Origin: an uncultured Gammaproteobacteria bacterium
Lineage (GTDB): Bacteria > Patescibacteriota > Microgenomatia > UBA8517
Length of the DNA stretch: 64,000 nucleotides
Assembly: GCA_964540475.1 (NCBI GenBank)
Contig: CAZIMC010000001.1
Span: 345,575 to 409,574, forward strand
Direction: 5' to 3'
Part shown: positions 1 through 64,000 of the stretch, piece by piece
How the letters are laid out: every line of letters begins with the position of its first letter
Position numbering within the stretch: the stretch's first letter is position 1
Notes under the pieces: generated by a model
Database searches by the model: none
Seen by the model: only the letters and a program-made list of their open reading frames with translations
What the model was told of the DNA's origin: nothing
Translations under genes and position numbers: made by a program

Positions 1-367
1 TTTCATCTATAAAGACTATTGGTGAGATTGTTCCTTTTTCTTCGTTTTCTTTTATGAGTTTGGGTTGGGCAGCGAATGAGGGAATTATTCCAGTACTTGC
101 GATCACCTTTTCAATATCTGAAATTTTAGTATTAACTGCCGAAAACTCGTAAAACGGTCTTTTTAGTTCCTTTGCAATAATCCGGGTTATGGTTGTTTTA
201 CCAGACCCTGGTGGCCCCCAAAATATAATAGAAGGAAAAAAGTTGGTTTTTTTACCATTTTGAACTAGTTTAGTAATAATTCCATCCCTACCCACGATTT
301 CTTCCTGTCCAACATAATCCACAAGGGTGGTGGGACGCATTAAATCAGCAAGAGGTGGTTGTGCCAT
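1..367 (-). CDS. rarA: Replication-associated recombination protein A-like AAA+ ATPase (RarA/MgsA), N-terminal part; gene runs off the window start
   Basis: The reverse-complement ORF starts at ATG (complement of 365-367) and has no stop down to position 1. Its translation MAQPPLADLMRPTTLVDYVGQEEIVGRDGIITKLVQNGKKTNFFPSIIFWGPPGSGKTTITRIIAKELKRPFYEF has the RarA N-terminal 'MRP.tL.eyvGQ' block and a Walker A GPPGSGKTT. It is absent from the supplied ORF track because it is truncated. Confidence 0.65.
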   Translation of the reverse strand, partial: MAQPPLADLMRPTTLVDYVGQEEIVGRDGIITKLVQNGKKTNFFPSIIFWGPPGSGKTTITRIIAKELKRPFYEFSAVNTKISDIEKVIASTGIIPSFAAQPKLIKENEEKGTISPIVFIDE

Positions 368-437
368 ACAATTATAGGAAGTTTCATTCTAACCCGAACA
401 GAAGCCGAAGTAAAGGGCTGTGAAGTATAATTGATAA

Positions 438-1076
438 ATGGATTTTTTAAGTGGCGTCAAAGTTTTAGAAGAAAAACAGTCCAAATTTAATGGAAAAGTT
501 ACAGTTGTCAAAAGTTTGGGGCTTGGGACGTATATTCAAGTGGACGGACTAACCCAATCCGGCGGTGTGGTTACTGATATTTGGAAAGAAACGCTAAAAA
601 AAGTGCATAGCGCAAAGCGCATAGTGCATAGTTGTTTGATATTGGGACTTGGCGGAGGAAGTGTTGCAAAACTCGTCAGAAAATATTGGCCGGAGACTGA
701 AATCACTGGAGTTGATATTGATCCTGTAATCGTAAAGTTAGGCATTAGGCACTTGGGGCTTGGCAATAGTAAGGCAGAGATCATAGTTAACGATGCAGCG
801 CAATTTGTAAGAATAAGCAGTAAGAGTAAGAAAAAGTGGGACTTAGTTATTATTGATATGTACAAAGGCTACGAAGTGCCGGAAAAATTTACTAAGGATT
901 CATTTCTTAAACTTATTCTTAGCCTGCTATCTGACAATGGTATTGCAGTTTTCAACAGACTTTATTTTGGTGAAAAAAGAAAAGAAGCGATGAAGTTCGG
1001 AGAAACTCTTCAGAAATATTTTAAGGTTGATTACCTATTCCCCGAAGCAAACGTGATGTTTCTTTGCAGGAAGTAA
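438..1076 (+). CDS. Spermidine synthase-like / class I SAM-dependent methyltransferase-fold protein
   Basis: This is a 212-aa ORF. It has a Gly-rich nucleotide-binding-like loop 'VHSCLILGLGGGSVAKLV' followed by an acidic 'ITGVDIDPVIV' strand and 'DLVIIDMY', a layout typical of spermidine/spermine synthase-family proteins. The exact activity is uncertain. Confidence 0.45.
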   Translation: MDFLSGVKVLEEKQSKFNGKVTVVKSLGLGTYIQVDGLTQSGGVVTDIWKETLKKVHSAKRIVHSCLILGLGGGSVAKLVRKYWPETEITGVDIDPVIVKLGIRHLGLGNSKAEIIVNDAAQFVRISSKSKKKWDLVIIDMYKGYEVPEKFTKDSFLKLILSLLSDNGIAVFNRLYFGEKRKEAMKFGETLQKYFKVDYLFPEANVMFLCRK

Positions 1077-1146
1077 ATGGCACTCGTGTTTGGTGTGTGC
1101 TAGAATGAGGCTTCGTAGAATTACCTAATCCTGCTACAATTAAAGT

Positions 1147-3864
1147 ATGCTTAATTTATTCTCAAAATTTTTGGACCTCAACCAAAGGGAAATAGACCGC
1201 TATTCCCGGATTGTTAATAAGATAAACGAGCTCGAAATCGAGACTTCCAAACTAAAAGACGGAGATTTCAAGAAAAAAACTGAAGAATTTAAGAATCGTA
1301 TTGAAAAAGGAGAGACTTTAGAAGGAATTTTACCCGAAGCATATGCGGTAGTTCGTGAAGCTAGCAGTAGGGCTCTCGGGATGAGGCATTATGATGTTCA
1401 GTTGATGGCGGCCATAACTCTTTTTGAAGGTCGGGTAGCAGAGCAAAAGACAGGGGAAGGAAAAACACTTTCGGCTGTTCCTGCGCTATATTTAAGAACA
1501 CTTACCGGAAAAGGAGTACACCTTGTTACAGTTAATGATTATTTGGCACGAAGAGATGCCGGCTGGAATGCTCCAATTTTTGATTTATTAGGACTATCTG
1601 TGGGCGTAATTATCCAGGAAGGAAAGAGCTTTATCTATGATTCCAGGTTTACTGATACCAGTCATGGAGACGAGAGACTATCGCACCTTAAACCTGCTAG
1701 CCGTAAAGAAACATATGCAAGTGACATAGTTTATGGGACAAACAACGAATTCGGTTTTGACTACTTGCGCGATAACATGGTCCAAACGTTGGACGAGATG
1801 GTCCAGCGCGGGCATTATTTTGCGATAGTTGACGAGGTTGATTCTGTTTTAATAGATGAAGCAAGAACCCCTTTAATTATTTCAGCTCCGGACACTGAAC
1901 CGACAGACAAATATTATAAATTTGCAGAGCTTATCCAAAAACTTAATTCCGATACTGATTTTAAGATTGACGAGAAAGCAAAGAGTGCAACCTTAACGGA
2001 GCGGGGAATTGAAAGAGTCGAAAAGCTATTGGGAATTCAAAACCTTTATGAAAAAGATTTTGACACAATTCACCATATCGAGAATGCATTAAGAGCAAAG
2101 ACGCTGTATTTACGGGACCGCGAATATGTGGTCAAAGATAACACCATAACTATTGTAGATGAATTTACAGGGAGACTAATGGTTGGTAGACGCTGGAGCG
2201 ACGGATTGCATCAGGCGGTCGAAGCGAAAGAAGGTGTACCCATTCAACAAGAAAGCAAAACTCTCGCGACAATTTCTTTCCAAAACTACTTTAGAATGTA
2301 TGAGCATCTTTCAGGGATGACCGGTACAGCTGCCACAGAGGCAGAAGAGTTTAGAAAAATATATAACCTTGAGGTGATTGCAATTCCAACACATAGGGAA
2401 ATGGTGAGACGCGACATGTCGGATGTTATTTACAAAAGCATATCCGCCAAGTACACAGCAATTGCTGATGAGATCGAAAAAATGCATGAAAAGGGTCAAC
2501 CAGTGCTTGTGGGCACTACCTCAATTGATAAAAACGAAATAATTTCGGACTACTTGAAGAGACGCAAAATTCCCCATAACGTTTTGAATGCAAAAAACCA
2601 CGAGCGGGAAGCCGCCATAATCTCCGATGCAGGCAAACCGGGTGGAGTAACGGTTGCAACAAACATGGCAGGGAGGGGTGTTGACATTGTATTGGGCGGG
2701 GCAGTACCTGAAAAACCAGATGGAGTAACAAATGAAAAGTTTAAGAAGAGTAAGGAATATAAAGCCTGGCAGGATCTTCACGAAAGAGTATTGAAAGCAG
2801 GAGGCCTTCATGTTCTTGGAACCGAGAGACATGAAAGCAGAAGAATTGACAACCAGCTTAGAGGGCGGTCAGGTAGACAGGGGGACCCGGGATCGTCCCG
2901 CTTTTATCTCTCATTGGAAGATGACTTAATGAGAATCTTCGGTGGTGAGCAGATAAAAGGAATTATGGATAGGCTAAAACTTCCGGAAGATCAGCCGATT
3001 GAGAATTCTTTGGTAAACCGTGCAATTGAGCAGGCTCAAGTGAAAGTTGAAGGTTTCCATTTTGATATAAGGAAAAGATTGGTTGAATTTGATGATGTTG
3101 CTAACCAGCAAAGAGATATTATTTACAAATTGAGAAGACGTGTACTTGAATCCAGTAATTTAAAAGAAGAGGTCTTAGATAAACTAAGAGAGAGGATTGA
3201 GGGTATGCTTCAATCATTTGAAGCACCAGATTCGGAGCAGGTCATGGTAAGCTTTCTTGAGATAGTACCTTTTGATGATTCTTCTTCGAAAAGAATTAGG
3301 AAAGAACTTGAAGCTAGAAATAATATAGAAGAAATTAAAGAATTTCTTTTCAAAGTTCTGGAGGATGTGCATAAAAGTAGGGAAGAACAAGTGGGTGCTG
3401 AAGTAATGAGACAGATGGAGCGGTTTGCATACCTTGGTGCGATTGACAGACAATGGATGGATCATATTGACCAGATCAATGATTTAAGGGAATCTGTTGA
3501 ACTCAGGCGGGTAGGACAAAAAGATCCTCTTGTTGAATTTAAAAATGAAGCCTACACAATGTTTGAGAATCTAATAGCAAGGATTAATGAGGAGTTGGCG
3601 CGAAGGCTCTTTAGAATTGGTGTTTCGGCTCCTCCTTCTGAGATCCCGCTTGATAAGGCAAGGGAAAATGTTGATACAACCGACATGACAGGCCTTGCAG
3701 GGGGTGCGGATCAGGCATTGCGGACTGGGCAGCCAGCCTTTGCCAGTCCGGGTAACCAAGCAACTAACATGCTAGCCAACCATGGCAAGCTTGGCCGCAA
3801 CGACCCCTGCTGGTGTGGATCAGGAAAAAAGTGGAAGAAATGTCATTATCCAACTCTAGGATAA
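1147..3864 (+). CDS. secA: Preprotein translocase ATPase SecA
   Basis: This is a 905-aa ORF with SecA motor motifs ('GEGKTL', 'VTVNDYLARRD', 'DEVDSVLIDEARTPLIIS', 'TGTA', 'TNMAGRGVDI', 'GRSGRQGDPGSSRFYLSLEDDL'). It ends with the SecA zinc-binding tail 'CWCGSGKKWKKCH'. Confidence 0.95.
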   Translation: MLNLFSKFLDLNQREIDRYSRIVNKINELEIETSKLKDGDFKKKTEEFKNRIEKGETLEGILPEAYAVVREASSRALGMRHYDVQLMAAITLFEGRVAEQKTGEGKTLSAVPALYLRTLTGKGVHLVTVNDYLARRDAGWNAPIFDLLGLSVGVIIQEGKSFIYDSRFTDTSHGDERLSHLKPASRKETYASDIVYGTNNEFGFDYLRDNMVQTLDEMVQRGHYFAIVDEVDSVLIDEARTPLIISAPDTEPTDKYYKFAELIQKLNSDTDFKIDEKAKSATLTERGIERVEKLLGIQNLYEKDFDTIHHIENALRAKTLYLRDREYVVKDNTITIVDEFTGRLMVGRRWSDGLHQAVEAKEGVPIQQESKTLATISFQNYFRMYEHLSGMTGTAATEAEEFRKIYNLEVIAIPTHREMVRRDMSDVIYKSISAKYTAIADEIEKMHEKGQPVLVGTTSIDKNEIISDYLKRRKIPHNVLNAKNHEREAAIISDAGKPGGVTVATNMAGRGVDIVLGGAVPEKPDGVTNEKFKKSKEYKAWQDLHERVLKAGGLHVLGTERHESRRIDNQLRGRSGRQGDPGSSRFYLSLEDDLMRIFGGEQIKGIMDRLKLPEDQPIENSLVNRAIEQAQVKVEGFHFDIRKRLVEFDDVANQQRDIIYKLRRRVLESSNLKEEVLDKLRERIEGMLQSFEAPDSEQVMVSFLEIVPFDDSSSKRIRKELEARNNIEEIKEFLFKVLEDVHKSREEQVGAEVMRQMERFAYLGAIDRQWMDHIDQINDLRESVELRRVGQKDPLVEFKNEAYTMFENLIARINEELARRLFRIGVSAPPSEIPLDKARENVDTTDMTGLAGGADQALRTGQPAFASPGNQATNMLANHGKLGRNDPCWCGSGKKWKKCHYPTLG

Positions 3865-4012
3865 TGACCCTGAGCATGTCGCATGGGCTACTATCCTCAA
3901 ATGTCCCAGTAGCGACAGATTGGAATGTATCAAACAGCCAATTAGTTGGTACGTAGCGATTTAAGTCTGTTTTGGGGGTTTTCAAAACCCTTCTTACAGG
4001 TTAGAATGGCTT

Positions 4013-4549
4013 TTGCCAATGGAAGAAAAACCAATAAACAACAAGAGCTTGGCAATATTATTAGGGGTATTACTTTTAATTGCCATTGGAGTGGGGCTTA
4101 TTTTCAGAGGGGATAATAATTTGGGAAGTCTAGTTGCTCAAAACCAGCAGGGGATTTCACTTAGTGAACTAGACAGTCTTGCACAATTTGAGCAAACAGG
4201 AGAGAATGTACAGATGCAAACTACGAGTGAGTTAGAAAAAGAGGACTTGGTAGTTGGAACAGGCGACGAAGCACAGGCAGGCAAGTCTGTTACTGTCCAT
4301 TATGTGGGAACTCTTCTTAATGGAACCAAGTTTGACAGCTCACGTGACCGAGGTGAGCCGTTTACCTTTAATTTGGGAGCTGGAGAAGTTATAGAAGGAT
4401 GGGACCTTGGAGTTTCCGGAATGAAAGTTGGGGGAAAGAGAGTTTTAACAATACCATCTGAACTGGCATATGGCCCTGCCGGAGCTCCTCCCGTTATTGG
4501 ACCAAATGAAACTTTAGTTTTTGAAGTTGAACTTCTTGAAGTTAATTAA
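4013..4549 (+). CDS. FKBP-type peptidyl-prolyl cis-trans isomerase with N-terminal signal/anchor
   Basis: This is a 178-aa ORF. It has an N-terminal hydrophobic segment and an FKBP domain block '[63 protein letters not shown]'. Confidence 0.8.
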
Positions 4550-4592
4550 TTTACCCTTTCAATTTACTTCAAATTTTCCTACTATTAATTAC

Positions 4593-5165
4593 ATGTCCCT
4601 CTCTAAACTTGTTGTAACTGAACTTAAAAGACATTCAGGATACTGGAGTTTGGCATTGGCTGTAGTTATCAGTATAGTAGTGTTTTATTTCCGGGATTAT
4701 CTGGTAAATCTAAAAACGTACGGTTATGTTGGCTTATTTTTTATTAGTATTCTCGGTAACGCAACAATCATTTTACCTGTTCCGGTCATATTGACCGCCT
4801 TTATTGGTGGCGGTATTTTTAATCCATTATTGGTGGGTATTGTAGTTTCTTTGGGCGCAGCAATCGGTGAACTTACGGGATACCTGGCCGGTTATGGTGG
4901 GCGGGGCTTTGTAAAAAGCAAAAAGGTTGAAAAGATGGAGGTTTGGATGAAAAAATACGGCCTTTGGACTCTTTTTGTATTATCAGCAATACCTAATCCG
5001 GCCTTTGATCTGGCAGGGATTGTAGCTGGTGCTTCTAAAGTTCCGGTCTATAAGTATTTAGTCATTGTCTGGCTTGGAAAGTTAATTAAGTTTTTGGCCA
5101 TATCATATCTCGGCGCAGGGTCGCTAACGCTTATTGATAGAATTCTCCAATTTTCAACCAAATAA
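4593..5165 (+). CDS. DedA/SNARE-associated (TVP38/TMEM64) family membrane protein
   Basis: The polytopic ORF has the DedA-type block 'GLFFISILGNATIILPVPVILTAFIGG' and a second Gly-rich re-entrant-like segment. The track ORF begins at 4521, overlapping the FKBP gene, so the first ATG at 4593 is the more plausible start. Confidence 0.65.
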   Translation: MSLSKLVVTELKRHSGYWSLALAVVISIVVFYFRDYLVNLKTYGYVGLFFISILGNATIILPVPVILTAFIGGGIFNPLLVGIVVSLGAAIGELTGYLAGYGGRGFVKSKKVEKMEVWMKKYGLWTLFVLSAIPNPAFDLAGIVAGASKVPVYKYLVIVWLGKLIKFLAISYLGAGSLTLIDRILQFSTK

Positions 5166-5403
5166 CCCCAACAGGCCAATAATGATTAGATAAATTGCGA
5201 CTATATAGTTTAGAAATCTCGGGAAGACTAAAATAAGAATTCCAAAAATTAGCGAAATAATAGGGTCATATGCGGTTAAATTCAGATTCATACATTCATT
5301 TAGACGGAGAATTTTTAGAAACTTATTATGAAGAGGTACGAAGTATGTAATAACATAAGCAATTTAACCTAATAAACTGATCCAGGTTGCCATATATCAT
5401 TTA

Positions 5404-5433
5404 TTGACATTGCTAGCTATTTATGTTTATACT
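5404..5433 (+). promoter_or_regulatory. Sigma70-like promoter candidate (TTGACA-N18-TATACT) for the LytR_C protein gene
   Basis: TTGACA lies at 5404-5409 and TATACT at 5428-5433 with an 18-nt spacer. The first in-frame ATG is at 5446, which implies a very short leader. Confidence 0.3.
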
Positions 5434-5445
5434 TGCGGCACTAAG

Positions 5446-6057
5446 ATGGAAGGCGTTTCTCAAGATAGTCATACTGTCCCAGGAGTTGGATTTCCGCAAG
5501 GTGGAAGTCCTAAACCCAAAAGAAGAACAAGCTTGATAGTGTTTATAATCTTGGGAATCTTGTTTTTAGCAGGTGGCGCAGTATTCTTTATCTCAAGGAG
5601 TAATGAAGAGATTGTATCCACACCTACGCCTACAGGCTTTTTTGAGAGCCAACCTGAAACTCCTACCCCTGAGCCCTCACCAACTCCAAGCCCGGTCAGT
5701 AAAAGCGAGGTTAGGATTGAAGTTTTAAATGGGATTGGTGTACCCGGTGAAGCTGCGTATTTGCAAGGGCAGTTACGAAGTTTGGGATTTACCAATATTA
5801 CTGCTGGAAACGCAGATACAGATGCTGCGACTGCCACTCAGGTTACATTTTCACCTATTGTCTCTCAAGCTATAATGGATGAAATCGAACAGCGTTTAAG
5901 AACAATCTATTCGTCTGTGACTACTAGTTCATCTAGTCTAAGTAATACAGACGTACGGATCGTAACAGGACCCAGAAGAGGTGCAACCCAAGCATCGCCC
6001 GCCGCAACTTCAGCGGCTTCAGCCTCACCCAGTGCAACGCCAACTACAACTAACTAG
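5446..6057 (+). CDS. LytR_C (LytR/CpsA/Psr C-terminal)-domain protein, membrane anchored, with a Pro/Thr/Ser-rich linker
   Basis: It has an N-terminal TM 'LIVFIILGILFLAGGAVFFI' and a 'PTPEPSPTPSP' linker. The block 'VRIEVLNGIGVPGEAAYLQGQLRSLGFTNITAGNAD' is typical of the LytR_C domain. The track start is an upstream TTG, so ATG 5446 is the preferred start. Confidence 0.55.
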   Translation: MEGVSQDSHTVPGVGFPQGGSPKPKRRTSLIVFIILGILFLAGGAVFFISRSNEEIVSTPTPTGFFESQPETPTPEPSPTPSPVSKSEVRIEVLNGIGVPGEAAYLQGQLRSLGFTNITAGNADTDAATATQVTFSPIVSQAIMDEIEQRLRTIYSSVTTSSSSLSNTDVRIVTGPRRGATQASPAATSAASASPSATPTTTN

Positions 6058-6077
6058 GCAGTTGGGTGTATTATTAA

Positions 6078-6539
6078 ATGAGTATGGATTTTCAGAGCCT
6101 ATTGTCTGGTGGTTTTGACATTAATTTGGGGAGCCTATCTATTTCGCCAGCTTGGTGGCAAGCAGGAGCAATAGTAGCACTATTATTCCTGCTTGTTTTG
6201 ATTTTTGCCCACTTTCAAAAAAGTTCAACAAGCTCTTCACTTAAGGGTATCTGGTCGGGGGTGGCGATCGGCTTTTTCCTAGCTTTAATACTTGAAGGAT
6301 TTTTGATAATTGCTGGGCGAACTATAGTTACGGAGATGCTGGGATGGAAGGATGCACCCAAGCCAATAACCCACGCACTTGATTTGGGGCGGGAAAAATT
6401 GGTCGATGTGTTGGGGGTCACTTCAGAAATTCCCAGCTCTGTCGCCTATGAAGAACCTTCTGCAATCGGTGTGGTTGGCGTTCTGCAGTCACTTCCTCCA
6501 GACGAAGTAGAAAAGGCTAAAAAAATTATTTGTGAGTGA
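6078..6539 (+). CDS. Hypothetical membrane protein
   Basis: This 153-aa ORF has two predicted TM helices ('WWQAGAIVALLFLLVLIFA', 'GVAIGFFLALILEGFLIIAG'). I recognise no family. Confidence 0.4.
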   Translation: MSMDFQSLLSGGFDINLGSLSISPAWWQAGAIVALLFLLVLIFAHFQKSSTSSSLKGIWSGVAIGFFLALILEGFLIIAGRTIVTEMLGWKDAPKPITHALDLGREKLVDVLGVTSEIPSSVAYEEPSAIGVVGVLQSLPPDEVEKAKKIICE

Positions 6540-6546
6540 TTGAAGG

Positions 6547-7647
6547 GTGGGATATACTTCACCAACGATGGAAGAAATTAAAAAGCGTATCCAAAACTTA
6601 GTTGAGAGACTAGGCGAGACCAAAAAGCATCTAGACTTTACGGGTAAAAGAAAGCAAGTGGAAATATTGGAGTCAAAGTCTTCGGATCCAAAGCTTTGGG
6701 AAGACGCGGAAGAAGCCAGAAATATAATGCAAAATTTGTCGGACCTCAAAAAGGAATTGGATGAAGTCGATCAAATTAGTGAGGATCTGGTTACCCTTCA
6801 GGAAATGATAAATGAAGGAGTTGTGACTGACGATTTTGGAAAAGAGCTGGAAAAGCTTGAGCAGGCGTTGCGGCAGTTTGAACTTGCATCGTTTCTTTCG
6901 GATGAATACGATCGTAAAAATGCTATGGTTTCGATTCACGCCGGCCAGGGAGGAACTGAGGCAATGGACTGGAGCAATATGCTTTTTAGAATGTACGTGC
7001 GATTTGCAGAGAGAAAAGGTTGGGAGATGGTAGTTTTAGATTATAACGAGGGAGAGGAAGCTGGAATAAAAAGCGTAACATTCAAGGTCCGTGGGGCATA
7101 CGCGTATGGCTACTTAAAGGGTGAATCCGGAACCCATAGACTTGTAAGACAGTCTCCGTTTAACGCAGACAAGTTAAGGCAGACCTCTTTTGCACTGGTT
7201 GAGGTATTGCCCGAACTTGAGGAAAAAGACCTCCCCGATATTGACATTAAAGACGACGACATAGATATTCAGTTTTTTAGAAGTTCATCTCAGGGTGGAC
7301 AGAACGTTCAGAAAGTCTCAACGGCAGTACGGATTATGCATAAACCCACGGGAATTGTAGTTACTGCTCAATCAGAACGCTTTCAGGAGCAGAATCGCAA
7401 GAATGCAATGAACCTTCTTCGCTCAAAACTCTGGATAAGACAGAAAGAGATGGAGAAACAGATGAGACGAGATATCAAGGGGGATTATCGTCCGGCCTCT
7501 TGGGGGACACAAATACGTTCTTATGTACTTCACCCGTACAAGATGATTAAAGATTTAAGGACGGACGTGGAGACTGGGAATACTGAAGCAGTCTTAGATG
7601 GGGAGATAGATGAATTTATCGAGGCGGAAGTAAAAATTGGGTCTTGA
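6547..7647 (+). CDS. prfB: Peptide chain release factor 2
   Basis: This 366-aa ORF carries the RF2-specific 'SPF' tripeptide ('RQSPFNAD') and the GGQ motif ('SSQGGQNVQKVSTAVRIMHKPTGIVV'). The ORF is contiguous with no internal CTT TGA frameshift site. Confidence 0.9.
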   Translation: MGYTSPTMEEIKKRIQNLVERLGETKKHLDFTGKRKQVEILESKSSDPKLWEDAEEARNIMQNLSDLKKELDEVDQISEDLVTLQEMINEGVVTDDFGKELEKLEQALRQFELASFLSDEYDRKNAMVSIHAGQGGTEAMDWSNMLFRMYVRFAERKGWEMVVLDYNEGEEAGIKSVTFKVRGAYAYGYLKGESGTHRLVRQSPFNADKLRQTSFALVEVLPELEEKDLPDIDIKDDDIDIQFFRSSSQGGQNVQKVSTAVRIMHKPTGIVVTAQSERFQEQNRKNAMNLLRSKLWIRQKEMEKQMRRDIKGDYRPASWGTQIRSYVLHPYKMIKDLRTDVETGNTEAVLDGEIDEFIEAEVKIGS

Positions 7648-8093
7648 TATTTTTCACCTTAAAAGTAGAATCAATTCCAACAATGACCGCAGAACTACGA
7701 GATTATGGAGCAATTCGTGATCAACTGATAGCCGATGAGGGGGAGAGGAACAGGGATCTTTATGAGTATTCGGGAGACCTTTTACGAAATACTGGCATTG
7801 TCCCGCTTTCAATTTGGCCCGAACCTAATAGTGTGGTAAGGGGCATCATTTCAGGTGAGGTAGACTACAACAAGCTTTTTGATGGCAGTGATGAAATGTA
7901 TTCAAACGAATTTCATAAGGGCGGTGTGTCTGGTGATCAAGAGGCCTTTGTCAAATGGCGAGAGGGTCAGGAAATGCTTTGCGAAGCTTTAGACTTAACA
8001 CCGTGTCTAAAGGGGCGGTGTCCATTATATGTTGCAACTGATACCAAACCTCCCATTTGTCGTGAATTTAAGATCGTATTTCGTAACTCCTAA
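7644..8093 (+). CDS. Hypothetical protein (Cys-containing C-terminus)
   Basis: This 149-aa ORF overlaps the prfB stop by 4 nt. Its C-terminus is 'CEALDLTPCLKGRCPLYVATDTKPPIC'. I recognise no family, and the true start may be Met at about 7683. Confidence 0.35.
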   Translation: MIFFTLKVESIPTMTAELRDYGAIRDQLIADEGERNRDLYEYSGDLLRNTGIVPLSIWPEPNSVVRGIISGEVDYNKLFDGSDEMYSNEFHKGGVSGDQEAFVKWREGQEMLCEALDLTPCLKGRCPLYVATDTKPPICREFKIVFRNS

Positions 8094-8129
8094 CTATCAC
8101 CTTGCCAAAGACTTGGAATTAGTGATATA

Positions 8130-8603
8130 TTGTTGTTTATGCAGCCACAAGGCATTGTCAGTCAGCCAGCGGGTACTTCTCGTGGAATGAGCAGCAGCTC
8201 GGTTAGAGATAAGAAAAAGGCAATTGTTACTGCCGGACTTTTTTTGGCAGTCATTATTGCAGGAATCTTTACGGGTAAAAGCCTGGCGGGGGAGGGAAGT
8301 TCAACAGCCCCCAGCGGTAATACTGCGCCTGGAGCTACAACCAGCCTTCGAGAGGCAGGAATTTCTGATGAAAGCACTTTCAGAGATAGCGCAGAAGGAA
8401 CTCTAAGAGAAGGTGGAATTGAGGGCGACGGCACGCACCACCTGGAACGCCCAGGGGGAGCTTCGCAAAATGTGTATTTGACATCCACTGTTATTGATCT
8501 TCAAAGTTTTGTAGGAAAGAAAGTTAAAGTATGGGGTGAAACAATCTCCGCAAAACGAGCCAGTTGGCTAATGGATGTCGGTAAAATTTCTGTTACAGAT
8601 TAG
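8130..8603 (+). CDS. Hypothetical membrane-anchored protein
   Basis: This 157-aa ORF has a single N-terminal TM ('AIVTAGLFLAVIIAGIF'), a Gly/Ser/Thr-rich disordered segment, and a small C-terminal domain. Confidence 0.35.
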   Translation: MLFMQPQGIVSQPAGTSRGMSSSSVRDKKKAIVTAGLFLAVIIAGIFTGKSLAGEGSSTAPSGNTAPGATTSLREAGISDESTFRDSAEGTLREGGIEGDGTHHLERPGGASQNVYLTSTVIDLQSFVGKKVKVWGETISAKRASWLMDVGKISVTD

Positions 8604-8656
8604 CCTTACACCTCGGGTTGTTAATTTAGTTTTCATTTGATACCCTGTATTTAGCT

Positions 8657-9316
8657 TTGCCCATGCTCAAGTTAAGTAACGTAACAAAGACCTTTGGAAA
8701 TATTAAGGCACTGGAGTCTATTTCCTTCGAAGTTGAAAAGGGTGAGTTTGTCTTTCTAATGGGCCCTTCAGGAGCTGGAAAGACTACAATCTTAAGACTG
8801 ATACTTAGAGAATATCTCCCAGACAGTGGTGAGATTATTTTTGACGGGAAAAATGTCGCACAAATAGCAAGACGTGATGTCCCCAAGCATAGACAGAAAA
8901 TTGGTGTAGTCTTTCAGGATTTTAAGCTTCTTGCCGAGAGAACAATTAGAGAGAATATCGAGGTTGTGCTTGCAGTTACGGGTATTAAACAGACGGAGTG
9001 GAAAAGCAGGGTTGATGAAGTTCTTGGCATGGTCGGTCTACTCGAAAGATCAGAACTGTTTCCATCTCAGCTTTCAGGTGGTGAGCTGCAAAGAGCTGCT
9101 TTGGCCAGGGCTTTGGTTGTTAACCCAAAAATTGTTTTGGCTGATGAACCAACAGGCAACCTAGATCATGATACCGCTGAATCAATTGTAAAATTGTTTG
9201 AGGCTATCAATAAAGAGGGAAAAACTGTTATTATGGCCACACACAATAAAGGTATTGTTGATAAACTCAAAAAGCGTGTGGTTTATGTTGAGGGAGGTAA
9301 AATAAAGGAAAAATGA
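8657..9316 (+). CDS. ftsE: Cell division ATP-binding protein FtsE (ABC ATPase)
   Basis: This 219-aa ORF has Walker A 'GPSGAGKTT', the ABC signature 'LSGGELQRAALARAL', Walker B 'ILADEPTGNLD' and an H-loop 'ATHN'. A permease gene follows it directly. Confidence 0.85.
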   Translation: MPMLKLSNVTKTFGNIKALESISFEVEKGEFVFLMGPSGAGKTTILRLILREYLPDSGEIIFDGKNVAQIARRDVPKHRQKIGVVFQDFKLLAERTIRENIEVVLAVTGIKQTEWKSRVDEVLGMVGLLERSELFPSQLSGGELQRAALARALVVNPKIVLADEPTGNLDHDTAESIVKLFEAINKEGKTVIMATHNKGIVDKLKKRVVYVEGGKIKEK

Positions 9317-10227
9317 GTATACACATAAAAACCGCCTTTGATTACATTAAACGATCGCCATTTCAGGCCATGGCTGCCATAACGGTGCTAACTTTGACTT
9401 TCTTTGTGGCTACAATACTGGCTGTTCTGGTTTACTCATCATCGAATGTTTTAAGGTATTTTGAAACACGGCCTCAGGTAATTGCATTCTTAAAGTCCAG
9501 CGTAACAGACGAGCAGGTAGTGGGTTTACAGAATAAGCTTACTGGTGACGGACGAGTTAAGAGTGTAAAGTATGTGCCGAAAGAAGAAGCTTTGGCTATC
9601 TACCAAAAAGCAACAGCAGACAATCCACTCTTGGGCGAACTTGTAAGTCCTTCGATTTTTCCGGCGTCACTTGAATTTTCGGTTGTTGAACTCGCCTTTG
9701 CTACCGATGTGATTGGGGAAATTGAGCAAGACGAGGCTGTTGAGTCAGTTGGTTTTACTGCCTCGCTGGGTGGGGAATCAAACATTGACGATGTTATAAC
9801 ACGCCTTAAGAACGTAACGTTGTACGTGCGCTACGGTGGTTTGGCGTTTGTGGGTTTTTTGGGAGCAGTTTCTCTTCTGGTTCTTCTAGTAATTATTGGA
9901 ATGAGACTGGCAACACGAAAAGAGGAAATCGAAATTCTTAATTTAGTTGGTGCAACGGCAGGTTTTATCAGGAGCCCGATTGTCTACGAAGCTTTTATAT
10001 ACGCAACAGCCGGTGTTGTTTTGGGTTGGGTAATGGCATTTACAATCTGGCTTTACGCAACGCCTGCAATCTTACAGTATTTTGGTGAAATACCGGTCCT
10101 ACCGGCGGGAACTACTAGCTTTTTCACACTCTTTTTAATAATTTTAGGAGCGGAGCTTCTTGTTGGCATCACTCTTGCGCTTATCGGGAGCAGCCTTGCT
10201 CTATCACGAGCTCTTAAGAACCGATGA
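9313..10227 (+). CDS. ftsX: Cell division permease FtsX
   Basis: The ORF overlaps the ftsE stop. It has an N-terminal TM, a large extracytoplasmic loop and three C-terminal TMs (FtsX topology). The block 'LNLVGATAGFIRSPIVYEAFIYATAGVVLG' resembles the FtsX core. Confidence 0.75.
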   Translation: MSIHIKTAFDYIKRSPFQAMAAITVLTLTFFVATILAVLVYSSSNVLRYFETRPQVIAFLKSSVTDEQVVGLQNKLTGDGRVKSVKYVPKEEALAIYQKATADNPLLGELVSPSIFPASLEFSVVELAFATDVIGEIEQDEAVESVGFTASLGGESNIDDVITRLKNVTLYVRYGGLAFVGFLGAVSLLVLLVIIGMRLATRKEEIEILNLVGATAGFIRSPIVYEAFIYATAGVVLGWVMAFTIWLYATPAILQYFGEIPVLPAGTTSFFTLFLIILGAELLVGITLALIGSSLALSRALKNR

Positions 10228-11381
10228 GAATCAAAATTATTCTGGCAGTTACTGCCACCCTTATTTTACTGGGTTTGCAGTTTTTTCAAGGTGCAAATAA
10301 TGTTTCAATTCAAGCAAAGACGCTTGAGGAAATTCAAAAAGAAATTGAAGAGTATCAAAATGAACTAGCCAGGCTTTCTGTTCAATCTAAGACTTTAGCT
10401 AATCAAGTGGCGCAATTTGATGCACAAATTAGATTAACTACATTGAAGATTTCCCAAACTGAGGAAAAGATTCTTCTCTTGGGTGGCAGGATTGACCAGC
10501 TTGAAAATTCACTGGACTCACTTACAAATGCCTTTTCTACAAGGGCGGTTGAAACCTATAAGATGAACAGACTTGGAGATGGTCTGTTTTTGCTTTTAGG
10601 GGCGGATGGCATAAACGAAGTGGTTTCCAGATATCACTACCTTCAAAGAATCCAGCAATCCGATCAGGATCTTTTGCAGCGACTTCAGAGGGCACAGACA
10701 ATTTATGTTGGTGAAAAAGAAGATCAGGAGGTTCTTCAAAAAGAGCTCGAGAAGCAAAAAGCAGAGCTGGATGATCAGAAAGCAGCTAAAGCCTTTCTAT
10801 TGCAAGTTACCCGGAATGATGAAGCTAAATACCAACAACTATTAGCTCAGGCAAGGTCTGAATATGAAGCTATTCAGGCAATTATAGCCGGGAAAGGGCA
10901 GGAGACCGAGGTGGGGCATGTTAGTCAGGGAGCAAGAATCGCCTCCATCATTCAGGGGGCGTCATGTAACTCAAGCGGAGCGCACCTTCACTTTATCGTC
11001 AGCAGCAACGGTATAACTCAAAATCCTTTTGCCCATCTTAAAGATGGCATTACTAACGAGAATTGCACTGGATCTTCCTGTGGCAGCGGCAATGGCGATC
11101 CTTTTAACCCAACAGGCACTTGGGATTGGCCAATTAGCCCAACAATACGCTATTCACAAGGTTATGGCGAAACTTGGGCAGTTAGAAACACATGGGTAGG
11201 AAGAATTTACAGGTTTCATAATGGGATTGATATAAACAGCTCCACATCCCCTGAAGTTCGGGCAGTTAGAAGCGGGACATTATACAGGGGAAGTTATAAT
11301 GTTGGTTGCGCGCTCCGGTATGTGAGGGTGGCGCATGATGACTCAGACCTTGATACCTTCTATTTACATATTAATTATTAG
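10224..11381 (+). CDS. Coiled-coil M23 family metallopeptidase (EnvC/PcsB-like FtsEX partner) with permuted M23 motif order
   Basis: The ORF overlaps the ftsX stop. It has a signal/TM, about 200 aa of heptad-rich coiled coil, and then M23 motifs 'SSGAHLHFIVSSNG' (HxH) and 'RFHNGIDI' (HxxxD), in that order. Confidence 0.7.
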   Translation: MRIKIILAVTATLILLGLQFFQGANNVSIQAKTLEEIQKEIEEYQNELARLSVQSKTLANQVAQFDAQIRLTTLKISQTEEKILLLGGRIDQLENSLDSLTNAFSTRAVETYKMNRLGDGLFLLLGADGINEVVSRYHYLQRIQQSDQDLLQRLQRAQTIYVGEKEDQEVLQKELEKQKAELDDQKAAKAFLLQVTRNDEAKYQQLLAQARSEYEAIQAIIAGKGQETEVGHVSQGARIASIIQGASCNSSGAHLHFIVSSNGITQNPFAHLKDGITNENCTGSSCGSGNGDPFNPTGTWDWPISPTIRYSQGYGETWAVRNTWVGRIYRFHNGIDINSSTSPEVRAVRSGTLYRGSYNVGCALRYVRVAHDDSDLDTFYLHINY

Positions 11382-11396
11382 AGTTAACATAAATCT

Positions 11397-12248
11397 ATGA
11401 AATTAGCACTAAAATTATTTTGCGGGATGTGCTTCGGATTTGTTGCTTTGGCAAGGGCTCCATCGTTAGTCAGTGCTCAAGTGGTTGTAAATGAAATTAA
11501 TCCATTTGAAGAGTGGGTTGAGCTTTATAAGACTCAATCAGGAGAAGTGAGCATGGAAAATTGTACAATATATTTCCACAACTCAACTTCTTCTTCTCAG
11601 AATAAAGCTTTTACTCCAGATGACAAATTTTTGGAAAATGAAAATTACAAAAAAATAGACACTGGTGCAACTTGGCTCGATAATAATAGTGACACAGTTA
11701 TTCTTGAATGCGATTGGGGTCAAAACTCTGTATCATATGGCACTGGGGGTGTGGTGGTTAAACCTCCTAATGGTAAAACTGTGGGACGATACCCAGACGG
11801 AGGAAGCGGTATTTATGTGTTGGATAGCCCATCGCCTTTAGCAGCTAACGCACTTCCGCCATCACCAACACCAACTCCCACTCCCACACCGACACCTACG
11901 CCCACACCCTCTCCTTCTCCTTCCATTGCTCCAACCCCTTCTCCTAAGCCCTCCCCTTCCCTTAAGCCTGCGCTTTCTCCCAGTCCGACAGCTACAGCTT
12001 CAGCCTCTCCCTTGGGTACAACATTTGATGAAGAAGAAGCCTTAGGCCCAAGAGGTGAAACATTGGGGATTGGAACATCTGCTTCAGCTTCACCAATGGT
12101 TGCTGGTGCCGAAACATCGAGTAGAAAATTTTCGCCGGTTGCAATTATATTAATAGTTGGCGGACTATTACTTGTGGGCTTTGCATTATTTATGTTCTTT
12201 AAGAGCTATCAAAAAGATAAACAAACTGGTGGACCTACCCCTGTATGA
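11397..12248 (+). CDS. Lamin-tail-domain (LTD) protein with Pro/Thr/Ser-rich linker and C-terminal TM anchor
   Basis: It has a signal peptide. The LTD-like start '[32 protein letters not shown]' is followed by the linker '[37 protein letters not shown]' and a C-terminal hydrophobic helix '[21 protein letters not shown]'. Confidence 0.5.
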
Positions 12249-12655
12249 AGAAAATAATTTATTATTGGTTGCCGGTTTTGGTTTGGGCTTTGATAATATT
12301 TACCTTTTCTTCTATAACGACCATTAAAACTACTGAAATATATTGGCAGGACTTTGCCTTAAAAAAATTTGCCCATATTACCGAGTATGCCGTCCTGACA
12401 TTTTTGCTTTATAGAGCATTCCTAAATAGTGGATTTAACAAGGAAGAATCAGGATTTTATTCAGTGCTGATTAGCATATTGTATGCATTTTCTGACGAAT
12501 ACCACCAGAGCTTTACTCCAGGGCGGGAGTCAACGTTACGGGATGTAATCTTTGATGCACTCGGGAGCGTTTTGGCAATTTATGTAATTTGGAAATTAGT
12601 ACCAAAACTGCCGGGGAAACTTAAGCTATTTGTAAATCGATTGCAAATAATTTGA
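12245..12655 (+). CDS. VanZ-like family membrane protein
   Basis: This 136-aa ORF has 4 predicted TMs and the VanZ signature blocks '[13 protein letters not shown]' and '[26 protein letters not shown]'. Confidence 0.6.
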
Positions 12656-12721
12656 TTAAGTCCCAGAATCAGCTTTACTCGCGGCGCGCTTCTATTTATT
12701 AAACAGCCTGAACATGACTAC

Positions 12722-12750
12722 TTGACAAGGGTTAATGGCTTATATAACAT
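12722..12750 (+). promoter_or_regulatory. Sigma70-like promoter candidate (TTGACA-N17-TAACAT)
   Basis: TTGACA lies at 12722-12727 and TAACAT at 12745-12750 with a 17-nt spacer. The first ATG of the downstream ORF is at 12776. The ORF-track start at 12722 is a TTG that coincides with the -35 box. Confidence 0.3.
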
Positions 12751-12775
12751 TATCCCACACTTGCCCAATGAGAAA

Positions 12776-13492
12776 ATGAAGAATAAAGGGCAAACTATAA
12801 CTATCACACTACCATCATTCCCCATTCGAGAATACATCTCTAAAGTCAAAAATTATATGCTCTATCTTCTAAGTGAATTAAAATCTAAATTTTCCCTTAA
12901 TTTTACAAGAAGAACTTTAAATCCAAAAAACTTTTATGAAAAGAACAAGAACCTTAAAAGATATTTACCCTATATCATAATTGCGATTTTCGTTCTTCTT
13001 ACATTAATGTTGGGGGGTGTCGCGATTAGGAATATTTCAATTGCCTCTTCGAAACCGACAGTGGCTGATGCAAAAGCGAGTAACAATATTGGTAGAGAAT
13101 TTTCATTTCCCTTAGTGAATGCCAGTGGAGAAAAGGTAAGTGAGGTAAGGTTCGTATTTGAAAAAGCAGAGTTAAGAGACGAAATTATTGTTCAAGGCCA
13201 AAAAGCAAACTCAGTTAAAGGGCGAGTGTTTTTTGTACTGAATCTTAAAATTATCAATGAGCATAACCAGGCAGTTGAAATTAACACCAGAGATTATGTT
13301 CGACTTGCTGTATCCGGCAACGAATCAGAGTGGTTGGCTCCCGAGATTCACAATGATCCTGTTGAGGTTCAGCCCATATCAACTAAATACACAAGGTTAG
13401 GATTTACTATTAACGAGACGGATAAAAATTTGACACTTCGTGTAGGAGAAATTAGTGGGGAAAAGGAAGAAATAACAATTTCATTTAAATAA
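12776..13492 (+). CDS. Hypothetical secreted/membrane-anchored protein
   Basis: The ORF has a single TM ('YIIIAIFVLLTLMLGGVAI') after a basic N-terminus, followed by a beta-rich soluble domain. I recognise no family. Confidence 0.4.
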   Translation: MKNKGQTITITLPSFPIREYISKVKNYMLYLLSELKSKFSLNFTRRTLNPKNFYEKNKNLKRYLPYIIIAIFVLLTLMLGGVAIRNISIASSKPTVADAKASNNIGREFSFPLVNASGEKVSEVRFVFEKAELRDEIIVQGQKANSVKGRVFFVLNLKIINEHNQAVEINTRDYVRLAVSGNESEWLAPEIHNDPVEVQPISTKYTRLGFTINETDKNLTLRVGEISGEKEEITISFK

Positions 13493-13495
13493 ATT

Positions 13496-13675
13496 ATGCA
13501 TGACTTTTCTGTTAAGCAAATTTCACCGAAGCTTCTCTTGGAAATAAAAACAGCTCTTCAGAGTGTGGATGCATATGGGAGTGTAGAGCTTTATGTACAG
13601 GATGGTGTGGTTACGCAGGTAACCGTAAGAAATATCAGGAAAACAAACGGTCACAGATTGCAAAAATCAGTGTAA
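13496..13675 (+). CDS. DUF2292 (YezD)-like small protein, 59 aa, not in the ORF track
   Basis: It runs from ATG 13496 to TAA 13673-13675. The translation MHDFSVKQISPKLLLEIKTALQSVDAYGSVELYVQDGVVTQVTVRNIRKTNGHRLQKSV matches the DUF2292 pattern '...YGSVxIxIQDGKVVQIExxEKxR'. Confidence 0.45.
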   Translation: MHDFSVKQISPKLLLEIKTALQSVDAYGSVELYVQDGVVTQVTVRNIRKTNGHRLQKSV

Positions 13676-13687
13676 CTTTTGTAATAC

Positions 13688-13716
13688 TTGACAAGCTCTA
13701 CGTAGATTAGTATATA
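13688..13716 (+). promoter_or_regulatory. Near-consensus sigma70-like promoter (TTGACA-N17-TATATA) of the repeat-protein operon
   Basis: TTGACA lies at 13688-13693 and TATATA at 13711-13716 with a 17-nt spacer. This predicts a TSS near 13723 and a ~150-nt leader before ATG 13871. Confidence 0.4.
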
Positions 13717-13735
13717 TTAAGGGACACAACGAGCT

Positions 13736-13790
13736 GACCGCAAACGGAGGCTTTTCATCCTGAACAGGGGTGGGAAGCCTCCGTTTTCGT
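13736..13790 (+). promoter_or_regulatory. Conserved leader motif GACCGCAAACGGAGG plus leader hairpin (5' arm AAACGGAGGCTT / 3' arm AAGCCTCCGTTT); a second hairpin lies at 13812-13836
   Basis: A perfect 11-12-bp inverted repeat 'aaacggaggctt'...'aagcctccgttt' flanks a ~20-nt loop and is followed by 'tcgttt'. A second stem, 'ctccccgatt/aatcggggaa', follows at 13812-13836. The 15-mer recurs in the equivalent position upstream of the minus-strand paralog (19940-19954). Confidence 0.4.
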
Positions 13791-13870
13791 TTATAAAGCG
13801 TAAACGGATTTAGGTGAAGTGCTCCCCGATTTAATCGGGGAAACCAATCTAGAAAGGAGGTGAATAGTAT

Positions 13871-15172
13871 ATGAATTTATTTCAAAAGAAAGTCGCTTCT
13901 GCAATCGCTTCAGGTGCAATGCTTCTTAATTTAGTGGTACCGGCATTAGCTCAATCCACTACATTAGTCATTACTGGAAACGGTGCAGATTCTGAAAACA
14001 AGACAGACGTCAAGGTTACTACCTCGACGACAGTTACACAAAATAACGATGCAAACATTAGCAACAACGTAAACTCAAGCGCAAACACTGGTAATAATAC
14101 AGCTAGCAGAAATACTGGTGGTGATGTTTATGTTGGTACTGGAGACGCAACATCTGTTGTTTCAGTTGCAAACACTGCAAACAGCAATCAAGCAGACATC
14201 GACGGATGCTGCGGTAGTGATGTTGAGGTGCTCATTGGTCAAAATGGAGCCGACAGTAAAAACGATGCCAAACTGAAGCTCGAAAATACTGTTTGGGTAG
14301 ACCAAAACAATGATGCTAGTTTGCAAAACAACGTCACCTCCAATACAAACACCGGTGGAAATCGTACAAACAGAAATACTGGTGGTGATGTTGCCATCGA
14401 AACAGGAGATGCATTATCTGCGGTAAGCATTGAGAACAGTGCAAACTACAACTCGGCTAGAATTGGCGGAGGCAGTGGTAGCTCACTAAGTATGTGGATT
14501 CTTGAAAATGGTGCAGACACCAAAAACAAGATCGACCTTAAGTTTGAGAACTTGCTGGGAGTTAGACAATATAACGACGCAAATGTTTCAAACAAGGTTA
14601 ATGCTGACGCAGAAACAGGCGACAACAAAGCAAACAAGAATACCGGTGGCGAAGTATTTATCGGCACAGGTGATGCAGAAGTTGGAGTCTTAGTTGACAA
14701 TTTAGTCAACTTCAATTGGGCAGACGTAGAGTGCGACTGCTTGATGGATGTACTGGCTAAGATTGCAAAAAATGGCGATGAATCCAAAAATGAGATAAAA
14801 GCCAACCTGTCTGATACCAGATATGTTGCTCAAGAAAACGATTTCTCATGTGGAAAAGGTGGTTACGGATTGCCTTCAATTCTTTCATTACTCTTGGGTA
14901 AGAAGAAATCAGGAGGAGATTGTAACGACATAAACGCCTATGCCGGCACCGGTGATAATACCGCCAAGGCAAATACTGGTGAAGGTGACAGTGACCCTGC
15001 CATCGAAACCGGTAACGCAAGTGTCTTTGTTGAAGTTGAGAACACAGCCAATTCCAACGAAGTTGGAGCGGGTAGTGGCCCATCCTGGGAGTTTCCTCTT
15101 CCTGGAGGCTTTAGTTTCAACTTAAACATTTCCTTTAGCTTGGCACAATTATTGGCCGCTTTGGGACTTTAA
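13871..15172 (+). CDS. Secreted Asn/Thr/Gly-rich tandem-repeat protein (paralog 1), putative surface/fibre protein
   Basis: It has the SD 'gaaaggaggtga' and a signal peptide 'MNLFQKKVASAIASGAMLLNLVVPALA'. It contains at least 5 degenerate ~80-aa repeats of the form 'GNGADS.N...V.Q.NDA...NNV.S.ANTG.N.A.RNTGGDV.I.TGDA..V..V.N.ANSN'. Cys pairs (GCCG, CDC, C...C) lie between repeats, and the C-terminus is hydrophobic. Confidence 0.8.
   Translation: MNLFQKKVASAIASGAMLLNLVVPALAQSTTLVITGNGADSENKTDVKVTTSTTVTQNNDANISNNVNSSANTGNNTASRNTGGDVYVGTGDATSVVSVANTANSNQADIDGCCGSDVEVLIGQNGADSKNDAKLKLENTVWVDQNNDASLQNNVTSNTNTGGNRTNRNTGGDVAIETGDALSAVSIENSANYNSARIGGGSGSSLSMWILENGADTKNKIDLKFENLLGVRQYNDANVSNKVNADAETGDNKANKNTGGEVFIGTGDAEVGVLVDNLVNFNWADVECDCLMDVLAKIAKNGDESKNEIKANLSDTRYVAQENDFSCGKGGYGLPSILSLLLGKKKSGGDCNDINAYAGTGDNTAKANTGEGDSDPAIETGNASVFVEVENTANSNEVGAGSGPSWEFPLPGGFSFNLNISFSLAQLLAALGL
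13960..15060 (+). repeat. Degenerate ~240-nt (~80-aa) tandem coding repeats; similar repeats continue in the paralogs at 15640-17100, 17590-18330 and 19250-19750
   Basis: The protein-level periodicity is the 'NTGGD...TGDA' unit. At the nucleotide level some repeats share identical 21-mers, for example 'agaaatactggtggtgatgtt' at 14108-14128 and 14372-14392. Confidence 0.6.
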
Positions 15173-15274
15173 AAGACTTTTAGGACATTGGGTTGGCCTA
15201 TCCGCACTTCGGTAGGCCGCCCAAAAATCCTAAAAAAGTAATCAGTTTAGGAGTAATCCGGCAAGAAATTATTT

Positions 15275-17500
15275 ATGAAACATAATTTATATAAAAGAAT
15301 AATTGCAACATTATTAGCAATAGCCCTTATTGTTAATCAGATTGGAATTGCATATGCTAATGCCCAGACTGCTCCAACTCCGCCACCGCCACCCAGCGCG
15401 CCTACGCCCCCTCCAAGCCCAACATCTACTCCAACCCCTCCGCCACCGCCACCCAGCGTGACGCCTGTTCCCACCCCTACTCCTACGCCAGTTGGCACCC
15501 CAACACCCCCTCCTGCACCTACGTGGTCACCGACACCAACCCCCTCGCCCACACCAACCAACACAGCCACAAAGACACCTAAACCCAGTCCATCCCCTAC
15601 TTCTGAGCCTGTTACCTCAACTCAAACTACAACCGGCGGGGGAAATAGTGATGGCAATGTAGGTGCTACCAATGTCGAAACAGGAGATGCTAACAATATT
15701 GCAAATGTTGGGAGTGTTGCAAACACAAATACAGCAGTTGCAGGAGGAAGTGGTGGGAGTATAAATGTACTTAATGATCAAAATGGGCAGGAATCGGCCA
15801 ATAATTCATCAGCTAAAATAGTTACTGATACTAACCTCGATCAAACAAATAGCGCAAAGGTTATCAATAGCCTAGCACAAAACAGCACAACCGGGGAAAA
15901 TTCAGCCTCCAGGAATGTTGGGGATTCGACCATTACAACAGGTGATGCGAACACTACAGGAACGGTTGTAACTTCTGTTAATACTAATGTGGCTGGCATG
16001 ATGGTTTCCGAATTTAATATATTAGATGACCACGTTGGGGATATCATATTGGATTTTGGTGCCAACTGCGTTTCCGGGTGTTCTGGGGCTAACACTAACA
16101 TAGCAAATACTAATAACGGCTCAGCTTCAACAAATTCAGCAACTTTGGATTCAAATAGTGGCGAAGTTGTGTTTCAAAATAACGATGCTTCTGTAGAAAA
16201 TAATTTAGTACTTGAGTCAAACACTGGCGAAAATAGAACCGACAGAAACACGGCCGGGGATTCATCGATTGAAACCGGAGATGCAAACGTTTCTGCTAAT
16301 GTTATTACCTTTGCTAACAACAATATTATTGGTGATGTTATTTATGCGGCGGTAAACATATTCGGGAACCTGGTTGGGGATATTATTTTTCCGGATGGAA
16401 CGCTAATTCCTTGTTGCTTGGGAACCTCTACCGTAGCTAACACCAATAACGGCTCGGGGTCAAACAACACTTCAAATTTGACGCAAAACAATACTGGCGA
16501 TATCTACCAATTTAATAATGTCGACATTCAGAACAATTTAATATTTGATGCAAACACGGGAGGAAATGATATAAGTCGCAATACCAACGGTAATTCATCT
16601 GTTCAAACTGGAGAGTCTAATGTTTTGGCACAGGTAATAAATATTGCTAACAACAATCTTGTGGGCGGGGATTATTGGCTTGTAATTGTTAATGAAGCAG
16701 GTAAATGGGTTGGTAAAATATTGGGCGCGGACGGCAGCTTTATCGCAGGGTCTCCAATATTCGAATTTCTCGTTGGTACATCCGGGGAAGTGAATGTAGC
16801 CAATGCAGATAATGCTAGCGGTACAGAAAATGTTGCATCAGTAACTCAAAATAACAACTCCTCAGTAACACAACTTAATAATGCGCAAATTGTTAACAAT
16901 GTAAATCTTTCAGCGAACACCGGTGATAATTCTGCTAGTAGAAACACTGGGGGAAACAACTCAATAGTAACAGGAGACGCAACTATCATTGCCAATATAG
17001 TGAATTTTGTTAATAACAACATAGTAGGAGGAGGCAGGCTGTTTGTAACTGTTGTTAATGTATTTGGAAGCTGGGTAGGAGATTTTGTTGGTCCTGGCTT
17101 CAAAAAAGAAGTTAAAGATGCGGCCAGTAACCAAAATGATGTTAACGGTGTGGGGGGTATGAGCGAAGGAGACGATCAGGAAAAAAATGGTGATTCAAAT
17201 ACCAACACAGCTGGTGGATCAAAAGAATATACGCAGACAAATCAGACTGCATCCAACCTAAATAATCCTGTTGCCGATAAATTTTACAGTAAAGTTGCAG
17301 GTTTCAGTATTTTAAATTCTCAGGACGACACATTCGGCGGAGGCGGCTTATTACCAGGATCAGAACAGGCAGGCAAAAGAACGGTAAACATCAACCTTGC
17401 CTGGTTACTTCTAGGAGTAGTCCCGTTAGGTGTAGTTACTACTATTATTCGACGTAGACATATTATTCTTAAGTTGGTAAGTAGCAATAAAAAGGTATGA
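15275..17500 (+). CDS. Secreted Pro-rich-linker + Asn/Thr/Gly-rich repeat protein (paralog 2) with C-terminal hydrophobic segment and basic tail
   Basis: It is 741 aa with a signal peptide. The N-terminal linker is 'TAPTPPPPPSAPTPPPSPTSTPTPPPPPPSVTPVPTPTPTPVGTPTPPPAPTWSPTPTPSPTPT'. The repeats are 'ANTG.N.A.RNTG..S..TGDA' with inserted 'NNNI[IV]G(D/G)...V.N..G.WVG' segments. The C-terminus 'GGLLPGSEQAGKRTVNINLAWLLLGVVPLGVVTTIIRRRH' has a motif, TM and positive tail arranged like a cell-wall sorting signal. Confidence 0.8.
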   Translation: MKHNLYKRIIATLLAIALIVNQIGIAYANAQTAPTPPPPPSAPTPPPSPTSTPTPPPPPPSVTPVPTPTPTPVGTPTPPPAPTWSPTPTPSPTPTNTATKTPKPSPSPTSEPVTSTQTTTGGGNSDGNVGATNVETGDANNIANVGSVANTNTAVAGGSGGSINVLNDQNGQESANNSSAKIVTDTNLDQTNSAKVINSLAQNSTTGENSASRNVGDSTITTGDANTTGTVVTSVNTNVAGMMVSEFNILDDHVGDIILDFGANCVSGCSGANTNIANTNNGSASTNSATLDSNSGEVVFQNNDASVENNLVLESNTGENRTDRNTAGDSSIETGDANVSANVITFANNNIIGDVIYAAVNIFGNLVGDIIFPDGTLIPCCLGTSTVANTNNGSGSNNTSNLTQNNTGDIYQFNNVDIQNNLIFDANTGGNDISRNTNGNSSVQTGESNVLAQVINIANNNLVGGDYWLVIVNEAGKWVGKILGADGSFIAGSPIFEFLVGTSGEVNVANADNASGTENVASVTQNNNSSVTQLNNAQIVNNVNLSANTGDNSASRNTGGNNSIVTGDATIIANIVNFVNNNIVGGGRLFVTVVNVFGSWVGDFVGPGFKKEVKDAASNQNDVNGVGGMSEGDDQEKNGDSNTNTAGGSKEYTQTNQTASNLNNPVADKFYSKVAGFSILNSQDDTFGGGGLLPGSEQAGKRTVNINLAWLLLGVVPLGVVTTIIRRRHIILKLVSSNKKV

Positions 17501-18627
17501 TGAAAAAAATCAAACAAATTTTTATGCTGCTGACCATTTCCTCGTCTCTTTTTCATTCTTCTGCATTGTGGGTAGCTGCACAAGAGTTGGTAATTTCCGG
17601 CAATGGTGCGGGTGCGGGCAGCGAGGTCGCTATTCAATCTAATTCAACTACTACTATTTCGCAGAGCAATTCTGGCGAAGTTGTCAATACGGTGGACACC
17701 CAGGCCAATACCGGGGGTAACGAAACTAGTGGTAACAGTGGAGACGTTGCAATACAAACAGGCGATATTGAAAGTTTCACTAAGATTCAGACTAGTTTGA
17801 ACCACTCATCCGTAGTTAATGAGTGCTGTAATGGACCAGAGATAAAAATTGAGGTTAACGAAAACGGTTCAGATTCAACAAATAACGTTTCTGTTACATC
17901 AAACAATCAAACAACCATTACAGTAAATCAAAATGCTACAGTGGGCAATAACGTTTCAGGCACGGCTAATACTGGACATAATACAGCCAATAATAATGGT
18001 GGAAATATTTATATTGGTACAGGTGATATAAAAGCTAAGTCGGTAGTTAAAACTGGTCCAGTAAACTATGTACAAATTCAAGGAGGGTTAAATGGGAGTG
18101 GTCTCAATATTGATGTATCTAATAATGGGGACTCTTCCAACAACCTGGTTACTCTCTTGTTAAATGACCTGGCTAATATAAATGTAAACCATAGTGCTAA
18201 CATCTATAACAAGCTAGATTGGGATCTAAATACTGGTAATAATGTCGCCAATGGAAACAATTGGGATGTAATGATTAAAACCGGCGACATTTTATTAGAT
18301 TTGTTGATCGAGAACGGACCGGTCAATGTTGGTGGAATAACCTGGGGTTGCTGTGATGGAGGCACACCCGATGGACCAGATGATCCCAGTGATCCCGACA
18401 ACGAAGGAAACCCGCCCAAAGGAAGTGGTGGGGGATCTCAAAATGGAGCTTCAATAAGTGAAATATTGGGAATTGGTCAAGGTCCGGCAGTACTTGGTTT
18501 GTCGGCAACGGGAGGTCTGTTTGACGCACCCGTTTACTTCTGGTTGGGTATGTTTCTTATTACCTACGGATTTAAACTACTAGGTGAGAACTTGCCCCGT
18601 ATCCGCTTCGTAAAAAATGGCAATTGA
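17497..18627 (+). CDS. Secreted Asn/Thr/Gly-rich repeat protein (paralog 3), C-terminal TM
   Basis: An ATGA start/stop overlap joins it to the upstream paralog. Its signal peptide is 'MMKKIKQIFMLLTISSSLFHSSALWVAA'. The repeats are 'SGNGAGAGSEV...ANTGGNETSGNSGDVAIQTGD' with CC pairs 'NECCNGPE' and 'WGCCDGG'. The C-terminus is '...LSATGGLFDAPVYFWLGMFLITYGFKLLGENLPRIRF'. Confidence 0.8.
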   Translation: MMKKIKQIFMLLTISSSLFHSSALWVAAQELVISGNGAGAGSEVAIQSNSTTTISQSNSGEVVNTVDTQANTGGNETSGNSGDVAIQTGDIESFTKIQTSLNHSSVVNECCNGPEIKIEVNENGSDSTNNVSVTSNNQTTITVNQNATVGNNVSGTANTGHNTANNNGGNIYIGTGDIKAKSVVKTGPVNYVQIQGGLNGSGLNIDVSNNGDSSNNLVTLLLNDLANINVNHSANIYNKLDWDLNTGNNVANGNNWDVMIKTGDILLDLLIENGPVNVGGITWGCCDGGTPDGPDDPSDPDNEGNPPKGSGGGSQNGASISEILGIGQGPAVLGLSATGGLFDAPVYFWLGMFLITYGFKLLGENLPRIRFVKNGN

Positions 18628-19168
18628 AAAGACCACTAGGGAGAAACTTGGTTTGGCTATATCGCTAATTGTATTGGGCGTACTATTTATATGGAATAGG
18701 ACACCTTCCACTGTCGCCTCTGACACTTTCAAGAATGAACCAGTTAAAGTTCAGGGCTTTGACACACAGAATGCAGAGGGAGACTTGCCTACGAGGGTCG
18801 TTATTCCTGGCCTGGGCATAGATTTACCAGTCGAAAGAGCAAAAATTATAGACGGATATTGGGAAGTATTTGAAGATACGGCAGCTTGGGGAGAGGATTC
18901 TGGGTTACCGGGTAAGCCGGGAAATCAGGTGGTTTTTGCTCACGCCAGAGAGGGTTTATTTTTACCCCTTAAAGACGTCTCTGAGGGGGAAGTTATTTAT
19001 ATTTTGACAAATAGTGATTGGTATTCATATAAGGTGGCTGAAATAAAAGAAGTACTCCCAAATCAGACAGAGGTAATTGCACCCACCCTTGATGAAACGC
19101 TTACACTTTATACTTGTTCTGGGTTTAACGACAGTAAGAGACTTATTGTCATAGCTAAGAGAGTCTAA
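18617..19168 (+). CDS. Sortase (transpeptidase) family protein
   Basis: This 183-aa ORF overlaps the 3' end of paralog 3 by 11 nt. It has an N-terminal TM 'LGLAISLIVLGVLFIW', a conserved His in 'VVFAHAREG', the catalytic 'LTLYTCSG' (TLxTC) motif and a downstream Arg ('SKRLIVIAKR'). Confidence 0.8.
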   Translation: MAIEKTTREKLGLAISLIVLGVLFIWNRTPSTVASDTFKNEPVKVQGFDTQNAEGDLPTRVVIPGLGIDLPVERAKIIDGYWEVFEDTAAWGEDSGLPGKPGNQVVFAHAREGLFLPLKDVSEGEVIYILTNSDWYSYKVAEIKEVLPNQTEVIAPTLDETLTLYTCSGFNDSKRLIVIAKRV

Positions 19169-19176
19169 AACTACAA

Positions 19177-19207
19177 GGGGGATCTTTGGTCTACTCAAAG
19201 ATCCCCC
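19177..19207. terminator. Bidirectional hairpin terminator between the convergent sortase and minus-strand repeat-protein genes
   Basis: A perfect 12-bp inverted repeat 'gggggatctttg'/'caaagatccccc' flanks a 7-nt loop. It lies 8 nt after the sortase stop and 17 nt after the minus-gene stop. A T-rich tract on the minus-strand side (complement of 'acaaaa'). Confidence 0.5.
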
Positions 19208-19223
19208 ACAAAATAGTGGGTTG

Positions 19224-19820
19224 TTAGTTGAGAACGTTTTCTCCACCAACGACTTCCACACCGACATTTGTTTCAGACTCGTCGGTTGTTAGATCTACAG
19301 TTCCGCCAACATTGTTGTTGGCTTTGTTTTTACCAGTTAAGCTTTTGAATAAAGCGGATAAGCCGACACTTACTTTAGATTTTTGCTTGATGTCTAGTTT
19401 GGTTTTACTTTTGACATCAATTTTATTAGTAGTGCTATTGCCGTTTCCGACAATACTTAAAGCGTTATTTTCCTGGTCCTCGCAGCAGCAGTCAGGAGTG
19501 GTAGCTGTATTCGACCCTCCCGAGACCAACACTCCGATCGAGGTTGCAGCAGCGCCAGTTCCGATGCTTACGCCACTTCCAACATTGGAATTTGCGGTAT
19601 TGCCGCCAGTGTTTGATACAGCCGTTATTCCCACACCCACGCTTGCGTTTGAGTTTTGGGTTAGCTTTGTAGTACACTTGGTGTTTACCAATATTTTATT
19701 ATTGGAATTATTTCCATTCTCACCGATTGTCAAATCGTCAGCAGAAACGGATGTAACCAAAAGTGATAAGGTTAGGAGTGCAGTGCCTGTTCCGGCAAAC
19801 ACTTTTGCTAGTTTATTCAT
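19224..19820 (-). CDS. Secreted Asn/Thr/Gly-rich repeat protein (paralog 4, short)
   Basis: This 198-aa ORF has the signal peptide 'MNKLAKVFAGTGTALLTLSLLVTSVSA', repeats 'SNTGGNTANSNVGSGVSIGTG' and a Cys cluster 'PDCCCEDQ'. Its SD 'aaaggaggtga' and upstream 15-mer are the same as in the + strand operon. A fully overlapping + strand ORF (19228-19824) is judged a shadow ORF. Confidence 0.75.
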   Translation of the reverse strand: MNKLAKVFAGTGTALLTLSLLVTSVSADDLTIGENGNNSNNKILVNTKCTTKLTQNSNASVGVGITAVSNTGGNTANSNVGSGVSIGTGAAATSIGVLVSGGSNTATTPDCCCEDQENNALSIVGNGNSTTNKIDVKSKTKLDIKQKSKVSVGLSALFKSLTGKNKANNNVGGTVDLTTDESETNVGVEVVGGENVLN

Positions 19821-19939
19821 TTAAATCACCTCCTTTCTGGCAAGTTTATTAATTTGAAGTGACAAATTGATCTCTTGTTGAATCGACAAGAAGTGACTCG
19901 AGACGTACCTAGTAGACAGATATATCTTCTTCATAAAAA

Positions 19940-19954
19940 CCTCCGTTTGCGGTC
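19940..19954 (-). promoter_or_regulatory. Second copy of the leader motif GACCGCAAACGGAGG (minus-strand orientation)
   Basis: The + strand reads 'cctccgtttgcggtc', whose reverse complement is gaccgcaaacggagg followed by ttttt. It lies about 120 nt upstream of the minus-strand start codon at 19820, matching the ~121-nt spacing in the + strand leader. Confidence 0.4.
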
Positions 19955-20060
19955 GGTTTGTAAAATGTAAAGACAGTGTAGCAGACTTAAAAGCGTGAGC
20001 GTCAACTGCATCTTATTTGTTAAAAATGTATACAAATGTAATTGTTAAACTAAGGCGGAA

Positions 20061-20089
20061 TTGATTTAGATATGTTAAAAGGCTAATAT
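20061..20089 (+). promoter_or_regulatory. Sigma70-like promoter candidate (TTGATT-N17-TAATAT) for the CAP-domain gene
   Basis: TTGATT lies at 20061-20066 and TAATAT at 20084-20089 with a 17-nt spacer. The SD 'aggaa' lies 5-9 nt before ATG 20102. Confidence 0.3.
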
Positions 20090-20101
20090 GTTTAGGAACG
20101 A

Positions 20102-21061
20102 ATGCTACATAATCTGTCCCATCTTTTTATTCCCAGAGAGAGCAATAACTATAAAGCCAAGTTGCTACACCACAGTGGTATTTTAGTGCTAATTTCCCTT
20201 TTAATTACGTTTCAAGGTTTTGTAAACTTGTTACCTAAAATTAGCCCCAGCGTTTTAGGTTATGCTGCAAATATTTCACCTGATGATGTAGTAAGGTTAA
20301 CCAACGAAAAGCGTATACAAGCAGGACTTTCCCCATTATCGCATAATTCTGTATTATCAAGTGCAGCGCAAGCAAAAGCGGTGCATATGATTGAAAATGA
20401 TTATTGGGCACACGTGGCCCCAGATGGCACTCAGCCATGGAAATTCTTTACTGACTTTAGTTATAAATATAAATACGCCGGAGAGAATTTGGCTCGTGAT
20501 TTTTCAAATCCTAATTCTGCGGTTGAGGCTTGGATGAATTCACCAACCCACAGAGACAACATGCTATCCTCCAAATATCGAGAAATAGGGATCGGCGTTG
20601 TGGAAGGTGATCTTAACGGAGTTGATACGACCATTATTGTTCAGTTTTTTGGAACTAATTACGCAGATTCGCTTCCACCTGCACCTGTTGCCCAAGTTCA
20701 GAATGTTGCCAATATTGCTTCGCCCGCCCCCACTTTGCAGCCAACATCAACACCCACCTTAACACCTACTCCCACCCCCGCTCCCATCTCTAGTTCAACA
20801 CCTTTCGTAGAAGTTATCACAACCCCTGTGCCACAAACCGCTGTATTGGAAGATCAGCGGGTGTTAATTTCTCCATTTGTAACTTCGAAAGGCGTATCCT
20901 TAAGTATAGTGGGTATACTATTGCTAGTTTTAGTTGTTGATGGAGTTGTGGTGTCAAGGCGGCGAATTGCAAGAATTGGCGGACGAACATTTGCTCACCT
21001 GGCTTTCCTGGGTATGATCCTAACAATTGCTGTAATACTTAAAGCAGGGAGGGTCATATGA
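20102..21061 (+). CDS. CAP/SCP/PR-1 superfamily domain protein with Pro/Thr linker and C-terminal TM
   Basis: The CAP-domain blocks are 'AAQAKAVHMIENDYWAHVAPDG', 'YAGENLARDFSNPNSAVEAWMNSPTHRDNMLSSKYREIGIGVV'. They are followed by the linker 'PTSTPTLTPTPTPAPISSSTP' and a TM 'LSIVGILLLVLVVDGVVV'. Confidence 0.7.
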   Translation: MLHNLSHLFIPRESNNYKAKLLHHSGILVLISLLITFQGFVNLLPKISPSVLGYAANISPDDVVRLTNEKRIQAGLSPLSHNSVLSSAAQAKAVHMIENDYWAHVAPDGTQPWKFFTDFSYKYKYAGENLARDFSNPNSAVEAWMNSPTHRDNMLSSKYREIGIGVVEGDLNGVDTTIIVQFFGTNYADSLPPAPVAQVQNVANIASPAPTLQPTSTPTLTPTPTPAPISSSTPFVEVITTPVPQTAVLEDQRVLISPFVTSKGVSLSIVGILLLVLVVDGVVVSRRRIARIGGRTFAHLAFLGMILTIAVILKAGRVI

Positions 21062-21318
21062 AGCATTTTGTTAAACACGCCCCGCATTACTTAAGCTTGA
21101 TTGCTGTAATTACGCTTGGTTTGGTGGGATTTATGGTTTTTAAATATGACAGGGCTGTTCAAACGGCCGCAATTGTTGCCACAGCGGTTTCTTATGTGAT
21201 ATGGGGAGTAGTGCATCATTATATTCACAAGAATTTGTATCTTATAGTCATAATTGAGTATGTTTTAGTGGCAATTGTTGGACTGATAATTGTCTTCTCA
21301 CTGGTTCTTCAAACCTAG
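21058..21318 (+). CDS. Small hypothetical membrane protein (2 TM)
   Basis: This 86-aa ORF overlaps the upstream stop (ATGA) and has two hydrophobic helices. I recognise no family. Confidence 0.35.
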   Translation: MKHFVKHAPHYLSLIAVITLGLVGFMVFKYDRAVQTAAIVATAVSYVIWGVVHHYIHKNLYLIVIIEYVLVAIVGLIIVFSLVLQT

Positions 21319-21324
21319 AATTGA

Positions 21325-21867
21325 TTGAGTGTGTTTGCTCAAAAGGAGTATAATTATTGCCGTACTATGGGAAAAACTGAATCTAAATTTACAAGTCCCA
21401 CCAGCGGACCTCTTTCCTTGCCGGAATTGGTAGGGGAGGTTTCTGCGTTTGTTGGCAAAGAACCTAGCAAATTCTACAGTTTGGTTATAGGGACTGACTC
21501 TCAGGCCAAAAGAATAAATGGCAAGGCTGAAATTGATTTTGTCACGGCAATAATTGTCCACCGAAAAGGCAGAGGCGCTAGATATTTTTGGAAAAAAGAG
21601 AAACACATAAGAGTACCGGTTCTTCGCGAGAAAATATATACAGAAACATTAATGTCACTTCAAACGGCCCAAGAATTAGTTCCCCTGCTTAGGTCGGCAA
21701 TATCGCCTGCTAAATACGATCTTGAAATACACATAGATGTAGGACCTCTAGGGCCTACTCGTGAGATGATCCGGGAAGTTGTTGGAATGGTAAACGGTAA
21801 TGGGTTTGTCGCCAAGACAAAGCCTGATAGTTGGGGTGCGTCTTCAGTTGCAGACAAGCATGCATAA
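21325..21867 (+). CDS. Hypothetical protein, possibly DUF458/YkuK-like RNase H-fold
   Basis: The ORF runs from a TTG at 21325. The first ATG is at 21367 (MGKTESKF...) and is preceded by a TATAAT hexamer at 21351-21356, so the transcript is possibly leaderless. The family assignment is weak, resting on motif 'LVIGTDSQ...IDFVTAIIVHRKGRGARYFW'. Confidence 0.3.
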   Translation: MSVFAQKEYNYCRTMGKTESKFTSPTSGPLSLPELVGEVSAFVGKEPSKFYSLVIGTDSQAKRINGKAEIDFVTAIIVHRKGRGARYFWKKEKHIRVPVLREKIYTETLMSLQTAQELVPLLRSAISPAKYDLEIHIDVGPLGPTREMIREVVGMVNGNGFVAKTKPDSWGASSVADKHA

Positions 21868-21882
21868 TGTTATATTGCTTGC

Positions 21883-22608
21883 ATGAAAGGTGTAGTATTG
21901 GCCGGGGGTTTGGGAACAAGGCTTTACCCGCTCACTCATGCAACCAACAAGCACCTCCTTCCAGTTTATGATCAGCCAATGGTTTACTATCCCTTGCAGA
22001 CTCTTGTAAGGGCAGGCATAAAAGATGTAATGGTTGTTACTGGTGGACCCCATGCAGGTCACTTTATAAGAGTGTTAAAAAATGGAGACATAATTGGTTT
22101 ACGAACCCTACACTATGCCTATCAGGAAAAAGAGGGCGGGATAGCCCAAGCCCTGGGCCTAACTGAGAATTTTTCTGACGGGGAAGCAGTTTGTGTAATA
22201 TTGGGAGACAATTGCACTGATGCAGACATATCTCAGGAGGTGCAAAACTTTAAACGCGGTGCACACATCTTTTTAAAGGAGGTTGGCGATCCGCAGCGAT
22301 TTGGTGTACCGACGTTCAACGAGAAAGGCTCTGTAATATCTTTAACAGAAAAGCCAACTGAACCAGCTTCCAATTTTGCTGTAACTGGTTTATATCTCTA
22401 TGATTCAACAGTTTATCAAGTGATAAAAGGGCTTAAGCCTTCTGGCAGAGGGGAACTTGAAATTACTGACGTAAATAACGAATACATTAGGCAGGGGTTA
22501 TTAACACATAGTCAATTACAGGGATACTGGAGGGATGCAGGGACTTTTGAAGCATTGCAGGAAGTTGGATATTATTGGTATCAAAAAAGGGGGGCAGAAA
22601 GAAGATGA
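21883..22608 (+). CDS. rfbA: Glucose-1-phosphate thymidylyltransferase
   Basis: It has the N-terminus 'MKGVVLAGGLGTRLYPLTHATNKHLLPVYDQPMVYYPL', the nucleotidyltransferase G-x-G-T-R motif, and the operon context of the dTDP-rhamnose genes. Confidence 0.8.
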   Translation: MKGVVLAGGLGTRLYPLTHATNKHLLPVYDQPMVYYPLQTLVRAGIKDVMVVTGGPHAGHFIRVLKNGDIIGLRTLHYAYQEKEGGIAQALGLTENFSDGEAVCVILGDNCTDADISQEVQNFKRGAHIFLKEVGDPQRFGVPTFNEKGSVISLTEKPTEPASNFAVTGLYLYDSTVYQVIKGLKPSGRGELEITDVNNEYIRQGLLTHSQLQGYWRDAGTFEALQEVGYYWYQKRGAERR

Positions 22609-23681
22609 ACGGCAGAAGGATTTTAGTTACTGGTGGGGCTGGTTTTATTGGGACGAACTTTGTTTATTATTGGGTCAAGCGACATCCCCAAGATTCAATA
22701 ACAGTCCTAGACAAGTTAACCTATGCTGGGCACTTGGAAAACATAAGGCCGTTGGTTGATGCTGGAAAAGTAAATTTTGTCCATGGAGATATATGCGATG
22801 AACAAGCTGTAGACAGTACAATGAGAGAAGTTGATGCGGTGGTTCATTTTGCTGCAGAAACACACGTTGACAGATCACTATCTGGATTAGAAGGGAAAAG
22901 AGTATTTTATCGTACAAATATAGAAGGCACTGAAACGTTATTGGAATCAGCAAGAACAAATGGTATAAGAAGATTTCTGCATGTTTCAACAGATGAAGTT
23001 TTTGGAGATTTGGATTATGATGACCCCACCAGATTTCACGAAAAATCAGCCTATAATCCCCATAGTCCCTATGCAGTTTCAAAATCTGGAGCCGAATGGG
23101 CTGCACGGGCATTTATGCATACTTGGGGTGAGCCGGAAGTTTTAATTACCAATTGCACTAACAACTATGGTCCGTTTCAAACGCCGGAAAAAGTCATTCC
23201 ACGTTCGATTTCGCTATTGTTAGCTGGAGAGAAGATAAAACTGTACACCGATGCTTCTGGCACGCCTGGTAGAAATGTTAGGGATTGGCTGCATGTTGAA
23301 GATCATTGCAGTGCATTAGAGGCAGTGCTTCTTAGGGGGAGAGCAGGTGAAACGTATTGTGTGGGAGGCGATACTGAACTTTCTAATTATCAATTGGTAG
23401 AAAAAATGTTAGCCATAATGTCGGAACTGACTGGAAAGAATATGGATTTCCAAACTCACGTGGAATTTGTAAAAGATAGACCTGGGCACGACAGAAGATA
23501 TGCAATGGACACCTCAAAAATAAAACAGGAACTTGGTTGGTTCCCTGTTCACTCGTTTGAAGAGGGGTTCAAGCAAACAGTTGCCTGGTATATATCTCCG
23601 AGAGGGAGAGAGTGGTTAGAATACTTAAACGAGCTTTCTAGAGAAGTCCGAATTGGGCAGGATAGCAAAGAAAGAAAATAA
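22605..23681 (+). CDS. rfbB: dTDP-glucose 4,6-dehydratase
   Basis: An ATGA overlap joins it to rfbA, with the start at MNGRRILVTGGAGFIGTNFV (a Rossmann fold). The SDR active site is 'YAVSKSGAEW' (YxxxK). The track ORF begins earlier, at 22575. Confidence 0.85.
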   Translation: MNGRRILVTGGAGFIGTNFVYYWVKRHPQDSITVLDKLTYAGHLENIRPLVDAGKVNFVHGDICDEQAVDSTMREVDAVVHFAAETHVDRSLSGLEGKRVFYRTNIEGTETLLESARTNGIRRFLHVSTDEVFGDLDYDDPTRFHEKSAYNPHSPYAVSKSGAEWAARAFMHTWGEPEVLITNCTNNYGPFQTPEKVIPRSISLLLAGEKIKLYTDASGTPGRNVRDWLHVEDHCSALEAVLLRGRAGETYCVGGDTELSNYQLVEKMLAIMSELTGKNMDFQTHVEFVKDRPGHDRRYAMDTSKIKQELGWFPVHSFEEGFKQTVAWYISPRGREWLEYLNELSREVRIGQDSKERK

Positions 23682-23754
23682 GACATATAACTACCCACAA
23701 AGCAATGGACATGTTGAATTATACAAAAGGAGCTGGAGATAAAGAACGTTCATA

Positions 23755-24336
23755 ATGAGCCAAGTAGAACACGGAGCCAATACTACTGAAAATATAAAAA
23801 CTACAAACATACCCGGACTATTAATCATTGAAAGGCCGACATTCACTGATAATAGGGGGTTTTTCCATGAAGTATGCAGACTTACCGACCTTGATTTAAT
23901 GGGAGTTGATTTTAAGCCAATACAAACTAGCCACTCCAAGTCAGAACCTGGGGTAATTCGGGCAATTCATACTGAACAGTGGCAAAAACTAATTTATCCG
24001 GTCACTGGTGTAATGTTTGCTGCGATAGTTGATGTGCGTCCTGAAAGCCCCACTTTTGGTATGTACGAAACATTTGTGTTTGATAATTCACGTCCGGAAT
24101 CTAAGCATACCGCCCTTTTTTTACCAAAAGGTTTAGGTAATTCAATTTGTGTAGTGGGCGATGAGCCGGTCCATTATATCTACCAAGTAGACGAATATTG
24201 GGATAATGCCAAAGCACAAGGAATTGCGTGGGATGACCCCGATCTAGCTATTCCGTGGCCAGTTGCGAATCCGACTATCTCCGAGCGCGATATGCATAAC
24301 CCGACATTAAGAGAACTTTTCCCACACAAATTTTAA
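23755..24336 (+). CDS. rfbC: dTDP-4-dehydrorhamnose 3,5-epimerase
   Basis: This 193-aa cupin has 'IPGLLIIERPTFTDNRGFFHE' and 'RAIHTEQW...YQVDEYWD', which match RmlC. Confidence 0.8.
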   Translation: MSQVEHGANTTENIKTTNIPGLLIIERPTFTDNRGFFHEVCRLTDLDLMGVDFKPIQTSHSKSEPGVIRAIHTEQWQKLIYPVTGVMFAAIVDVRPESPTFGMYETFVFDNSRPESKHTALFLPKGLGNSICVVGDEPVHYIYQVDEYWDNAKAQGIAWDDPDLAIPWPVANPTISERDMHNPTLRELFPHKF

Positions 24337-25271
24337 TGGTTGAAAGAATACATCAAGTACAAATTTTTGGCGCAAGATGTTTTGTGGCGGACTGTGTTGG
24401 ACCTGAATTAAATGCGAATGAAACCTTAGCTCAACTAGTATCAAGAGATAGCGTTGACATTTTTGATTATAAAGCCTTAACGCGGTATGTTGGGGACTCC
24501 TCAGCCTCAGTGATTGTTAACTTCATTGGCTTTACGGATGTTTCAGGTGCTCAGAATGAACAAAACAGAGCAGTACTTCGGCACTTAAATGTAGAGTTGC
24601 CGAGGCAGTTGGCAATTTTATGTGGAACTTATCGGAAGCGATTTATCCACATTTCAAGCGACTTTGTCTTTGCTGGAGCGCAGGACTATCAAGGGCCATA
24701 CCACGAAGGAGATTATGCTGACTCAACCCCAAACAGTATTGGAAAGTATGCCCGTTCAAAGCGCGAGGGTGAGAGAGAGGTGTTTGATGCAAACTCAGAT
24801 GCCAGTGTTGTCAGGATATCGTATCCTTTTGGCCATATTTATGCAAAAAATCCAATGAAGGATTTTGCGATAAAGATGATGGTTCGGGCTTTACGGGGAG
24901 ATAAAATATTTAATGACCAACAATTAACGCCAACCTATCTGCCTGATTTGCGGTTGGCCATTGAAAGAATAATCAAGCTGAACGAAAGGGGGATATTTCA
25001 TGTTGCTACTACTCCACCCGTTACGCCATACGAATTTACAGCCGAATTACTAAAGCTTTGGAGGGTGGCTAACAACATTCAACCGGCAAGCGCAGAGCAA
25101 TACTTAAATACACCTGGCGTCACGCCCTTTCCTCTTTATGGCGGGCTTGATGTCAGCTTGACTGAAAGCAGACTAAGTTTAAAATTTTCCTCATGGCAAA
25201 AAGCACTAAAAGAATACGTACCAAAAATAAGAGCAGTGTGGCACAAATTGGTATTACCAGAGATTACTTAA
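24336..25271 (+). CDS. rfbD: dTDP-4-dehydrorhamnose reductase-like protein (divergent NAD(P)-binding motif)
   Basis: This 311-aa ORF follows rfbC in the same operon. It has the catalytic 'YARSKREGE' (YxxxK) and RmlD-like length. The N-terminal glycine-rich motif is degenerate ('[13 protein letters not shown]'). Confidence 0.55.
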
Positions 25272-25968
25272 GAAGGTCGGGTCTTCGTTCTCTTGTGCGT
25301 TTAAGAGACGTATCGATTCGCCATTTTTCGATTTCTGCGTGATTCCCTTCCAACAGAACTTTTGGAACACTCCAGCCTTTATAACTCTCGGGTCTAGTGT
25401 ATTGAACAAACCCCAGCATTCTGGGGATCCCTGGAGTATCAAAATCCGAAAAAGATTCTTTTTTTAGTGACTCTTCTTTACCTACAGTTCCTGGGATAAG
25501 CCTTACAACGGCATCTGCGACTACCATTGCCGGGATTTCTCCACCGGTTAAAACATAATCTCCGACTGAGATCTCTTCATCCACAAGGTGTTCGCGAACT
25601 CTTTCATCTATTCCCTTATAGTGTCCCGCTATTAAAATAAGATGATCGTATTTTGTTGATAGTTCCTCTGCTTTCTTTTGGTTAAAGGTTGTTCCTGCCG
25701 GGTCCATTAAAATAACCCTGGTTTTGGCATTTAGGTTTTTAGTTTTTAGTTCTTGTATGGCAAGATCTATCGGTTCAATCATTAAGACCATTCCAGGTCC
25801 ACCACCGTATGGCCTATCATCAACCATCTTGTGTTTGTCCTTAGCCCAGTCTCTTATGTTGTGTGCTTTTATCTCGGCCAGTCCTTTGTCGAGAGCTTTT
25901 TTTATAATGCTATCGCCAAACGGTCCGTCAAACATCTCTGGAAAAAGTGTCAAAATATCAATTCTCAT
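25264..25968 (-). CDS. trmD: tRNA (guanine37-N1)-methyltransferase
   Basis: This 234-aa ORF has '[26 protein letters not shown]' and the SPOUT-knot region '[13 protein letters not shown]...[24 protein letters not shown]'. Confidence 0.85.
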
Positions 25969-26046
25969 GTGTATATTTTACCAATTACGAGTTATTTTAA
26001 CCACTCTCTTATTGTGGTACGGGTTATTTATTGCTAAAGTGAAGAA

Positions 26047-27186
26047 ATGGACAAAGTGGTAATCGTAATGCCAGCCTATAAGGAAGCTGAAAATATTGGC
26101 CCAATGATAGAGGAACTTGTTGGCAAAGAGTTCCCCAAAATAGACAATGCAGATATGCATTTGCTAGTGGTAAATGATCTACCCCCTGATGGATCAGCCG
26201 ATGACGGCACAGGAGAGATCGTCAAAAAGGCTATGGAAAAATACAAAAATCTCCACATTTTGGAGGATAAGAAACAGGGGTTGGGGTGGGCATATATTCG
26301 CGGTTTCAGGTATGCCATGGAGAAATTAAATGCCGATGCTGTAATGGAAATGGATGCGGATTTCCAGCATCCTCCGAGGTTTGTTAAAGATATGGTCGCC
26401 GCGTATCTAGACGGTGCCGATTATGTAATAGGTTCAAGGTATATTAAAGGCGGTTCCGTTCCTGCCGAATGGGCTTTCAGTCGTAAAGCGATAAGTTACT
26501 TTGGTAATTTATTCATCAGATTGGTTTTGACTAAACCCGGTCTGCACGATTTAACAACTGGTTTTAGATTAACAAGGGTTAAGGGGGTATTAGAAAAAAT
26601 AGATTTAGAAAATTTGATGGAACCCCACCTCTTTGCACACAAAGTGGATCTTTTATATCAAAGCGTCAAAAATGCCAAAAAGGTTACCGAAGTTCCTTTG
26701 GAGTTTGCCGCAAGGACAAAGGAAAAATCAAAGTTTAACCCTAAAGAAATGATTGGAACTTTCAAGGTGGCAATTATTTTGGGTATCAGAGACAAAAAAA
26801 GGTTTATTAAGTTTGGTATAGTAGGAACTAGCGGATATTTGGTAACGGCGTTCTCGATTCATTTTCTTGCAAGGACACCACTTCCTGAATGGGCGATTTG
26901 GGCAACCGCTACTGAGCTTGCAATCATCAATAATTTTACTTTCAACAATATCTGGACGTTTAGAGATGCAGAAATAAAGGGGTTTTGGCACCTTGTACAG
27001 AAATTCTTGCAATTTAACTTAACTTCAGCTGGCGCGCTTGTAATTCAGACTGTGGCAGGTACTATTGGTGTTTATTTTCTGGGACCTCAGTACAGGCAAT
27101 TAATCTTACCCTTCGTAACAGTTGGGCTGGTAATGCCTTATAACTACTTAATGTACAATCTGGTTATCTGGAGAACAAAGCTTTAA
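26047..27186 (+). CDS. Polyprenyl-phosphate sugar synthase: DPM1/GtrB-like GT2 fused to a GtrA-like 4-TM domain
   Basis: The N-terminal GT2 has 'VIVMPAYKEAENI' and the DPM1-type 'EMDADFQHPP'. The C-terminal ~120 aa form four TMs ('KFGIVGTSGYLVTAFSIHFLA...NNFTFNNIWTF') typical of GtrA-family proteins. Confidence 0.7.
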   Translation: MDKVVIVMPAYKEAENIGPMIEELVGKEFPKIDNADMHLLVVNDLPPDGSADDGTGEIVKKAMEKYKNLHILEDKKQGLGWAYIRGFRYAMEKLNADAVMEMDADFQHPPRFVKDMVAAYLDGADYVIGSRYIKGGSVPAEWAFSRKAISYFGNLFIRLVLTKPGLHDLTTGFRLTRVKGVLEKIDLENLMEPHLFAHKVDLLYQSVKNAKKVTEVPLEFAARTKEKSKFNPKEMIGTFKVAIILGIRDKKRFIKFGIVGTSGYLVTAFSIHFLARTPLPEWAIWATATELAIINNFTFNNIWTFRDAEIKGFWHLVQKFLQFNLTSAGALVIQTVAGTIGVYFLGPQYRQLILPFVTVGLVMPYNYLMYNLVIWRTKL

Positions 27187-27602
27187 GTTCTCACTAATAC
27201 TGGTCGAAACTTATAACCATATATTAAAGGTCCTTTGTCTTTCTCGCCCTGCGAAGGCTTGTTAAGTAATCTGGTTACCATTTCCACCTGCATACCAATT
27301 TTTAGTTCATCTGGGTCCACATCTGTGAGCTGAGCTGTTATTATCGGGCCTTCTTCAAGTTTAACCAGAGCACAATAATATGGTGCAAGCCCACCAAATC
27401 CTTCAGGTGCATCAAATACTTTTGTATAACTATATACTTCACCTCTACCAGAAAATTGATATTCCACCTTTGCACCTCCTCGGCATGATGGGCACACATC
27501 CCGCGGAGGGAAGATTTTTACTTCACAGTGCGGGCAGACTTCGCCCATTAGGCCATATCTGTATTTTTGCAGACGCCAATTTCGTGCAATTTCGTGCGAC
27601 AT
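27183..27602 (-). CDS. DUF35-like Zn-ribbon + OB-fold protein
   Basis: This 139-aa ORF has a C4 zinc ribbon 'CPHCEVKIFPPRDVCPSC' followed by an OB-fold-like region, as in the DUF35 acyl-CoA-associated proteins. No thiolase partner lies adjacent. Confidence 0.45.
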   Translation of the reverse strand: MSHEIARNWRLQKYRYGLMGEVCPHCEVKIFPPRDVCPSCRGGAKVEYQFSGRGEVYSYTKVFDAPEGFGGLAPYYCALVKLEEGPIITAQLTDVDPDELKIGMQVEMVTRLLNKPSQGEKDKGPLIYGYKFRPVLVRT

Positions 27603-27644
27603 CTATATATTAGTCGTAATTCAATGAAGAATACCCACGCGCTA

Positions 27645-28805
27645 TTAAAGAAATGCCGACCAGTCGGAGATTGGCATTACATTTTGTGTGATAAATGAAA
27701 GACTGAATAGGTATATTGGAATAAGTAATACAATCATTATGTATTTAAATTCTTTTCTAGTTAATGCATCAGAGTAACCCAAAATCAAAAATGGAGTAAT
27801 GGGCAGAGCGTACCTAACAATGTCTCTGTGCGAGACGAAAAGCAACGATATAAAGAAAATAATGGTAAACCAGGCAATATTGTGCATACCTTTTTGTATT
27901 AGCTTTATTATTCCAAATATTGCAATCAGATATACGAAGATAATTTCCTCCAACCAAAAAGTGCCTACCCAGGTGGCAGAATAGTTAAAGATCTGAAACG
28001 GCGGGAAAAACAGATGAATGTTATCACCTGATTTAAAGTAGACAAAAAAGTCGTTATAAGCTAGCTTGTACACGTAAAATACTCCTAATAGCGAAAGCGG
28101 AATCAGAAGCAAGGGGATTGCTTTGGGTAAATTAATATTTTTAACTAGCTTATTGATGGTTGTGTGGGCAATATCTTTTAAATGCGGAAACACAAGTGCT
28201 AACGCGAAGGCTATAAACAGTAATATTCCAGGTGACTTGGTGAATTGCGCTGCTGCTCCAAATAAACCCGCAAGCAAGTAGTTTTTTCGGTTAAAATAGT
28301 AAACAGCAGCCAGTATAGCAGCAATGAATAGTGTTTCAGCTGATCCAACTGATCTGACTACAAGCCATCTGGCTGGAAGTACGCTGAAGATGAAAGTTAG
28401 CCACAGAGCCTTCTCCGAGTCCAAATAATCTGAAGCTAATTTGTAAAAGAAATATATAGAAACGATTGAAAATATTGCAGTAACTGTTAATAAACCATAA
28501 GGGTACCCTGTTAGCGGAGAGATTAGCCTTACAAGAAACGGATAGAGTGGAAAGTGAGCAGAATAATACTCGTTACTTAAGGGGAAAGGGTAATTTTCCT
28601 GAATAGCTTGCGGGTTATACAAAGTTTTGGCAACCACCAAAAAGAGGGGACCATCATAATTTGCCACAATTGTTGCCATGCCGTTAGTAGCAAGTGGAAT
28701 TTGCCAAAACGCAGGTAACCTAAGAATAAATGGGGTCCACAGTAGAAAAGTGGGAATGAGTGCGAAAACAGAGATAACAATGAGAATTTTAAGACGTGTA
28801 AGCAT
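27645..28805 (-). CDS. Polytopic membrane protein (about 11 TM), putative GT-C-type glycosyltransferase
   Basis: This 386-aa ORF is highly hydrophobic with aromatic-rich loops ('YPFPLSNEYYSAHFPLYPFLVRL'). No family-specific motif is recognised. Confidence 0.4.
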   Translation of the reverse strand: MLTRLKILIVISVFALIPTFLLWTPFILRLPAFWQIPLATNGMATIVANYDGPLFLVVAKTLYNPQAIQENYPFPLSNEYYSAHFPLYPFLVRLISPLTGYPYGLLTVTAIFSIVSIYFFYKLASDYLDSEKALWLTFIFSVLPARWLVVRSVGSAETLFIAAILAAVYYFNRKNYLLAGLFGAAAQFTKSPGILLFIAFALALVFPHLKDIAHTTINKLVKNINLPKAIPLLLIPLSLLGVFYVYKLAYNDFFVYFKSGDNIHLFFPPFQIFNYSATWVGTFWLEEIIFVYLIAIFGIIKLIQKGMHNIAWFTIIFFISLLFVSHRDIVRYALPITPFLILGYSDALTRKEFKYIMIVLLIPIYLFSLSFITQNVMPISDWSAFL

Positions 28806-28882
28806 TTAGAAAATGATATAACGAAGCTATTGTTAATACAATAGAATGGAATTGGCTTATGGCTATATGTTAGACTTCAGAT

Positions 28883-29590
28883 ATGCATTTAATTGACAAG
28901 CTTTCTGTATTTTTTCCGGCATATAACGAAGAGGCAAATCTAGAACGGACAGTCAAAAAGGCAGTTGAAGTCTTAAACAAAGTTGCCAAGGAGTGGGAAA
29001 TAATAATTGTTAATGATGGATCGACTGATAAAACAGGCGAGGTTGCACAAAATCTTGCTGAAAGCAATAAACAGATTAAGATAGTAACGCACAACCCTAA
29101 CAGAGGTTACGGAGCGGCATTTAAATCAGGACTTTATGCTGCAAAATACCCTTGGGTAACCTTTACAGATTCAGACGGACAATTCAATTTTTCAGAAATT
29201 ACAAATTTCCTGCAAAAGCAAAAAGGCACTGATTCCGATATGGTGATAGGCTACTATTTGGACCGTAAAGTTTCGCTTGGTAAAAAAATCACTAGCAAGA
29301 TGTGGGAATATTTAGTTTTCTTTTTATTTGGATTGAAAGTTCGGGATATAGATTGTGGATTCAAATTAATTCGCAAAAAAGTGATTGATACTATACCTAG
29401 GCTGGAATCTGAGAGAGGGGCATTTATATCGAGCGAATTTTTAATAAAAGCTAAGCGGGCGGGATTTAAGATTGTGGAAATTGGCGTAACCCACTATCCC
29501 AGAAAAGCTGGAGAAGGAACTGGACGCAAATTAAACGTTATAATTAAGAGCTTTATGGATCTATTTAGGTTGTGGAAGAAGCTGAGATAA
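28883..29590 (+). CDS. DPM1/GtrB/ArnC-like GT2 polyprenyl-phosphate glycosyltransferase
   Basis: It has 'VFFPAYNEEANL', 'IIIVNDGSTDKT', 'FTDSDGQFN' (DxD) and 'RDIDCGFKLIRKKV'. A GT-C gene lies immediately downstream. Confidence 0.7.
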   Translation: MHLIDKLSVFFPAYNEEANLERTVKKAVEVLNKVAKEWEIIIVNDGSTDKTGEVAQNLAESNKQIKIVTHNPNRGYGAAFKSGLYAAKYPWVTFTDSDGQFNFSEITNFLQKQKGTDSDMVIGYYLDRKVSLGKKITSKMWEYLVFFLFGLKVRDIDCGFKLIRKKVIDTIPRLESERGAFISSEFLIKAKRAGFKIVEIGVTHYPRKAGEGTGRKLNVIIKSFMDLFRLWKKLR

Positions 29591-31218
29591 ATTCTCAATG
29601 TACAAATTTTAATAAATCTTCAATGCTACGAATTTCAGCAATCAAAGAATGGATTAAGTCCCACAAGCTTGAGTTTCTAATTTTGACTCTGACACTACTT
29701 CTGGGGGCATTTTTAAGACTTTATAGAATTGACGAATACATGACTTTTCTTGGGGACGAGGGTAGAGACGCAATTATTGTAAGACGTTTTCTAACTCAAG
29801 GAGACTTAATGTTTGTGGGGCCTGGTACTTCAATTGGAAATATGTATCTTGGGCCACTTTACTACTACATGATGGCCCCAGCACTTTTACTGGCCAATTT
29901 TTCACCTGTTGGTCCTGCTGTAATGGTTGCACTACTTAATACCATAACTATATTTTTAGTCTGGTATGTTGCTCGAAAATGGTTTCCATCGCAAGGCCGG
30001 GCTCAAATTAATATTCCCGCATTAACGGGTGCTTTTCTTTATGCGATTTCAACAACCGTAGTAATATTTTCCCGATCCTCATGGAATCCAAACATAATGC
30101 CATTTTTTGCTCTCCTGTCAATTTATTCTATATGGAAGGTTTACAAAGAAAGAAAATACACTTGGCTAATTGTACTTGGGCTTTCGTTTGCATTTGTATT
30201 GCAATCACACTATCTGGGGCTACTTCTTATGCCACCACTCTTTATTTTTTACATTTTGACTATGAGAGATTTTGTATCGTTTAGGAATTTGAATTTAGAC
30301 TTTGCAAATAAACCAGACTTACGAAAGCTTTTGCAACAAACAACAGTTGGCTTATTACTATTTTTAGTACTAATGTCCCCACTCGTCGCTTTTGATTTCA
30401 GACATGATTTCCGAAATTTTAGAGGTATGATGGAATTTATCACAGGTTCAAAAGAAAATTATTCCCCGTCGCTTGAAAGCACATTATCTAAAATTTTACC
30501 GATGTCTAAGAGTGTGATAACAAGGCTGCTTGCTGCCAGAGATAAGACTCTTGGGATGCCGTTGTCTCTAGTTCTTTTAATCGGGGGCTTTATAGCGCTT
30601 CTCAAAAAAAAGAATAACGAAATTCTCCTATTACTTACTTGGCTTCTTTTTGGAAGCGTTGGTCTAGCTCTTCTTAGGCAGGAAGTATATGATCATTATT
30701 TTGGGTTTTTGTATCCTGTACCTTTTCTTTTATTGGCCGCTATTTTAAGCAAGATTAAAGATATTCAATTTCAAAAGCTATTTAGCGCACTTTCTGTAAT
30801 TATACTTACCCTTGCTGTAATAAAAGAATCGCCCATAAAAGACACGCCGGATAGGCAACTCGCAAGAAGTATAATAATTGCTGAGAAAATAGCAGAAGAA
30901 GCAAAGGGAGAAAGATTTAATCTAGCAACTATATCAGAAACAACCAATCGGGATACTTACCAGTATTGGCTAGAGCTTTGGGGTGAGCCAGTCGTTGATA
31001 CAGACCAGCTTAATCCTAAATTTACGGTCACAGATCAGTTATTTGTGGTCTGTGATAAACCGAGAGAGCTATGCAACCCAACGCATGATCCCTCTGCGTG
31101 GATAACCAATTTCGGTTGGAGTATAATTACTGACTCTTGGGAGATTGATGGCCGAACTATCTTCAAACTTGCCCACAGTGAGCAGTGGCTAAGAATGCGA
31201 GACAATAATGAATTATAG
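29572..31218 (+). CDS. ArnT/PMT (GT39/GT83)-like GT-C membrane glycosyltransferase
   Basis: This 548-aa ORF has about 11 TMs. The first extracytoplasmic loop carries 'FLGDEGRDAIIVRRF' (the DE motif of PMT_2-type GT-C enzymes). It has a C-terminal soluble domain. Confidence 0.6.
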   Translation: MEEAEINSQCTNFNKSSMLRISAIKEWIKSHKLEFLILTLTLLLGAFLRLYRIDEYMTFLGDEGRDAIIVRRFLTQGDLMFVGPGTSIGNMYLGPLYYYMMAPALLLANFSPVGPAVMVALLNTITIFLVWYVARKWFPSQGRAQINIPALTGAFLYAISTTVVIFSRSSWNPNIMPFFALLSIYSIWKVYKERKYTWLIVLGLSFAFVLQSHYLGLLLMPPLFIFYILTMRDFVSFRNLNLDFANKPDLRKLLQQTTVGLLLFLVLMSPLVAFDFRHDFRNFRGMMEFITGSKENYSPSLESTLSKILPMSKSVITRLLAARDKTLGMPLSLVLLIGGFIALLKKKNNEILLLLTWLLFGSVGLALLRQEVYDHYFGFLYPVPFLLLAAILSKIKDIQFQKLFSALSVIILTLAVIKESPIKDTPDRQLARSIIIAEKIAEEAKGERFNLATISETTNRDTYQYWLELWGEPVVDTDQLNPKFTVTDQLFVVCDKPRELCNPTHDPSAWITNFGWSIITDSWEIDGRTIFKLAHSEQWLRMRDNNEL

Positions 31219-32194
31219 TCAGTCTAAACAAATTCTTCAGGAGATTAAAAAGGCAAAAAGAATTCTCACAAATATACACAGGAGTAGTGACCCGGATTCT
31301 GTAGCCAGCGCATTGAGCCTTAAGGCGATAATTGAAACTATATTCAAAAAGGAAGTAACGGTTATAGCTGTTGATAATTCATATCAAGGTTATAAATATA
31401 TTTCTGGTACAGAGTGTGTCAGGGTGATAGAACCCTTAGAGTTCAATTTTTCAGAATATGACCTTTTTATTATTGTAGACTGCGAAATGCTGCAGCAAGC
31501 AGGAATATCTGCCGACAACGTATCTGATATAACCGTAATAAATATTGATCATCATCCAAAGAACAACATTAGAGGAAAACATAATTTGCTTGATAAGGCA
31601 GCCAGTTCCACTTCGGAAATTGTATATTTACTGAATAAGGATTGGCGGGTCAATATTAACAAGGAGTTAGCCACTACATTACTGGCCGGGATAATGGGTG
31701 ACACTGGTATATTTACATATGTAAACACCAAACCCAGAACCCTTAGCATTTCAAGTGAGTTGATAGAATCTGGTGCAGATCACCCTTATGTAGTTTACAA
31801 AATGACCCAATTTAACAGTTTAAACCTATTAAAATTGTGGGGAAGTATGCTGGATAAACTAGAAGTTGATACTAAGTATAATTTTGCCTGGTCTGCGTTG
31901 CCTTTTGAGGTATACAGTAAGTACAATTCAGCAATCAGTCCCAGTAAGTCTTTTTCTAACTTAATTATCAGGACTGTTGAAGGAACCAATTTTGGTATCT
32001 CAATGGTAGAAAAGGAAAAAAAGGTTTTGCATATAAGTATTAGATCTAGAGTTGAAGATTTTGATATTTCTCCTATAGCCAGGGAATTGGGCGGAGGCGG
32101 TCATAAAGCAGCATCAGGTGCGAGTGTTGCAGGCTTACCCTTTGAAAAGGCTGTCGCTAAAGTTCTTCGAACAGCAAGAAAATTCGCAAAATAA
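31208..32194 (+). CDS. DHH/DHHA1 phosphoesterase (NrnA-like nanoRNase/pAp phosphatase)
   Basis: The DHH motif is 'VINIDHHPKNN', there is a 'DCEM' acidic cluster, and the DHHA1 'GGGGHKAASG' motif lies near the C-terminus. Confidence 0.65.
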   Translation: MNYSQSKQILQEIKKAKRILTNIHRSSDPDSVASALSLKAIIETIFKKEVTVIAVDNSYQGYKYISGTECVRVIEPLEFNFSEYDLFIIVDCEMLQQAGISADNVSDITVINIDHHPKNNIRGKHNLLDKAASSTSEIVYLLNKDWRVNINKELATTLLAGIMGDTGIFTYVNTKPRTLSISSELIESGADHPYVVYKMTQFNSLNLLKLWGSMLDKLEVDTKYNFAWSALPFEVYSKYNSAISPSKSFSNLIIRTVEGTNFGISMVEKEKKVLHISIRSRVEDFDISPIARELGGGGHKAASGASVAGLPFEKAVAKVLRTARKFAK

Positions 32195-32242
32195 GAATAA
32201 ACATATTAGCTCTTTAGCTTTCAGGCAGTTTATCCGTATGTA

Positions 32243-35200
32243 TTGCTTTGTGTTAAACTTTGTAAAGTACGTATGATGTTTAAGCGTTTGCGACAACTAC
32301 TTTTGAGTAAAAACACCATATTGATAATTATATTAACCCTGTTGGTTATATGGGCAGGGAAGGGCATCTTTAAATATAATGTTTTCAGTACACATGACGG
32401 AAATCACCACATTGCCAGATGTTATGACGCAGTCCAAACAATAAAGGAGGGGCATTTTCCGTTAAGATGGGCGGGAAGTCTTAATTACGGTTGCGGTGTG
32501 CCTATTTATAATTTCTTTTACCCACTGCTTTACTATCTTGTTATTATTCTCGAAGCTATATCTGGTAGGATAATATTTTCACTTAAAGTTATATATTTCT
32601 TATCACTTCTTATTTCGACGATATTTTTCTACCTCTGGATGAAAGTTGAGACAGGCAGAAAAAGCGCAGCATTTGCTTCGTCTCTGCTTTACCTATTTGC
32701 CCCATACCGGTTTTCACTGATATTTGTCAGGGGGTCGCCAGAATTTTTAGCTTATGCCTTGTTCCCGGTGGTTTTGTATATTTATTCACTTTTCTTCAAG
32801 GCTGAAAATAGGCGGACAAAGTTACTATTAGCCTTCATGGCAGTCTTAAGCGGTGGGGCATTGGCAATTTCGCATAATTTTACCGTTCTTTTCCTGATGC
32901 CAATACTTCTACTATATTTAATTGTAAAAATATTAAATACAAGAGACCCGGAGTGGGCACTTGCTATTTTTAGTTTTATCAGTAGCTTCACTCTAAGTGC
33001 ATTTTTTATTCTGCCGGCAGTCGTAGAGAAAAAATTTACTAAACTAGGGTCTTTAGATATTGTCAACTATAAAGAACACTTCCCGACTTTATGGCAATTA
33101 ATTCGCTCTAAGTGGGACTACTTCTATTCTTCACCAGGCGTTGAAAATGATGGAATGTCTTTTATGCTGGGATATGCACAATGGGTAGTACTTGCCGTAT
33201 CAACGACTTTCCTTGTAGTTAGTTTTGTTAAACATAGGAGTAGACTGAAAGCATTTATTTTCAAAAACGCCAGTGTATTGGCTTCACTTACCCTATCGTT
33301 ACTAAGCGTATTTATGATGTTACCTGTGTCCGAACCCTTGTGGGAAGTTTTACCATTTATTTCTGACATTCAGTTCCCGTGGCGTTTATTGGGTATTGCA
33401 ACATTCTTTATTAGTGTGTTATTCGGTTTCCTCCTTACAAGTATAAAAAATAAAAAAGTTTACTGGCTAATCCTTGTTATTGTGTCGATTTTGGCAATTT
33501 ATGGTAATAAAAATCACATACTTCCCCAACCAGTCTCGGTTGAAGATTTATACATGTATAGCGATTTTGATAAGTTGCACTATCACAGGTATACGACTAC
33601 AACTTTGGGTGATGACATTATTGCGCCATCCGCGCCGAGTGCTTGCTATTATTCCAGCGAAAAGGTTTATTGGGAAGATAGCTCACCCCTTGATCACGAA
33701 GTGTTAAGTTCCGGCAATACTTTCGCGGATATTAAAATTAATATTAATGAACCACCAGCTGAACGAAGCGTGGTATTACACCTCTCGTATTTCCCCAATA
33801 CCTTCGATGTGAACGTAAATGGAATTAAAATCGATTACCGGGATTGTCAAGGGTTGGTGTGTTTTAACCCCGACATATTAAGAGAAGGTACTAATTTCAT
33901 ATCATGGGGTGTTAAGCAAACTCCGATACAAAATATAGGAAATGTAATCACACTAATAACATTGGTAGGGTGGTTTGTATTCGTGATAGTGTTTTACAAC
34001 AAGAACAGCAAATTCACCAGGAAAGATTTAGCTATATTTCTAACAATATTTTGCACCCTAATTGTTTTTATCTTTTTAAGATTTACTAACATACATCAAA
34101 GAATTAGTTTTGGTTGGGATCAGGAGAGAGATGCAGTGGCGGCAACCGAGATACTACGTGGAAATTTTACTTTGATTGGCCCACAAGCCTTGGGGCCTGA
34201 AGGATTTTTCTTGCCGCCATATTTTTACTACTTTCTTTCTCCGTTTTACTTTATTACCAGTGGAAATCCACTAGCGATGATACTCTTTTTGGCTGCCTAT
34301 AATCTTACTTTCTTTTCTCTAAGTTTTATTGTAATCAAAAGATTATTCGGTTTGTACCCCGCTCTGTTTTTATTGGCTTTCTGGGCAGTTAACCCAAGAA
34401 TTGTTCAAATGGATACCACCTCTTGGAATCCTCTCTTAATTCCTTTGTTTGTGATACTTTTGTTCTATTTGTATTACTCATACTATATTAAAAACAAGCT
34501 TCAGACTTTATTGTTGATAGGAATAATGTATGGAATTGGCTTGGGTATGCATATACAGTTTTTGTTATTATTTCCATTTGTTATACCCCTGGTCCAGGCG
34601 ATATTAAAAACTTCACTTAAGCCGAGGCTTAAAAGAGCAGCCTCATTGCTTTTTGGTTTTATGCTCACACTCTTGCCGCTTGTAATATTTGATATTCGAA
34701 ATAATTTTCTAAACCTGAATTTAATGTTAGGATTTTTATCTAAAAATTCTCAAAGTAGCGGATATCCGTTTCTTCAAACTTTCGACAGATTCTTTTACAG
34801 TCTTACGGGTTTATATTCGATACCTGGTCTGGGAATAATTTCCTATATACTGGGCTTGCTTTTTATTATTTTTATAAGATATAAGATTACTCAGAAAACT
34901 TTTGAAAAGAAATTTTTTGAAGGATTATCGTATGTGTGGGGGTTAACGCCTTTCTATTTTTTGATTTATCGTGGCAGTGTTTCTGAATATTACTTCAATT
35001 ATTTAATACCAGTATTTTTAGTTGCATTAGCTTTTGCAGCAGGCAGGATTTATCAATATTTGGCAATAAGAAAGATGTCGTTTTTTATGGTACTAGTAGT
35101 CCCTGTGCTTTTATTCTGGCTTTTGAGAAGTTATGGTGACTTAAAGCCCCACGCCTTAAGCCTTTTCTTTAAAGACAAAGCGATAAGTTTTTTGTCAACA

Positions 35201-35434
35201 GTGTCAGCGAAAAGCCCCGAGTTTAATGTATCCTTTGATGCTCCGCACAACGAAGATGCAGGGTTTAGATACTTATTAAGATATCACAAAGTTCCAGCTA
35301 CTGGGGATCCTCGCGATCCACTGGTTGAGATAATTATCCCACCTGATAAAAAGCCCGAGCCTTATATTTTTGGTGGAATTGGTGTATATTTACCTGATGG
35401 ATTTGCTTCTTCAGTTGGTTTAAAGGAAAATTAG
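32243..35434 (+). CDS. Large (1063 aa) GT-C-fold membrane protein, family B paralog (YfhO-like?)
   Basis: The N-terminal loop is 'FSTHDGNHHIARCYDAVQTIKEGHFPLRWAGSLNYGCGVPIYNFFYPLLYY', followed later by 'FPWRLLGIA'. These blocks are shared with the ORFs at 43836, 46237 and 47891. It has more than 20 TM helices. Confidence 0.5.
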   Translation: MLCVKLCKVRMMFKRLRQLLLSKNTILIIILTLLVIWAGKGIFKYNVFSTHDGNHHIARCYDAVQTIKEGHFPLRWAGSLNYGCGVPIYNFFYPLLYYLVIILEAISGRIIFSLKVIYFLSLLISTIFFYLWMKVETGRKSAAFASSLLYLFAPYRFSLIFVRGSPEFLAYALFPVVLYIYSLFFKAENRRTKLLLAFMAVLSGGALAISHNFTVLFLMPILLLYLIVKILNTRDPEWALAIFSFISSFTLSAFFILPAVVEKKFTKLGSLDIVNYKEHFPTLWQLIRSKWDYFYSSPGVENDGMSFMLGYAQWVVLAVSTTFLVVSFVKHRSRLKAFIFKNASVLASLTLSLLSVFMMLPVSEPLWEVLPFISDIQFPWRLLGIATFFISVLFGFLLTSIKNKKVYWLILVIVSILAIYGNKNHILPQPVSVEDLYMYSDFDKLHYHRYTTTTLGDDIIAPSAPSACYYSSEKVYWEDSSPLDHEVLSSGNTFADIKININEPPAERSVVLHLSYFPNTFDVNVNGIKIDYRDCQGLVCFNPDILREGTNFISWGVKQTPIQNIGNVITLITLVGWFVFVIVFYNKNSKFTRKDLAIFLTIFCTLIVFIFLRFTNIHQRISFGWDQERDAVAATEILRGNFTLIGPQALGPEGFFLPPYFYYFLSPFYFITSGNPLAMILFLAAYNLTFFSLSFIVIKRLFGLYPALFLLAFWAVNPRIVQMDTTSWNPLLIPLFVILLFYLYYSYYIKNKLQTLLLIGIMYGIGLGMHIQFLLLFPFVIPLVQAILKTSLKPRLKRAASLLFGFMLTLLPLVIFDIRNNFLNLNLMLGFLSKNSQSSGYPFLQTFDRFFYSLTGLYSIPGLGIISYILGLLFIIFIRYKITQKTFEKKFFEGLSYVWGLTPFYFLIYRGSVSEYYFNYLIPVFLVALAFAAGRIYQYLAIRKMSFFMVLVVPVLLFWLLRSYGDLKPHALSLFFKDKAISFLSTVSAKSPEFNVSFDAPHNEDAGFRYLLRYHKVPATGDPRDPLVEIIIPPDKKPEPYIFGGIGVYLPDGFASSVGLKEN

Positions 35435-35451
35435 TAATACACTAAACTAAA

Positions 35452-36204
35452 ATGCACATATCAATAATCGTCCCATGTTATAACGAACGTGAGAATCTAA
35501 AGCGAGGAGTATTGAATGAGGTTTATAAATTTTTGATACAAAAGAAATATGATTGGGAAGTGATAATTTCAGATGACGGGAGCACGGATGACAGCATAGA
35601 GCTTGTAAAGAGTCAGATAAAAGGTAAAAAGGGATTTAGGCTACTGGAAAATCCACATGGCGGCAAGCCACTAGCACTTCATTATGGAATTAAAAGCGCC
35701 AAGGGAAACCACATTCTTTTTACCGACATGGATCAATCAACTCCAATTAAGGAACTTGATAAGTTAATGGACGCAGTCACTTCCGGGGTTGGTGCTGTTA
35801 TTGGCTCTAGAGGGCTTGTTCGTCGTGACTTTCCAATTTATAGAAAAGCAGGCGCAATTGTTTTTGCAACAATTAGGAGAGTTCTGATTCTTCCTGAAAT
35901 AACTGATACACAGTGTGGATTTAAACTATTTGAAGCAAGGACTTTAAAAAAAGCCTTTCCTAAACTGGAGTTTTTCAAATCCAAGGAAAGAGTGGTTGGC
36001 TGGAAAGTCACCTCCTACGATGTTGAGCTTTTACACATCATTAAAAAAATGGGTCGCACTATTATTGAAGTTCCGGTAATTTGGAACGATAAAGATACCA
36101 GTAAAGGCAAAGGGGGAACACTATCAAGATATCTTCGTGAGTCTCAAGAAATGCTTATGCAGATTCTTAGAGTGAAGGTTAATGACTGGAAAGGTTTGTA
36201 TTAA
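35452..36204 (+). CDS. DPM1/GtrB-like GT2 polyprenyl-phosphate glycosyltransferase
   Basis: It has 'ISIIVPCYNERENL', 'VIISDDGSTDDS', 'FTDMDQSTP' and 'TDTQCGFKLFEARTL', with a GT-C gene directly downstream. Confidence 0.7.
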   Translation: MHISIIVPCYNERENLKRGVLNEVYKFLIQKKYDWEVIISDDGSTDDSIELVKSQIKGKKGFRLLENPHGGKPLALHYGIKSAKGNHILFTDMDQSTPIKELDKLMDAVTSGVGAVIGSRGLVRRDFPIYRKAGAIVFATIRRVLILPEITDTQCGFKLFEARTLKKAFPKLEFFKSKERVVGWKVTSYDVELLHIIKKMGRTIIEVPVIWNDKDTSKGKGGTLSRYLRESQEMLMQILRVKVNDWKGLY

Positions 36205-36210
36205 TTCAAG

Positions 36211-37713
36211 GTGTTTAAAGACAGAAAAATTTTGCTTACACTCGGGGCTATAATGTTTCTTGCCCTAGTTCTGAGGCTAATTAGTCTTACTTCGTTTCCG
36301 ATTTTTGCAGACGAGGCTATATATATTAGATGGGCTCAGGTTATGCGGGCTGAACCTGCCTTACGGTTCTTGCCGCTTTCAGACGGAAAACAACCACTTT
36401 TTATGTGGGTTATGATTCCTTTTCTTAAAATATTTAGTGATCCGCTCTTGGCAGGGCGATTATTATCTGTACTAAGTGGTGTCGGGACAGTCGCGGGGAT
36501 TTTTGTGCTTTCATTAGCGTTGTTTCAATCGAAAAAGGTAGGGATGGTGGCTTCGGTAATGTATGCAGTTTCTCCCTTCAGTGTGTTTTTTGACCGCATG
36601 GCACTGGTAGATTCACTTTTAGCGTTCTTTGCGGTTTGGACAGTTAACTTTAGCCTCATGGCAATAAAAGAAATTCGCCCTGATTACGCAATGATTGCCG
36701 GTTTTTTCCTCGGCGGAGCGCTTTTAACCAAATCACCAGCCCTATTTATTGCGTTACTGTTGCCCTCGCTTGTTTTGATTGCCAGTAAGAAAAGCAAAGT
36801 TCCACTAAGAAATTACTTAAAAATAGCGGGGCTTTTCGGTGCGACATATATAATCGGTTACGGTTTATACAACATTTTGCGCCTCGGCCCTGAGTTTCAT
36901 ATGATTTCCCTAAGGAATGCGGATTATGTGTTTCCATTAGGTCATATTATTACCAGTCCATTAAATCCATTCCTTGGAAATTTAGGGAGTGTAGCAAACT
37001 GGTACCTATATTTAGGGCCCGGGGTAGTTTTTCTTCTTTTGCCACTGTCGGTTTATCATTTATTTAGAAATAAGAAAAAAGAGTTACTTATACTTTTACT
37101 GTTTGCATTCTTACCGGTTCTGATTCAATCGGTTTATGCTAAAGTTTTTACGTCAAGGTATATTCTTTTTACAGTACCGTATGTATTTGTATTGTTGGCT
37201 GCGGGACTTAATGAGACCAAGCCTGTAATAAAGAAGATGTTTGGTGCGGCCTTGATAATATTTGTTGCGCTTTCGCTGATACATAATTTATTGATAATTG
37301 CAAACCCGCAAAGGGCACTTCTTCCTGAGAGGTCGGGATACCTTGAACGTTGGACTGCGGGGTATGGAATCCGAGAAGTTGCGGAAAGTATTAGAAAGGA
37401 ATACGAGAGTAACCTGGGACAAACTATAGTGGTAGGAACTGAAGGTTATTTCGGAACTTTGCCTGACGGCCTGCAAATATATTTGAACGACCTGCCGGAG
37501 GTGGTTGTGATTGGCGTTGGTTTAGACTTAAACGAGGTCCCAAAAAGTCTGTTGGAATCAAAAGCTTTCGGTAATAAAACATATCTGGTTATTAATAATA
37601 CACGGTTAAAAGCTAACCCAGATGAATTGAAGGCGGAATTAATAGAAAGCTACCCTAAAGCGCAGCCGAAACATGGGCAAAGGGAAGAATTACTGTTTTT
37701 TGAAGTTAAATAG
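36211..37713 (+). CDS. ArnT/PMT-like GT-C membrane glycosyltransferase
   Basis: The ORF begins at a GTG start and encodes 500 aa with about 11 TMs, an 'IFADEAIYIRWAQ' first-loop DE motif and a C-terminal soluble domain. It is the closest paralog of 59153-60712. Confidence 0.6.
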   Translation: MFKDRKILLTLGAIMFLALVLRLISLTSFPIFADEAIYIRWAQVMRAEPALRFLPLSDGKQPLFMWVMIPFLKIFSDPLLAGRLLSVLSGVGTVAGIFVLSLALFQSKKVGMVASVMYAVSPFSVFFDRMALVDSLLAFFAVWTVNFSLMAIKEIRPDYAMIAGFFLGGALLTKSPALFIALLLPSLVLIASKKSKVPLRNYLKIAGLFGATYIIGYGLYNILRLGPEFHMISLRNADYVFPLGHIITSPLNPFLGNLGSVANWYLYLGPGVVFLLLPLSVYHLFRNKKKELLILLLFAFLPVLIQSVYAKVFTSRYILFTVPYVFVLLAAGLNETKPVIKKMFGAALIIFVALSLIHNLLIIANPQRALLPERSGYLERWTAGYGIREVAESIRKEYESNLGQTIVVGTEGYFGTLPDGLQIYLNDLPEVVVIGVGLDLNEVPKSLLESKAFGNKTYLVINNTRLKANPDELKAELIESYPKAQPKHGQREELLFFEVK

Positions 37714-37766
37714 TCTTAATAGTAAACTTGCCAATCGTGAGGTCTGTTTGGGGTTTTAAATATTAA

Positions 37767-39266
37767 ATGTCAGTAATTAATCAACATCAGGACCATCTGG
37801 ATCCGACTCTTGAGATTAGCCTTGATACTGTCAAGAAACGTGCAGTTCAAGGCATAATCGCACTAACAGGCAGGACATTTATTTTAAATATTATTGCCTT
37901 TGTAGCTCAGGGATTTTTATGGGCGTATCTTAACGAGTTTCAGTTTGGGGTGTTTTGGATTGTTTCTGCGGTTGTGAACTTCATGGCGTATTTTTCGGAT
38001 ATTGGCTTGGCAGCTGCTTTGATTCAGATGAGAGAAAAACCGCAGGAGAGTGACTTAAGGACAATATTTACTGTTCAACAAACTCTGGTTTTCCTTCTTT
38101 TAATCATTCTTTTTATAGTAAGCCCGCTTCTTGCACGAACACATAACTTATCAAATGAGGGAATAATGCTTTTATATGCATTAGGGTTTTCTTTTTTCCT
38201 ATCCTCTTTAAAAAGTATCCCTTCAGTGCTACTGGAGCGCAAGCTCGAGTTTGGAAAATTCGTTATTCCACAGGTTTTGGAGACATTTGTTTACAGTATT
38301 GTTGTTGTAATTCTTGCCTGGAGGGGATTTGGTATTACAAGTTTTACCTATGCTGTAGTTATCCGAGGAATCGTTGGGATGACAGCAATTTATCTTTTAG
38401 AGCCCTGGAAGCCGGGTTTTGCTTTTTCTAAGGATGCGTTAAAAAAATTATTATCCTTTGGCATACCATATCAGCTAAACACCTTTCTGGCAGTTCTTAA
38501 AGATGATGGTATGACAATTCTTCTGGGAGGGATTTTAGGGCCTGCGGGAATTGGGATATTGGGTACTGCACAAAGGCTTGCTTCATATCCTTTACGTTTT
38601 TTTATGGATAATGTAACAAAGGTTACATTTCCGGCCTTTTCTAGAATGCAGGATTCGCCGCGAGATCTGCAAAACAGTTTAACCAGATCAATATTTTTTA
38701 TATGTTATCTTGTTTTTCCTTCGACCGTTGGTATGGTTATATTATCTCCGGTGCTTATACAGATTGTTCCAGGGTACGCTAAATGGGAGCCGGCACTGAT
38801 TCCTTTAATGCTTATTTCGATAAATACACTATTTGCGTCTGTCACGACACAGTTAACCAATGCACTAAATGCAACCGGGAGAATTAAAATTACGTTTTTC
38901 TTGATGATTGGCTGGACTGTCCTGACCTGGCTTTCTGTTCCATACTTGTCAGCAACCTTTGGGGTTAATGGTGCAGCTGCCGGATATGCATTGGTTGGGA
39001 GCTCTTCAGCATTGGCTATAATCATTGCACGAAGGTTCGTTAAATTTTCGTTACTTGCATCAGTTGTTAAGCCAGCACTTGCGACAATTGCAATGGGGGC
39101 AGCCTTGATTATTGGCAGAAACTTGCTTGCCGCAAGTTTGTCTGGTTTTTCTTTCTTAATCATTTTGGGGGCAATTACCTACGGATTATCATCATTTATT
39201 CTAATTGGAGCAAATCTGATCCACGATGTACGTCACAGTATAAAAACTATTTTTGCTAGACAGTGA
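37767..39266 (+). CDS. Wzx-like polysaccharide/oligosaccharide flippase (MOP superfamily)
   Basis: This 499-aa ORF has about 14 TMs. The Wzx/MurJ-like polysaccharide-biosynthesis-protein layout is supported by 'GIPYQLNTFLAVLKDDGMTILLGGILGPAGIGILGTAQRLASYP'. Confidence 0.6.
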   Translation: MSVINQHQDHLDPTLEISLDTVKKRAVQGIIALTGRTFILNIIAFVAQGFLWAYLNEFQFGVFWIVSAVVNFMAYFSDIGLAAALIQMREKPQESDLRTIFTVQQTLVFLLLIILFIVSPLLARTHNLSNEGIMLLYALGFSFFLSSLKSIPSVLLERKLEFGKFVIPQVLETFVYSIVVVILAWRGFGITSFTYAVVIRGIVGMTAIYLLEPWKPGFAFSKDALKKLLSFGIPYQLNTFLAVLKDDGMTILLGGILGPAGIGILGTAQRLASYPLRFFMDNVTKVTFPAFSRMQDSPRDLQNSLTRSIFFICYLVFPSTVGMVILSPVLIQIVPGYAKWEPALIPLMLISINTLFASVTTQLTNALNATGRIKITFFLMIGWTVLTWLSVPYLSATFGVNGAAAGYALVGSSSALAIIIARRFVKFSLLASVVKPALATIAMGAALIIGRNLLAASLSGFSFLIILGAITYGLSSFILIGANLIHDVRHSIKTIFARQ

Positions 39267-39312
39267 AGGTAAGTTGACCCCAAATGATATCTTTTCGTGG
39301 TAGAATTTAAGA

Positions 39313-40224
39313 GTGAGTAGCATTACAGTCTGTATAAATACATTAAACGAGGAAAAAAATCTTCCCAAAGCCATTTCTTCTATAAAAAGTATAGCAAGCG
39401 ACATAGTAGTAGTTGACATGATGAGCGATGATGAGACTGTAAAGGTGGCCAAAAAGCTTGGTGCCAAGGTATATGAATATAGAAGAATGGGGTATGTAGA
39501 GCCAGCGAGAAACTTTGCGTTGTCAAAGGCGACTGGGGATTGGGTGTTAATTCTGGATGCGGATGAGGTTATTCCGCCAGCTTTAGCCAAGAAATTCGTA
39601 GAAATTGCCAGAAAATCTACCTTTACTTACTACAGGGTTCCAAGGAAAAATATCAACTTCGGTAAGTGGATGAGACATTCGCGATGGTGGCCGGATTATA
39701 ATATCAGGTTTTTCAAAAAGGGAAGTGTTACCTGGAATGACGAAATTCACTCAATCCCGGTTACTTACGGCAAAGGCGCAGATCTACCTTCTGAAGAGCA
39801 ATTTGCCATAGTCCATTCAAATTATTCAACCGTTGAGCAGTATCTTTCCCGCATGGAGAGGTATACGACCATTCAAGCTGATGAGTTGTTAAAGAAAAAT
39901 CACAAGTTTATTTGGAAAGACTTAGTTAAAAAACCAATGGCAGAGTTTTTAAGCAGGTACTTTTTAGCGGAGGGTTACAAAGATGGTTTGCACGGACTTG
40001 CCCTTTCGGGATTACAGGCTTTTTCCGAATTTATCGTATTCTTAAAAGTCTGGCAGAAAGAGAAGTTTTTAGAACAAACTACCACTCCAGACGAAATTGA
40101 AGAACAATTTAGCGAAAGTATGAACGAAATTAAATGGTGGATATTTGAGACTCGGATTAGAAACGCCAAGCCAATATCCGCCTCAGTTAATAAACTCGCC
40201 CGCAAAATATTCTTGCGAAAATGA
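39313..40224 (+). CDS. Family 2 glycosyltransferase
   Basis: 'ITVCINTLNEEKNLPKAISSI' and 'VLILDADEVI' (DxD) indicate a soluble GT2-A fold. Confidence 0.7.
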   Translation: MSSITVCINTLNEEKNLPKAISSIKSIASDIVVVDMMSDDETVKVAKKLGAKVYEYRRMGYVEPARNFALSKATGDWVLILDADEVIPPALAKKFVEIARKSTFTYYRVPRKNINFGKWMRHSRWWPDYNIRFFKKGSVTWNDEIHSIPVTYGKGADLPSEEQFAIVHSNYSTVEQYLSRMERYTTIQADELLKKNHKFIWKDLVKKPMAEFLSRYFLAEGYKDGLHGLALSGLQAFSEFIVFLKVWQKEKFLEQTTTPDEIEEQFSESMNEIKWWIFETRIRNAKPISASVNKLARKIFLRK

Positions 40225-41138
40225 CTACGAAGATTTATGCAGTACTAGTTAACTGGAATGGAGTGTCCGACACACTGGCTTGTGTTAAATCATTGCAAAG
40301 AGCTGTTAGACGTGGATTTACACTCGATATAGTTGTAGTTGATAATGGTTCGACCGACAATTCACCTGAGACTCTTCGGAAAAATTATTCCGGGGACAAC
40401 AAGGTACACCTGATTTTAAGCAGAAAAAATAACGGATTTACTGGAGGCAACAATAAAGGTATATCATATGCTCTTAAGAGGGAGGCCGATTTTGTGCTTG
40501 TTATCAATAACGACACTGAGGTACACCAGGATCTTGTAATTAACTTATTTGAAGCCTTTAAAGATAATTCCAGTGTCGGTATTACTTCACCAAAGATCTA
40601 TTTTTCTCCCGGATTTGAATATCACAAAAAATATAAAACCTCGCACATAGGCAAAATTATTTGGTACGCCGGAGGGATTTTGGATTGGAATAATGTTTAT
40701 GGACAGAATCGCGGTGTTGATGAGGTGGATCAGGGTCAGTTTAACCAGGTAGAGGAAATTGATTTTGCAACGGGAGCTTGTATGATGATTGACAGCCGGT
40801 TGCTAAAAAAAATTGGCTACTTCAACGAAAAATATTTTGCTTATCTTGAAGATGTTGAATTTTCCTGGCGTACAAAACTGGCTGGCTGGAAGATAATATA
40901 TGTGCCGAGCGCATGCTTATGGCACAAAGTTTCCCAGTCGTCGGGAATCGGCAGTAACCTAAATGATTATTTTATAACCCGAAATAGATTGCTTTTTGGC
41001 ATGAAGTATGCAAAGTTACGCACAAGACTTGCATTAATAAGGGAAGCGATTAGATTCGTGGTAAATGGTAGAAAGTGGCAGAAAACCGCGGTTATCGATT
41101 TTATGACCGGAAACCTGGGAAAGGGGAGTTTTGAATAA
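40221..41138 (+). CDS. Family 2 glycosyltransferase (rhamnosyltransferase-like, 'VNWN' subgroup)
   Basis: 'YAVLVNWNGVSDTLACVKSL', 'VVVDNGSTDNS' and 'YLEDVEFSWR' are typical of WbbL-like GT2 rhamnosyltransferases. The dTDP-rhamnose genes are in the same window. Confidence 0.7.
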   Translation: MTTKIYAVLVNWNGVSDTLACVKSLQRAVRRGFTLDIVVVDNGSTDNSPETLRKNYSGDNKVHLILSRKNNGFTGGNNKGISYALKREADFVLVINNDTEVHQDLVINLFEAFKDNSSVGITSPKIYFSPGFEYHKKYKTSHIGKIIWYAGGILDWNNVYGQNRGVDEVDQGQFNQVEEIDFATGACMMIDSRLLKKIGYFNEKYFAYLEDVEFSWRTKLAGWKIIYVPSACLWHKVSQSSGIGSNLNDYFITRNRLLFGMKYAKLRTRLALIREAIRFVVNGRKWQKTAVIDFMTGNLGKGSFE

Positions 41139-41904
41139 TATGCGTATCTCGGCAATTGTTATTACAAAAAATGAGGAAAAAATGCTTCCGGACTGCCTTA
41201 AAAGTTTATCATGGGTTGATGAGATAGTTGTAGTTGATAGCGGTTCATCCGATAAAACAGTAAATATTGCAAAAAGGAACGGAGCCAAGGTGTTTTTAAA
41301 CAAAAGTTTTAGTTTCTCTTCTTCAAGAAATCTAGGCTTAAAGCATGCAAAAGGTGAATGGGTACTATATATAGATGCTGATGAGAGGGTAACTGAAGAA
41401 TTGAGGGGAGAGATTGTGCTGGTGATAGGAGGAACTATTAACAACTATAATGCCTATGCTATTCCCCGGAGAAATATAATTTTAGGGAAGGAGTTTAAAT
41501 TTGGCGGACAGAGGCCGGATTATGTTAAGAGATTGTTCTTAAAGGTAAACCTGGAAAACTGGGATGGAGAGCTTCACGAGGAACCAAGGTTTAAGGGGGA
41601 GCTGGGGCACCTTAAAAATTCGCTTTTACACATTAAACATGAGTCTTTTCCTGAGATGGTAGAAAAGACCAATAATTGGAGTGAAGTGGAGGCAAAACTA
41701 ATGTTCCTTGCAAAACATCCGCCAATGACTATACCCAGATTTTTCTCGGCAATTTTGCGTGAATTTTGGTTGCGGATGATCAGGCAGTTGGCATTCTTGG
41801 ATGGCGCTGAGGGAATAATGTATGCAATGTATCTGGTGTTTAGCAGGTTTATAAGTTACGCCAAACTTTGGGAACTTCAATACAAGAAAGGCATAGTAAA
41901 ATGA
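41131..41904 (+). CDS. Family 2 glycosyltransferase
   Basis: 'ISAIVITKNEEKMLPDCLKSL', 'VVVDSGSSDKT' and 'YIDADERV' are GT2 motifs. Confidence 0.7.
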   Translation: MNNMRISAIVITKNEEKMLPDCLKSLSWVDEIVVVDSGSSDKTVNIAKRNGAKVFLNKSFSFSSSRNLGLKHAKGEWVLYIDADERVTEELRGEIVLVIGGTINNYNAYAIPRRNIILGKEFKFGGQRPDYVKRLFLKVNLENWDGELHEEPRFKGELGHLKNSLLHIKHESFPEMVEKTNNWSEVEAKLMFLAKHPPMTIPRFFSAILREFWLRMIRQLAFLDGAEGIMYAMYLVFSRFISYAKLWELQYKKGIVK

Positions 41905-42932
41905 AGGCAGCCGTTTACAGTCCATATCTTGATACTCTTGGTGGCGGAGAACGCTACGTTTTAAGCTTTGCGAAAGTTCTTTCTGACAACGGTTGGTCCG
42001 TTGATTTGCAATCCTCGGATAATGTTATTACAAAGAAACTCGAAAAAAGATTTGGGCTTCACTTTAAAAACATCAAAACCGTAGAAGACATAAAAAGAGG
42101 AGACGGGTACGATTTATGTTTTTGGCTTTCCGATGGTAGTGTCCCAAATTTATTAGCCAGAAAAAACATACTTCACTTCCAGAGGCCATTTTTTAACGTA
42201 GACGGTAAAAACCTGATTAATAGAATGAAGTTTTTTAGAATAAATAGGGTGGTTGTTAATTCAGTATTCACTAAAAAATGGATAGATAAGGAGTATCCGG
42301 TTAATTCTACGATTTTGTATCCACCAGTTGATGTTTCAAAATTTAAACCTGGGAAAAAGGAGAAGCTAATAATTTGTATTGCAAGGTTTTCTCAACTTGA
42401 GCAGTCTAAAAGGCAGGATGTCTTAGTTTCTGCATTTAAAAAGCTTTACGATTTAGGGAATAAAGATTGGAAAATGGTGCTGGCTGGGGGGAGCGAGGTG
42501 GGAAGAACCAACTACGTGGACACATTGAGGCGATCCGGGAAAGGATACCCCATTAGAATAATTGAGAATCCTGATTTCAAGGTGATTAAAGACCTTTATG
42601 CGAAGGCAAAGATATTTTGGTCGGCGAGCGGGTATGGGGTTGACGAAGAGAAGAACCCACAGAAATTGGAGCATTTTGGAATTACAGTAGTTGAAGCAAT
42701 GTCAGCCGGAGTGCTTCCTGTAGTTTATAATGCCGGTGGTCATAAAGAAATTATTGAAGATAGCGTGAATGGGTTTCTTTGGAAGACTAAGGGTGAATTG
42801 ATTAAAAAAACCAGAAAGATCATCGAAGAAGATAAATTTATTAAAGATATAGTCAAAAGTGCAAAGTCGGATTCAAATATATACTCCTATGAGTCATTCG
42901 AAAAAAAGGTGCTAGAAATAATTAAACCCTGA
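41901..42932 (+). CDS. Family 4 (GT-B, group 1) glycosyltransferase
   Basis: 'EHFGITVVEAMSAGVLPVVYNAGG' matches the GT4 E-x7-E motif. It has two Rossmann-like halves. An ATGA overlap with the upstream gene puts the start at 41901 rather than the track's 41868. Confidence 0.7.
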   Translation: MKAAVYSPYLDTLGGGERYVLSFAKVLSDNGWSVDLQSSDNVITKKLEKRFGLHFKNIKTVEDIKRGDGYDLCFWLSDGSVPNLLARKNILHFQRPFFNVDGKNLINRMKFFRINRVVVNSVFTKKWIDKEYPVNSTILYPPVDVSKFKPGKKEKLIICIARFSQLEQSKRQDVLVSAFKKLYDLGNKDWKMVLAGGSEVGRTNYVDTLRRSGKGYPIRIIENPDFKVIKDLYAKAKIFWSASGYGVDEEKNPQKLEHFGITVVEAMSAGVLPVVYNAGGHKEIIEDSVNGFLWKTKGELIKKTRKIIEEDKFIKDIVKSAKSDSNIYSYESFEKKVLEIIKP

Positions 42933-42933
42933 T

Positions 42934-43833
42934 ATGAAACTAAAAGTTAGTATAGTAATACCAAATTACAACGGCAGAGAGATATTAGAAAAGAATCTTG
43001 CTGGCGTTATGGCTGCCGTTACTGATACTGCTAACAACATACACGAAACGATAGTGGTAGATGATGCTTCGACCGATGATAGTGTGGCTTTCATTAAGGA
43101 TAACTATCCGGAAATTAGACTTATAAAACACCGGATAAACAGGGGATTTGCAAGTAGCGTAAATACAGGTGTGCGCATGGCAAAGGGGGAGCTGGTCGTT
43201 TTACTGAATAGCGATGTGTTCCCAAGTGTAAGATTTTTGGCAAGTACCTTTAGGCATTTCGAAAACGAAAACGTGTTTGGGGTTTCTCTGCACGAAAAAG
43301 GATATGGCCCAGCAAGAGGGGTTTTTAAAGACGGCTTTGTTGGACACGAGTCAATTGAGGAAAGTAATCAGGCAAAAGATACTTTTTGGGTAAGTGGAGG
43401 TAGCGGGATTTTTAGAAGAAACGGGTGGATAAAGTTAGGAGGAATGGACGAGAAATTATTAAGCCCTTTTTATTGGGAAGATTTAGATTTGTGTTACCGT
43501 GCGCAAAAAAGAGGGTATGTATTAATTTGGGAGCCAAAAGCGCTAGTTACACACAAACACGAAACAACAATTGGGAGATTGCCGCAAAAGTATGTAGATA
43601 GAATTAGAGAGAGAAACCAACTTATATTTATTTGGAAAAATCTTACCAGCTCTAGACTATTTAGAAAACATTTAGTTGGGTTGACGAAAAGGAGTATTTT
43701 ACACCCAGGCTACATAAGAATAGTGTTGATGTCATTGTCTAAGGTTGGATTAATCTTGAAAGCTCGAAGAGCCGAAGCCAAAGAGGGTAAAATATCTGAT
43801 GAGACAATATTTCAAAGATTTGTAAGAAAATAG
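42934..43833 (+). CDS. Family 2 glycosyltransferase
   Basis: 'VSIVIPNYNGREIL', 'IVVDDASTDDS' and 'VLLNSDVF' are GT2 motifs. Confidence 0.7.
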   Translation: MKLKVSIVIPNYNGREILEKNLAGVMAAVTDTANNIHETIVVDDASTDDSVAFIKDNYPEIRLIKHRINRGFASSVNTGVRMAKGELVVLLNSDVFPSVRFLASTFRHFENENVFGVSLHEKGYGPARGVFKDGFVGHESIEESNQAKDTFWVSGGSGIFRRNGWIKLGGMDEKLLSPFYWEDLDLCYRAQKRGYVLIWEPKALVTHKHETTIGRLPQKYVDRIRERNQLIFIWKNLTSSRLFRKHLVGLTKRSILHPGYIRIVLMSLSKVGLILKARRAEAKEGKISDETIFQRFVRK

Positions 43834-43835
43834 AA

Positions 43836-46280
43836 ATGAAAGACCTGTCAATAATAATTGTAAATTATAATACTCCCGATTTGGTGCAAGATTGTGTTAG
43901 TTCGATAAAGTCCTCAAAAACAAAACTAAATTACGAAATTATTGTAGTTGATAATGGTTCTGACAAAAGGCCGTCGAAGCTAAAAGACTGTACTCTCATA
44001 GTAAATAAAGAAAATCTGGGATTCGCAAAAGCGAACAATCAAGGGTTAGAAATTGCCAAAGGAAAGCACATACTGGTTCTTAACTCGGATACCCTGGTCG
44101 AAGAAGGAGCGTTAGACATGCTTTTCAGTTTTGCTGAAAATACTGGTGATGCTGGGGTTGTAGGACCGAGACTTTTAAATAAGGATGGATCACTACAGAA
44201 GTCATGCTTTAATTTTCCATCGATTAAAAACGCAATATTGGAGTTTTGGTTTAACAAAAAGGGCGCTTATCAAAAGTTTGCTCCCGAAACAACAAACCCG
44301 GTTGCGGTGGACGCAGTAGTTGGTGCGGCCTTTTTGATAACCCAAAAGGCTAAAAAGCGTGTCGGGAAACTAAACGAGAAATATTTTATGTATTTTGAAG
44401 ACTTGGATTATTGCAGGAAGGTAAAAAAAGCTGGATTAAAAACATATTATTTACCTCAAGCTCAAATTGTTCATTATCACGGAGCAAGCGGAAAGAAACT
44501 TAAGAAAGCTAGCGATCAATGGAAGCGGTTAATCCCTGCTAGTAAAATTTATCATGGCACGGTTAAGCATTACTTGTTGTCTGCGATTATTTGGTCGGGT
44601 CAACGATTTTCCTCATACTTACCCTTCTTTTTGGTATTGGTTATTACCATACCTGCATTTTGGCATTTATTAAAACCAGGCTTTTTCCCCATGCAAGACG
44701 ATCTTCAGGCATTTCGCGTACAGCAGTTGGATAAATGTCTTGACGATCTGCAAATTCCCTGCCGTTGGGTGCCGGATGCGGGTTATCAGTATGGTTACCC
44801 GCAATTTAATTATTATCCCCCATTACCTTATTATGTTGGAGCCATATTGCATAGAGTAGGGCTTCAATATATCGATGTTGTTAAGGTTCTTTTCATATTG
44901 GGATACATTTTTTCAGCATATGCCATATACGTTTTAGTCTCTGAAATTGCAAACAAATGGTCTGGCTTTGTGGTGTCGATTTTGTATACGTATATCCCAT
45001 ACAAGGCGGTAGAAGTTTATGTGAGAGGTGCGCTAAACGAGTTTTGGGCACAAATATTTTTTCCTTTAATACTGTGGTCTATTTATAAAATTGTTAAATC
45101 AGGTAGTAATAAATATTTAATTTTACTAGGAATTTCACTTGCCTTATTGTCAACTACACATTTATTGATGACTTTAATTTTCATACCTGTTACAGCAATT
45201 TGGGCCCTTTACTGGCTAAAAGTAGGAGAAGGGAAGAATCTAAAAAAATTAATATTGGGTGGATTATTAAGTATTGGTCTATCGGCATTTTTTGTTTTTC
45301 CGGTAATTTTCGAAAAAAGGTTTGCCCATGTCGAAAGCATGCTTTCAGGGTATTTTGATTATAGACAACATTTCATTAGCCTATATAAAATGTTTCTATC
45401 AAGAGAATGGGGATATGGCTCATCAGGTTTTCCTGATGAATTGCTGAACCTCTCACTGGGGCTAGTTCAATGGATAGCCGCCTTGGGTGCTACGGTAATT
45501 GCTTTCATAAAATTTCGAGGCGACAGGAAAACTTCTAGTCTTGTACTTCTCTTGTCTGTTACTACGCTTGCAAGCATTTTTATGATGCATATGAAGTCCA
45601 GTTTTATCTGGGCAAATCTTCCGGTTTTATGGTATTTACAGTTTCCCTGGAGATTTCTAGCTGTTAGTATATTTTTAACATGTATCTTGTCTGGGTTTTT
45701 AATTTACTTTATTAAACGGTATAGGTATTTGATTGGCGTATTTCTGATAATATTAGCGTTTGTATTAAATATTTCTTATTTTGTTCCCAAAGATTGGTAT
45801 TATATTTCAGATGAAGAAAAGTTTTCAGGCGTTTTCTGGGAAAAACAATTAACTATAAGTATATTTGACTATCTACCAATATATGCAACGCTCCCTCCCC
45901 CTTCCAAGGCACCTGAATTACCAGAGGTGCTTGAAGGGGAAGTCGTTTTTGAGTCCTACAATAAACGAAGTAATTATCAATATGGGGAAGTAGAGGTTCT
46001 AGAGGAAGCTTTAGTTAGAGTGCCGTTATTCGATTTTCCTGGGATGGTGGTTACGGCGGGTGGAAACAAAATTGTCCATTGGAATGATGAGTGTAGACAT
46101 GAGCCGTATTGCTTAGGCCTTATCACCTTCCGGTTGCCTCCTGGTAAGTATGACTTAAATATAGCCCTTCAGAATACCCCGGTAAGAAGTGTGGGAAACT
46201 TTCTTACAATATTTACCCTTTTGATACTTGTAATATATGCTTACAGACAAAAAAGAAATGAAAAGCTTGCTAACCAATAA
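43836..46280 (+). CDS. Fusion protein: N-terminal GT2 glycosyltransferase + C-terminal family B GT-C membrane domain
   Basis: Residues 1-250 carry 'LSIIIVNYNTPDL', 'IVVDNGSDK', 'LVLNSDT' and 'YFEDLDYC' (GT2). Residues about 270-814 carry 'FFPMQDDLQAFRVQQLDKCLDDLQIPCRWVPDAGYQYGYPQFNYYPPLPYY' and 'FPWRFLAV' (family B) across about 13 TMs. Confidence 0.6.
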   Translation: MKDLSIIIVNYNTPDLVQDCVSSIKSSKTKLNYEIIVVDNGSDKRPSKLKDCTLIVNKENLGFAKANNQGLEIAKGKHILVLNSDTLVEEGALDMLFSFAENTGDAGVVGPRLLNKDGSLQKSCFNFPSIKNAILEFWFNKKGAYQKFAPETTNPVAVDAVVGAAFLITQKAKKRVGKLNEKYFMYFEDLDYCRKVKKAGLKTYYLPQAQIVHYHGASGKKLKKASDQWKRLIPASKIYHGTVKHYLLSAIIWSGQRFSSYLPFFLVLVITIPAFWHLLKPGFFPMQDDLQAFRVQQLDKCLDDLQIPCRWVPDAGYQYGYPQFNYYPPLPYYVGAILHRVGLQYIDVVKVLFILGYIFSAYAIYVLVSEIANKWSGFVVSILYTYIPYKAVEVYVRGALNEFWAQIFFPLILWSIYKIVKSGSNKYLILLGISLALLSTTHLLMTLIFIPVTAIWALYWLKVGEGKNLKKLILGGLLSIGLSAFFVFPVIFEKRFAHVESMLSGYFDYRQHFISLYKMFLSREWGYGSSGFPDELLNLSLGLVQWIAALGATVIAFIKFRGDRKTSSLVLLLSVTTLASIFMMHMKSSFIWANLPVLWYLQFPWRFLAVSIFLTCILSGFLIYFIKRYRYLIGVFLIILAFVLNISYFVPKDWYYISDEEKFSGVFWEKQLTISIFDYLPIYATLPPPSKAPELPEVLEGEVVFESYNKRSNYQYGEVEVLEEALVRVPLFDFPGMVVTAGGNKIVHWNDECRHEPYCLGLITFRLPPGKYDLNIALQNTPVRSVGNFLTIFTLLILVIYAYRQKRNEKLANQ

Positions 46281-47919
46281 CTGGGAAAAGATTTTGTTGA
46301 TACTCCTTGGTCTTACGTTATCATGGCCTATTTTTGTTCGTGGATATTTCTCGCATCATGACGACCTTCAGGTTATAAGAATTTTTGAAATGCGCAACTG
46401 TCTTGTTGATTTGCAAATTCCCTGCCGATGGGTCTCCAATATGGGCAATGGTTATGGTTTTCCTCTGTTTAATTACTATAATCCGCTTCCTTACTATATT
46501 GGTGGTTTGGCAAGTTTCATAACTGGATATGTTAACGCTGCTAAGCTTTTGTTCCTGATACCCGCCGTTTTTTCCGGATTGGCAATGTATTTATTTGTTG
46601 AACAATTGACGAACAAAAAAACCGCAATATTGGCAGGCGCACTATACACACTAGCTCCTTATAGAGCCCTTGATTTATATGTCCGGGGGGCGATTGGGGA
46701 AAGTTTTGCAATACTCATTGTTCCTCTTTTGTTCTATATGAGCCTATTACTAACGAAAGATCCAAAACCAAAACATTTTATTGTTATGACACTTGTGACC
46801 TTTGCCTTTTTAGTGAGTCATAATGTTTCGGTGGTGTTGTGGGCACCTGTTTTTTTAATTTGGTTTATATATCTTGTATATAAATACAAATTGAAAGCTA
46901 TCTGGCCTGTAGTACTTTCGGTATTAATAGGTATCGGTATTTCTTCTTTTTTTGTTATCCCTGCATTTATGGAAAGAGATTTAGTAACGACTGAAAACTT
47001 AATAAGCACGGACTTGGATTTTAGAAATCATTTCGTTTCATATAAACAGCTCCTGTTTGACAGGGAATGGGGTTACGGAGCATCCGTTCCTGGACCGGAA
47101 GATGACATGTCATTTCAGGTTGGCTACCCGCACTGGTTACTGGCTATCCTGGCTCCGGCACTGTTTCTTTTAAAAAGAAAAAATCTTAACGATGGATTAG
47201 CGCCTATCATAACGATATTTACAGCGATTTTCTTATTGTCATTATTCATGACACACAACAAATCTTCATTTGTGTGGGAAAATTTTAGTATATTGCAATT
47301 TGTCCAATTCCCATGGAGATATTTGTCTATCACTATATTTGCATCATCAATCCTCGGGGGGCTAATTGTTTATATGTTAGACAAGCAATTTGCCAAAGCG
47401 ATTATCATAATTCTTTTTATAACAACATTTTTTTTAAACTGGCATTACTTTAAGCCTCAGCTATTTTTCACTGATACGAATGATGTAAGTAAGTTGAGCG
47501 GACGGCAGTGGGATAACCAGATCGAAGGATCAATGTTAGACTATTTACCAAAAGGCGCCATTGAAATGGGAGAAAAGTCATCTGATTATCCACGTCTTCT
47601 TGAGGGCGACGGGGATGTTGCGCCTTTAGTCAAGAAAACAAACAGTTGGCAGGCGGCAGTAAATTTATCCGAAGACGGCAAGATTATTATACCGGTTTAT
47701 GATTTTCCTATATGGCGGGTTAGGCTTAATGGTAAAGAGGTAAACCATAGTACGCATGAAGGGCTAATACTGTTAGATTTGCCCGATGGAGAGAACATGA
47801 TCGATGGGAAATTAGAAAATACTCCCATTCGCACCGTATCGAATGCAATTACACTTTTAAGTCTGGCAGGTTTACCTGCCCTATTAATATATGGAAAAAG
47901 CAGAAAGATTCTTAGATAA
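46237..47919 (+). CDS. GT-C-fold membrane protein, family B paralog
   Basis: 'YFSHHDDLQVIRIFEMRNCLVDLQIPCRWVSNMGNGYGFPLFNYYNPLPYY', 'DREWGYGASVPGPEDDMSF' and 'FPWRYLSI' are close to the C-terminal half of the upstream fusion protein. Confidence 0.5.
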   Translation: MLTDKKEMKSLLTNNWEKILLILLGLTLSWPIFVRGYFSHHDDLQVIRIFEMRNCLVDLQIPCRWVSNMGNGYGFPLFNYYNPLPYYIGGLASFITGYVNAAKLLFLIPAVFSGLAMYLFVEQLTNKKTAILAGALYTLAPYRALDLYVRGAIGESFAILIVPLLFYMSLLLTKDPKPKHFIVMTLVTFAFLVSHNVSVVLWAPVFLIWFIYLVYKYKLKAIWPVVLSVLIGIGISSFFVIPAFMERDLVTTENLISTDLDFRNHFVSYKQLLFDREWGYGASVPGPEDDMSFQVGYPHWLLAILAPALFLLKRKNLNDGLAPIITIFTAIFLLSLFMTHNKSSFVWENFSILQFVQFPWRYLSITIFASSILGGLIVYMLDKQFAKAIIIILFITTFFLNWHYFKPQLFFTDTNDVSKLSGRQWDNQIEGSMLDYLPKGAIEMGEKSSDYPRLLEGDGDVAPLVKKTNSWQAAVNLSEDGKIIIPVYDFPIWRVRLNGKEVNHSTHEGLILLDLPDGENMIDGKLENTPIRTVSNAITLLSLAGLPALLIYGKSRKILR

Positions 47920-49552
47920 GTACATTATAATATTCTTTTTATTACTCACCATTCCGGCTACATGGTCGCTTTTTAAATTCGGATTTTTTGGGGTGTCGGA
48001 TGATTTGCACATAGGCTGGCTTCATCAAATGCATAGAGCAATTAGTATGGGCCAGTTTCCCGCCAGATATGTTCCGGATCTAAGTTACGGTTTTGGTTAC
48101 CCGCTCTTTAATTTTTATGCACCTCTACCATTTTATATCGGCGAAATTTTTCATAATTTGGGTTTTAGTTTGGTTGATAGTATTAAGGCCTTGTTTCTTA
48201 TTAGCCTTCCTCTATCGGGGTACTTTATGTACAAACTACTAAGAGAGTTTGGTAATCCTTTCGTTTCTTTATTTGGAGGACTTTTATATGTTTATACACC
48301 GTACCGAGCAACCGATATTTTTGTTAGGGGAGCGGTGGGGGAGGCGACTGTTTTTATTTTTATACCATTAGTGGTTTTATCATTTATTAAAGTCTTTAAA
48401 AGCCAAAACTTGGATTATAAATCGATTGGATTAGGGGGACTTTCATTGGCACTATTGATAACGTCGCACAATATTACTGCCTTAATCTTATATTCCCTTC
48501 TTATTCCCCTATTTTTAATTTATTTGTATTTTTCCAAACAGCGGCTAATGCATTTTTTATCAACACTTTATGTTTCTTTGCTTGGACTTTTGATAAGCAG
48601 TTTTTTTTGGGTTCCTGCTATTGTTGAAAGTGGGCTAGTAAAATATGACACAGTCTTTAATTATTGGGATCACTTCCCAACATTAAGGCAACTTGTAACT
48701 CCTTATTTTGGTCACGGTGCGTCTGTCCCTGGTCCATATGACTTGATGTCTTTCTATGCGGGAATTGTGAATGTTTCTCTTATTATTGCGGGTACTGTTT
48801 TAGTTTTTAAGATAAATAAGGTTCCAGTTAATATAAGGCCGTTTATGTTCTGGCTGGTACTAATAAGTATGATTTCAGTTTTCTTTATGAACCACCGTTC
48901 GGCATTTCTTTGGGAAAATCTACCATTAATTGCATATTTCCAGTTTCCGTGGAGATTTCTAACAATTATAACTTTTGCCAGTGCTGGTTTGGCTGTTTTA
49001 CTGAGTGTTGTTAAGAAAAACAGAATTTTTTCTGTGATACTGATCTTGGTTGTTATTGGTATAAACTATTCATATTTTAGGCCGGAATCTTTTTTGGGAC
49101 GGACTGATGAATATTACATTGATAGATACATACCTTTTCCCAACGCAAGCGAAGCATATAAGCAAACTGGTGAGGAATATTTAAGATTGCCCCAGGACAC
49201 GCAAATCCGTCCGAGTGAGAATTACCCACGGTTTTATTCTGATCAAATTGAAATTAAAAATATCGAAATAATAAATCCGTTAAATGCCAGAGCGCATGTG
49301 GTATCAAGCGGCGTTGGACTCCTGAATTATAATAAATATAACTATCCCGGTTGGGTTGTTGAGATTAATGGTGTAAATACTCCAATTGAGACCGGGACAC
49401 CATATGGGCAGATTGCAGTTGTAGTTCCAGAAGGAGAACACCTTGTTGAAGTTCGTTTTAGCGAAACCCCTTTTAGGACAGTATTTAATTTTATATCGGT
49501 AAGCGCATTGATTGTTGCGGCAATTTTGATAATCAAAGGAATTCGAAAGTAA
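47891..49552 (+). CDS. GT-C-fold membrane protein, family B paralog
   Basis: 'FFGVSDDLHIGWLHQMHRAISMGQFPARYVPDLSYGFGYPLFNFYAPLPFY', 'GHGASVPGPYDLMSF' and 'FPWRFLTI' are the family B blocks. Confidence 0.5.
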   Translation: MEKAERFLDKYIIIFFLLLTIPATWSLFKFGFFGVSDDLHIGWLHQMHRAISMGQFPARYVPDLSYGFGYPLFNFYAPLPFYIGEIFHNLGFSLVDSIKALFLISLPLSGYFMYKLLREFGNPFVSLFGGLLYVYTPYRATDIFVRGAVGEATVFIFIPLVVLSFIKVFKSQNLDYKSIGLGGLSLALLITSHNITALILYSLLIPLFLIYLYFSKQRLMHFLSTLYVSLLGLLISSFFWVPAIVESGLVKYDTVFNYWDHFPTLRQLVTPYFGHGASVPGPYDLMSFYAGIVNVSLIIAGTVLVFKINKVPVNIRPFMFWLVLISMISVFFMNHRSAFLWENLPLIAYFQFPWRFLTIITFASAGLAVLLSVVKKNRIFSVILILVVIGINYSYFRPESFLGRTDEYYIDRYIPFPNASEAYKQTGEEYLRLPQDTQIRPSENYPRFYSDQIEIKNIEIINPLNARAHVVSSGVGLLNYNKYNYPGWVVEINGVNTPIETGTPYGQIAVVVPEGEHLVEVRFSETPFRTVFNFISVSALIVAAILIIKGIRK

Positions 49553-51537
49553 TGGATGCGAGTATGATTTGGGATATCGGTAAGTTCATATTGTTTATTC
49601 TGTTGGTTTTTTTAGTTCCGGGAAGCGTTTTAATAAAAAATTCTTCAAATAAATACCTACTTTCAACTGTTTTTACTTCTATATGTGTGGGTCTGGTGGC
49701 ATTTACCGCAGCTTCACTGCTTGGGGGATACCTTAATTTCAGGCATTTAAACTTACTTGTAACAGTTCTATTTTTTTTGTTTTTTATATTTACCAACAAA
49801 GAAAGATTAGGCACAAGGGTCACTCCATTAGTAGAACTTATAAAGAAAAAGCATTTGTGCTGGTTGTTTGCAATAATTCTACTAGGTACGGTATTTCAAA
49901 ATAATACAACCTTTCGTTCTGGGACTATTTATGATTTTGGTGTAGGTTATTGGGGACCTCTTGCAAGAGATGGTGTGTGGCATGAGGCACTTACAAACGA
50001 GCTTGTTGCAAAATTCCCTCCGGATAATCCTGGTCTATCTAGCGAAAGGCTAGTTAATTACCACTATCTTTATAACTTGTTGGTTGCTGAGACTCATAAA
50101 TTTTCCGGTATATCAATTCCCGATCTAATTTATAGGTTATACCCGATATTATTTTCTATCCTGCTGGGGATCGGGACATATGTGCTCTCAATAAAGCTTT
50201 TTAAGAAGAGAGTAGTATCTCTGTTTGCCGTTTTCTTTGCATATTTCGGCAGTAGTTTTGGTTGGATAGTGGAATACATTCGTAGCGGGGCGCTGGGCGG
50301 TGAATCGACGTTTTGGGCGAATCAACCAGTGTCTTTTAATTTAAACCCTCCTTTTGCAGTATCCTTAGTTTTACTCATTAGTCTTGCTTACCTATTTTTA
50401 CAACTTAAGTTTAAGAGAAAAGGGATTTATTTGTCATTCATCATGATTGGTTCACTTTTGATTGGGTTCAAAGTTTATGCAGGATTAATTTTTATAGGTG
50501 CATTGGCGGCAATTTCCTTGGAGGCGTTAATTTTTAAGAAAAGATTGCTTTATTTAAAATTATTAATAGTCATACTCCCATTAACATTTTTGATATTTGC
50601 TTTGCAGTCGCCTTTCGCAGGGGGGCTTATCGAATTCAGGCCATTTTGGTTTGTTGACTCTATGATGGATTTTGGTGACAGGGTGGGATGGCTTAGGATA
50701 TCGATGGCCAGAGATGCATATTTTGAAGAAGACAGATGGATTAAATATCTAAGCGTTGAGTCCTTGTCATTTGCAATATTTGTAATCGGGAATATGGGAA
50801 CACGTATTATCGGGCTTATACCTGCTCTTGGGATCTGGTGGAAATCCTTATTCAAGCTTAATGGTTTTTGCTTAATATTTTGGATGAGTTTAATAGCATT
50901 TGCGCTTCCTTTAATATTTGTGCAAAAAGGAAATCCTTGGAACACAATTCAATTTTTTTATTACTTCCTGTATTTTTCAGCACTTTTCGCAGGATACTCG
51001 CTCTATGTGATTTCAAAAAAGTTACCCCGTAATTTAGGATTAATTTGTGTGGTATTTATACTGCTTGTTACACCAATAAGCTCAGTCGGAACATTCAGGT
51101 CGGGATTTAACCCAACCCCACCCGCAAGTATTAGTGGGTATGAATATGAGGCTTTGAAATTTCTATCAAACCAGAAAAGGGGCGCGGTATTAACTTACCC
51201 CTACAAAGCCGGTTTAAGAGAAAAATTTGATGAGCCCTTTCCTTTGTGGGCATATTCCCCCAGCACCTATGTATCCGCCGTTTCCGGTCAGCCTGTATTT
51301 CTTGAGGACATTGAGCAGCAAACCATATTGCAGTATGACTTTAAATCCCGAGAAAACCAGAGTGTAAAATTTTTTACCGAGGCAGATATTGCCTGGTCAA
51401 CGCGGTTTTTATATGGCAATGCTATTGAATATGTCTATATTCCTGAGTTTTTTAAGCTGCCAAAAGAAGAGGAAGCATACCCTATGATAAAAATATTTGA
51501 AAATTCAGAAGCTGATTTGTACAGAGTTGTGCGCTAG
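49552..51537 (+). CDS. Polytopic membrane protein with C-terminal soluble domain, putative GT-C glycosyltransferase
   Basis: This 661-aa ORF has about 13 TMs and a ~170-aa extracytoplasmic C-terminal domain. I recognise no specific family motif. Confidence 0.4.
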   Translation: MDASMIWDIGKFILFILLVFLVPGSVLIKNSSNKYLLSTVFTSICVGLVAFTAASLLGGYLNFRHLNLLVTVLFFLFFIFTNKERLGTRVTPLVELIKKKHLCWLFAIILLGTVFQNNTTFRSGTIYDFGVGYWGPLARDGVWHEALTNELVAKFPPDNPGLSSERLVNYHYLYNLLVAETHKFSGISIPDLIYRLYPILFSILLGIGTYVLSIKLFKKRVVSLFAVFFAYFGSSFGWIVEYIRSGALGGESTFWANQPVSFNLNPPFAVSLVLLISLAYLFLQLKFKRKGIYLSFIMIGSLLIGFKVYAGLIFIGALAAISLEALIFKKRLLYLKLLIVILPLTFLIFALQSPFAGGLIEFRPFWFVDSMMDFGDRVGWLRISMARDAYFEEDRWIKYLSVESLSFAIFVIGNMGTRIIGLIPALGIWWKSLFKLNGFCLIFWMSLIAFALPLIFVQKGNPWNTIQFFYYFLYFSALFAGYSLYVISKKLPRNLGLICVVFILLVTPISSVGTFRSGFNPTPPASISGYEYEALKFLSNQKRGAVLTYPYKAGLREKFDEPFPLWAYSPSTYVSAVSGQPVFLEDIEQQTILQYDFKSRENQSVKFFTEADIAWSTRFLYGNAIEYVYIPEFFKLPKEEEAYPMIKIFENSEADLYRVVR

Positions 51538-51546
51538 ATAGTTAAT

Positions 51547-52746
51547 ATGAAAAAACTGTTAGTTTTGGCAATCCTAATTAGGATACTTTTGATGCCTTTT
51601 GTTTTTCATCCAGATATAAAAACATACCATTTTCAATCCTCTTTTTTAAGGGAAGGTGTTATTAACATCTATCCTTATCTGATAGAGAATAGAGAGAGGT
51701 TGCCATTCAAGGAAGAGTTTGTTTATTTCCCTTTAACATATTTCTTTTTAGGAACATATCAGGCATTAGCCTTGCCATTTTTGGGGAATGGTTTTAATTC
51801 CTGGCTTTTTGATGCATCTCAACGTGTTGTTTCTAACCCTAATATTTTTAGATATCTATTTATTCTCAAGCTCCCTTATCTATTAATTGATGTTTTAATA
51901 GCCTTTCTACTAACTAAATTCTTTAAAGACAAAAAGCTCAAAAATGAAGCCTTCACTCTCTGGCTATTTAATCCGTTCACGATAGTGCTTATATACTTTT
52001 TTAGTAATGTTGACATTATTCCCGTCTTATTAATCCTAGTCACAATAATTTTGCTTAACAGAAATAAAATAATTGGGGCGGCATCTACTCTGGCGTTAGC
52101 AACGATGTTTAAAGCTTTCCCCTTAGTTTTATTTCCCTATTATGTGGTCAAACTTACTGGCATTAAAAAGATGGTTACGATAATAATTTTATTTTCAACA
52201 ATCGTTTTTGTTTTTCTAGCCCTTTTCTGGTCGCAAAATTTTGTCGATTCGGCTTTAGTTTCAGGTTTAACGACTAGAGTTTTGAATAACTCAGGTAACT
52301 TATTTGTTGTAAAGCTAATATCGCCCACTACTTTGGGCCTTTCACTGGTCGGATTACTATATTTGAAAAACAGAAAAAAAGTACAATTATGGGAAATAAC
52401 CTTGGTAGTTTTTTTGGTAATGCTCATCTTTATTCGCATACACGTTCAGTGGCTTTTGTGGATTGCGCCGTTTCTAGTTTTATTTTATGTCAACAATAAA
52501 AAACATCTGATACCTGTTATTTTAGTTTCTGTTTTTTCTATCCTCATACCACTTACCTATAACGATCGTTTTATGAATTTTGCGTTACTGGGGCCAATAA
52601 GTGATCTGAGTTTTCAATTGCCTACCATATACACAGCAATCCAGAAGGTTGGGGATCCGTTAATATTTCGAAAGATATTTCAGGGCATACTTATTTTAAA
52701 CACTGCTTTCGTAAGTTATGTTATGTTATTCAATAAAAAGTCATGA
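51547..52746 (+). CDS. Polytopic membrane protein (DUF2029/GT87-like?)
   Basis: This 399-aa ORF has about 11 TMs. Its first loop 'HPDIKTYHFQSSFLREGVINIYPY' and overall layout resemble the PIG-M/GT87 mannosyltransferase-like superfamily. The call is weak. Confidence 0.4.
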   Translation: MKKLLVLAILIRILLMPFVFHPDIKTYHFQSSFLREGVINIYPYLIENRERLPFKEEFVYFPLTYFFLGTYQALALPFLGNGFNSWLFDASQRVVSNPNIFRYLFILKLPYLLIDVLIAFLLTKFFKDKKLKNEAFTLWLFNPFTIVLIYFFSNVDIIPVLLILVTIILLNRNKIIGAASTLALATMFKAFPLVLFPYYVVKLTGIKKMVTIIILFSTIVFVFLALFWSQNFVDSALVSGLTTRVLNNSGNLFVVKLISPTTLGLSLVGLLYLKNRKKVQLWEITLVVFLVMLIFIRIHVQWLLWIAPFLVLFYVNNKKHLIPVILVSVFSILIPLTYNDRFMNFALLGPISDLSFQLPTIYTAIQKVGDPLIFRKIFQGILILNTAFVSYVMLFNKKS

Positions 52747-53354
52747 GATATTTGATTGCTAGTTCTTTACTCTTAATACTGCTTCTTTTGTCTTGGCCAG
52801 TCGTATTGTCTATCGTTGTACCAAGGATTCCTCAAAATGTGCAACCTGGACTAGACAGAACCGAGTATGTGCACAGTGAAAACATGATCGAATTCACTGT
52901 TGTTTCGGAGGTAAACAACCTTTCCGCAATTGGAGTTAGTGTTAAAAACCCTCAGTTATTAAACAAAAAAGATCTAATCTTAAGCATCCGTGATGAAAAC
53001 GGAAACTCCATTGCGACCAGTGTTCTAAACGGCAGTGTGATATCGGATGGAGATTTAGTTAAATTTAAATTTGATCCAATTCCAGATTCTGCTAACAAAT
53101 ATTATAAAATGACCTTTTCTTCTCCCGAATCAACACCCCCTGATTCGTTTCAGATTTTTTTAACACACGACCTAGTACCAAGTTTTATTTTATATACAAC
53201 ACCGGAAAAAAGACTAAGTCTTGCTAAAAATATATACAAGGGATGGTTAGATCATTTATTGGCTGATAAAACATTTACAGTAGCTTATACTTTGTTGATA
53301 CTTTGCGGTCTAATGTTACTTTTACGTTATCACTTGACTGAAAAACAAAACTAG
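52743..53354 (+). CDS. Hypothetical protein with N-terminal TM anchor and extracytoplasmic domain
   Basis: This 203-aa ORF overlaps the upstream stop. It has the TM 'LIASSLLLILLLLSWPVVLSIVV' and a C-terminal second hydrophobic segment. Confidence 0.35.
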   Translation: MRYLIASSLLLILLLLSWPVVLSIVVPRIPQNVQPGLDRTEYVHSENMIEFTVVSEVNNLSAIGVSVKNPQLLNKKDLILSIRDENGNSIATSVLNGSVISDGDLVKFKFDPIPDSANKYYKMTFSSPESTPPDSFQIFLTHDLVPSFILYTTPEKRLSLAKNIYKGWLDHLLADKTFTVAYTLLILCGLMLLLRYHLTEKQN

Positions 53355-53355
53355 A

Positions 53356-55227
53356 ATGATCGACGCCGAGCTTATTCATCAAATAAATACAACAAGAGGG
53401 ACATTGCCTGATTCGATAGGTATTCTCGGAAGATTTATATTTAATAAATCTCTTATAATCCCGTATCATTTTTTTGAAGTCGCAGAGTTACTTTATAGAA
53501 CCTTCTTCTTGATCGGAGTGGTGGCAATCATTGTCCTGTTAATTAAATACAACACATCAAAACAGGCAATGGTAAAAGAAAGATTTAAAAGTACTAAAAA
53601 ATATCTGACAATTTTAGCACTAATTATATTAATAGGATTTGGGCTTAGGTTTTATATGCTTGAGAAATACCCTGTCCACTTAGGTCATGACGAAGTTACC
53701 CAGTTGTATGATGCAATTTCCATAAAAGAAACAGGTAAAGATATTTATGGCAACAACTACCCCTTTATATTTAAGTCTGTAAATGATAATAAACCCCCCT
53801 TTTATACGTATATAACCATTCCTTCATTTATGATTTTCGGGTGGAGAGAGCTTGCAATAAGGTTTCCTGGAGCTATGTGTGGCACACTTCTAATACCGGT
53901 AATTTTTTATTTCGTCTACAAATTTACCCACAATTACAGATACGGCCTAGCTGCTTCACTTTTTACGGCAATCGCTCCATTCGAGGTTATTTACTCAAGA
54001 AAAAGTTTTGAAAATCAGGCTGGTATTTTACTGACACTTTTGGGGATTTCTCTAGTAAAAACGTATATAGATAACCCCAAAAAGCGCCTTACATTTTATA
54101 TTGGAACAGCTACTATTGCGCTAGCGGCTTATACATATTTCTCGCATGCGATATTGATTCCGTTTCTTTATGTAGCTTTTTTGTTTTTGTACAAAAATGA
54201 AATAGGAAAAGAGTTCAAAAAAGGCCTGGTTTTGTTACTGCTATTATTGGCCCCTCTATATTATCTGATATCAATAACTCCGCAGGCCACACAAAGGAGT
54301 CGTGACGTGAGTTTAATTAAGGACCCGAAAGTTGCAAACGATCTGGCTAATGTAAGTGGTACAAGCTTTGAGGCAATAAAAGTGCCCTTTATATACATTA
54401 GCCATGCTTACTCGCGGGTTCTGAACAATTTAAGCCCGACGTTTTTATTCGTGAATGGCATGGATCTGACTAATTATGATTTTATAGACGTTGGTCCACT
54501 GTACGCGTTTCAATTGCCTCTGATGCTTCTGGGGGGATTATACCTTATTAGAAAGGGAGGAAAGTTTAGCGCACTTCTAATTCTCATCGGCACCCTATCA
54601 TTTTTGCCGGCGATTTTAACTTTCGAAAACTATTCACCACATCGAATTATTGCAGTATTTAGTATGTTAAATATTGTAAGCGCAGTAGGGCTAGTACGTT
54701 TAATAAAGATATTGAATCAGTTTTCTTTAGTGAAACGATCCATTATGTTAGGTGCACTTGGTGTGCTAGCTGTTTATAGTATGTTCTACGTAGCATTGAT
54801 TTACACTTTCCAGAATCCTACAGAAAAGTCTCACTTCCTGCACTACCCGTTTAAACAGGTGGCACAAAGTGCGTGGGAAAATTACGGCGAATATGACAGA
54901 ATAATCTTCGATCCTTCATTTGGTCTAGAACAACCGTTTATAGGTACAGGTTCCCAGTACTACCTGGCATTCTACGGGCACCTACCTCCTCAGGTGCTTC
55001 AAACTGAGTACCGTATGGGTGACGAAACCAAACGCGAAACTCTGTTTGGTAAGTTTTCGGTTAAAGCTTTGTTCTGGCCGGATGATAGAAAGGTAAGAAA
55101 CGCTCTAGTAATAGCAAGCCCTTGGTCAATTTCAAGAGACAGTTTCGATGACAGTCAGCTTATTAAAGAAATTAAATACTATAATAGCAATATAACTGCC
55201 TTTTACGTTGTTGGGACAGATGAATGA
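53356..55227 (+). CDS. ArnT/PMT-like GT-C membrane glycosyltransferase (family A)
   Basis: 'GHDEVTQLYDAISIKETGKDIYGNNYPFIFKSVNDNKPPFYTYI' aligns block-for-block with the paralogs at 56290, 61855 and 63498. It has about 12 TMs plus a C-terminal soluble domain. Confidence 0.6.
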   Translation: MIDAELIHQINTTRGTLPDSIGILGRFIFNKSLIIPYHFFEVAELLYRTFFLIGVVAIIVLLIKYNTSKQAMVKERFKSTKKYLTILALIILIGFGLRFYMLEKYPVHLGHDEVTQLYDAISIKETGKDIYGNNYPFIFKSVNDNKPPFYTYITIPSFMIFGWRELAIRFPGAMCGTLLIPVIFYFVYKFTHNYRYGLAASLFTAIAPFEVIYSRKSFENQAGILLTLLGISLVKTYIDNPKKRLTFYIGTATIALAAYTYFSHAILIPFLYVAFLFLYKNEIGKEFKKGLVLLLLLLAPLYYLISITPQATQRSRDVSLIKDPKVANDLANVSGTSFEAIKVPFIYISHAYSRVLNNLSPTFLFVNGMDLTNYDFIDVGPLYAFQLPLMLLGGLYLIRKGGKFSALLILIGTLSFLPAILTFENYSPHRIIAVFSMLNIVSAVGLVRLIKILNQFSLVKRSIMLGALGVLAVYSMFYVALIYTFQNPTEKSHFLHYPFKQVAQSAWENYGEYDRIIFDPSFGLEQPFIGTGSQYYLAFYGHLPPQVLQTEYRMGDETKRETLFGKFSVKALFWPDDRKVRNALVIASPWSISRDSFDDSQLIKEIKYYNSNITAFYVVGTDE

Positions 55228-56312
55228 AAATTAATTTAAAGCCGGTGTTACTCATATATCTTCTTTTTGCCACGATTAGGATTTTTGCGTTTCAACACCT
55301 TCCTTTATACGACATTTGGGGAGGGGGACTTTACCCGACGACGTTTGATATTTTGCCGGCTGGCTACAAATTAATAACAGTAATTATTTTGGATCATGCC
55401 AACATCCTATTGATGTATTTTCTTGGCCTAGTTTATTTTAATAGAAAAACGGCACTTATAAGCAGTTTGATATATGCAATCTCTATGGGCCCTTTATATT
55501 ATATTCTCGGCAACCTTGTGGTTGTGGGTTTAGTGTCTTTTTGTTCACTACTTCTTATTTCGATTAAAAAATTTGATGCTAACATTTGTTACAAAGTATC
55601 TGCATTAGTGTCCATTTTATTGCTTGCTTGTATATCCTTAAAAGCATTCTTGTTTGGCTTGCTCGCAGTCTTGACTTTGTTAAAAGGTAATGCTCTTCTT
55701 AAGATAGGTTTATTTGTATTCGGTGTTGTTGTCTGGAGTACTTTTCTTAGACAGGAGTTTTCAGGTACTGTAATTCGTGAGGATTTTTATTATTTGGTTG
55801 ATATTGGGATAGTAAACGACGTGAATGAGTTTCGGGGAATACTATTATCCGAGAAGTTCTCAGTTGTATCAAAATTAATAGACAATAAATATTTCTATAT
55901 GATACGTTTTGCGATAATAAATGCTTTTCGTAATTTAATTCCGGTACATTTTTTTACAGCACAAACTAAGATGTTGGGGTTTTCAAATAACCTTCCTATA
56001 TACACAGTACTGCTTGCACCTTTATGTTATTCGATCTATTTGTTACTGCCTAAAATAAAACCAAAGCAGTGGCTAGCCTTATTGGCTTTATTGCCGCTTG
56101 CCTTCTCATCTTTCAATGAAATAAACCTTTTACTTATATTTCCAATTTTCGCAGTTTTAATTGCCAACGGTTTAGTGAGACTTGGATCCAATAAAAAACT
56201 ATTGATTACTGTAGTAGCAATACTGGCCATACAGGTTCTTGTTTCATTTTCAGAAATTTCTACCCGGGAACCAGAAAGGTATAAAGATTATGTCCAAACA
56301 AAAAATTTCTAA
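55224..56312 (+). CDS. Polytopic membrane protein, unknown family
   Basis: This 362-aa ORF has about 10 TMs and overlaps its neighbours at both ends. Confidence 0.4.
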   Translation: MKINLKPVLLIYLLFATIRIFAFQHLPLYDIWGGGLYPTTFDILPAGYKLITVIILDHANILLMYFLGLVYFNRKTALISSLIYAISMGPLYYILGNLVVVGLVSFCSLLLISIKKFDANICYKVSALVSILLLACISLKAFLFGLLAVLTLLKGNALLKIGLFVFGVVVWSTFLRQEFSGTVIREDFYYLVDIGIVNDVNEFRGILLSEKFSVVSKLIDNKYFYMIRFAIINAFRNLIPVHFFTAQTKMLGFSNNLPIYTVLLAPLCYSIYLLLPKIKPKQWLALLALLPLAFSSFNEINLLLIFPIFAVLIANGLVRLGSNKKLLITVVAILAIQVLVSFSEISTREPERYKDYVQTKNF

Positions 56313-57969
56313 CCAGCTAATTACGGTTATATTATTAGGAATAATATCGATATCCATTTTTGTCAGATTCTATAAATTAGGAAGCTATCCGACTGGTCTG
56401 AACGTGGATGAGGTTGCATTTGGATATAATGCCTATTCGATTCTTGAAACAGGTAGAGATGAAAATGGGAACTTTATGCCTTTGTTATTTGAGTCCTATG
56501 GTGATTACAAGCCCCCCGTATATGTCTACCTAACTGTTTTGCCAGTTAAAATATTTGGATTAAATGAGTTTTCTGTACGCTTTATGTCTGCAATACTTGG
56601 GGTTGCAACGGTATTTGTGTCCTACTTTTTCTTTACTGAATTGACAGAAAACAAAAGAACAGGGTTGTTGGCTTCTTTTTTGTTAGCAATATCGCCATGG
56701 CATGTATTTTATTCACGATTGGGAATGGAGGCGCAGCCGGCCAACTTCCTGGTTTTTACGGGAATGTACTTTTTATACCGGCTTTCGCGTAATGGTGGAA
56801 TAATTAATGCATTTATTGCTGCCTTATTAATAGTAGCATCCATGTATACCTATCATTCAGAGAAGCTTTTTGCCCCGCTCATTGTAATGGCATTTTTGTT
56901 AATTAGTTTCAAAAAGTTGGTGAAATTCAAAAAAGACATTTTAGTCTTTCTAGTTCTCTGCGTAATGCTTTCTGCTCCATTAATAATTAATTTTATTTTT
57001 GGTAATGATAGTGCGCGGGCAGAAACACAGTTTATGACAAAGGACCCAGCATTTGAGAGATTCATTTTTTCGTCATTACCCGAAGCAAACGCGTGGATGG
57101 TGGCCCTAAGTAACAAATATATATTAATGTTTTACTATGCTGTTCGAAAATTTCTTTCATTTTTTGATCCTCAGTTTATATTTTCAAATGGTCTGAATTT
57201 AACCAAAGATGGCACATTAGGCTTGGGAATTGTGTACCTGTTTGAACTGCCCCTAGTTGTCTTGGGTATATATTCATTAATATACAAAAAATATAAGGAT
57301 AAGTTTTTTATTGGCATTTGGATATTATTAGGATTGATACCCGCATCCATAACTATTGGTGAATACCACACAATTCGTACACTTATGTTGGCTCCAATTG
57401 CTAGCTTAATATCAGCGGTGGGTGCGATGCACTTAGTGGAGCTGCTTGGTAAGCAAAAGAGAATATTTACTATATCTCTTTATGTCCTTTTTACAATTTT
57501 TGCAAGCTGGAATTTGATATATGCCGCAGTTGTATACTTTAAATATTATCCCCATCAAAGAGGCGAGTGGTACATGGAAGGAACAAGAGAAATAATAAGT
57601 TATGTCATTGAAAATTATGACAAATATGAAGAAGTAGTTTTTGATCCATCCCGTGGCCTGACTGGGCCATACACAATTGGTGTTCCGCACGAATACTTTT
57701 TATTCTATTCTAAATTTGATCCAGAAAAGTACCACCAACTTACAAAATTTTCTAACGAAGGAGCATTCACGTTTGATAAATTTACGGTAAGACACATAGA
57801 TTGGCAAACTGAAGACCCCAAAAAAAACATTTTGTACGTTGGAAGCCCTTGGGGGCTACCTGACGAATCAAATGAAAACGCCGAAGTCTTAAAAAAGGTT
57901 TATTTAACCAACGGAGGACTGGCGTTGTTGGCAGTGAGGACAAAGACGGATGATACCAGTAATAAGTAG
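56290..57969 (+). CDS. ArnT/PMT-like GT-C membrane glycosyltransferase (family A)
   Basis: 'NVDEVAFGYNAYSILETGRDENGNFMPLLFESYGDYKPPVYVYL' is the first-loop DE motif. The track ORF begins at 56239, and the internal Met at 56290 (MSKQKISNQ) reduces the overlap with the upstream gene. Confidence 0.6.
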   Translation: MSKQKISNQLITVILLGIISISIFVRFYKLGSYPTGLNVDEVAFGYNAYSILETGRDENGNFMPLLFESYGDYKPPVYVYLTVLPVKIFGLNEFSVRFMSAILGVATVFVSYFFFTELTENKRTGLLASFLLAISPWHVFYSRLGMEAQPANFLVFTGMYFLYRLSRNGGIINAFIAALLIVASMYTYHSEKLFAPLIVMAFLLISFKKLVKFKKDILVFLVLCVMLSAPLIINFIFGNDSARAETQFMTKDPAFERFIFSSLPEANAWMVALSNKYILMFYYAVRKFLSFFDPQFIFSNGLNLTKDGTLGLGIVYLFELPLVVLGIYSLIYKKYKDKFFIGIWILLGLIPASITIGEYHTIRTLMLAPIASLISAVGAMHLVELLGKQKRIFTISLYVLFTIFASWNLIYAAVVYFKYYPHQRGEWYMEGTREIISYVIENYDKYEEVVFDPSRGLTGPYTIGVPHEYFLFYSKFDPEKYHQLTKFSNEGAFTFDKFTVRHIDWQTEDPKKNILYVGSPWGLPDESNENAEVLKKVYLTNGGLALLAVRTKTDDTSNK

Positions 57970-57988
57970 GTGTATGATTATCTAAATT

Positions 57989-58732
57989 ATGAAAAAGCCC
58001 AGAATTGTTATAGTTATGCCTGCTTACAATGCCGCCAAAACGGTTAACGATACATACAAAGAGATCCCGCAGGAATACCGGAAAAACATAATTCTTGTTG
58101 ATGACCAAAGCACTGATAACACTGTAACGCTAGCAAAAAAACTTGGTTTTAAAGTTTTTACACATCCAAACAATTTGGGCTATGGGGGAAACCAGAAAAC
58201 ATGCTATTGGGAAGCAATGAAGCTAAACCCGGATGTGGTGGTTATGCTCCATCCTGATTACCAGTATGATGCTAGCCTAATGGGCGAGCTTATTCGGCCG
58301 ATTATTCAAGGAAGGTATGATTTTATGTTTGGAAGCAGAATTTCAAGCAAAAAGGGAGCTTTAGAGGGCGGGATGCCGCCTCTTAAATATTATGTTAACA
58401 GGATTGTCTGTCTGATCCAAAACATACTTTTAGGGACTAATTTTACAGAATTTTTTTCAGGTTATCGTGCATACTCTAAAGCCCTCCTAAAGAAGGTTCC
58501 TTTCCAGAGATTCTCAAATGACTTTGTGTTTGATCAGGAAATGACAATTTCTGCCTTAAGTTATGGTTTAAGGATTGGAGAGGTTGCGATCCCTACAAGG
58601 TATCACGAAAAAGCATCTTCAATAGGTTTTCTTAAGGGCGCGAAATTCGTGTTTGACAGTTTTGTTGTGATTGCCAATTACTATATGTATCGGATGGGGG
58701 TTACACGCGACAGACGGTTTGGTAGAGATTAA
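57989..58732 (+). CDS. Family 2 glycosyltransferase (DPM1-like?)
   Basis: It has 'IVIVMPAYNAAKTV', 'ILVDDQSTDNT', 'NLGYGGNQK' and 'LHPDYQYD'. It lies upstream of a GT-C gene, as in the other GT2/GT-C pairs. Confidence 0.65.
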   Translation: MKKPRIVIVMPAYNAAKTVNDTYKEIPQEYRKNIILVDDQSTDNTVTLAKKLGFKVFTHPNNLGYGGNQKTCYWEAMKLNPDVVVMLHPDYQYDASLMGELIRPIIQGRYDFMFGSRISSKKGALEGGMPPLKYYVNRIVCLIQNILLGTNFTEFFSGYRAYSKALLKKVPFQRFSNDFVFDQEMTISALSYGLRIGEVAIPTRYHEKASSIGFLKGAKFVFDSFVVIANYYMYRMGVTRDRRFGRD

Positions 58733-58737
58733 CTTTC

Positions 58738-59184
58738 CTACTTTCCTAAAGCTGCAATCCTTGCTTCATTCTGATCGAAGAAGTTATTTAGATAGTCAAT
58801 ATTGGTTTTCAGGTAAAGCTCATTCATTAACGCCCTAGCCTGTAGCTGGCGAATCCTTGCTTTTTCCAGGTGTTTGTAAGCGAGCTTAACATGCCCTTTT
58901 TCTTTCATTATAGTAGCCTCGGTGATCCTTTTTGATGATATGGTCAAGTGCCAATATGCCCAGTCTTCCTCACCCAGTACAAATAGTGAGGTGAAGCTTT
59001 CTCTGCCGACTTTAAGTAGATGCAAGGGTGAAAGAGACACCGCGCCTAATCCATGAACGACTGCTGTGTAGATAAGTATTAAAAACATAGCGATAACGCC
59101 AAATTTCCTTTTGTGTAGCATGGCCATTCTGTCCATGTTAACATAGGTTATCATGTTATTCACCATACTTCTGGCCTTATTCAC
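58738..59184 (-). CDS. Hypothetical small membrane protein
   Basis: This 148-aa minus-strand ORF has one TM ('FGVIAMFLILIYTAVVHGLGAV') and a helical C-terminus. It overlaps the start of the next + strand gene by about 30 nt. Confidence 0.3.
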   Translation of the reverse strand: MNKARSMVNNMITYVNMDRMAMLHKRKFGVIAMFLILIYTAVVHGLGAVSLSPLHLLKVGRESFTSLFVLGEEDWAYWHLTISSKRITEATIMKEKGHVKLAYKHLEKARIRQLQARALMNELYLKTNIDYLNNFFDQNEARIAALGK

Positions 59185-60712
59185 CTCAGTTAGGGCTTAT
59201 GGGCTTCTTGAATATCCAATTTACTTAGATGAAGGTGTTTATATCTGGTGGGCATACCTTTTCAATATTGATAGTAACTTTGCCTATAATTCTATGCAGG
59301 ATGGGAAAACGCCACTTTTTATTTGGCTGACTGCAGCACTTCATGAATATGTAAAACCCTACATTCTCTCGGGGAGATTGATTTCAGTTTTCTCAGGCGC
59401 AATAAGTGCAATTGCCTGGCTGTCAATCTTCAAGCTGGCTTTTAAAAAATCCAGTATATTTTGGCCGTTTGTAATATTTATAGTTGCCCCGTACGCGTTA
59501 TTTGTTGAGAGGATGGCGTTTGTTGACAGCCTTCTTGTTGCTTGCGGAAGTCTGTCTATCCTTTTCTTTTACGCTAGCAGCAGATTTGTGGATTCACGGC
59601 GATATAGGCTTTCTTTATTAGCAGCTTCTGTAGCTGGAGTGTTTTTAGGGCTTTCCTACTTGACCAAAACTTCCGCAGTAGCTTTTTTGTACGCAACCTT
59701 TGCAGTCGGTACGCTTTGGGTTATAAGAAAGCTATGTTTAAGAAAGTATCTGGAGTCAGCTTTTTTGGTGGTTAACACAATTATCTTGTATTTGGTGTAC
59801 AACGAGTTTCTGGTGGCTCTAAGGGTTGCTGCACATCGATTTGATAATGTCGGAGTAAAAGAAGCTGGATTGACGTATACGTTGCCTGAAATATTGTCTA
59901 GTTTAACTACTGCCGCAGGGAGTAAGATTTACCTATCTTCCTTGAATGTGGTTTCTCAATATTTTGTGGTTTATTTGAGCAGTTTTTTGCTACTTTTTTT
60001 GTTGGGTGGGGTCTTGATAGTGAGATACCATAGGAAATCCGCCTGGATTCTGCTTTACATGCTAGTGATTTTTGTTGGCACTTTTCTTTCAGCCAAAGTT
60101 ACTGCTACTCGCTATTTTTATCCGGTAGTTCCTTCGATAATTATTATTGCCGGCTTTGGGGCTGGGTGGCTTTGGGAAAGAAGGGACAAAGCGCTGAGAG
60201 TAATGCTAATTGCTGCATTCTTTCTACCTGTCTACCAAGCGGCTCGGGTTGTTGTCGATCCAGTAAATGCAACTCACGCTTCTCATGAGCAAAACTTCGT
60301 GTCTTCGGATCTTACCGCGATTGGGCTAAGCGAAGTAATACAAATTTTACATGATACTGCTGATCAGTCAGTTGTGGGTGTAGTTGGTGTTTGGGGGATA
60401 GGAGATGGGGCAGCACTTACTTTGAATGAGGCGGGAATGGAGGCGTACCCTGTAAACCTTTTCGTATTTGAAGGTCCAGGTCGCGAAGGTAGTTGTACGT
60501 TTGAAAAGAAAAAGATTGGTGATGTCTGTTATCAACTGACTATCGACCGAATAATTGATAGCACAAAACCTAATAAGTATTTGTATATCGTACCCAGGAA
60601 TGTTGACTTATCAGTTTTAAGGCAGCTTATTGATTTTGAGCTGGTAAGGGAGTTTGAGAGACCTATGAGTGATGCACGCGTTTACTTGCTAAGGCTGCAC
60701 GGAACTCCTTAA
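59153..60712 (+). CDS. ArnT/PMT-like GT-C membrane glycosyltransferase
   Basis: 'IYLDEGVYIWWAYLF...MQDGKTPLFIWLT' parallels 'IFADEAIYIRWAQ...SDGKQPLFMWVM' of the ORF at 36211. It is 519 aa with a C-terminal soluble domain. Confidence 0.55.
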   Translation: MLFTILLALFTSVRAYGLLEYPIYLDEGVYIWWAYLFNIDSNFAYNSMQDGKTPLFIWLTAALHEYVKPYILSGRLISVFSGAISAIAWLSIFKLAFKKSSIFWPFVIFIVAPYALFVERMAFVDSLLVACGSLSILFFYASSRFVDSRRYRLSLLAASVAGVFLGLSYLTKTSAVAFLYATFAVGTLWVIRKLCLRKYLESAFLVVNTIILYLVYNEFLVALRVAAHRFDNVGVKEAGLTYTLPEILSSLTTAAGSKIYLSSLNVVSQYFVVYLSSFLLLFLLGGVLIVRYHRKSAWILLYMLVIFVGTFLSAKVTATRYFYPVVPSIIIIAGFGAGWLWERRDKALRVMLIAAFFLPVYQAARVVVDPVNATHASHEQNFVSSDLTAIGLSEVIQILHDTADQSVVGVVGVWGIGDGAALTLNEAGMEAYPVNLFVFEGPGREGSCTFEKKKIGDVCYQLTIDRIIDSTKPNKYLYIVPRNVDLSVLRQLIDFELVREFERPMSDARVYLLRLHGTP

Positions 60713-61832
60713 TAGCAACAAGAAAAGGTAAAGCAGCAAAAAAGATTAGACTAGCACTTTGCCCGTAAGACGACCAGTATCCGCTGCCGACAAAGTTTAT
60801 ATATTTATTAATAATAAGCAAAAAATGGGAGACGAAGATTAAACATAGTGAGGTCATTTTTAGTTTGGCAAAAGGTAGTGCGAGGTATATCCAAGTAAAA
60901 TACCATGCTTGTGAACTTGCATACTTTAATCCCAGAGAGAAAAGCAATATCAGGACAGCAAATTTGAAAAATACCTCTTTCTTCTCTATGATAAAAAACA
61001 CAGGGAAAAGCAGTAAGCTTATAAATTTTGTGAGGACAGACGTCATAAAAATAATAAATGCAGCTAGCTTTTTGTTTCTCAAAAACAGAAAGTAGGATAA
61101 TACAAACAGTCCGATCATTAGTGTTTCGTTGTGAGCATTTACTAAAAGTTCAAATATAAGTAGGGGATTAAAAAACCACAATCCGAAAACCAATCTATTA
61201 TTTAATATTCTAAAGAGCAGAAATCCTGTTACAAAAAAGACGATTCCGTTTAGAAGTTTAGTTGCAAGAAGTACGGTTATCAGTTTACCCGCTGAAAAGA
61301 TGGCAAGAGGTATGGTTGAATAAATTAAAGCAACCGGTCCGTAGACATACGGCTTATGTGTCCAAAGAACAAAGTTCAACCAGGAGTCGTGCTCACGAAG
61401 TACTTCCGGTATGACGATGTAAGGGTTTAGTTTATACACCCAGGCCATTTTGGCAGAGAAGACATAGCTGTAAATGTCACTGGACAAAAATGGATATGAC
61501 AGGCTGCCGACAATGGTAACTATCGCTGCTGCAATAAACATCCATTTCATTGAAGGTTTTTTTGAAAGGAGCGCGTAAGCCTGGAGGGCAAACAAGACGG
61601 TTATTAATGCGATAAATAACCGCCTGAACAAATGCCGGTTGTAGATCATAAAGGCGCGGTAAGTATCAATCGCAAGAACCTGAGGATGTGATTCTGATAT
61701 GACTGTCATCAGTCCGTGATCAAACCAGGCGTAGGAGAACACTAAAAGAGCTAAAGAGACAAAGGATACGAAAATGACAAATAGCATCGTATTTATAATG
61801 TTAGACTCTATCAGTTTACTTGACAATGGCAA
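60663..61832 (-). CDS. Polytopic membrane protein, GT87/DUF2029-like putative mannosyltransferase
   Basis: This 389-aa ORF has about 11 TMs. The loop 'SSDIYSYVFSAKMAWVYKLNPY' resembles the conserved Asp-containing first loop of PimE/GT87-type enzymes. It shows convergent 3' overlap with 59153-60712. Confidence 0.45.
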   Translation of the reverse strand: MPLSSKLIESNIINTMLFVIFVSFVSLALLVFSYAWFDHGLMTVISESHPQVLAIDTYRAFMIYNRHLFRRLFIALITVLFALQAYALLSKKPSMKWMFIAAAIVTIVGSLSYPFLSSDIYSYVFSAKMAWVYKLNPYIVIPEVLREHDSWLNFVLWTHKPYVYGPVALIYSTIPLAIFSAGKLITVLLATKLLNGIVFFVTGFLLFRILNNRLVFGLWFFNPLLIFELLVNAHNETLMIGLFVLSYFLFLRNKKLAAFIIFMTSVLTKFISLLLFPVFFIIEKKEVFFKFAVLILLFSLGLKYASSQAWYFTWIYLALPFAKLKMTSLCLIFVSHFLLIINKYINFVGSGYWSSYGQSASLIFFAALPFLVAIKEFRAALASKRVHHS

Positions 61833-61854
61833 ACTGCTACCATTCTTTTAGGTA

Positions 61855-63498
61855 ATGAAAAGGGCCCATTTACTTCTGTTTTTGATCGTACTGGCCGCAT
61901 TCTTTTTGAGATTTTGGCGGGTAGTTGAGATTCCCCCCTCACTTAATTGGGATGAGGTATCAATTGGATATAACGCCTATTCAATACTAGAGACTGGTAG
62001 GGACGAATGGGGTGAGTTTATGCCACTTCACTTTAGGTCTTTTGGTGAATACAAACTACCTGCGCAAATATATGCTTCCATTCCGGGAATATTTGTTTTT
62101 GGCTTAAACGAATTTGGCTTAAGAATTACACCCGTATTTTACGGAACCCTAACGGTTTTTTTACTCTATTTTCTTGCTAAAAAAATTACAAAAAATACAG
62201 CGGTTGGTTTATTATCTGCATTTTTCCTTGCTGTATCCCCCTGGCATATTCAGCTAACTAGAGCATCCTTTGAATCTTCTTTTTCTGTTTTTTGGGTGGC
62301 TTTGGGGTTGCTCCTACTTGTTAGGGGTTTTGAAAAGCCTAAGTACTGGATACTTTCTGCGCTACCTTTTGCAATTGCTGTTTATACGTATAATAGTGCT
62401 CGCGTGTTTGTGCCACTTTTTGCGGCGATAACTTTTTTAGTATACAGGAAAGAATTTTTAAAATTCAAAAAAGAAACGCTCTTTACAATATTATTTTTTG
62501 GAATACTCCTTTTACCACTTGTCCCATTCGTTTTAAGCGGTGAGGCTGGCGCACGTTATAAACTAGTAAGTATTACTGATGAAGCGGGGCTTGTACCCCG
62601 CATTAATGAAAGAAGAGGGGCAACGAACTTACCTGCACCTTTGCCAAGACTTATACATAACAAAGTAACTTATGTTTCATTTTATTTTGCTAAAAATTAT
62701 TTGGCCCACTTTTCGCCGGACTTTCTTTTTGTAAGCGGTGCCGGACACAGTCAGCATCATGTGCAAAATATTGGACAGCTATACCTTATCCAAGCACCCT
62801 TTTTAATAATTGGGCTACTGGCATTGCGTAAAACCAATAATAAATTTTTAGCTCTTATTGTTGGTTGGATCTTGTTAACTTTTGTACCAGTGGCGGCCAC
62901 TCAAGACAGCATTCCTAACGCCTTAAGAACTGTCATTGCCGCCCCTGCATATCAAGTATTAACAGCGCTCGGCATTGTATTTATTGCCGAAAAATATAAA
63001 GACAAGAAAAGCGTGTTGTATACCCTTTTCGGAATTGCCGCTATTTTATTTGCTTTTAGTTTTGCAAAGTATATAAATAATTTGTACTACAATTACCCGA
63101 TAAAATACTCCCGTGACTGGCAGTATGGCAACAAACAAGTAGTTCAGTTAATTAAAGAGCATTACAACGATTATGATCTGATTGTATATACCCGACACTA
63201 CGGCGAGCCACATATATTTACGTTATTTTATCTGGGGTGGGACCCGGAAATGTTACAGAAAGATTCCCAACTAGTTAGATATGAAACACACGACTGGGTG
63301 TGGGTCGAAAATTTTGATAAGTTTTATTTCCCCAATTTGTCCGACAAAGGTACGGGATATCTTGATATAGTAGCCCAAAACTCCGGGAAACGCATACTTT
63401 TTATCGGCAGACCTGGTGATTTTGGGAACGAGAAGAAATTATATGAGATAGACTTTTTAAATGGAGAACCTGCTTTTGAGTTAATAGAAGTACTATGA
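61855..63498 (+). CDS. ArnT/PMT-like GT-C membrane glycosyltransferase (family A)
   Basis: 'NWDEVSIGYNAYSILETGRDEWGEFMPLHFRSFGEYKLPAQIYA' is near-identical in pattern to the ORF at 56290. It is 547 aa. Confidence 0.6.
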   Translation: MKRAHLLLFLIVLAAFFLRFWRVVEIPPSLNWDEVSIGYNAYSILETGRDEWGEFMPLHFRSFGEYKLPAQIYASIPGIFVFGLNEFGLRITPVFYGTLTVFLLYFLAKKITKNTAVGLLSAFFLAVSPWHIQLTRASFESSFSVFWVALGLLLLVRGFEKPKYWILSALPFAIAVYTYNSARVFVPLFAAITFLVYRKEFLKFKKETLFTILFFGILLLPLVPFVLSGEAGARYKLVSITDEAGLVPRINERRGATNLPAPLPRLIHNKVTYVSFYFAKNYLAHFSPDFLFVSGAGHSQHHVQNIGQLYLIQAPFLIIGLLALRKTNNKFLALIVGWILLTFVPVAATQDSIPNALRTVIAAPAYQVLTALGIVFIAEKYKDKKSVLYTLFGIAAILFAFSFAKYINNLYYNYPIKYSRDWQYGNKQVVQLIKEHYNDYDLIVYTRHYGEPHIFTLFYLGWDPEMLQKDSQLVRYETHDWVWVENFDKFYFPNLSDKGTGYLDIVAQNSGKRILFIGRPGDFGNEKKLYEIDFLNGEPAFELIEVL

Positions 63499-64000
63499 GT
63501 AGGAAACTGATAATCGTTTTAATTATCGCACTTGCAACATTTGTCAGATTTTACAAGCTTTCAGAGGTGCCTCCTTCATATAGCTGGGACGAAGCGGCAA
63601 TAGGATACGATGCCTACTCGATAGCCCAAACCGGGAAAGACCAGTGGGGTGAGAAACTTCCTTTGGCATTCAAGTCTTTTGGTGAGTACAAACTACCCTT
63701 TCATATCTATACAACAGCAATAATTTATAAGCTGTTCGGATTTACTGTAGTTGGGGTAAGATTTGGCTCCGCAGTGTTAGGGGTAGTTAACGTCTATTTG
63801 TTGTATCTAATAGTCAAAAAGTGGACAGCTAACGTGAGGCTGTCGTTGGCTGCGAGTTTTTTTCTAGCCATATCCCCTTGGCATATCCAGTTTTCCAGGG
63901 TTAGTTGGGAAACTAATTATGCATTACTATTCTTTTTACTTGGGCTACTAAGTTTTATTGGCTTCGTTAAGTACAAGAAACGTTGGTATTTACTACTTTT
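63498..64000 (+). CDS. ArnT/PMT-like GT-C membrane glycosyltransferase (family A), 5' part; gene runs off the window end
   Basis: An ATGA overlap joins it to the upstream gene. 'SWDEAAIGYDAYSIAQTGKDQWGEKLPLAFKSFGEYKLPFHIYT' is the first-loop DE motif. Confidence 0.55.

Follow-up and report, generated by a model that had tools for sequence, protein, structure and literature searches.

Whether a short sequence that recurs ahead of two convergent genes is a shared regulatory element or a coincidence is the question raised by this locus. The window, by which we mean the whole 64-kb stretch of DNA analysed here, contains GACCGCAAACGGAGG exactly twice, at 13736–13750 on the plus strand and at 19940–19954 on the minus strand; when up to two mismatches were allowed, the sole further match in the window was unrelated. 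The initial annotation had drawn attention to the matching surroundings of the two copies, and these were found as described. Each copy is followed by a T-run (GGAGGCTTTTC and GGAGGTTTTTATG), and the distance to the start codon is 120 nt for the plus-strand gene (start at 13871) and 119 nt for the minus-strand gene (start at 19820). Both genes carry the identical extended Shine-Dalgarno (SD) sequence GAAAGGAGGTGA (13852–13863 and 19826–19837), a 12-mer with no third occurrence in the 64 kb, even with one mismatch. The convergent genes are also paralogs, as had been proposed: the encoded proteins, of 433 and 198 aa, share 33% identity (E = 1e-16 to 1e-18), and both possess a signal peptide and N/T/G-rich repeats.

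The probability of 1e-4 that had been assigned to a chance recurrence did not stand, as this value is valid solely for a 15-mer picked beforehand. In Markov-simulated windows ~7.6 inverted 15-mer pairs were found, and the real window contains 12 such pairs, representing 9 distinct repeats. Since ~7.6 inverted pairs are expected by chance, the recurrence of the 15-mer alone is not significant, and the reality of the motif therefore rests on its context and on its conservation in other genomes. The likeness between the two leaders extends over ~22 nt, (C)NGACCGCAAACGGAGG-TTTT-AT, plus the SD sequence, and the remainder is unrelated. A search of the window with a covariance model of the element (R1) returned the same two sites, with 42 bits on the plus strand and 36.9 bits on the minus strand, the next match scoring 14 bits.

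Architecture of the two leaders

On the plus strand, a promoter-like site is located at 13688–13716, consisting of TTGACA (13688–13693), a 17-nt spacer and TATATA (13711–13716), with the −10 hexamer ending 19 nt before the 15-mer. This promoter was read from the sequence, the promoter scan having omitted it because its second hexamer ends in A. The 15-mer lies within a hairpin, P0 (13731–13753, plus strand), with an outer stem GAGCU/GGCUU, an internal loop GA/A, an inner stem CCG/CGG and a loop CAAA, for which RNAfold gave −9.0 kcal/mol when the segment was folded in isolation. A second, terminator-like hairpin, P1 (13742–13786, plus strand), with a 20-bp stem, was identified by terminator scan and by folding. 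The 3′-terminal two-thirds of the 15-mer serve as its 5′ arm, beginning AAACGGAGGC, and GCCTCCGTTT is the end of its 3′ arm; a U-tract, TTTTCGTTT (13784–13792), runs out of the stem. P1 alone folds with −32.3 kcal/mol, and the minimum-free-energy fold has a z-score of −5.6. Because both hairpins use positions 13742–13753, P0 and P1 (−9 versus −32 kcal/mol) are mutually exclusive. The plus copy accordingly shows the features looked for in an attenuator, namely a G+C-rich hairpin with a U-tract between promoter and gene, together with a conserved alternative structure, P0, that excludes the terminator.

Downstream of the U-tract on the same strand, an AAACGG block (13802–13807) could pair with CCGTTT of the P1 3′ arm to form an alternative hairpin, P2; in the predicted fold, the AAACGG region is paired with the U-tract. 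A further conserved block, AGGTGAAGTGC (13812–13822), is directly followed in the predicted fold by a hairpin, UCCCCGA-UUUAA-UCGGGGA (13823–13841). The segment at 13852–13873 comprises the extended SD sequence and the ATG of the gene for the 433-aa secreted repeat protein (13871–15172, plus strand), which heads an operon whose last gene encodes a sortase (18617–19168).

The minus-strand unit begins with a promoter-like site at 19975–20005, in which TTGACG (20005–20000) is separated by a 19-nt spacer from a TGnTACACT extended −10; the −10 hexamer itself (19980–19975) ends 20 nt before the 15-mer, as obtained from both sequence reading and promoter search. RNAfold predicts a P0 hairpin for this copy also (19937–19959, minus strand; −7.4 kcal/mol), with an outer stem AAACC/GGUUU that has A-U where the plus copy has G-C. 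No complementary 3′ arm, no terminator hairpin and no CCTCCG were found downstream, and the G+C-rich hairpin with U-tract of an attenuator is absent. The initial suggestion that the 15-mer forms the 5′ arm of a regulatory RNA structure holds for the plus copy; the minus copy has no 3′ arm.

Instead of a terminator, the minus leader contains an upstream ORF of 37 aa (19821–19934, minus strand; translated from the sequence), the ATG of which lies 5 nt after the GGAGG of the motif and the TAA stop codon of which directly adjoins the main ATG at 19820. From this geometry, the GGAGG of the minus copy is read as the SD sequence of the upstream ORF. The extended SD sequence and the gene for the 198-aa secreted paralog together span 19224–19837 on the minus strand (SD at 19837–19826, gene at 19820–19224). 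In the minimum-free-energy fold of this leader, the main SD sequence is paired with the upstream UCACUUCUU.

Conservation in related genomes

Hundreds of homologs of the 433-aa protein were found, with up to 59% identity, and the named ones belong to Woesebacteria, Gottesmanbacteria, Amesbacteria and the 'Microgenomates group'. The gene order is conserved: upstream are ftsE, ftsX and an M23 peptidase gene, followed further on by genes for a 254-aa membrane protein and a DUF2292 protein and by the intergenic leader, and downstream of the leader are genes for the repeat protein, two larger repeat proteins, a sortase and a CAP-domain protein. In these syntenic loci, the P1 hairpin could also terminate transcription of the upstream ftsEX...DUF2292 operon.

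To follow the motif beyond the window, 80 metagenomic loci with orthologs of the 433-aa gene at 43–53% identity were used, ~64 of which have at least 250 nt of upstream DNA. R1 detected the motif in 62 of the ~64 (proteins 43–59% identical), with the consensus (A)GCYGACCGC-NNN-CGGAGGC. In nearly all loci with upstream DNA, it occurs as (A)GCTGACCGCAAACGGAGGC(T), ~110–230 nt before the start codon. Of the two exceptions, L063 is a distantly related ortholog whose intergenic region is short. The other, L028, differs from L029 solely in having lost the motif and hairpin by a clean deletion, with the remainder of the leader intact. Orthologs of the 198-aa gene gave the same result, with the motif upstream in L021, L032, L033, L035 and L069, all of which have the convergent arrangement of the window.

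A generic repeat scattered over unrelated positions was considered as well. The window has 2 copies in 64 kb, and in 1.2 Mb of related loci the copies occupy leader positions, all R1 matches with E ≤ 0.01 save one being situated in intergenic leaders; L199 contains one weak, chance-like match in a coding region. The many unrelated positions characteristic of a dispersed (REP/MITE-like) repeat were therefore not found in either the 64 kb or the 1.2 Mb.

A motif scan with CYGACCGCAAWCGGAGGY, using one genome per species, returned at least 119 stretches. Among the 119 matches listed, about one-third are chance matches in high-GC genomes and about two-thirds are low-GC Patescibacteria-type loci, with labels including Woese-, Gottesman-, Levy-, Davies-, Curtiss-, Chisholm- and Woykebacteria, Microgenomatus and WWE3. 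The matches listed also include evidently mislabelled metagenome-assembled genomes.

The copies fall into three types, of which the plus-type leader of the window represents T1, while T2 and T3 were defined from the listed scan matches and from second copies in the metagenomic loci. In T3 (at least 19 curated copies), the terminator is shorter and its stem starts from G12–C14 of the motif, for example AGGCACCC...GGGTGCCTTTTTT. T2 copies have no terminator, and the GGAGG of the motif is positioned as a ribosome-binding site (RBS), directly preceding the gene in L010 and L032 and a short upstream ORF in the window, L033, L069 and L051. The upstream ORFs of the latter three loci occupy the same place as that of the window and are non-homologous. 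Within the 198-aa ortholog group itself, a terminator is present in L021 and L035, and an upstream ORF or SD sequence in L032, L033, L069 and the window. Read from these arrangements, the element appears as one sensor joined to two kinds of expression platform.

At least two copies per genome were found in three cases (L121, L188+L202 and L181+L198). The orientation of the motif is always that of the downstream gene, and nearly all downstream genes encode secreted repeat proteins. After the listed T2/T3 copies, 20 of 24 genes encode signal-peptide proteins, mostly homologous to the window proteins, and two Chisholmbacteria copies precede a gene for a PIG-L-like deacetylase instead.

A strong sigma70-type promoter, defined as having at least 5/6 matches in the −35 hexamer, was found within 160 nt upstream of 81 of 99 T1 copies and 17 of 26 listed T2/T3 copies, which indicates that the motif is transcribed and promoter-proximal. 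The distance from the end of the −10 hexamer to the motif ranges from 10 to 123 nt; it is 10–29 nt in 14 of the 17 listed T2/T3 cases and in about a third of T1 copies, the remaining T1 copies reaching up to ~120 nt. A location at the extreme 5′ end of the transcript in all copies was rejected, many plus-type promoters being situated 60–120 nt upstream.

The conserved element corresponds to P0, a hairpin of ~23 nt with the pattern 5′-RGCY-GA-CCG-CNNN-CGG-A-GGCY-3′. Across 119 distinct copies, the outer stem joins the five bases that precede GA to the five that follow CGG-A, and the inner stem is CCG/CGG. In register, 80% of the cells in these copies form a pair, compared with 29–49% when the strands were slid by 1–3 columns. 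The covariation score is 0.242 versus 0.153 in shuffles, with none of 500 shuffles reaching 0.242. Switches are seen between G-C and A-U at columns 9/27 and among A-U, U-A and G-C at columns 8/28 and 7/29, and the changes in the flanks are of the RNA-type compensatory kind, G-U pairs included. Shuffle-based covariation statistics can be inflated by related sequences; the slid-register control and the large variety of independent pair types speak against such inflation here. The three outermost modelled pairs hold in just 41–55% of copies, and no pseudoknot or second helix was seen.

Variation inside the motif is restricted to three loop bases (CCGC-NNN-CGG), and positions outside the search pattern are 92–100% conserved (−4 G, −3 C, +14 C and +15 T). 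Changes are absent or nearly so in the inner CCG/CGG stem, in the GA/A internal loop and at the first loop base, which points to base-specific recognition rather than to structure alone.

In most copies, the 5′ arm of P1 starts with the 3′ strand of P0, and a U-tract comes after P1. RNAalifold analysis of 28 orthologs yielded 22 pairs in P1, and 13 of 24 pairs overall show compensatory changes. In an ungapped count over 64 copies, most P1 positions were canonically paired in at least 90% of cases and showed as many as seven pair types. The upper part of P1 varies in sequence and length among genomes with its pairing kept. Among 102 distinct T1 copies, 98 have a U-rich tail. Exact AAACGG occurs within 90 nt after the terminator in 35 of the 102 (2 expected), and exact GAAGTG in 74 (5 expected), at a median of 46 nt before the SD sequence.

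Searches of known families did not recover the element. At gathering thresholds, neither the window nor any of 12 related loci matched a family in Rfam 15, and a permissive scan of the leader (E up to 10) returned noise-level matches only. A literature search found no paper with the motif string, and a survey of 224 motifs included none from candidate-phyla-radiation bacteria.

Candidate mechanism and alternative readings

The presence of the motif in orthologous leaders of both genes and its non-scattered distribution bear out the proposal of a shared cis-regulatory element, and we are highly confident that the motif is a functional leader RNA element. The data support its assignment to a new 5′-leader RNA family of antiterminator/terminator type that is specific to Microgenomates-type Patescibacteria and associated with secreted repeat proteins. 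The usual overlap of the hairpin with the terminator makes it probably an on/off control element for the main surface proteins. The fuller description of an undescribed cis-acting RNA element in the leaders of secreted sortase-associated repeat-protein genes of these bacteria, working as an antiterminator/terminator switch, stands at about even chances.

We hypothesize that P0 is recognised by a putative factor acting in trans, for which a lineage-specific RNA-binding protein is the most likely candidate. Binding would hold P0 closed and prevent the 5′ arm of P1 from pairing with its 3′ arm, so that RNA polymerase could read through into the operon (antitermination); if the factor were absent, formation of P1, by far the more stable hairpin (−32 versus −9 kcal/mol), would bring transcription to a stop. 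In minus-type leaders, binding of the factor would control ribosome access to GGAGG, and thereby to the upstream ORF whose end adjoins the main start codon. Derived as it is from sequence and predicted folds, this specific antitermination mechanism may be right or wrong with comparable probability. We infer that the two window genes are co-regulated as members of one regulon. A factor closing P0 would turn the plus leader on and might turn the minus leader off, the SD sequence being occluded, so that a single mechanism would act with opposite effect, unless translating the upstream ORF were itself inhibitory. Some features count against the model, namely the weakness of P0 (−9 kcal/mol, 5+3 bp) and the placing of a default-off terminator ahead of what is probably the most highly expressed gene, a design whose sense is not obvious.

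Several candidates for the factor or for its mode of action were considered. The 59-aa DUF2292 gene directly upstream of the leader gave no hint of RNA binding in Pfam, NCBIfam and PDB sequence searches, and Pfam detected no CAT-PRD domain among eight neighbouring proteins. A leader peptide in plus-type leaders was rejected, as no consistent start codon follows GGAGG. Pairing with 16S rRNA beyond GGAGG, mimicry of SRP RNA and a kink-turn were unsupported on inspection by eye.

Among the alternatives to a dedicated factor, one takes the GGAGG of the motif as the functional part. The STAB-SD of Bacillus thuringiensis cry3A is an SD-like sequence located ~125 nt upstream of the start codon. An element of this type would be bound by free 30S subunits and would serve either as an mRNA stabiliser, shielding abundant mRNAs from 5′-exonucleolytic decay, or as a ribosome-dependent antiterminator, keeping the 5′ arm of plus-type leaders from the terminator. 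The motif does contain a perfect GGAGG, near the transcript 5′ end in many copies, and minus-type copies have RBS geometry, with an ATG 3–9 nt downstream in the window, L033, L069, L051 and L010. The 3′ arm of P1 holds CCUCC, an anti-SD mimic, and the target genes have the only two perfect 12-nt SD sequences of the window, suggesting very high expression. However, SD complementarity ends at GGAGG and leaves the invariant GCYGACCGC and the CCG/CGG stem unexplained; the base preceding GGAGG is always C, not A; GGAGG is partly sequestered by P0; and plus-type leaders lack a start codon after it. We regard a STAB-SD as unlikely.

P0 and P1 might alternatively have a purely structural role, as a 5′ stabiliser or as a processing site for RNase III or another enzyme, with no switch or factor involved. 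Highly expressed mRNAs for surface proteins, such as those of S-layer genes, usually have long structured leaders. A 20–22-bp duplex close to the 5′ end, as formed by P1, would suit this role, and L028, which is without the motif and hairpin and keeps the other parts of the leader, is a natural variant indicating that the element is dispensable for the gene. Yet a stabiliser needs no fixed sequence, whereas ~20 nt are near-invariant here at ~45% protein identity; the U-tract is kept in 98 of the 102 T1 copies, and minus-type copies retain the motif without any large hairpin. A purely structural role is improbable in our judgement.

A small-molecule riboswitch would have P0 as a miniature aptamer stabilised by its ligand, with output through the terminator in the plus type and through an RBS platform in the minus type. 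The combination of one conserved sensor with two kinds of expression platform is consistent with this, as are the invariant bases in loop, bulge and stem positions and the mutual exclusion of sensor and terminator folds. P0 is, however, a hairpin of ~23 nt and 8 base pairs showing no sign of a pseudoknot or second helix, its targets are structural surface proteins rather than enzymes or transporters that would hint at a ligand, and it has no similarity to any Rfam riboswitch, all of which leave little room for this reading. A broader version, in which P0 is the sensor of a new surface-proteome circuit that is read directly, by a tiny riboswitch or by free 30S subunits, and is wired to a terminator or to the RBS of an upstream ORF, is unlikely; if true, P0 would be among the smallest modular sensors known, and its targets would be the first regulon defined in these uncultivated bacteria.

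The initial annotation had also offered an operator, that is, a double-stranded site just downstream of the promoter for a repressor or activator. A near-invariant stretch of ~20 bp, often 14–30 bp after the −10 hexamer, is in a position compatible with a roadblock. Against this, neither dyad symmetry nor direct repeats at a fixed promoter distance were found: the motif is not a palindrome, its halves being offset by the asymmetric GA/A loop, and the promoter distance varies up to ~120 nt while the orientation is always that of the gene. The flank changes are compensatory in the RNA sense, G-U included, and a complementary arm and U-tract follow in more than 100 copies. An operator is thus very improbable. 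Chance, or a remnant of the duplication behind the paralogs, could draw on the ~7.6 inverted recurrences expected and on the paralogy of the two genes, but is refuted, and leaves almost no residual probability, by the comparative data from orthologs, in which the motif precedes both genes in dozens of distant genomes and the surrounding leader is not conserved.

The interest of a leader RNA element that probably governs surface proteins lies in the organisms that carry it. Candidate-phyla-radiation bacteria are not culturable on their own and probably rely on contacts at the cell surface, and almost nothing is known of their gene regulation. The element, conserved in at least nine named lineages, would mark a set of secreted, sortase-linked repeat proteins as one regulon. 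It provides a short RNA bait for finding the regulator, be it a protein, a ligand or the ribosome, and the covariance model can be used for annotating such leaders. Should the switch prove real, it would show classical terminator/antiterminator control at work in these reduced genomes.

Comparison with known leader elements

In both the STAB-SD of cry3A and P0, an SD-like GGAGG precedes the start codon by ~120 nt and lies close to the 5′ end of the message, which encodes a protein exported or accumulated in very large amounts. A STAB-SD is defined by SD complementarity alone, whereas P0 has ~15 further invariant bases, places its GGAGG inside competing helices and, in the minus copy, appears to start an upstream ORF.

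Riboswitches with dual platforms resemble the element in that the same sensor is found at a terminator in some genes and at an RBS in others. P0 differs in being far smaller than almost all aptamers, in gene content that suggests no ligand and in the lack of an Rfam match. The ANTAR type is distinguished by two tandem hexaloop hairpins, of which the second overlaps the terminator, and P0 is a single hairpin with a 4-nt loop, CNNN.

The leader hairpins of LoaP, a specialised NusG paralog, and the EAR element of eps operons share with P0 the arrangement of promoter-proximal conserved RNA hairpins, long operons for envelope or secreted products and terminator read-through. LoaP and EAR act processively on distant terminators, whereas the P1 terminator physically overlaps P0. 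The PyrR-binding loops of pyr attenuators are likewise short conserved hairpins with a purine-rich bulge that an organism repeats in several of its leaders, where read-through depends on the choice between terminator and antiterminator folds. PyrR binding favours termination by way of an anti-antiterminator, while P0 itself competes with the terminator, and there is no sequence similarity.

In its architecture, the P0/P1 leader corresponds to RAT/BglG-type antitermination. The RAT elements recognised by BglG, LicT and SacY are conserved imperfect leader hairpins (~25–30 nt) with internal loops, and, as with P0, the 3′ part of the hairpin overlaps the 5′ arm of an intrinsic terminator, the arrangement recurs across the units of a regulon, and a weak hairpin needs stabilising against a much stronger terminator. 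P0 and RAT differ in sequence, with no similarity between them, and in the loops, P0 having a single GA/A loop where RAT has two; neither the RAT consensus nor a hairpin with two internal loops is present in P0. Some P0 copies overlap an RBS rather than a terminator, and where the targets of the RAT/BglG systems serve sugar utilisation, those of P0 are surface proteins.

Conserved elements around the plus-type leader

In the plus-type (T1) leader, in which the 15-mer motif overlaps a terminator-like hairpin, three further conserved blocks follow on the plus strand: an AAACGG block (13802-13807), which can pair with CCGTTT of the terminator 3' arm, the block AGGTGAAGTGC (13812-13822), and a hairpin directly after it (13823-13841). 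An exact GAAGTG was found in 74 of the 102 related plus-type leaders. In 26 of these 102 leaders the motif is preceded, at a distance of 35-50 nt, by a CTGCC(C/C) block (for example at the related loci L002:7770-7790 and L006:7410-7425, and at ~25 further T1 loci). This block is absent from the plus leader of the window, where the promoter directly precedes the motif.

Immediately 5' of the plus-type leader is a gene for a 59-aa DUF2292/YezD-like protein (13496-13675, plus strand), and it holds the same place in all syntenic loci examined. The gene may be a candidate for a partner of the leader; sequence searches with it gave no hint of RNA binding.

A variant of the leader was found by comparing L028 (7880-7910) with L029 (7780-7960), which are two samples of one population. 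Relative to L029, L028 carries a clean deletion of precisely the motif and terminator hairpin (junction ...ctctgcc|cgttttcgtttgaaagcgg...). The difference may reflect either an 'attenuator-less' allele that exists in nature or variation introduced by assembly.

Translation signals and the minus-strand upstream ORF

The perfect 12-nt Shine-Dalgarno sequence GAAAGGAGGTGA occurs only twice in 64 kb, at 13852-13863 (plus strand) and 19826-19837 (minus strand), which suggests that the two motif-bearing genes would be among the most strongly translated. The minus leader also contains a 37-aa upstream ORF (MKKIYLSTRYVSSHFLSIQQEINLSLQINKLARKEVI; 19821-19934, minus strand), which starts 5 nt past the GGAGG of the motif copy, and whose stop codon, TAA, is immediately adjacent to the start codon ATG of the 198-aa gene. 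Upstream ORFs are present in the equivalent position in L033, L069 and L051, and are non-homologous to that of the window.

The interval that separates the convergent units contains a G+C-rich palindrome of 12 bp (GGGGGATCTTTG...CAAAGATCCCCC; 19177-19207). Read on the minus strand it was marked as terminator-like, with TTGTAGTTTT as its tail, and it is a candidate for terminating transcription of the minus-strand 198-aa gene. A 17-nt inverted repeat, GAAATTAGCACTAAAAT (11399-11415 and 20180-20196, each copy within an ORF), is probably due to chance, since ~7.6 inverted 15-mer pairs are expected.

Distribution and scope of the putative regulon

Among the matches listed are many MAG records in ENA, labelled 'TPA_asm uncultured Gammaproteobacteria', that carry low-GC Microgenomates-type loci. 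These loci bear both the leader and the repeat protein (L090, L094, L109-L111, L119, L122 and others), and their organism labels look wrong. In two Chisholmbacteria loci (L174:6892 and L188:2847), the motif and a short terminator lie 5' of a PIG-L/LmbE-like deacetylase gene rather than of a secreted repeat-protein gene, and the putative regulon therefore extends beyond repeat proteins.

Follow-up and report, generated by a model that had tools for sequence, protein, structure and literature searches.

A putative non-LPXTG sorting signal on one of three repeat-protein paralogs beside a dedicated sortase in a conserved Microgenomates gene cassette

In the 64-kb stretch of DNA analysed here (the window), three consecutive genes for secreted repeat proteins are followed by a sortase gene, which raises the question of which of the three C-termini this sortase might read. 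The first-pass annotation, centred on the C-terminus of paralog 2, had proposed non-LPXTG motifs in all three proteins: LPGG in paralog 1, LPGSE in paralog 2 and LSATG in paralog 3. The translations of the three paralogs contain the peptides as quoted there, and the quotation for paralog 2 stopped 7 residues short of its C-terminus, which reads GGGGLLPGSEQAGKRTVNINLAWLLLGVVPLGVVTTIIRRRHIILKLVSSNKKV. The genes of the cassette and two of its neighbours are listed here by their positions in the window.

13496-13675, plus strand: DUF2292-family small ORF, 59 aa, upstream of the cassette (Pfam PF10055, E = 1.6e-7).
13871-15172, plus strand: paralog 1, 433 aa, with a signal peptide, Asn/Gly/Thr-rich beta repeats and a C-terminal amphipathic tail (from the translation).
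15275-17500, plus strand: paralog 2, 741 aa, with a signal peptide, a Pro-rich linker (residues 31-112), a large beta-repeat body, a disordered linker and a C-terminal membrane helix.
17497-18627, plus strand: paralog 3, 376 aa, with a signal peptide, three beta repeats each ended by a Cys-Cys pair, a Pro/Gly/Ser linker and a putative sorting signal.
18617-19168, plus strand: sortase, 183 aa, with an N-terminal membrane helix and predicted catalytic residues His109 (FAHAR), Cys167 (TLYTCS) and Arg175 (SKRL).
19224-19820, minus strand: fourth paralog, 198 aa, with a signal peptide and two repeats of the same type, without a C-terminal anchor (from the translation).

We assign a probability of roughly 0.7 to the reading that the cassette is a conserved surface-protein set of the Microgenomates (Patescibacteria/CPR), made up of three secreted Asn/Gly/Thr-rich beta-repeat paralogs that are held at the surface in different ways and a sortase dedicated to the set. 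Most of the 86 loci examined keep these genes in the order paralog 1, paralog 2, paralog 3, sortase, and nearly all of them have paralog 1 at the head of the cassette. All four genes are kept in 66 of the 86 loci, and most of the remaining loci stop at a contig edge. The stop codon of paralog 2 and the start codon of paralog 3 share positions 17497-17500 (ATGA), and the first 11 bases of the sortase gene are also the last 11 of paralog 3 (18617-18627); these two overlaps suggest that the window cassette is a single operon. Across the group, the adjacency and overlap of paralog 3 and the sortase are maintained. The surroundings of the cassette recur in part as well: L004 and L005 have a weakly DUF2292-matching gene of some 60 aa at the same upstream position, and in L001, L004 and L005 an unannotated opposite-strand gene of about 150-200 aa comes after the sortase. 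Around the cassette lie a single-pass protein of some 250 aa, the DUF2292 peptide, the fourth paralog and a CAP/YkwD protein. Homologs number 756 for paralog 2, all of them in Microgenomates-type genomes, and 133 for paralog 3. Searches of Pfam and NCBIfam at E up to 10 assigned none of the four repeat paralogs to a family and detected no pilin domain in the cassette proteins, and a fold comparison gave no significant match for the repeat proteins of the cassette, to pilins or otherwise.

The identity of the enzyme is clear from its scores against the general sortase models, which are 79.3 bits for Pfam PF04203 (E = 2.6e-22, cut-off 26.6) and 46 bits for TIGR01076 (cut-off 39.35). Two sortase clades that are only about 25% identical fill the same slot of the cassette in the 86 loci; we refer to them by the strings LQTCTP and TLYTCSGF, the latter being the type found in the window. 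His109, Cys167 and Arg175 are invariant across both clades in alignment A1, and are at least 80% conserved among 27 window-type sortases. Close relatives of the window sortase, with 52-68% identity, number at least 120, and those that are named all come from Patescibacteria or Woesebacteria.

Of the three C-termini, that of paralog 3 is the one in which a sorting signal is best supported. Its relevant segments are as follows.

18349-18489, plus strand: low-complexity linker of paralog 3 (residues 285-331), pLDDT below 50.
18490-18516, plus strand: motif VLGLSATGG, with LSATG at 18499-18513 (residues 335-339) and predicted cleavage after Thr338.
18532-18573, plus strand: hydrophobic segment VYFWLGMFLITYGF, from the modelled helix 345-365 and a hydrophobicity scan.
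18574-18624, plus strand: tail KLLGENLPRIRFVKNGN, with K360, R368, R370 and K373.

The AlphaFold2 model of paralog 3 contains the three repeats, a disordered stretch (residues 304-339) and a helix (residues 345-365, pLDDT up to 93), and places the motif at the end of the disordered linker, immediately before the helix. Linkers of similar composition, rich in Pro, Gly, Ser and Asp, are present in all paralog 3 orthologs. When the C-termini of 106 paralog 3 orthologs are aligned, the LSATG of the window falls column for column on LPxTG: the first position is Leu in 104/106, the next is Pro in 63 and Ser in 39, the Thr is kept in 104/106, and the residue after it is Gly in 72 and Ser in 27. The motif proposed for paralog 3 thus holds up, and this protein is the case in which an ortholog alignment yields the conserved pentapeptide that was sought in all three proteins. 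A logo built from the paralog 3 proteins of 25 loci with a window-type sortase gives Gly (100%), Leu (96%), Ser (76%) or Ala (24%), any residue, Thr (80%) or Ala (20%), and Ser (76%), Ala (12%) or Gly (8%), that is, the consensus [IV][LI]-G-L-[S/A]-x-[T/A]-[S/A/G]. This lies close to the L[SA]xTG of the first-pass annotation except at its last position, where Ser predominates over Gly (76% versus 8%), so that the Gly of the window is a minority form. The window peptide is GPAVLGLSATGGLF and the clade consensus is GPGIIGLSDTSSEA.

The residues at these columns change with the type of sortase next door. LQTCTP sortases have an LPxTG partner in 42/42 cases, and TLYTCSGF sortases have a G-L-[S/A]-x-[T/A]-[S/A/G] partner in 25/26, so that motif and clade match in 67/68 loci (Fisher's exact p = 6e-19, a value that ignores shared ancestry). 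The lone exception, L011, looks frameshifted. On a rough neighbour-joining tree of the repeat protein, motif and clade switch together about 10 times, a count that error in the tree may inflate; the co-variation of motif and sortase is phylogenetically structured. A third sortase clade (YGHNW...LYTC[ST]GFLDS) occurs at six loci elsewhere in some of the same genomes, and L006 has one singleton sortase besides. Each of these enzymes directly follows a small protein that ends in an L/F-A-x-T-G signal, a helix and an Arg/Lys tail, the signal being VLGLAxTGN in five, FAPTGN in L041 and LASTGS in L006. One genome, L037, therefore contains two sortase clades, and next to each lies a putative substrate bearing a motif of its own.

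Taken together, these comparisons lead us to infer that paralog 3 is a sortase substrate with the signal VLGLSATGG, non-canonical in place of LPXTG. Among the ORFs of the 64-kb window, no other ends in a sortase-like tail. A different explanation is that its G-L-S-x-T-[S/G] is a mere juxtamembrane or linker element, and that the sortase serves proteins elsewhere or is a housekeeping enzyme of other specificity. The motif is indeed unlike every characterised sortase signal, having Ser for Pro and Ser after Thr, and the replacement of Thr by Ala in 20% together with the usual Ser next to it is unusual among characterised sortases. The scan for such signals covered 64 kb of the genome. In addition, the LPXTG-anchor model TIGR01167 fails to recognise the window paralog 3 tail at E up to 10. 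The segment after the motif is itself atypical, as the hydrophobicity of the helix is no more than moderate (mean of 1.63 on the Kyte-Doolittle scale across 15 residues) and the tail is weakly basic, whereas LPxTG-type orthologs have a stronger one (YLRLRSGRSP). Against this explanation, the motif lines up column by column with LPxTG in orthologs with tails that the same model accepts (the L018 tail scores 16.0 bits against a cut-off of 15.9), it switches with the sortase clade, and its gene stays overlapped with that of the sortase across the group. Moreover, some lineages, L014 and L019 among them, have lost the helix of paralog 3 yet keep the motif, with the protein ending in GPAILGLSATSS followed by Lys or Glu; the persistence of the motif at the extreme C-terminus after loss of the helix implies that membership of a membrane segment is not the sole reason for its conservation. 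We therefore consider the linker explanation improbable. The helix-less lineages do not fit the classical scheme of retention followed by cleavage.

If paralog 3 is a substrate, its signal [IV][LI]-G-L-S-x-T-[S/G], with the disordered linker before it and the membrane helix and weakly basic tail after it, would act as follows. The precursor would be retained in the membrane by its helix and cut after Thr338 by the neighbouring sortase, by means of Cys167, His109 and Arg175, and the acyl-enzyme would be resolved onto a peptidoglycan precursor, leaving paralog 3 joined to the cell wall.

The C-terminus of paralog 2, where LPGSE had been proposed as the pentapeptide of a tripartite sortase tail, has the following parts.

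17351-17365, plus strand: LPGSE (residues 693-697), a probable chance string in a disordered linker segment with pLDDT below 50.
17372-17404, plus strand: juxtamembrane motif GKRTVNINLAW; family consensus G-K-K-x-[VIL]-x-[IV]-N-L-A-W.
17396-17449, plus strand: hydrophobic membrane-spanning segment LAWLLLGVVPLGVVTTII, with a Pro 9 residues past the Asn that is 81% conserved.
17450-17461, plus strand: basic stop-transfer cluster RRRH, after the membrane helix.

The helix and the RRRH cluster are thus present as described; the pentapeptide does not stand. Among 198 distinct paralog 2 orthologs, LPG[GS] occurs in 1, the window's own, while LPx[ST][GSAE] occurs in 6 and [LIV]PG in 15. The linker around LPGSE varies in both length and sequence among orthologs, and the AlphaFold2 model of paralog 2 has pLDDT below 50 at residues 622-698. 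Conservation sets in downstream of this linker. In the 194 of 198 orthologs that can be anchored on the NLAW motif, Asn is present in 100%, Leu in 95%, Ala in 98% and Trp in 87%; alignments A2 and A5 show no variation at N707; and the three positions past the helix are Arg or Lys in about 66-86% of 191 orthologs. The modelled helix (residues 709-740, starting at A709) begins exactly at the NLAW motif. The INLAW...P tail consensus is identical beside both sortase clades. From these ortholog alignments, LPGSE appears to be a lineage-specific accident in a poorly conserved linker rather than a signal, and the tail appears to be an ordinary family-specific membrane anchor. Paralog 2 would then be anchored permanently, with KKxVxI-NLAW opening the helix, the conserved Pro inside it and the Arg/Lys cluster stopping transfer.

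The near-invariance of NLAW nevertheless exceeds what a plain anchor needs, and the tail of paralog 2 (KKxVxI-NLAW, a helix with Pro, an Arg/Lys cluster) could instead be a new processing signal of the PEP-CTERM, PGF-CTERM or GlyGly-CTERM kind that is read by another enzyme. In favour of this are the three-part layout, the percentages above, including that of the Pro at +9, which are higher than is usual in a simple anchor, and the exact coincidence of the helix start with NLAW. However, known signals of the PEP-CTERM kind are borne by many unrelated proteins per genome, whereas this tail is limited to its own family. It was not found on the remaining 3,524 ORFs of the 86 loci, and a profile of the tail run against 1.84 billion proteins gave 63 matches. 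The 34 of these with fewer than 450 aa are nearly all C-terminal fragments of paralog 2, two of them having unrelated N-termini and looking like chimeric calls; the longer matches have the length of paralog 2 and match at the extreme C-terminus. Likewise, a search of the neighbourhood for a conserved membrane enzyme able to process this tail, such as a multi-pass protease or transpeptidase, found no candidate. A processing signal on paralog 2 is thus improbable, and we retain the reading of the tail as a membrane anchor.

For paralog 1, the proposal was that LPGG followed by a hydrophobic end forms a signal. The two segments concerned are these.

15098-15109, plus strand: LPGG (residues 410-413), not conserved; few of 80 orthologous tails have LPG.
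15110-15169, plus strand: C-terminal tail FSFNLNISFSLAQLLAALGL, with alternating residues and then a short amphipathic end.

The protein ends in FPLPGGFSFNLNISFSLAQLLAALGL, which offers a mere 12 or so hydrophobic residues; it contains no helix long enough to span the membrane, no basic tail, and neither Arg nor Lys. In the 80 orthologs the tail is acidic and amphipathic, as in FDFNFSFDLSDLLDWLSDHS, and follows the pattern W-E-x-P-x-F-D-F-N-F-S-F-D-L-S-D-L-L-x-x-L-G-L. Judged by these tails, paralog 1 is probably not a sortase substrate, and its LPGG, like LPGSE, looks like a lineage-specific accident within a poorly conserved linker. Given that LSATG is conserved while LPGSE and LPGG are not, one of the three motifs appears to be real, and it is not that of paralog 2, the one flagged at the outset. 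An adjacent sortase with a non-LPXTG signal is consequently a sound prediction for paralog 3 and not for paralogs 1 and 2, and the consensus LPG[GS] is left without support.

The reading in which all three paralogs are substrates, with the adjacent sortase recognising LPG[GS] in paralogs 1 and 2 and L[SA]xTG in paralog 3, can draw on the existence of the LPGG and LPGSE strings, on the helix and poly-Arg tail that come after LPGSE, and on a PxPG near the same place in a few close relatives of paralog 2 (PLPGAETAG in P0002, VPVPGGVAG in P0008), but the ortholog comparison largely refutes it, as the strings are rare or unique, the paralog 2 segment is variable and predicted to be disordered, paralog 1 lacks a helix and basic tail, and changes of sortase clade leave the tails of paralogs 1 and 2 unchanged, unlike the motif of paralog 3, so that we give it almost no weight.

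In the reading that we prefer, in which only paralog 3 is sorted, each of the three paralogs would have its own mode of surface retention. Paralog 1 and the fourth paralog on the minus strand, both unanchored, would presumably associate non-covalently with the anchored paralogs through their common repeats. We infer this co-assembly, as we do the cleavage, its site and the attachment to the wall.

The arrangement shares features with several known systems. With canonical LPXTG substrates of class A sortases it has in common the three-part layout, the flexible wall-spanning linker before it and the catalytic His, Cys and Arg, and paralog 3 orthologs in other Microgenomates bear plain LPxTG. It differs in that the window motif has Ser for Pro, that TIGR01167 misses the tail, and that the sortase adjoins what is predicted to be its single substrate, whereas class A enzymes serve many dispersed ones. 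Gram-positive pilus loci, with a class C sortase and two or three pilin genes, likewise have paralogous secreted proteins in a row with a dedicated sortase. In contrast to those loci, no pilin domain or pilin fold match was detected in the cassette, and because a single paralog has a sorting signal, covalent polymerisation by the sortase should be impossible.

Non-canonical motifs are known from class B (NPQTN), class D (LPNTA or LPxTATN) and Clostridium difficile ((S/P)PXTG), and they are precedents for sortase clades that evolve with altered pentapeptides. None of them has the L-S-x-T-S or the G-L prefix of the window type, and no paper in the library searched has 'LSXTG' together with 'sortase' or 'sorting signal'.

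The window sortase scores below every class cut-off of the NCBIfam models A-F and GN, its bit scores against the cut-offs being 48.5/160 for class E, the best, 42.4/160 for C, 40.3/165 for D, 29.3/166 for F and 32.8/158 for GN. The other two clades likewise fall under every class cut-off. It is therefore possible, although we put it forward only tentatively and hold it to be doubtful, that the window-type enzymes (FAHAREGL...TLTL[YF]TCSGFxDSK) form a new CPR-specific sortase class with its own signal, [IV][LI]-G-L-S-x-T-S, which anchors one subunit of a multi-paralog assembly. In the signal of such a class, Ser would stand for Pro and would also replace the Gly that usually comes after the cleavage site, and the assembly would be built of an undescribed Asn/Gly/Thr-rich beta-repeat fold. 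If the class is real, its signal may work in some lineages with no retention helix at all, and this would mean a different presentation of the substrate to the enzyme.

Sortase has been reported to be nearly universal in Microgenomates (PMC6744442). The statements on sortase in CPR or Microgenomates that our literature search retrieved concern gene presence only and name no substrates or signals. As the curated LPXTG-anchor model is blind to the tail in the window, standard annotation would miss substrates of this kind, and motifs defined clade by clade would permit genome-based prediction of surface proteins in these uncultured, probably host-attached bacteria. The pairs of motif and enzyme for LPxTG, LAxTGN and GLSxTS, which occur in the context of one protein family, would be a natural experiment on the evolution of sortase specificity and a possible source of protein-ligation enzymes that do not interfere with one another.

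The closest parallel is with class E sortases and LAXTG. Like the window motif, the signal of Streptomyces coelicolor SrtE1 has a small non-proline residue at position two of the pentapeptide (PMC5148588), and a sister clade of the window sortase, found in related genomes, is paired with genuine LAxTG(N) tails. Of the class models, that of class E gives the window sortase its highest score, yet at 48.5 bits this is far from the cut-off of 160, and the window-type signal differs from LAXTG in its Ser instead of Ala, in the Ser that usually replaces Gly behind the Thr, and in a conserved [IV][LI]-G prefix. The best PDB sequence match of the window sortase is Bacillus anthracis SrtA (2kw8, 37 bits), and SrtE1 is missing from these matches. 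Both non-proline clades have a conserved aromatic residue, Trp (W91 in the window) or Tyr, some 18 residues upstream of the catalytic His. This residue recalls Tyr229 in the beta3/beta4 loop of SrtE1, which has been proposed to hydrogen-bond the non-proline residue (PMC5148588); the pattern across the clades is suggestive, although the His of the LPxTG clade weighs against equating the two residues. The LPxTG clade has His or Gln at the W91 position, and in evolved S. aureus SrtA a His favoured LAETG (PMC5148588).

The cassette consists of three same-strand paralogs encoding repeat proteins, followed directly by a sortase gene.

Cassette genes and neighbors (window positions)
12722-13492, upstream of the cassette: single-pass membrane protein, about 250 aa
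13496-13675, upstream of the cassette: DUF2292-family ORF, 59 aa
13871-15172, plus strand: paralog 1, 433 aa
15275-17500, plus strand: paralog 2, 741 aa, second of the three same-strand paralogs
17497-18627, plus strand: paralog 3, 376 aa
18617-19168: sortase gene, 183 aa, directly after paralog 3 (Pfam PF04203, E = 2.6e-22)
19224-19820, minus strand: fourth small paralog, 198 aa, with a signal peptide and without a C-terminal anchor
20102-21061, downstream of the cassette: CAP / YkwD-family secreted protein (PF00188, E = 1e-20)

The start of paralog 3 overlaps the stop of paralog 2, and the sortase gene overlaps paralog 3 by 11 bases; therefore, the three paralogs and the sortase probably form one operon. 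The gene for the fourth paralog is convergent with the sortase gene and encodes two repeats of the NTGGN...GTG type found in the other paralogs, together with a Cys-Cys-Cys cluster. The repeat proteins matched no Pfam or NCBIfam family, and their models have no significant PDB neighbor. Sortase is reported to be nearly universal in Microgenomates (Méheust et al.; PMC6744442).

The first-pass annotation had quoted the C-terminal peptides of all three paralogs, which are correct translations, and had proposed that the dedicated sortase may recognize a non-LPXTG signal: LSATG in paralog 3, LPGSE in paralog 2, or LPGG in paralog 1. The proposal is supported for paralog 3 but not for the other two, since alignment of ortholog C-termini reveals a conserved pentapeptide in paralog 3 but not in paralogs 1 and 2. 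The 133 paralog 3 homologs have two tail types. Close relatives carry [IV][LI]-G-L-S-x-T-[S/G] (e.g., VLGLSNTSA, VIGLSDTSS, and ILGLSATGG), and more distant ones carry a plain LP[AVIS]TG, after which come a helix and YLRLRSGRSP. When 106 sequences are aligned with MAFFT, both types fall in the same columns: L335 and T338 each occur in 104 of them, residue 336 is Pro in 63 or Ser in 39, and residue 339 is Gly in 72 or Ser in 27. As a logo, the window-type motif reads G(P/G)x[IV][LI], G (100%), L (96%), S (76%) or A (24%), x, T (80%) or A (20%), S (76%), A (12%) or G (8%), [GS], E, such that the Gly that follows Thr in the window is a minority form. In the AlphaFold2 model of paralog 3 (mean pLDDT 70.5), three beta-rich repeats precede a disordered segment at residues 304-339 that ends in LSATG, and a helix spans residues 345-365; this predicted C-terminal layout is that of a cell-wall sorting signal. 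The tail of an LPxTG-type ortholog passes the curated LPXTG-anchor model TIGR01167 (16.0 bits versus 15.9). The same model does not accept the window paralog 3 tail, and therefore routine annotation would miss it. A search of the paper library returned no paper pairing 'LSXTG' with 'sortase' or 'sorting signal'.

The motif type of paralog 3 matches the clade of the adjacent sortase. We fetched 85 related loci (L-numbered here), which with the window make 86, and classified their genes by phmmer. All four cassette genes are kept in 66 of the 86 loci, the window included; most of the remainder reach a contig edge or have no recognizable paralog 3 or sortase. The cassette slot is occupied by either of two sortase clades, which share about 25% identity and are named by sequence signature as distinct from formal sortase classes: the window type (FAHAREGL...TLTL[YF]TCSGFxDSK) in 27 loci and the LQTC type (LxLQTC[TVW]P[IVL]GT) in 42. 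With duplicates removed, the LQTC type adjoins an LPxTG paralog 3 in 42 of 42 cases, and the window type adjoins a G-[LI]-[SA]-x-[TA]-[SGAN] paralog 3 in 25 of 26, the sole exception (L011) appearing frameshifted. Fisher's exact test on this pairing, which ignores shared ancestry, gives p = 6e-19. A neighbor-joining tree of paralog 2, a rough and not reliable tree of a repeat protein, implies about 10 changes of sortase type, which could mean that paralog 3 and its sortase travel together as a module. In one locus (L003, 9140-17140) an LPVTG-type paralog 3 is present, yet a sortase gene was neither called nor detected beside it; several genes downstream have weak Peptidase_M73 (camelysin / TasA-like) matches, and a further short paralog-1-like gene lies at 13102-13701.

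In six loci, a third sortase clade (YGHNWPxL...LYTC[ST]GFLDS) lies upstream of paralog 1, at a distance of about 2 kb. The gene directly before each such sortase encodes a small protein (174-293 aa) whose C-terminus comprises a signal, a helix, and an Arg/Lys tail; in five loci the signal is VLGLA[TSF]TGN, and in L041 it is FAPTGN. In L006, a sortase of a singleton type is preceded by ...LASTGS, a helix, and KK.

Additional sortase-substrate pairs (positions within each related locus)
L019, 3037-4099: YGHNW type
L037, 1311-2434: YGHNW type
L041, 2718-4101: YGHNW type
L064, 115-1280: YGHNW type
L066, 2793-4207: YGHNW type
L083, 3398-4367: YGHNW type
L006, 11070-12390: singleton type

No such additional pair lies within the 64-kb window. 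The L037 cassette has an LQTC-type sortase with an LPATG paralog 3, and upstream of it a YGHNW-type sortase with VLGLATTGN. The L068 cassette has a window-type sortase beside VLGLSAAAGE; this locus also has an LQTC-type sortase at 3583-4194, with an 803-aa protein ending in ELPATGAN about 0.9 kb upstream of it and one gene between. Thus, within one genome, different clades adjoin or lie close to substrates with different motifs.

His109, Cys167, and Arg175 are invariant in the sortase alignment. None of the three clades reaches the cut-off of the NCBIfam class models. PDB sequences match weakly: at about 35-37 bits, the top match to the window type is B. anthracis SrtA, and the top matches to the LQTC type are class C enzymes. 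The window-type sortase has at least 120 close relatives (52-68% identity) under the generic label sortase. In both clades with non-Pro substrates, a Trp or Tyr is conserved about 18 residues ahead of the catalytic His, a site occupied by His or Gln in the LPxTG clade. This residue is reminiscent of the Tyr in the beta3/beta4 loop that has been proposed to recognize LAXTG in SrtE1 (PMC5148588), and it may occupy an equivalent position.

In some Woesebacteria-like lineages (L019 9226-10257, the L014 ORF ending at 10346, and the proteins P0170 and P0014), paralog 3 stops just after the motif, at ...GPAILGLSATSS[KE], with LGLSATSS[KE] as its end and neither membrane helix nor charged tail. The motif is retained and the retention part of the signal is lost; a 164-aa sortase gene overlaps or begins within 20 bases. 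Paralog 3 of L051 (P0191) likewise lacks the helix, ending in ...ILGLAYTNDIIPSQVVCDEPKSYYQRFS. At least two sequences (L014 7206-10346; P0014, 1088 aa) have paralogs 2 and 3 fused in a single ORF of about 1,050-1,090 aa, and in these the paralog 2 part lacks its own INLAW anchor.

The final 59 residues of paralog 2 (17320-17500) are QDDTFGGGGLLPGSEQAGKRTVNINLAWLLLGVVPLGVVTTIIRRRHIILKLVSSNKKV. A homology search with paralog 2 returned 756 relatives, which, where named, belong to Microgenomates-group Patescibacteria (Gottesman-, Davies-, Woese-, Ames-, Levy-, and Chisholmbacteria). LPG[GS] occurs in 1 of 198 distinct orthologs, that one being the window itself; LPx[ST][GSAE] occurs in 6 and LPxTG in none. 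LPGSE (residues 693-697) falls within a segment with pLDDT below 50 (residues 622-698) of an AlphaFold2 model built on a 114-sequence alignment (mean pLDDT 65), and the C-terminal helix begins at A709, within NLAW. The conserved element is instead G-K-K-x-[VIL]-x-[IV]-N-L-A-W (N 100%, L 95%, A 98%, W 87% in the 194 of 198 orthologs anchorable on the motif), followed by a hydrophobic stretch with Pro at +9 (81%) and three [RK] positions. The conservation of NLAW is very strong. The tail consensus is identical beside either sortase clade, which together with the scarcity of LPG[GS] and absence of LPxTG argues against a sortase signal. A portable sorting domain is also disfavored: none of the other ORFs among the 3,524 of the 86 loci carries the tail, and a 42-position tail profile searched against 1.84 billion representative proteins (E up to 0.001) gave 63 matches that are nearly confined to paralog 2. 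The 34 matches shorter than 450 aa were inspected and are almost all truncated paralog 2 C-termini, most retaining the VNVFGSWxGDFVxPG block; two (P0362 and P0365) have unrelated N-termini and look like chimeric calls. The longer matches have paralog 2 length and match at the extreme C-terminus. The same consensus beside both clades and this family restriction point to a predicted membrane anchor that is specific to this protein family and whose juxtamembrane motif is unusually well conserved.

Paralog 1 has the wrong tail architecture for a sortase substrate, as its 80 orthologs have acidic tails, first alternating and then amphipathic (ortholog WELPEWDFNFNFSFDLSDLLDWLSDHS; window WEFPLPGGFSFNLNISFSLAQLLAALGL), with no membrane-spanning segment or basic residues, and LPGG in just a few. 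The paralog 1 tail (15110-15169, FNLNISFSLAQLL) and the paralog 2 juxtamembrane VNINLAWLLL (17381-17404) have in common x-N-x-N-[LI] and then a hydrophobic run, and the paralog-1-like protein P0235 ends in ...INLSLILAWLGVHV. These tails may share a common origin, that of paralog 2 having been lengthened into a full membrane helix.

In the best-supported model, the adjacent sortase would link paralog 3 to the cell wall via a Ser-containing LPXTG/LAXTG variant, the C-terminal helix of paralog 2 would keep that protein in the membrane, and paralog 1 and the small fourth paralog would be secreted proteins that associate non-covalently. Together, the four paralogs probably make up a single surface structure; we infer cleavage and the exact site at which it occurs, attachment to the wall, and co-assembly. 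A Cys-Cys pair is conserved at the end of each beta repeat in paralogs 1-3, which suggests that the extracellular repeats may be stapled by disulfides; in paralog 3 the pairs C110/C111 and C285/C286 show at least 90% conservation, and paralog 2 has CxxxC and CC patterns.

Genes similar in size to both upstream ORFs also lie upstream in L003, L004, and L005, the smaller having a weak DUF2292 match in L004 and L005 and the larger a weak DUF4352 match in L003 only. In L001, L004, and L005, the next gene after the sortase is unannotated, lies on the minus strand, and resembles the fourth paralog in position and size (about 150-200 aa); L004 has a CAP-domain gene at the equivalent relative position.

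Follow-up and report, generated by a model that had tools for sequence, protein, structure and literature searches.

Within a single 64,000-nt stretch of DNA from an uncultivated, ultra-small Microgenomates (CPR) bacterium (hereafter the window), surface proteins with Pro/Thr/Ser-rich tracts are encoded together with a large array of polytopic GT-C glycosyltransferases, raising the question of whether the tracts are acceptors for these enzymes. An attached life on other cells is assumed for CPR bacteria, whose surfaces have, to our knowledge, hardly been studied biochemically. Were the linkers to prove glycosylated, this would be a first sign of protein O-glycosylation in the huge CPR radiation and would explain what some of the many GT-C genes (about 15 paralogs in 38 kb) are for. 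In the literature searched we found no report of protein O-glycosylation, PMT/GT39, or GT-C enzymes in CPR, Patescibacteria, Microgenomates, or Saccharibacteria. The reading we prefer, with a probability of roughly 0.55, is that the tracts are Pro/Thr/Ser spacers of surface proteins and the neighboring GT-C enzymes are ArnT/OST-like enzymes of glycan assembly.

Scanning the 55 ORFs of the window for 20-residue segments with at least 15 Pro, Thr, or Ser, of which at least 5 Pro, returned exactly four tracts, in the LytR_C, LTD, repeat protein 2, and CAP proteins; these are the same four proteins named in an earlier, sequence-only reading of this DNA. That reading had also placed them in exported or surface proteins, and all four are indeed predicted to be exported or membrane-anchored. 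The four tracts belong to ORFs with a signal peptide or one to three hydrophobic anchors, of which there are approximately 14; the other 41, cytoplasmic or polytopic, have none (hypergeometric p = 0.003). The tracts are predicted to be extracytoplasmic. The LytR_C and CAP labels are Pfam matches of 36 and 75 bits, while the LTD score (19.6 bits) is under its cutoff; we refer to that protein as LTD-like. All four tracts are nearly uncharged, with Pro flanking 5–25 Ser/Thr in each. Their low-complexity Pro/Thr/Ser composition and predicted extracytoplasmic position, together with the predicted disorder and the conservation of composition rather than sequence seen for the tract of repeat protein 2, are those of disordered Pro/Thr-rich interdomain linkers; as they stand, they are an ordinary, common kind of surface-protein spacer.

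The tract to which the sequence-only reading drew attention (the flagged tract; Table 1) lies in the 741-aa repeat protein 2, which consists of a signal peptide, the Pro/Thr-rich tail, four beta-rich modules, a second disordered region (aa 612–705), and a C-terminal TM helix (aa 708–736) followed by RRRH. Cleavage probably occurs at the A-Y-A site, and orthologs contain matching A-x-A sites immediately ahead of their Pro-rich tails. The 93 residues of the flagged tract include 38 Pro, 26 Thr, 10 Ser, 1 acidic, and 2 basic residues. In the AF2 model, aa 23–120 have pLDDT 30–57 and lack secondary structure, as compared to 80–95 for the beta modules, so the tract is predicted to be a disordered, free N-terminal tail of an all-beta repeat surface protein. 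This protein matched no Pfam family, and all its NCBIfam scores were far under cutoffs. Foldseek of the model against the PDB likewise gave no significant match; FapC and CsgA, both amyloids, came out highest, at E 0.75–10, leaving a curli-like reading unsupported. A conserved motif ahead of the TM helix, K-x-V-x-INLAW, is not LPXTG. The same operon encodes a sortase, and the adjoining gene (17497–18627) carries LGLSATG, as do genes upstream of the sortase in two related loci (L001 and L002). A total of 1258 proteins from Woese-, Gottesman-, Levy-, Davies-, and Amesbacteria are homologous to repeat protein 2, with identities of about 50%. Within Microgenomates (CPR) it is a conserved part of the cell surface, and its gene belongs to a sortase operon.

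Table 1. Features of the window relevant to the Pro/Thr/Ser-rich tracts and the GT-C array (positions are those of the window)
Feature	Position	Strand	Location or basis
Pro/Thr/Ser tract, LytR_C protein (gene 5404-6057)	5647..5706	+	between N-terminal TM anchor and LytR_C domain
Pro/Thr/Ser tract, LTD-like protein (gene 11397-12248)	11841..11990	+	between globular domain and C-terminal TM anchor
Repeat protein 2 gene, 741-aa surface repeat protein	15275..17500	+	ORF; homologs; AF2 model
Signal peptide, aa 1-28 of repeat protein 2	15275..15358	+	hydrophobic segment aa 9-27; A-Y-A cleavage-type site
Flagged Pro/Thr/Ser-rich tract, aa 29-121	15359..15637	+	composition scan; AF2 disorder
Exact 21-nt duplicate CTCCGCCACCGCCACCCAGCG, copy 1 (encodes PPPPPS)	15378..15398	+	exact repeat
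Exact 21-nt duplicate, copy 2, 60 nt downstream of copy 1	15438..15458	+	exact repeat
Sortase gene, same operon as repeat protein 2	18617..19168	+	Pfam Sortase, E 2.6e-22; relatives in Woesebacteria
Pro/Thr/Ser tract, CAP-domain protein (gene 20102-21061)	20717..20809	+	between CAP domain and C-terminal TM segments
GT2 with GtrA-type TM domain, archaeal dolichol-phosphate-mannose synthase (DPMS) homolog	26047..27186	+	Pfam; 5mlz
Weak PMT_2-matching GT-C, 386 aa	27645..28805	-	Pfam
PMT_2-matching GT-C, 548 aa, directly downstream of GT2 28883-29590	29572..31218	+	Pfam
1063-aa fusion of two GT-C modules (PTPS_related + weak PMT_2)	32243..35434	+	Pfam
PMT_2/PMT-matching GT-C, 500 aa, directly downstream of GT2 35452-36204	36211..37713	+	Pfam
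Three PTPS_related (PF10131) GT-C genes, first fused to N-terminal GT2	43836..49552	+	Pfam
Paralogous PMT_2-matching GT-C, 623 aa	53356..55227	+	Pfam
Paralogous PMT_2/PMT-matching GT-C, 576 aa	56239..57969	+	Pfam
Weak PMT_2-matching GT-C with DE motif, 519 aa	59153..60712	+	Pfam
Best-conserved PMT_2/PMT-matching GT-C, 547 aa, GT-C_A fold, D33-E34, C-terminal soluble domain	61855..63498	+	Pfam, orthologs, AF2

A Pro-rich low-complexity tail occurs at the same position in all 111 orthologs compared, differing in length and sequence (median fractions: P 0.21, S+T 0.27 with a range of 0.15–0.43, D+E 0.16). Many of these tails are Pro/Ala/Glu-rich (PEAPSAPE type) and others Thr-rich; the conserved property is Pro-richness, and Ser/Thr content differs widely. 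Ser and Thr make up about 12–13% of a typical proteome, and relative to this general figure they are enriched about two-fold in every ortholog tail. The motif P[ST]AP is found in 85 of the 111. A related Woesebacteria surface locus contains four further PT tracts within 20 kb, so tracts of this kind seem to be usual in the surface proteins of this lineage.

From these features we infer a spacer role. The flagged segment would form the free N-terminus of a secreted protein held in the membrane by its C-terminus, and the LytR_C, LTD-like, and CAP tracts would be stalks joining a membrane anchor to a globular domain. Each would form an extended, polyproline-II-like, uncharged spacer, roughly 6–29 nm long if fully extended, that may support domains or extend them across the cell wall and past it. 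The tracts presumably evolve by local duplication and slippage, with selection acting on composition and not on sequence. As a free tail, the flagged tract does not connect an anchor to a domain, and a simple wall-spanning role leaves this case unexplained.

At the DNA level, the 19-mer ccgccaccgccacccagcg is present twice in the flagged tract, at 15380 and 15440, each time as part of an exact 21-mer (15378–15398 and 15438–15458); the duplication noticed in the sequence-only reading is therefore real, although the positions given for it (15375 and 15447) were wrong. None of 5000 codon shuffles of the tract produced an exact repeat of more than 17 nt, versus 21 nt observed, indicating that the 21-nt duplication is not a by-product of composition. 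Apart from it, Tandem Repeats Finder and a repeat finder detected no tandem array in this tract, so we reject a DNA-level microsatellite. The four Pro codons occur at similar frequencies, as do the four Thr codons, which, with the lack of a tandem array, places the low complexity at the protein level. The tract has a GC content of 62%, with 50% C on the + strand. One alternative is a hypervariable or contingency tract, in which slippage in C-rich DNA alters the tail length of a surface antigen or phage receptor and the composition is a side effect. The duplication beyond chance, a short 6-nt periodic array in the LTD-like linker (11859–11908), and the widely differing tail lengths of orthologs are consistent with this. 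However, a long perfect tandem array is absent, synonymous codons are mixed, the repeat units are multiples of three, such that slippage would alter length without switching expression, and Pro-rich composition is kept over deep divergence; we regard this explanation as very improbable.

Polytopic GT-C-like proteins number about 15 in the window and fall into at least four families. Six score above the Pfam PMT_2 cutoff and nine match at E ≤ 0.01, so the seven PMT/ArnT-like paralogs counted from sequence alone were roughly right in number; the PMT/GT39 label was not borne out. Three polytopic proteins (49552–51537, 55224–56312, and 60663–61832) have no significant Pfam match, the last having a weak, sub-cutoff MptA-like match in NCBIfam, and in an NCBIfam scan of nine GT-C proteins all scores were far under cutoffs. 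The best-conserved enzyme, 61855–63498, belongs to a family with 59–66% identity across more than 120 clusters. Its members share an invariant DWQYG just past the last TM helix, a position that recalls the WWDYG motif of oligosaccharyltransferases; the window paralogs differ at this site.

The PMT (PF02366) N-terminal domain does score above its cutoff of 22.7 bits in 36211–37713 (40.3), 56239–57969 (44.9), and 61855–63498 (45.1), but over that stretch PMT_2 (PF13231), a family that extends to ArnT-type enzymes, scores just as high or higher. None of the 15 GT-C proteins matches PMT_4TMC (PF16192), and the AF2 model of 61855–63498 (pLDDT 86, pTM 0.87) ends not in TM helices but in a soluble alpha/beta domain of ~125 aa, as in ArnT and OST. 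Acceptor recognition by PMTs involves a MIR domain in eukaryotes and, in MtPMT, a WW-like EL4 hairpin with the signature P-x2-W..Y..L-x3-P (PMC12331936). Pfam detected no MIR domain among the GT-C proteins of the window, a regular expression for the WW-like signature found no credible match in the PMT_2-type ones, and residues 68–441 of the 61855–63498 model are free of beta strands. In MtPMT, an R-x2-Y/F motif of EL5 (R441/Y444) adjoins the catalytic Asp; in the 61855–63498 orthologs an invariant R358 follows a disordered loop (351–354), and no R-x2-[YF] is invariant there. The first-loop DE catalytic motif, present in six window paralogs and invariant (D33-E34) in 38 orthologs of 61855–63498, is common to most GT-C enzymes and thus not diagnostic of PMT.

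A single-sequence phmmer search of 61855–63498 against the PDB gave chance matches only, and a profile of the 38 orthologs recovered only ArnT 5ezm (E 0.024) and STT3 (E 0.046), with no PMT. Among the PDB entries matched by the model in Foldseek, the 23 with E ≤ 1e-3 all represent GT-C enzymes: ArnT at TM 0.55/0.56 and STT3/AglB/PglB at E 1e-8 to 1e-6, as compared to TM 0.44 for Pmt4 and TM 0.33 (E 1e-2) for Pmt1/2. The polytopic core, first-loop acidic motif, and fold match are those of GT-C class A. Identity as ArnT itself (GT83, the lipid A aminoarabinose transferase) is unsupported, the NCBIfam equivalog PRK13279 scoring 18–20 bits versus a cutoff of 567. Based on these profiles and models, the neighboring enzymes do not appear to be GT39 PMTs but ArnT/OST-like enzymes and members of other GT-C families.

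The GT2 at 26047–27186 likely makes a polyprenyl-phosphate-hexose donor, judging from its homology to Pyrococcus furiosus DPMS (5mlz; E 1.3e-38 over aa 3–377); it contains Glycos_transf_2 and GtrA_DPMS_TM, and resembles DPMS over its full length, including the C-terminal TM domain. The window also encodes a Wzx-like flippase (37767–39266), five cytoplasmic GT2/GT4 enzymes (39313–43833), rmlABCD (21883–25271, by sequence reading), and three GT2 + GT-C pairs (28883/29572, 35452/36211, and 57989/59153). Orthologs of the GT-C genes always occur within GT-C/GT2/GT4/Wzx arrays, in one relative also with TagF-like and ABC-transporter genes, a context that fits assembly of a wall glycopolymer or lipoglycan. 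We envisage that polyprenyl-phosphate-sugar synthases supply a conserved extracytoplasmic glycan-assembly locus with a protein, a wall glycopolymer, or a lipid as acceptor. The GT-C array itself is a more remarkable feature than the tracts.

Alternatively, as first proposed from the co-occurrence of tracts and GT-C genes, at least one of these enzymes could transfer hexose to Ser/Thr of the tracts. The most likely candidates would be the ArnT/OST-like 61855–63498, 56239–57969, 53356–55227, and 36211–37713, using a donor made by the DPMS-like GT2 as proteins leave the Sec translocon and yielding mucin-like, protease-resistant surface linkers. The DPMS homolog, the conserved DE motif, the above-cutoff PF02366 matches, and the presence of the protein-glycosylating STT3, AglB, and PglB among the nearest folds argue for such an activity, as do precedents in Cellulomonas, M. 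tuberculosis (Mtb), and Caldicellulosiruptor bescii. On the acceptor side, the tracts are real, extracytoplasmic, nearly uncharged, and rich in Pro-flanked Ser/Thr, as at Mtb and Cellulomonas mannosylation sites, and the ortholog tails are enriched in Ser/Thr (relative to a typical proteome) and frequently contain P[ST]AP. However, GT39 architecture is absent; fifteen GT-C paralogs with cytoplasmic GTs, Wzx, and rml genes better fit polysaccharide or lipoglycan assembly; and ortholog tails range from Thr-rich to Pro/Ala/Glu-rich. Moreover, the 10-kb flanks of the GT-C array contain no PT tract in four related loci, and those of the sortase/linker locus contain no GT-C gene in a Woesebacteria genome, so the proximity on which the proposal was built is not conserved. 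We consider transfer by these enzymes plausible but less likely than not, and judge O-glycosylation of the tracts in addition to their spacer role about as likely. A spacer role and glycosylation are not mutually exclusive.

Glycosylation could also proceed en bloc, with the cytoplasmic GT2/GT4 enzymes building an oligosaccharide on a lipid carrier, the Wzx-like protein flipping it, and an O-oligosaccharyltransferase-like enzyme transferring it to the Ser/Thr/Pro regions. The PglL/PilO enzymes of Neisseria and Acinetobacter transfer oligosaccharide to low-complexity regions of this kind. The flippase, cytoplasmic GT, and rmlABCD genes are in keeping with this, as are the OST-like fold of the 61855 family and the three polytopic proteins lacking significant Pfam matches. 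However, a wall polysaccharide of the Wzx/Wzy type would just as typically come with this gene set; none of the scanned proteins showed a Wzy_C/PglL-type domain, and we identified no initiating phosphoglycosyltransferase in the window. We think this route very improbable.

More broadly, Microgenomates, and perhaps Patescibacteria generally, might possess general protein O-glycosylation via an ArnT/OST-like GT-C of the 61855–63498 type, with no canonical GT39 PMT, fed by an archaeal-type polyprenyl-phosphate-mannose synthase and targeting the Pro/Thr-rich tails and stalks of surface proteins that would mediate episymbiotic attachment. We offer this as a speculative and rather unlikely extension.

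Among known systems, the closest in sequence type are the O-mannosylated linkers of actinobacteria, namely the Cellulomonas fimi/flavigena cellulases and M. tuberculosis Apa and other mannoproteins, modified by GT39 Pmt. The (PT)n linkers of Cellulomonas carry 32–65 mannoses, and the Mtb sites are Pro/Ala/Ser/Thr-rich and disordered (PMC12757957, PMC12331936). Like these, the window tracts are predicted to be disordered and Sec-exported and contain Pro-flanked Ser/Thr at termini or between domains, and the DPMS homolog parallels the polyprenyl-phosphate sugar donor of the Pmt system. Unlike it, the window has no GT39-architecture enzyme, none being matched to a PMT by profile or best matched to one by structure, and the organism is a CPR bacterium. 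By analogy, sugar-coating of the tracts by the neighboring membrane enzymes is a possible and reasonable hypothesis.

A nearer parallel for the enzymes is Cbes_1864 of the firmicute C. bescii, a CAZy GT39 member of 556 aa that threads onto ArnT, AglB, and PglB. By genetic evidence, the secreted enzymes with Thr-Pro linkers, including CelA, show no detectable glycosylation without it; it is encoded only a few genes away from its substrate gene, and the genome has no other GT39 (PMC6151902). Since an ArnT-like GT-C is required for glycosylation there, absence of GT39 architecture is compatible with protein acceptors. As compared by description only, 61855–63498 shares with it a monoderm host, a size of ~550 aa, and the same ArnT/AglB/PglB neighbors, whereas the window has about 15 GT-C paralogs in a locus separate from the linker genes.

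Gram-positive three-component systems, comprising a GtrB-like GT2, a flippase, and a GT-C (YfhO, GacL, and Csd proteins), act on teichoic acids and rhamnose polysaccharides. The GT2/GT-C pairs, the GtrA-type domain of one GT2, and rmlABCD with Wzx recall them, as do relatives with YfhO and TagF-like genes, but the GT-C paralogs of the window are far more numerous and diverse, and we know of no acceptor polymer for CPR bacteria. The polyprenyl-phosphate-mannose-dependent GT-C arrays for lipomannan/LAM in Corynebacteriales (PimE, MptA/B/C; GT87) are echoed by weak GT87/MptA-like matches in 51547–52746 and 60663–61832, all far under family cutoffs, by the PPM-synthase-type GT2, and by PIG-M-like and PIG-V-like genes in relatives.

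Finally, Pro-rich spacers also occur unglycosylated, as in TonB (EP/KP) and the Pro-rich wall-spanning regions of Gram-positive surface proteins. The window tracts resemble these in being extended, Pro-rich, adjacent to a membrane or wall anchor, and conserved in composition over sequence, with many ortholog tails Pro/Ala/Glu-rich. They differ in being unusually Thr/Ser-rich and uncharged and, in the flagged case, in forming a free N-terminal tail rather than a stalk.

When all 55 ORFs were scanned for composition, four Pro/Thr/Ser tracts emerged, in exactly the four proteins named by the sequence-only reading. Of their domains, LytR_C and CAP are confirmed by Pfam, as is that of the sortase encoded nearby, and the LTD match scores under the family cutoff. 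Approximately 14 ORFs carry either a signal peptide or hydrophobic anchors (1-3 of them), and all four tracts fall within this group (p about 0.003). In the LytR_C, LTD-like and CAP proteins the tract forms a stalk between the membrane anchor and the globular domain; in the repeat protein, unlike these, it is a free N-terminal tail (aa 29-121 of 741) just after an A-Y-A-type signal-peptide site. In an AF2 model of the repeat protein, built with 42 orthologs, aa 23-120 are predicted to be unstructured (pLDDT 30-57), next to four beta-rich modules (pLDDT 80-95); disorder is predicted again at aa 612-705, and a TM helix at the C-terminus (aa 708-736). Our preferred explanation of these tracts is that they are disordered, extended Pro/Thr-rich spacers of the surface proteins; that they are nothing more than this is slightly more likely than not (probability roughly 0.55).

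Coordinates of features in the window and, where named, in relatives' loci
Feature	Gene or region	Tract	Remark
LytR_C protein	5404-6057	5647-5706	
LTD-like protein	11397-12248	11841-11990	
Repeat-protein paralog	13871-15172		
Repeat protein with tract	15275-17500	15359-15637	
Repeat-protein paralog	17497-18627		C-terminal LSATG ending
Repeat-protein paralog	19224-19820		minus strand
CAP protein	20102-21061	20717-20809	
Putative rmlABCD set	21883-25271		
Dol-P-Man-synthase-type GT2	26047-27186		
GT-C-like array	27645-63498		
Fusion of two GT-C modules	32243-35434		1063 aa
GT2::GT-C fusion	43836-46280		
Best-conserved PMT_2/PMT-type GT-C	61855-63498		
L001 PT-linker proteins	1965-3344; 14732-16126		
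L001 LSATG-bearing gene	9459-9986		
L002 LSATG-bearing gene	6628-7437		

At the DNA level, the 19-mer reported as duplicated in the repeat-protein tract does occur twice, at 15380 and 15440 rather than 15375 and 15447, as part of a longer exact 21-mer with copies at 15378 and 15438. Because the longest repeat was at most 17 nt in all 5000 codon shuffles of this tract, the 21-mer reflects genuine local duplication. Otherwise this stretch is not tandemly repeated, and its Pro and Thr residues draw evenly on all their codons, which indicates that selection acts on amino-acid composition.

Members of the repeat-protein family occur widely among Microgenomates (1258 hits with identities near 50%), and homologs with a source name come from Woese-, Gottesman-, Levy-, Davies- and Amesbacteria. 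Among orthologs with a clear signal peptide, all 111 have a Pro-rich low-complexity tail, of differing length and sequence, with a median composition of P 0.21, S+T 0.27 (range 0.15-0.43) and D+E 0.16. The motif P[ST]AP is found in 85 of these tails, many are of the PEAPSAPE type, and the window's own tail ranks sixth for S+T. As the tail is always Pro-rich and its other features vary, the conserved property, judged from sequence, is Pro-richness with moderate Ser/Thr enrichment, a composition that would be compatible with glycosylation but not diagnostic of it. The 20 kb of the Woesebacteria sortase/surface locus (L001) contain another four PT tracts; there, a putative subtilisin-like protease bears a long (TP)n tract at its C-terminus, and a second putative membrane protein has domains joined by TPTPTPPTPTPP. 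In this lineage, PT linkers look like a general trait of surface proteins.

The neighbors of the tract-bearing repeat gene are three paralogs and the sortase, whose nearest relative is from Candidatus Woesebacteria. Together with the named homologs of the repeat protein, this relative assigns the window to a Microgenomates-type genome of the CPR/Patescibacteria. This operon (13871-19820) encodes four paralogous Asn/Gly/Thr-rich all-beta repeat proteins, none of which, the tract-bearing one included, has a Pfam family or a significant PDB fold match. The gene directly 5' of the sortase ends in [VM]LGLSAT[GS], followed by a hydrophobic segment and a basic tail; this ending is common to three unrelated proteins in three genomes (the others in L001 and in L002, a further relative's sortase locus) and looks like a variant sorting signal replacing LPXTG. 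Two 198-aa ORFs on opposite strands overlap almost perfectly at 19224-19824. With its signal peptide and the NTGGN/TGxA repeats of the family, the minus-strand ORF is probably the real gene, and the plus-strand ORF looks spurious.

The window has approximately 40% GC and an extreme strand bias (50 of the 55 analysed ORFs on the plus strand); of 32 two-kb bins, 30 have a positive GC skew, and cumulative skew climbs almost throughout. SecA, RF2, FtsE/X and an M23 peptidase are encoded ahead of the surface-protein block (5-21 kb), which is followed by rmlABCD, a putatively complete dTDP-rhamnose-type set of rmlA, rmlB, rmlC and rmlD, and then by a 38-kb glycosyltransferase block, in which approximately 15 GT-C-like polytopic proteins occupy 36 kb.

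The sequence-only reading suggested that the window's PMT/ArnT-like enzymes O-glycosylate the linkers; our searches speak against placing these enzymes in GT39. Six proteins pass the Pfam cutoff for PMT_2 and another three match it more weakly; three match PMT (PF02366), four PTPS_related and one, weakly, GT87. Pfam gives no significant match for a further three polytopic proteins, one of which has a weak MptA-like match in NCBIfam. PMT_4TMC and MIR are absent from every protein by Pfam, and the WW-like EL4 signature, which confers on MtPMT its preference for Pro-rich acceptors (PMC12331936), was not found in the window's PMT_2-type enzymes. The family of the best-conserved GT-C (59-66% identity in >120 clusters, D33-E34 invariant) had ArnT (E 0.024) and STT3 (E 0.046) as its sole matches when its profile was searched against the PDB. 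Its AF2 model (pLDDT 86), a GT-C core with a C-terminal soluble domain, is closest in Foldseek to ArnT (TM 0.55/0.56) and STT3/AglB/PglB (E 1e-8 to 1e-6, TM about 0.5), ahead of Pmt4 (TM 0.44) and Pmt1/2 (TM 0.33). Based on these absences and this ranking, the PMT_2-type enzymes are predicted to be class A GT-Cs of ArnT/OST architecture and not GT39 members. After the last TM helix of the best-conserved GT-C, S-x-D-W-Q-Y-G (aa 419-425) is invariant in 38 orthologs, a motif that by its position may recall the oligosaccharyltransferase WWDYG; paralogs differ at this site (EWYMEG, RWTAGYG).

Orthologs of this enzyme in four other assemblies always lie within similar, conserved glycosyltransferase arrays (L003-L006), which contain PMT_2, PMT, GT87-like, PIG-M/PIG-V-like and YfhO proteins as well as GT2, GT4 and Wzx genes, with additional TagF-like and ABC-transporter genes in one. 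For most of the GT-C array, the assembly of a wall glycopolymer or lipoglycan is the more likely role. Since no PT tracts lie within 10 kb of the four relatives' arrays, nor any GT-C genes that close to the Woesebacteria sortase locus, the co-occurrence here, which had been taken as evidence for glycosylation, is not conserved synteny, and in a genome this small it carries little weight. More unusual in the window than the tracts are its GT-C array and the repeat proteins linked to the sortase.

That one of the neighboring GT-C enzymes O-glycosylates the tracts is a reasonable but less likely alternative to plain spacers, argued by analogy and by the presence of a donor pathway. Four of the GT2s look like polyprenyl-phosphate-sugar synthases, and one of these, which carries a C-terminal GtrA-type TM domain, is a full-length homolog of the archaeal Dol-P-Man synthase of P. 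furiosus (5mlz, E 1.3e-38). Literature searches on CPR bacteria gave no paper on their GT-C enzymes or on glycosylation of their proteins. The analogy is with three systems. In Cellulomonas, (PT)n linkers are modified with 32-65 mannoses (PMC12757957), and mannosylation sites in Mtb are disordered and Pro/Ala/Ser/Thr-rich (PMC12331936). In C. bescii, whose secreted enzymes have Thr-Pro linkers joining their domains, all detectable glycosylation of these enzymes needs Cbes_1864, a CAZy-GT39 protein of 556 aa whose sequence threads onto ArnT, AglB and PglB (PMC6151902). A monoderm ArnT-like GT-C can thus be needed to glycosylate Thr-Pro-linker proteins, and by this precedent glycosylation of the tracts would be possible even with enzymes outside GT39.
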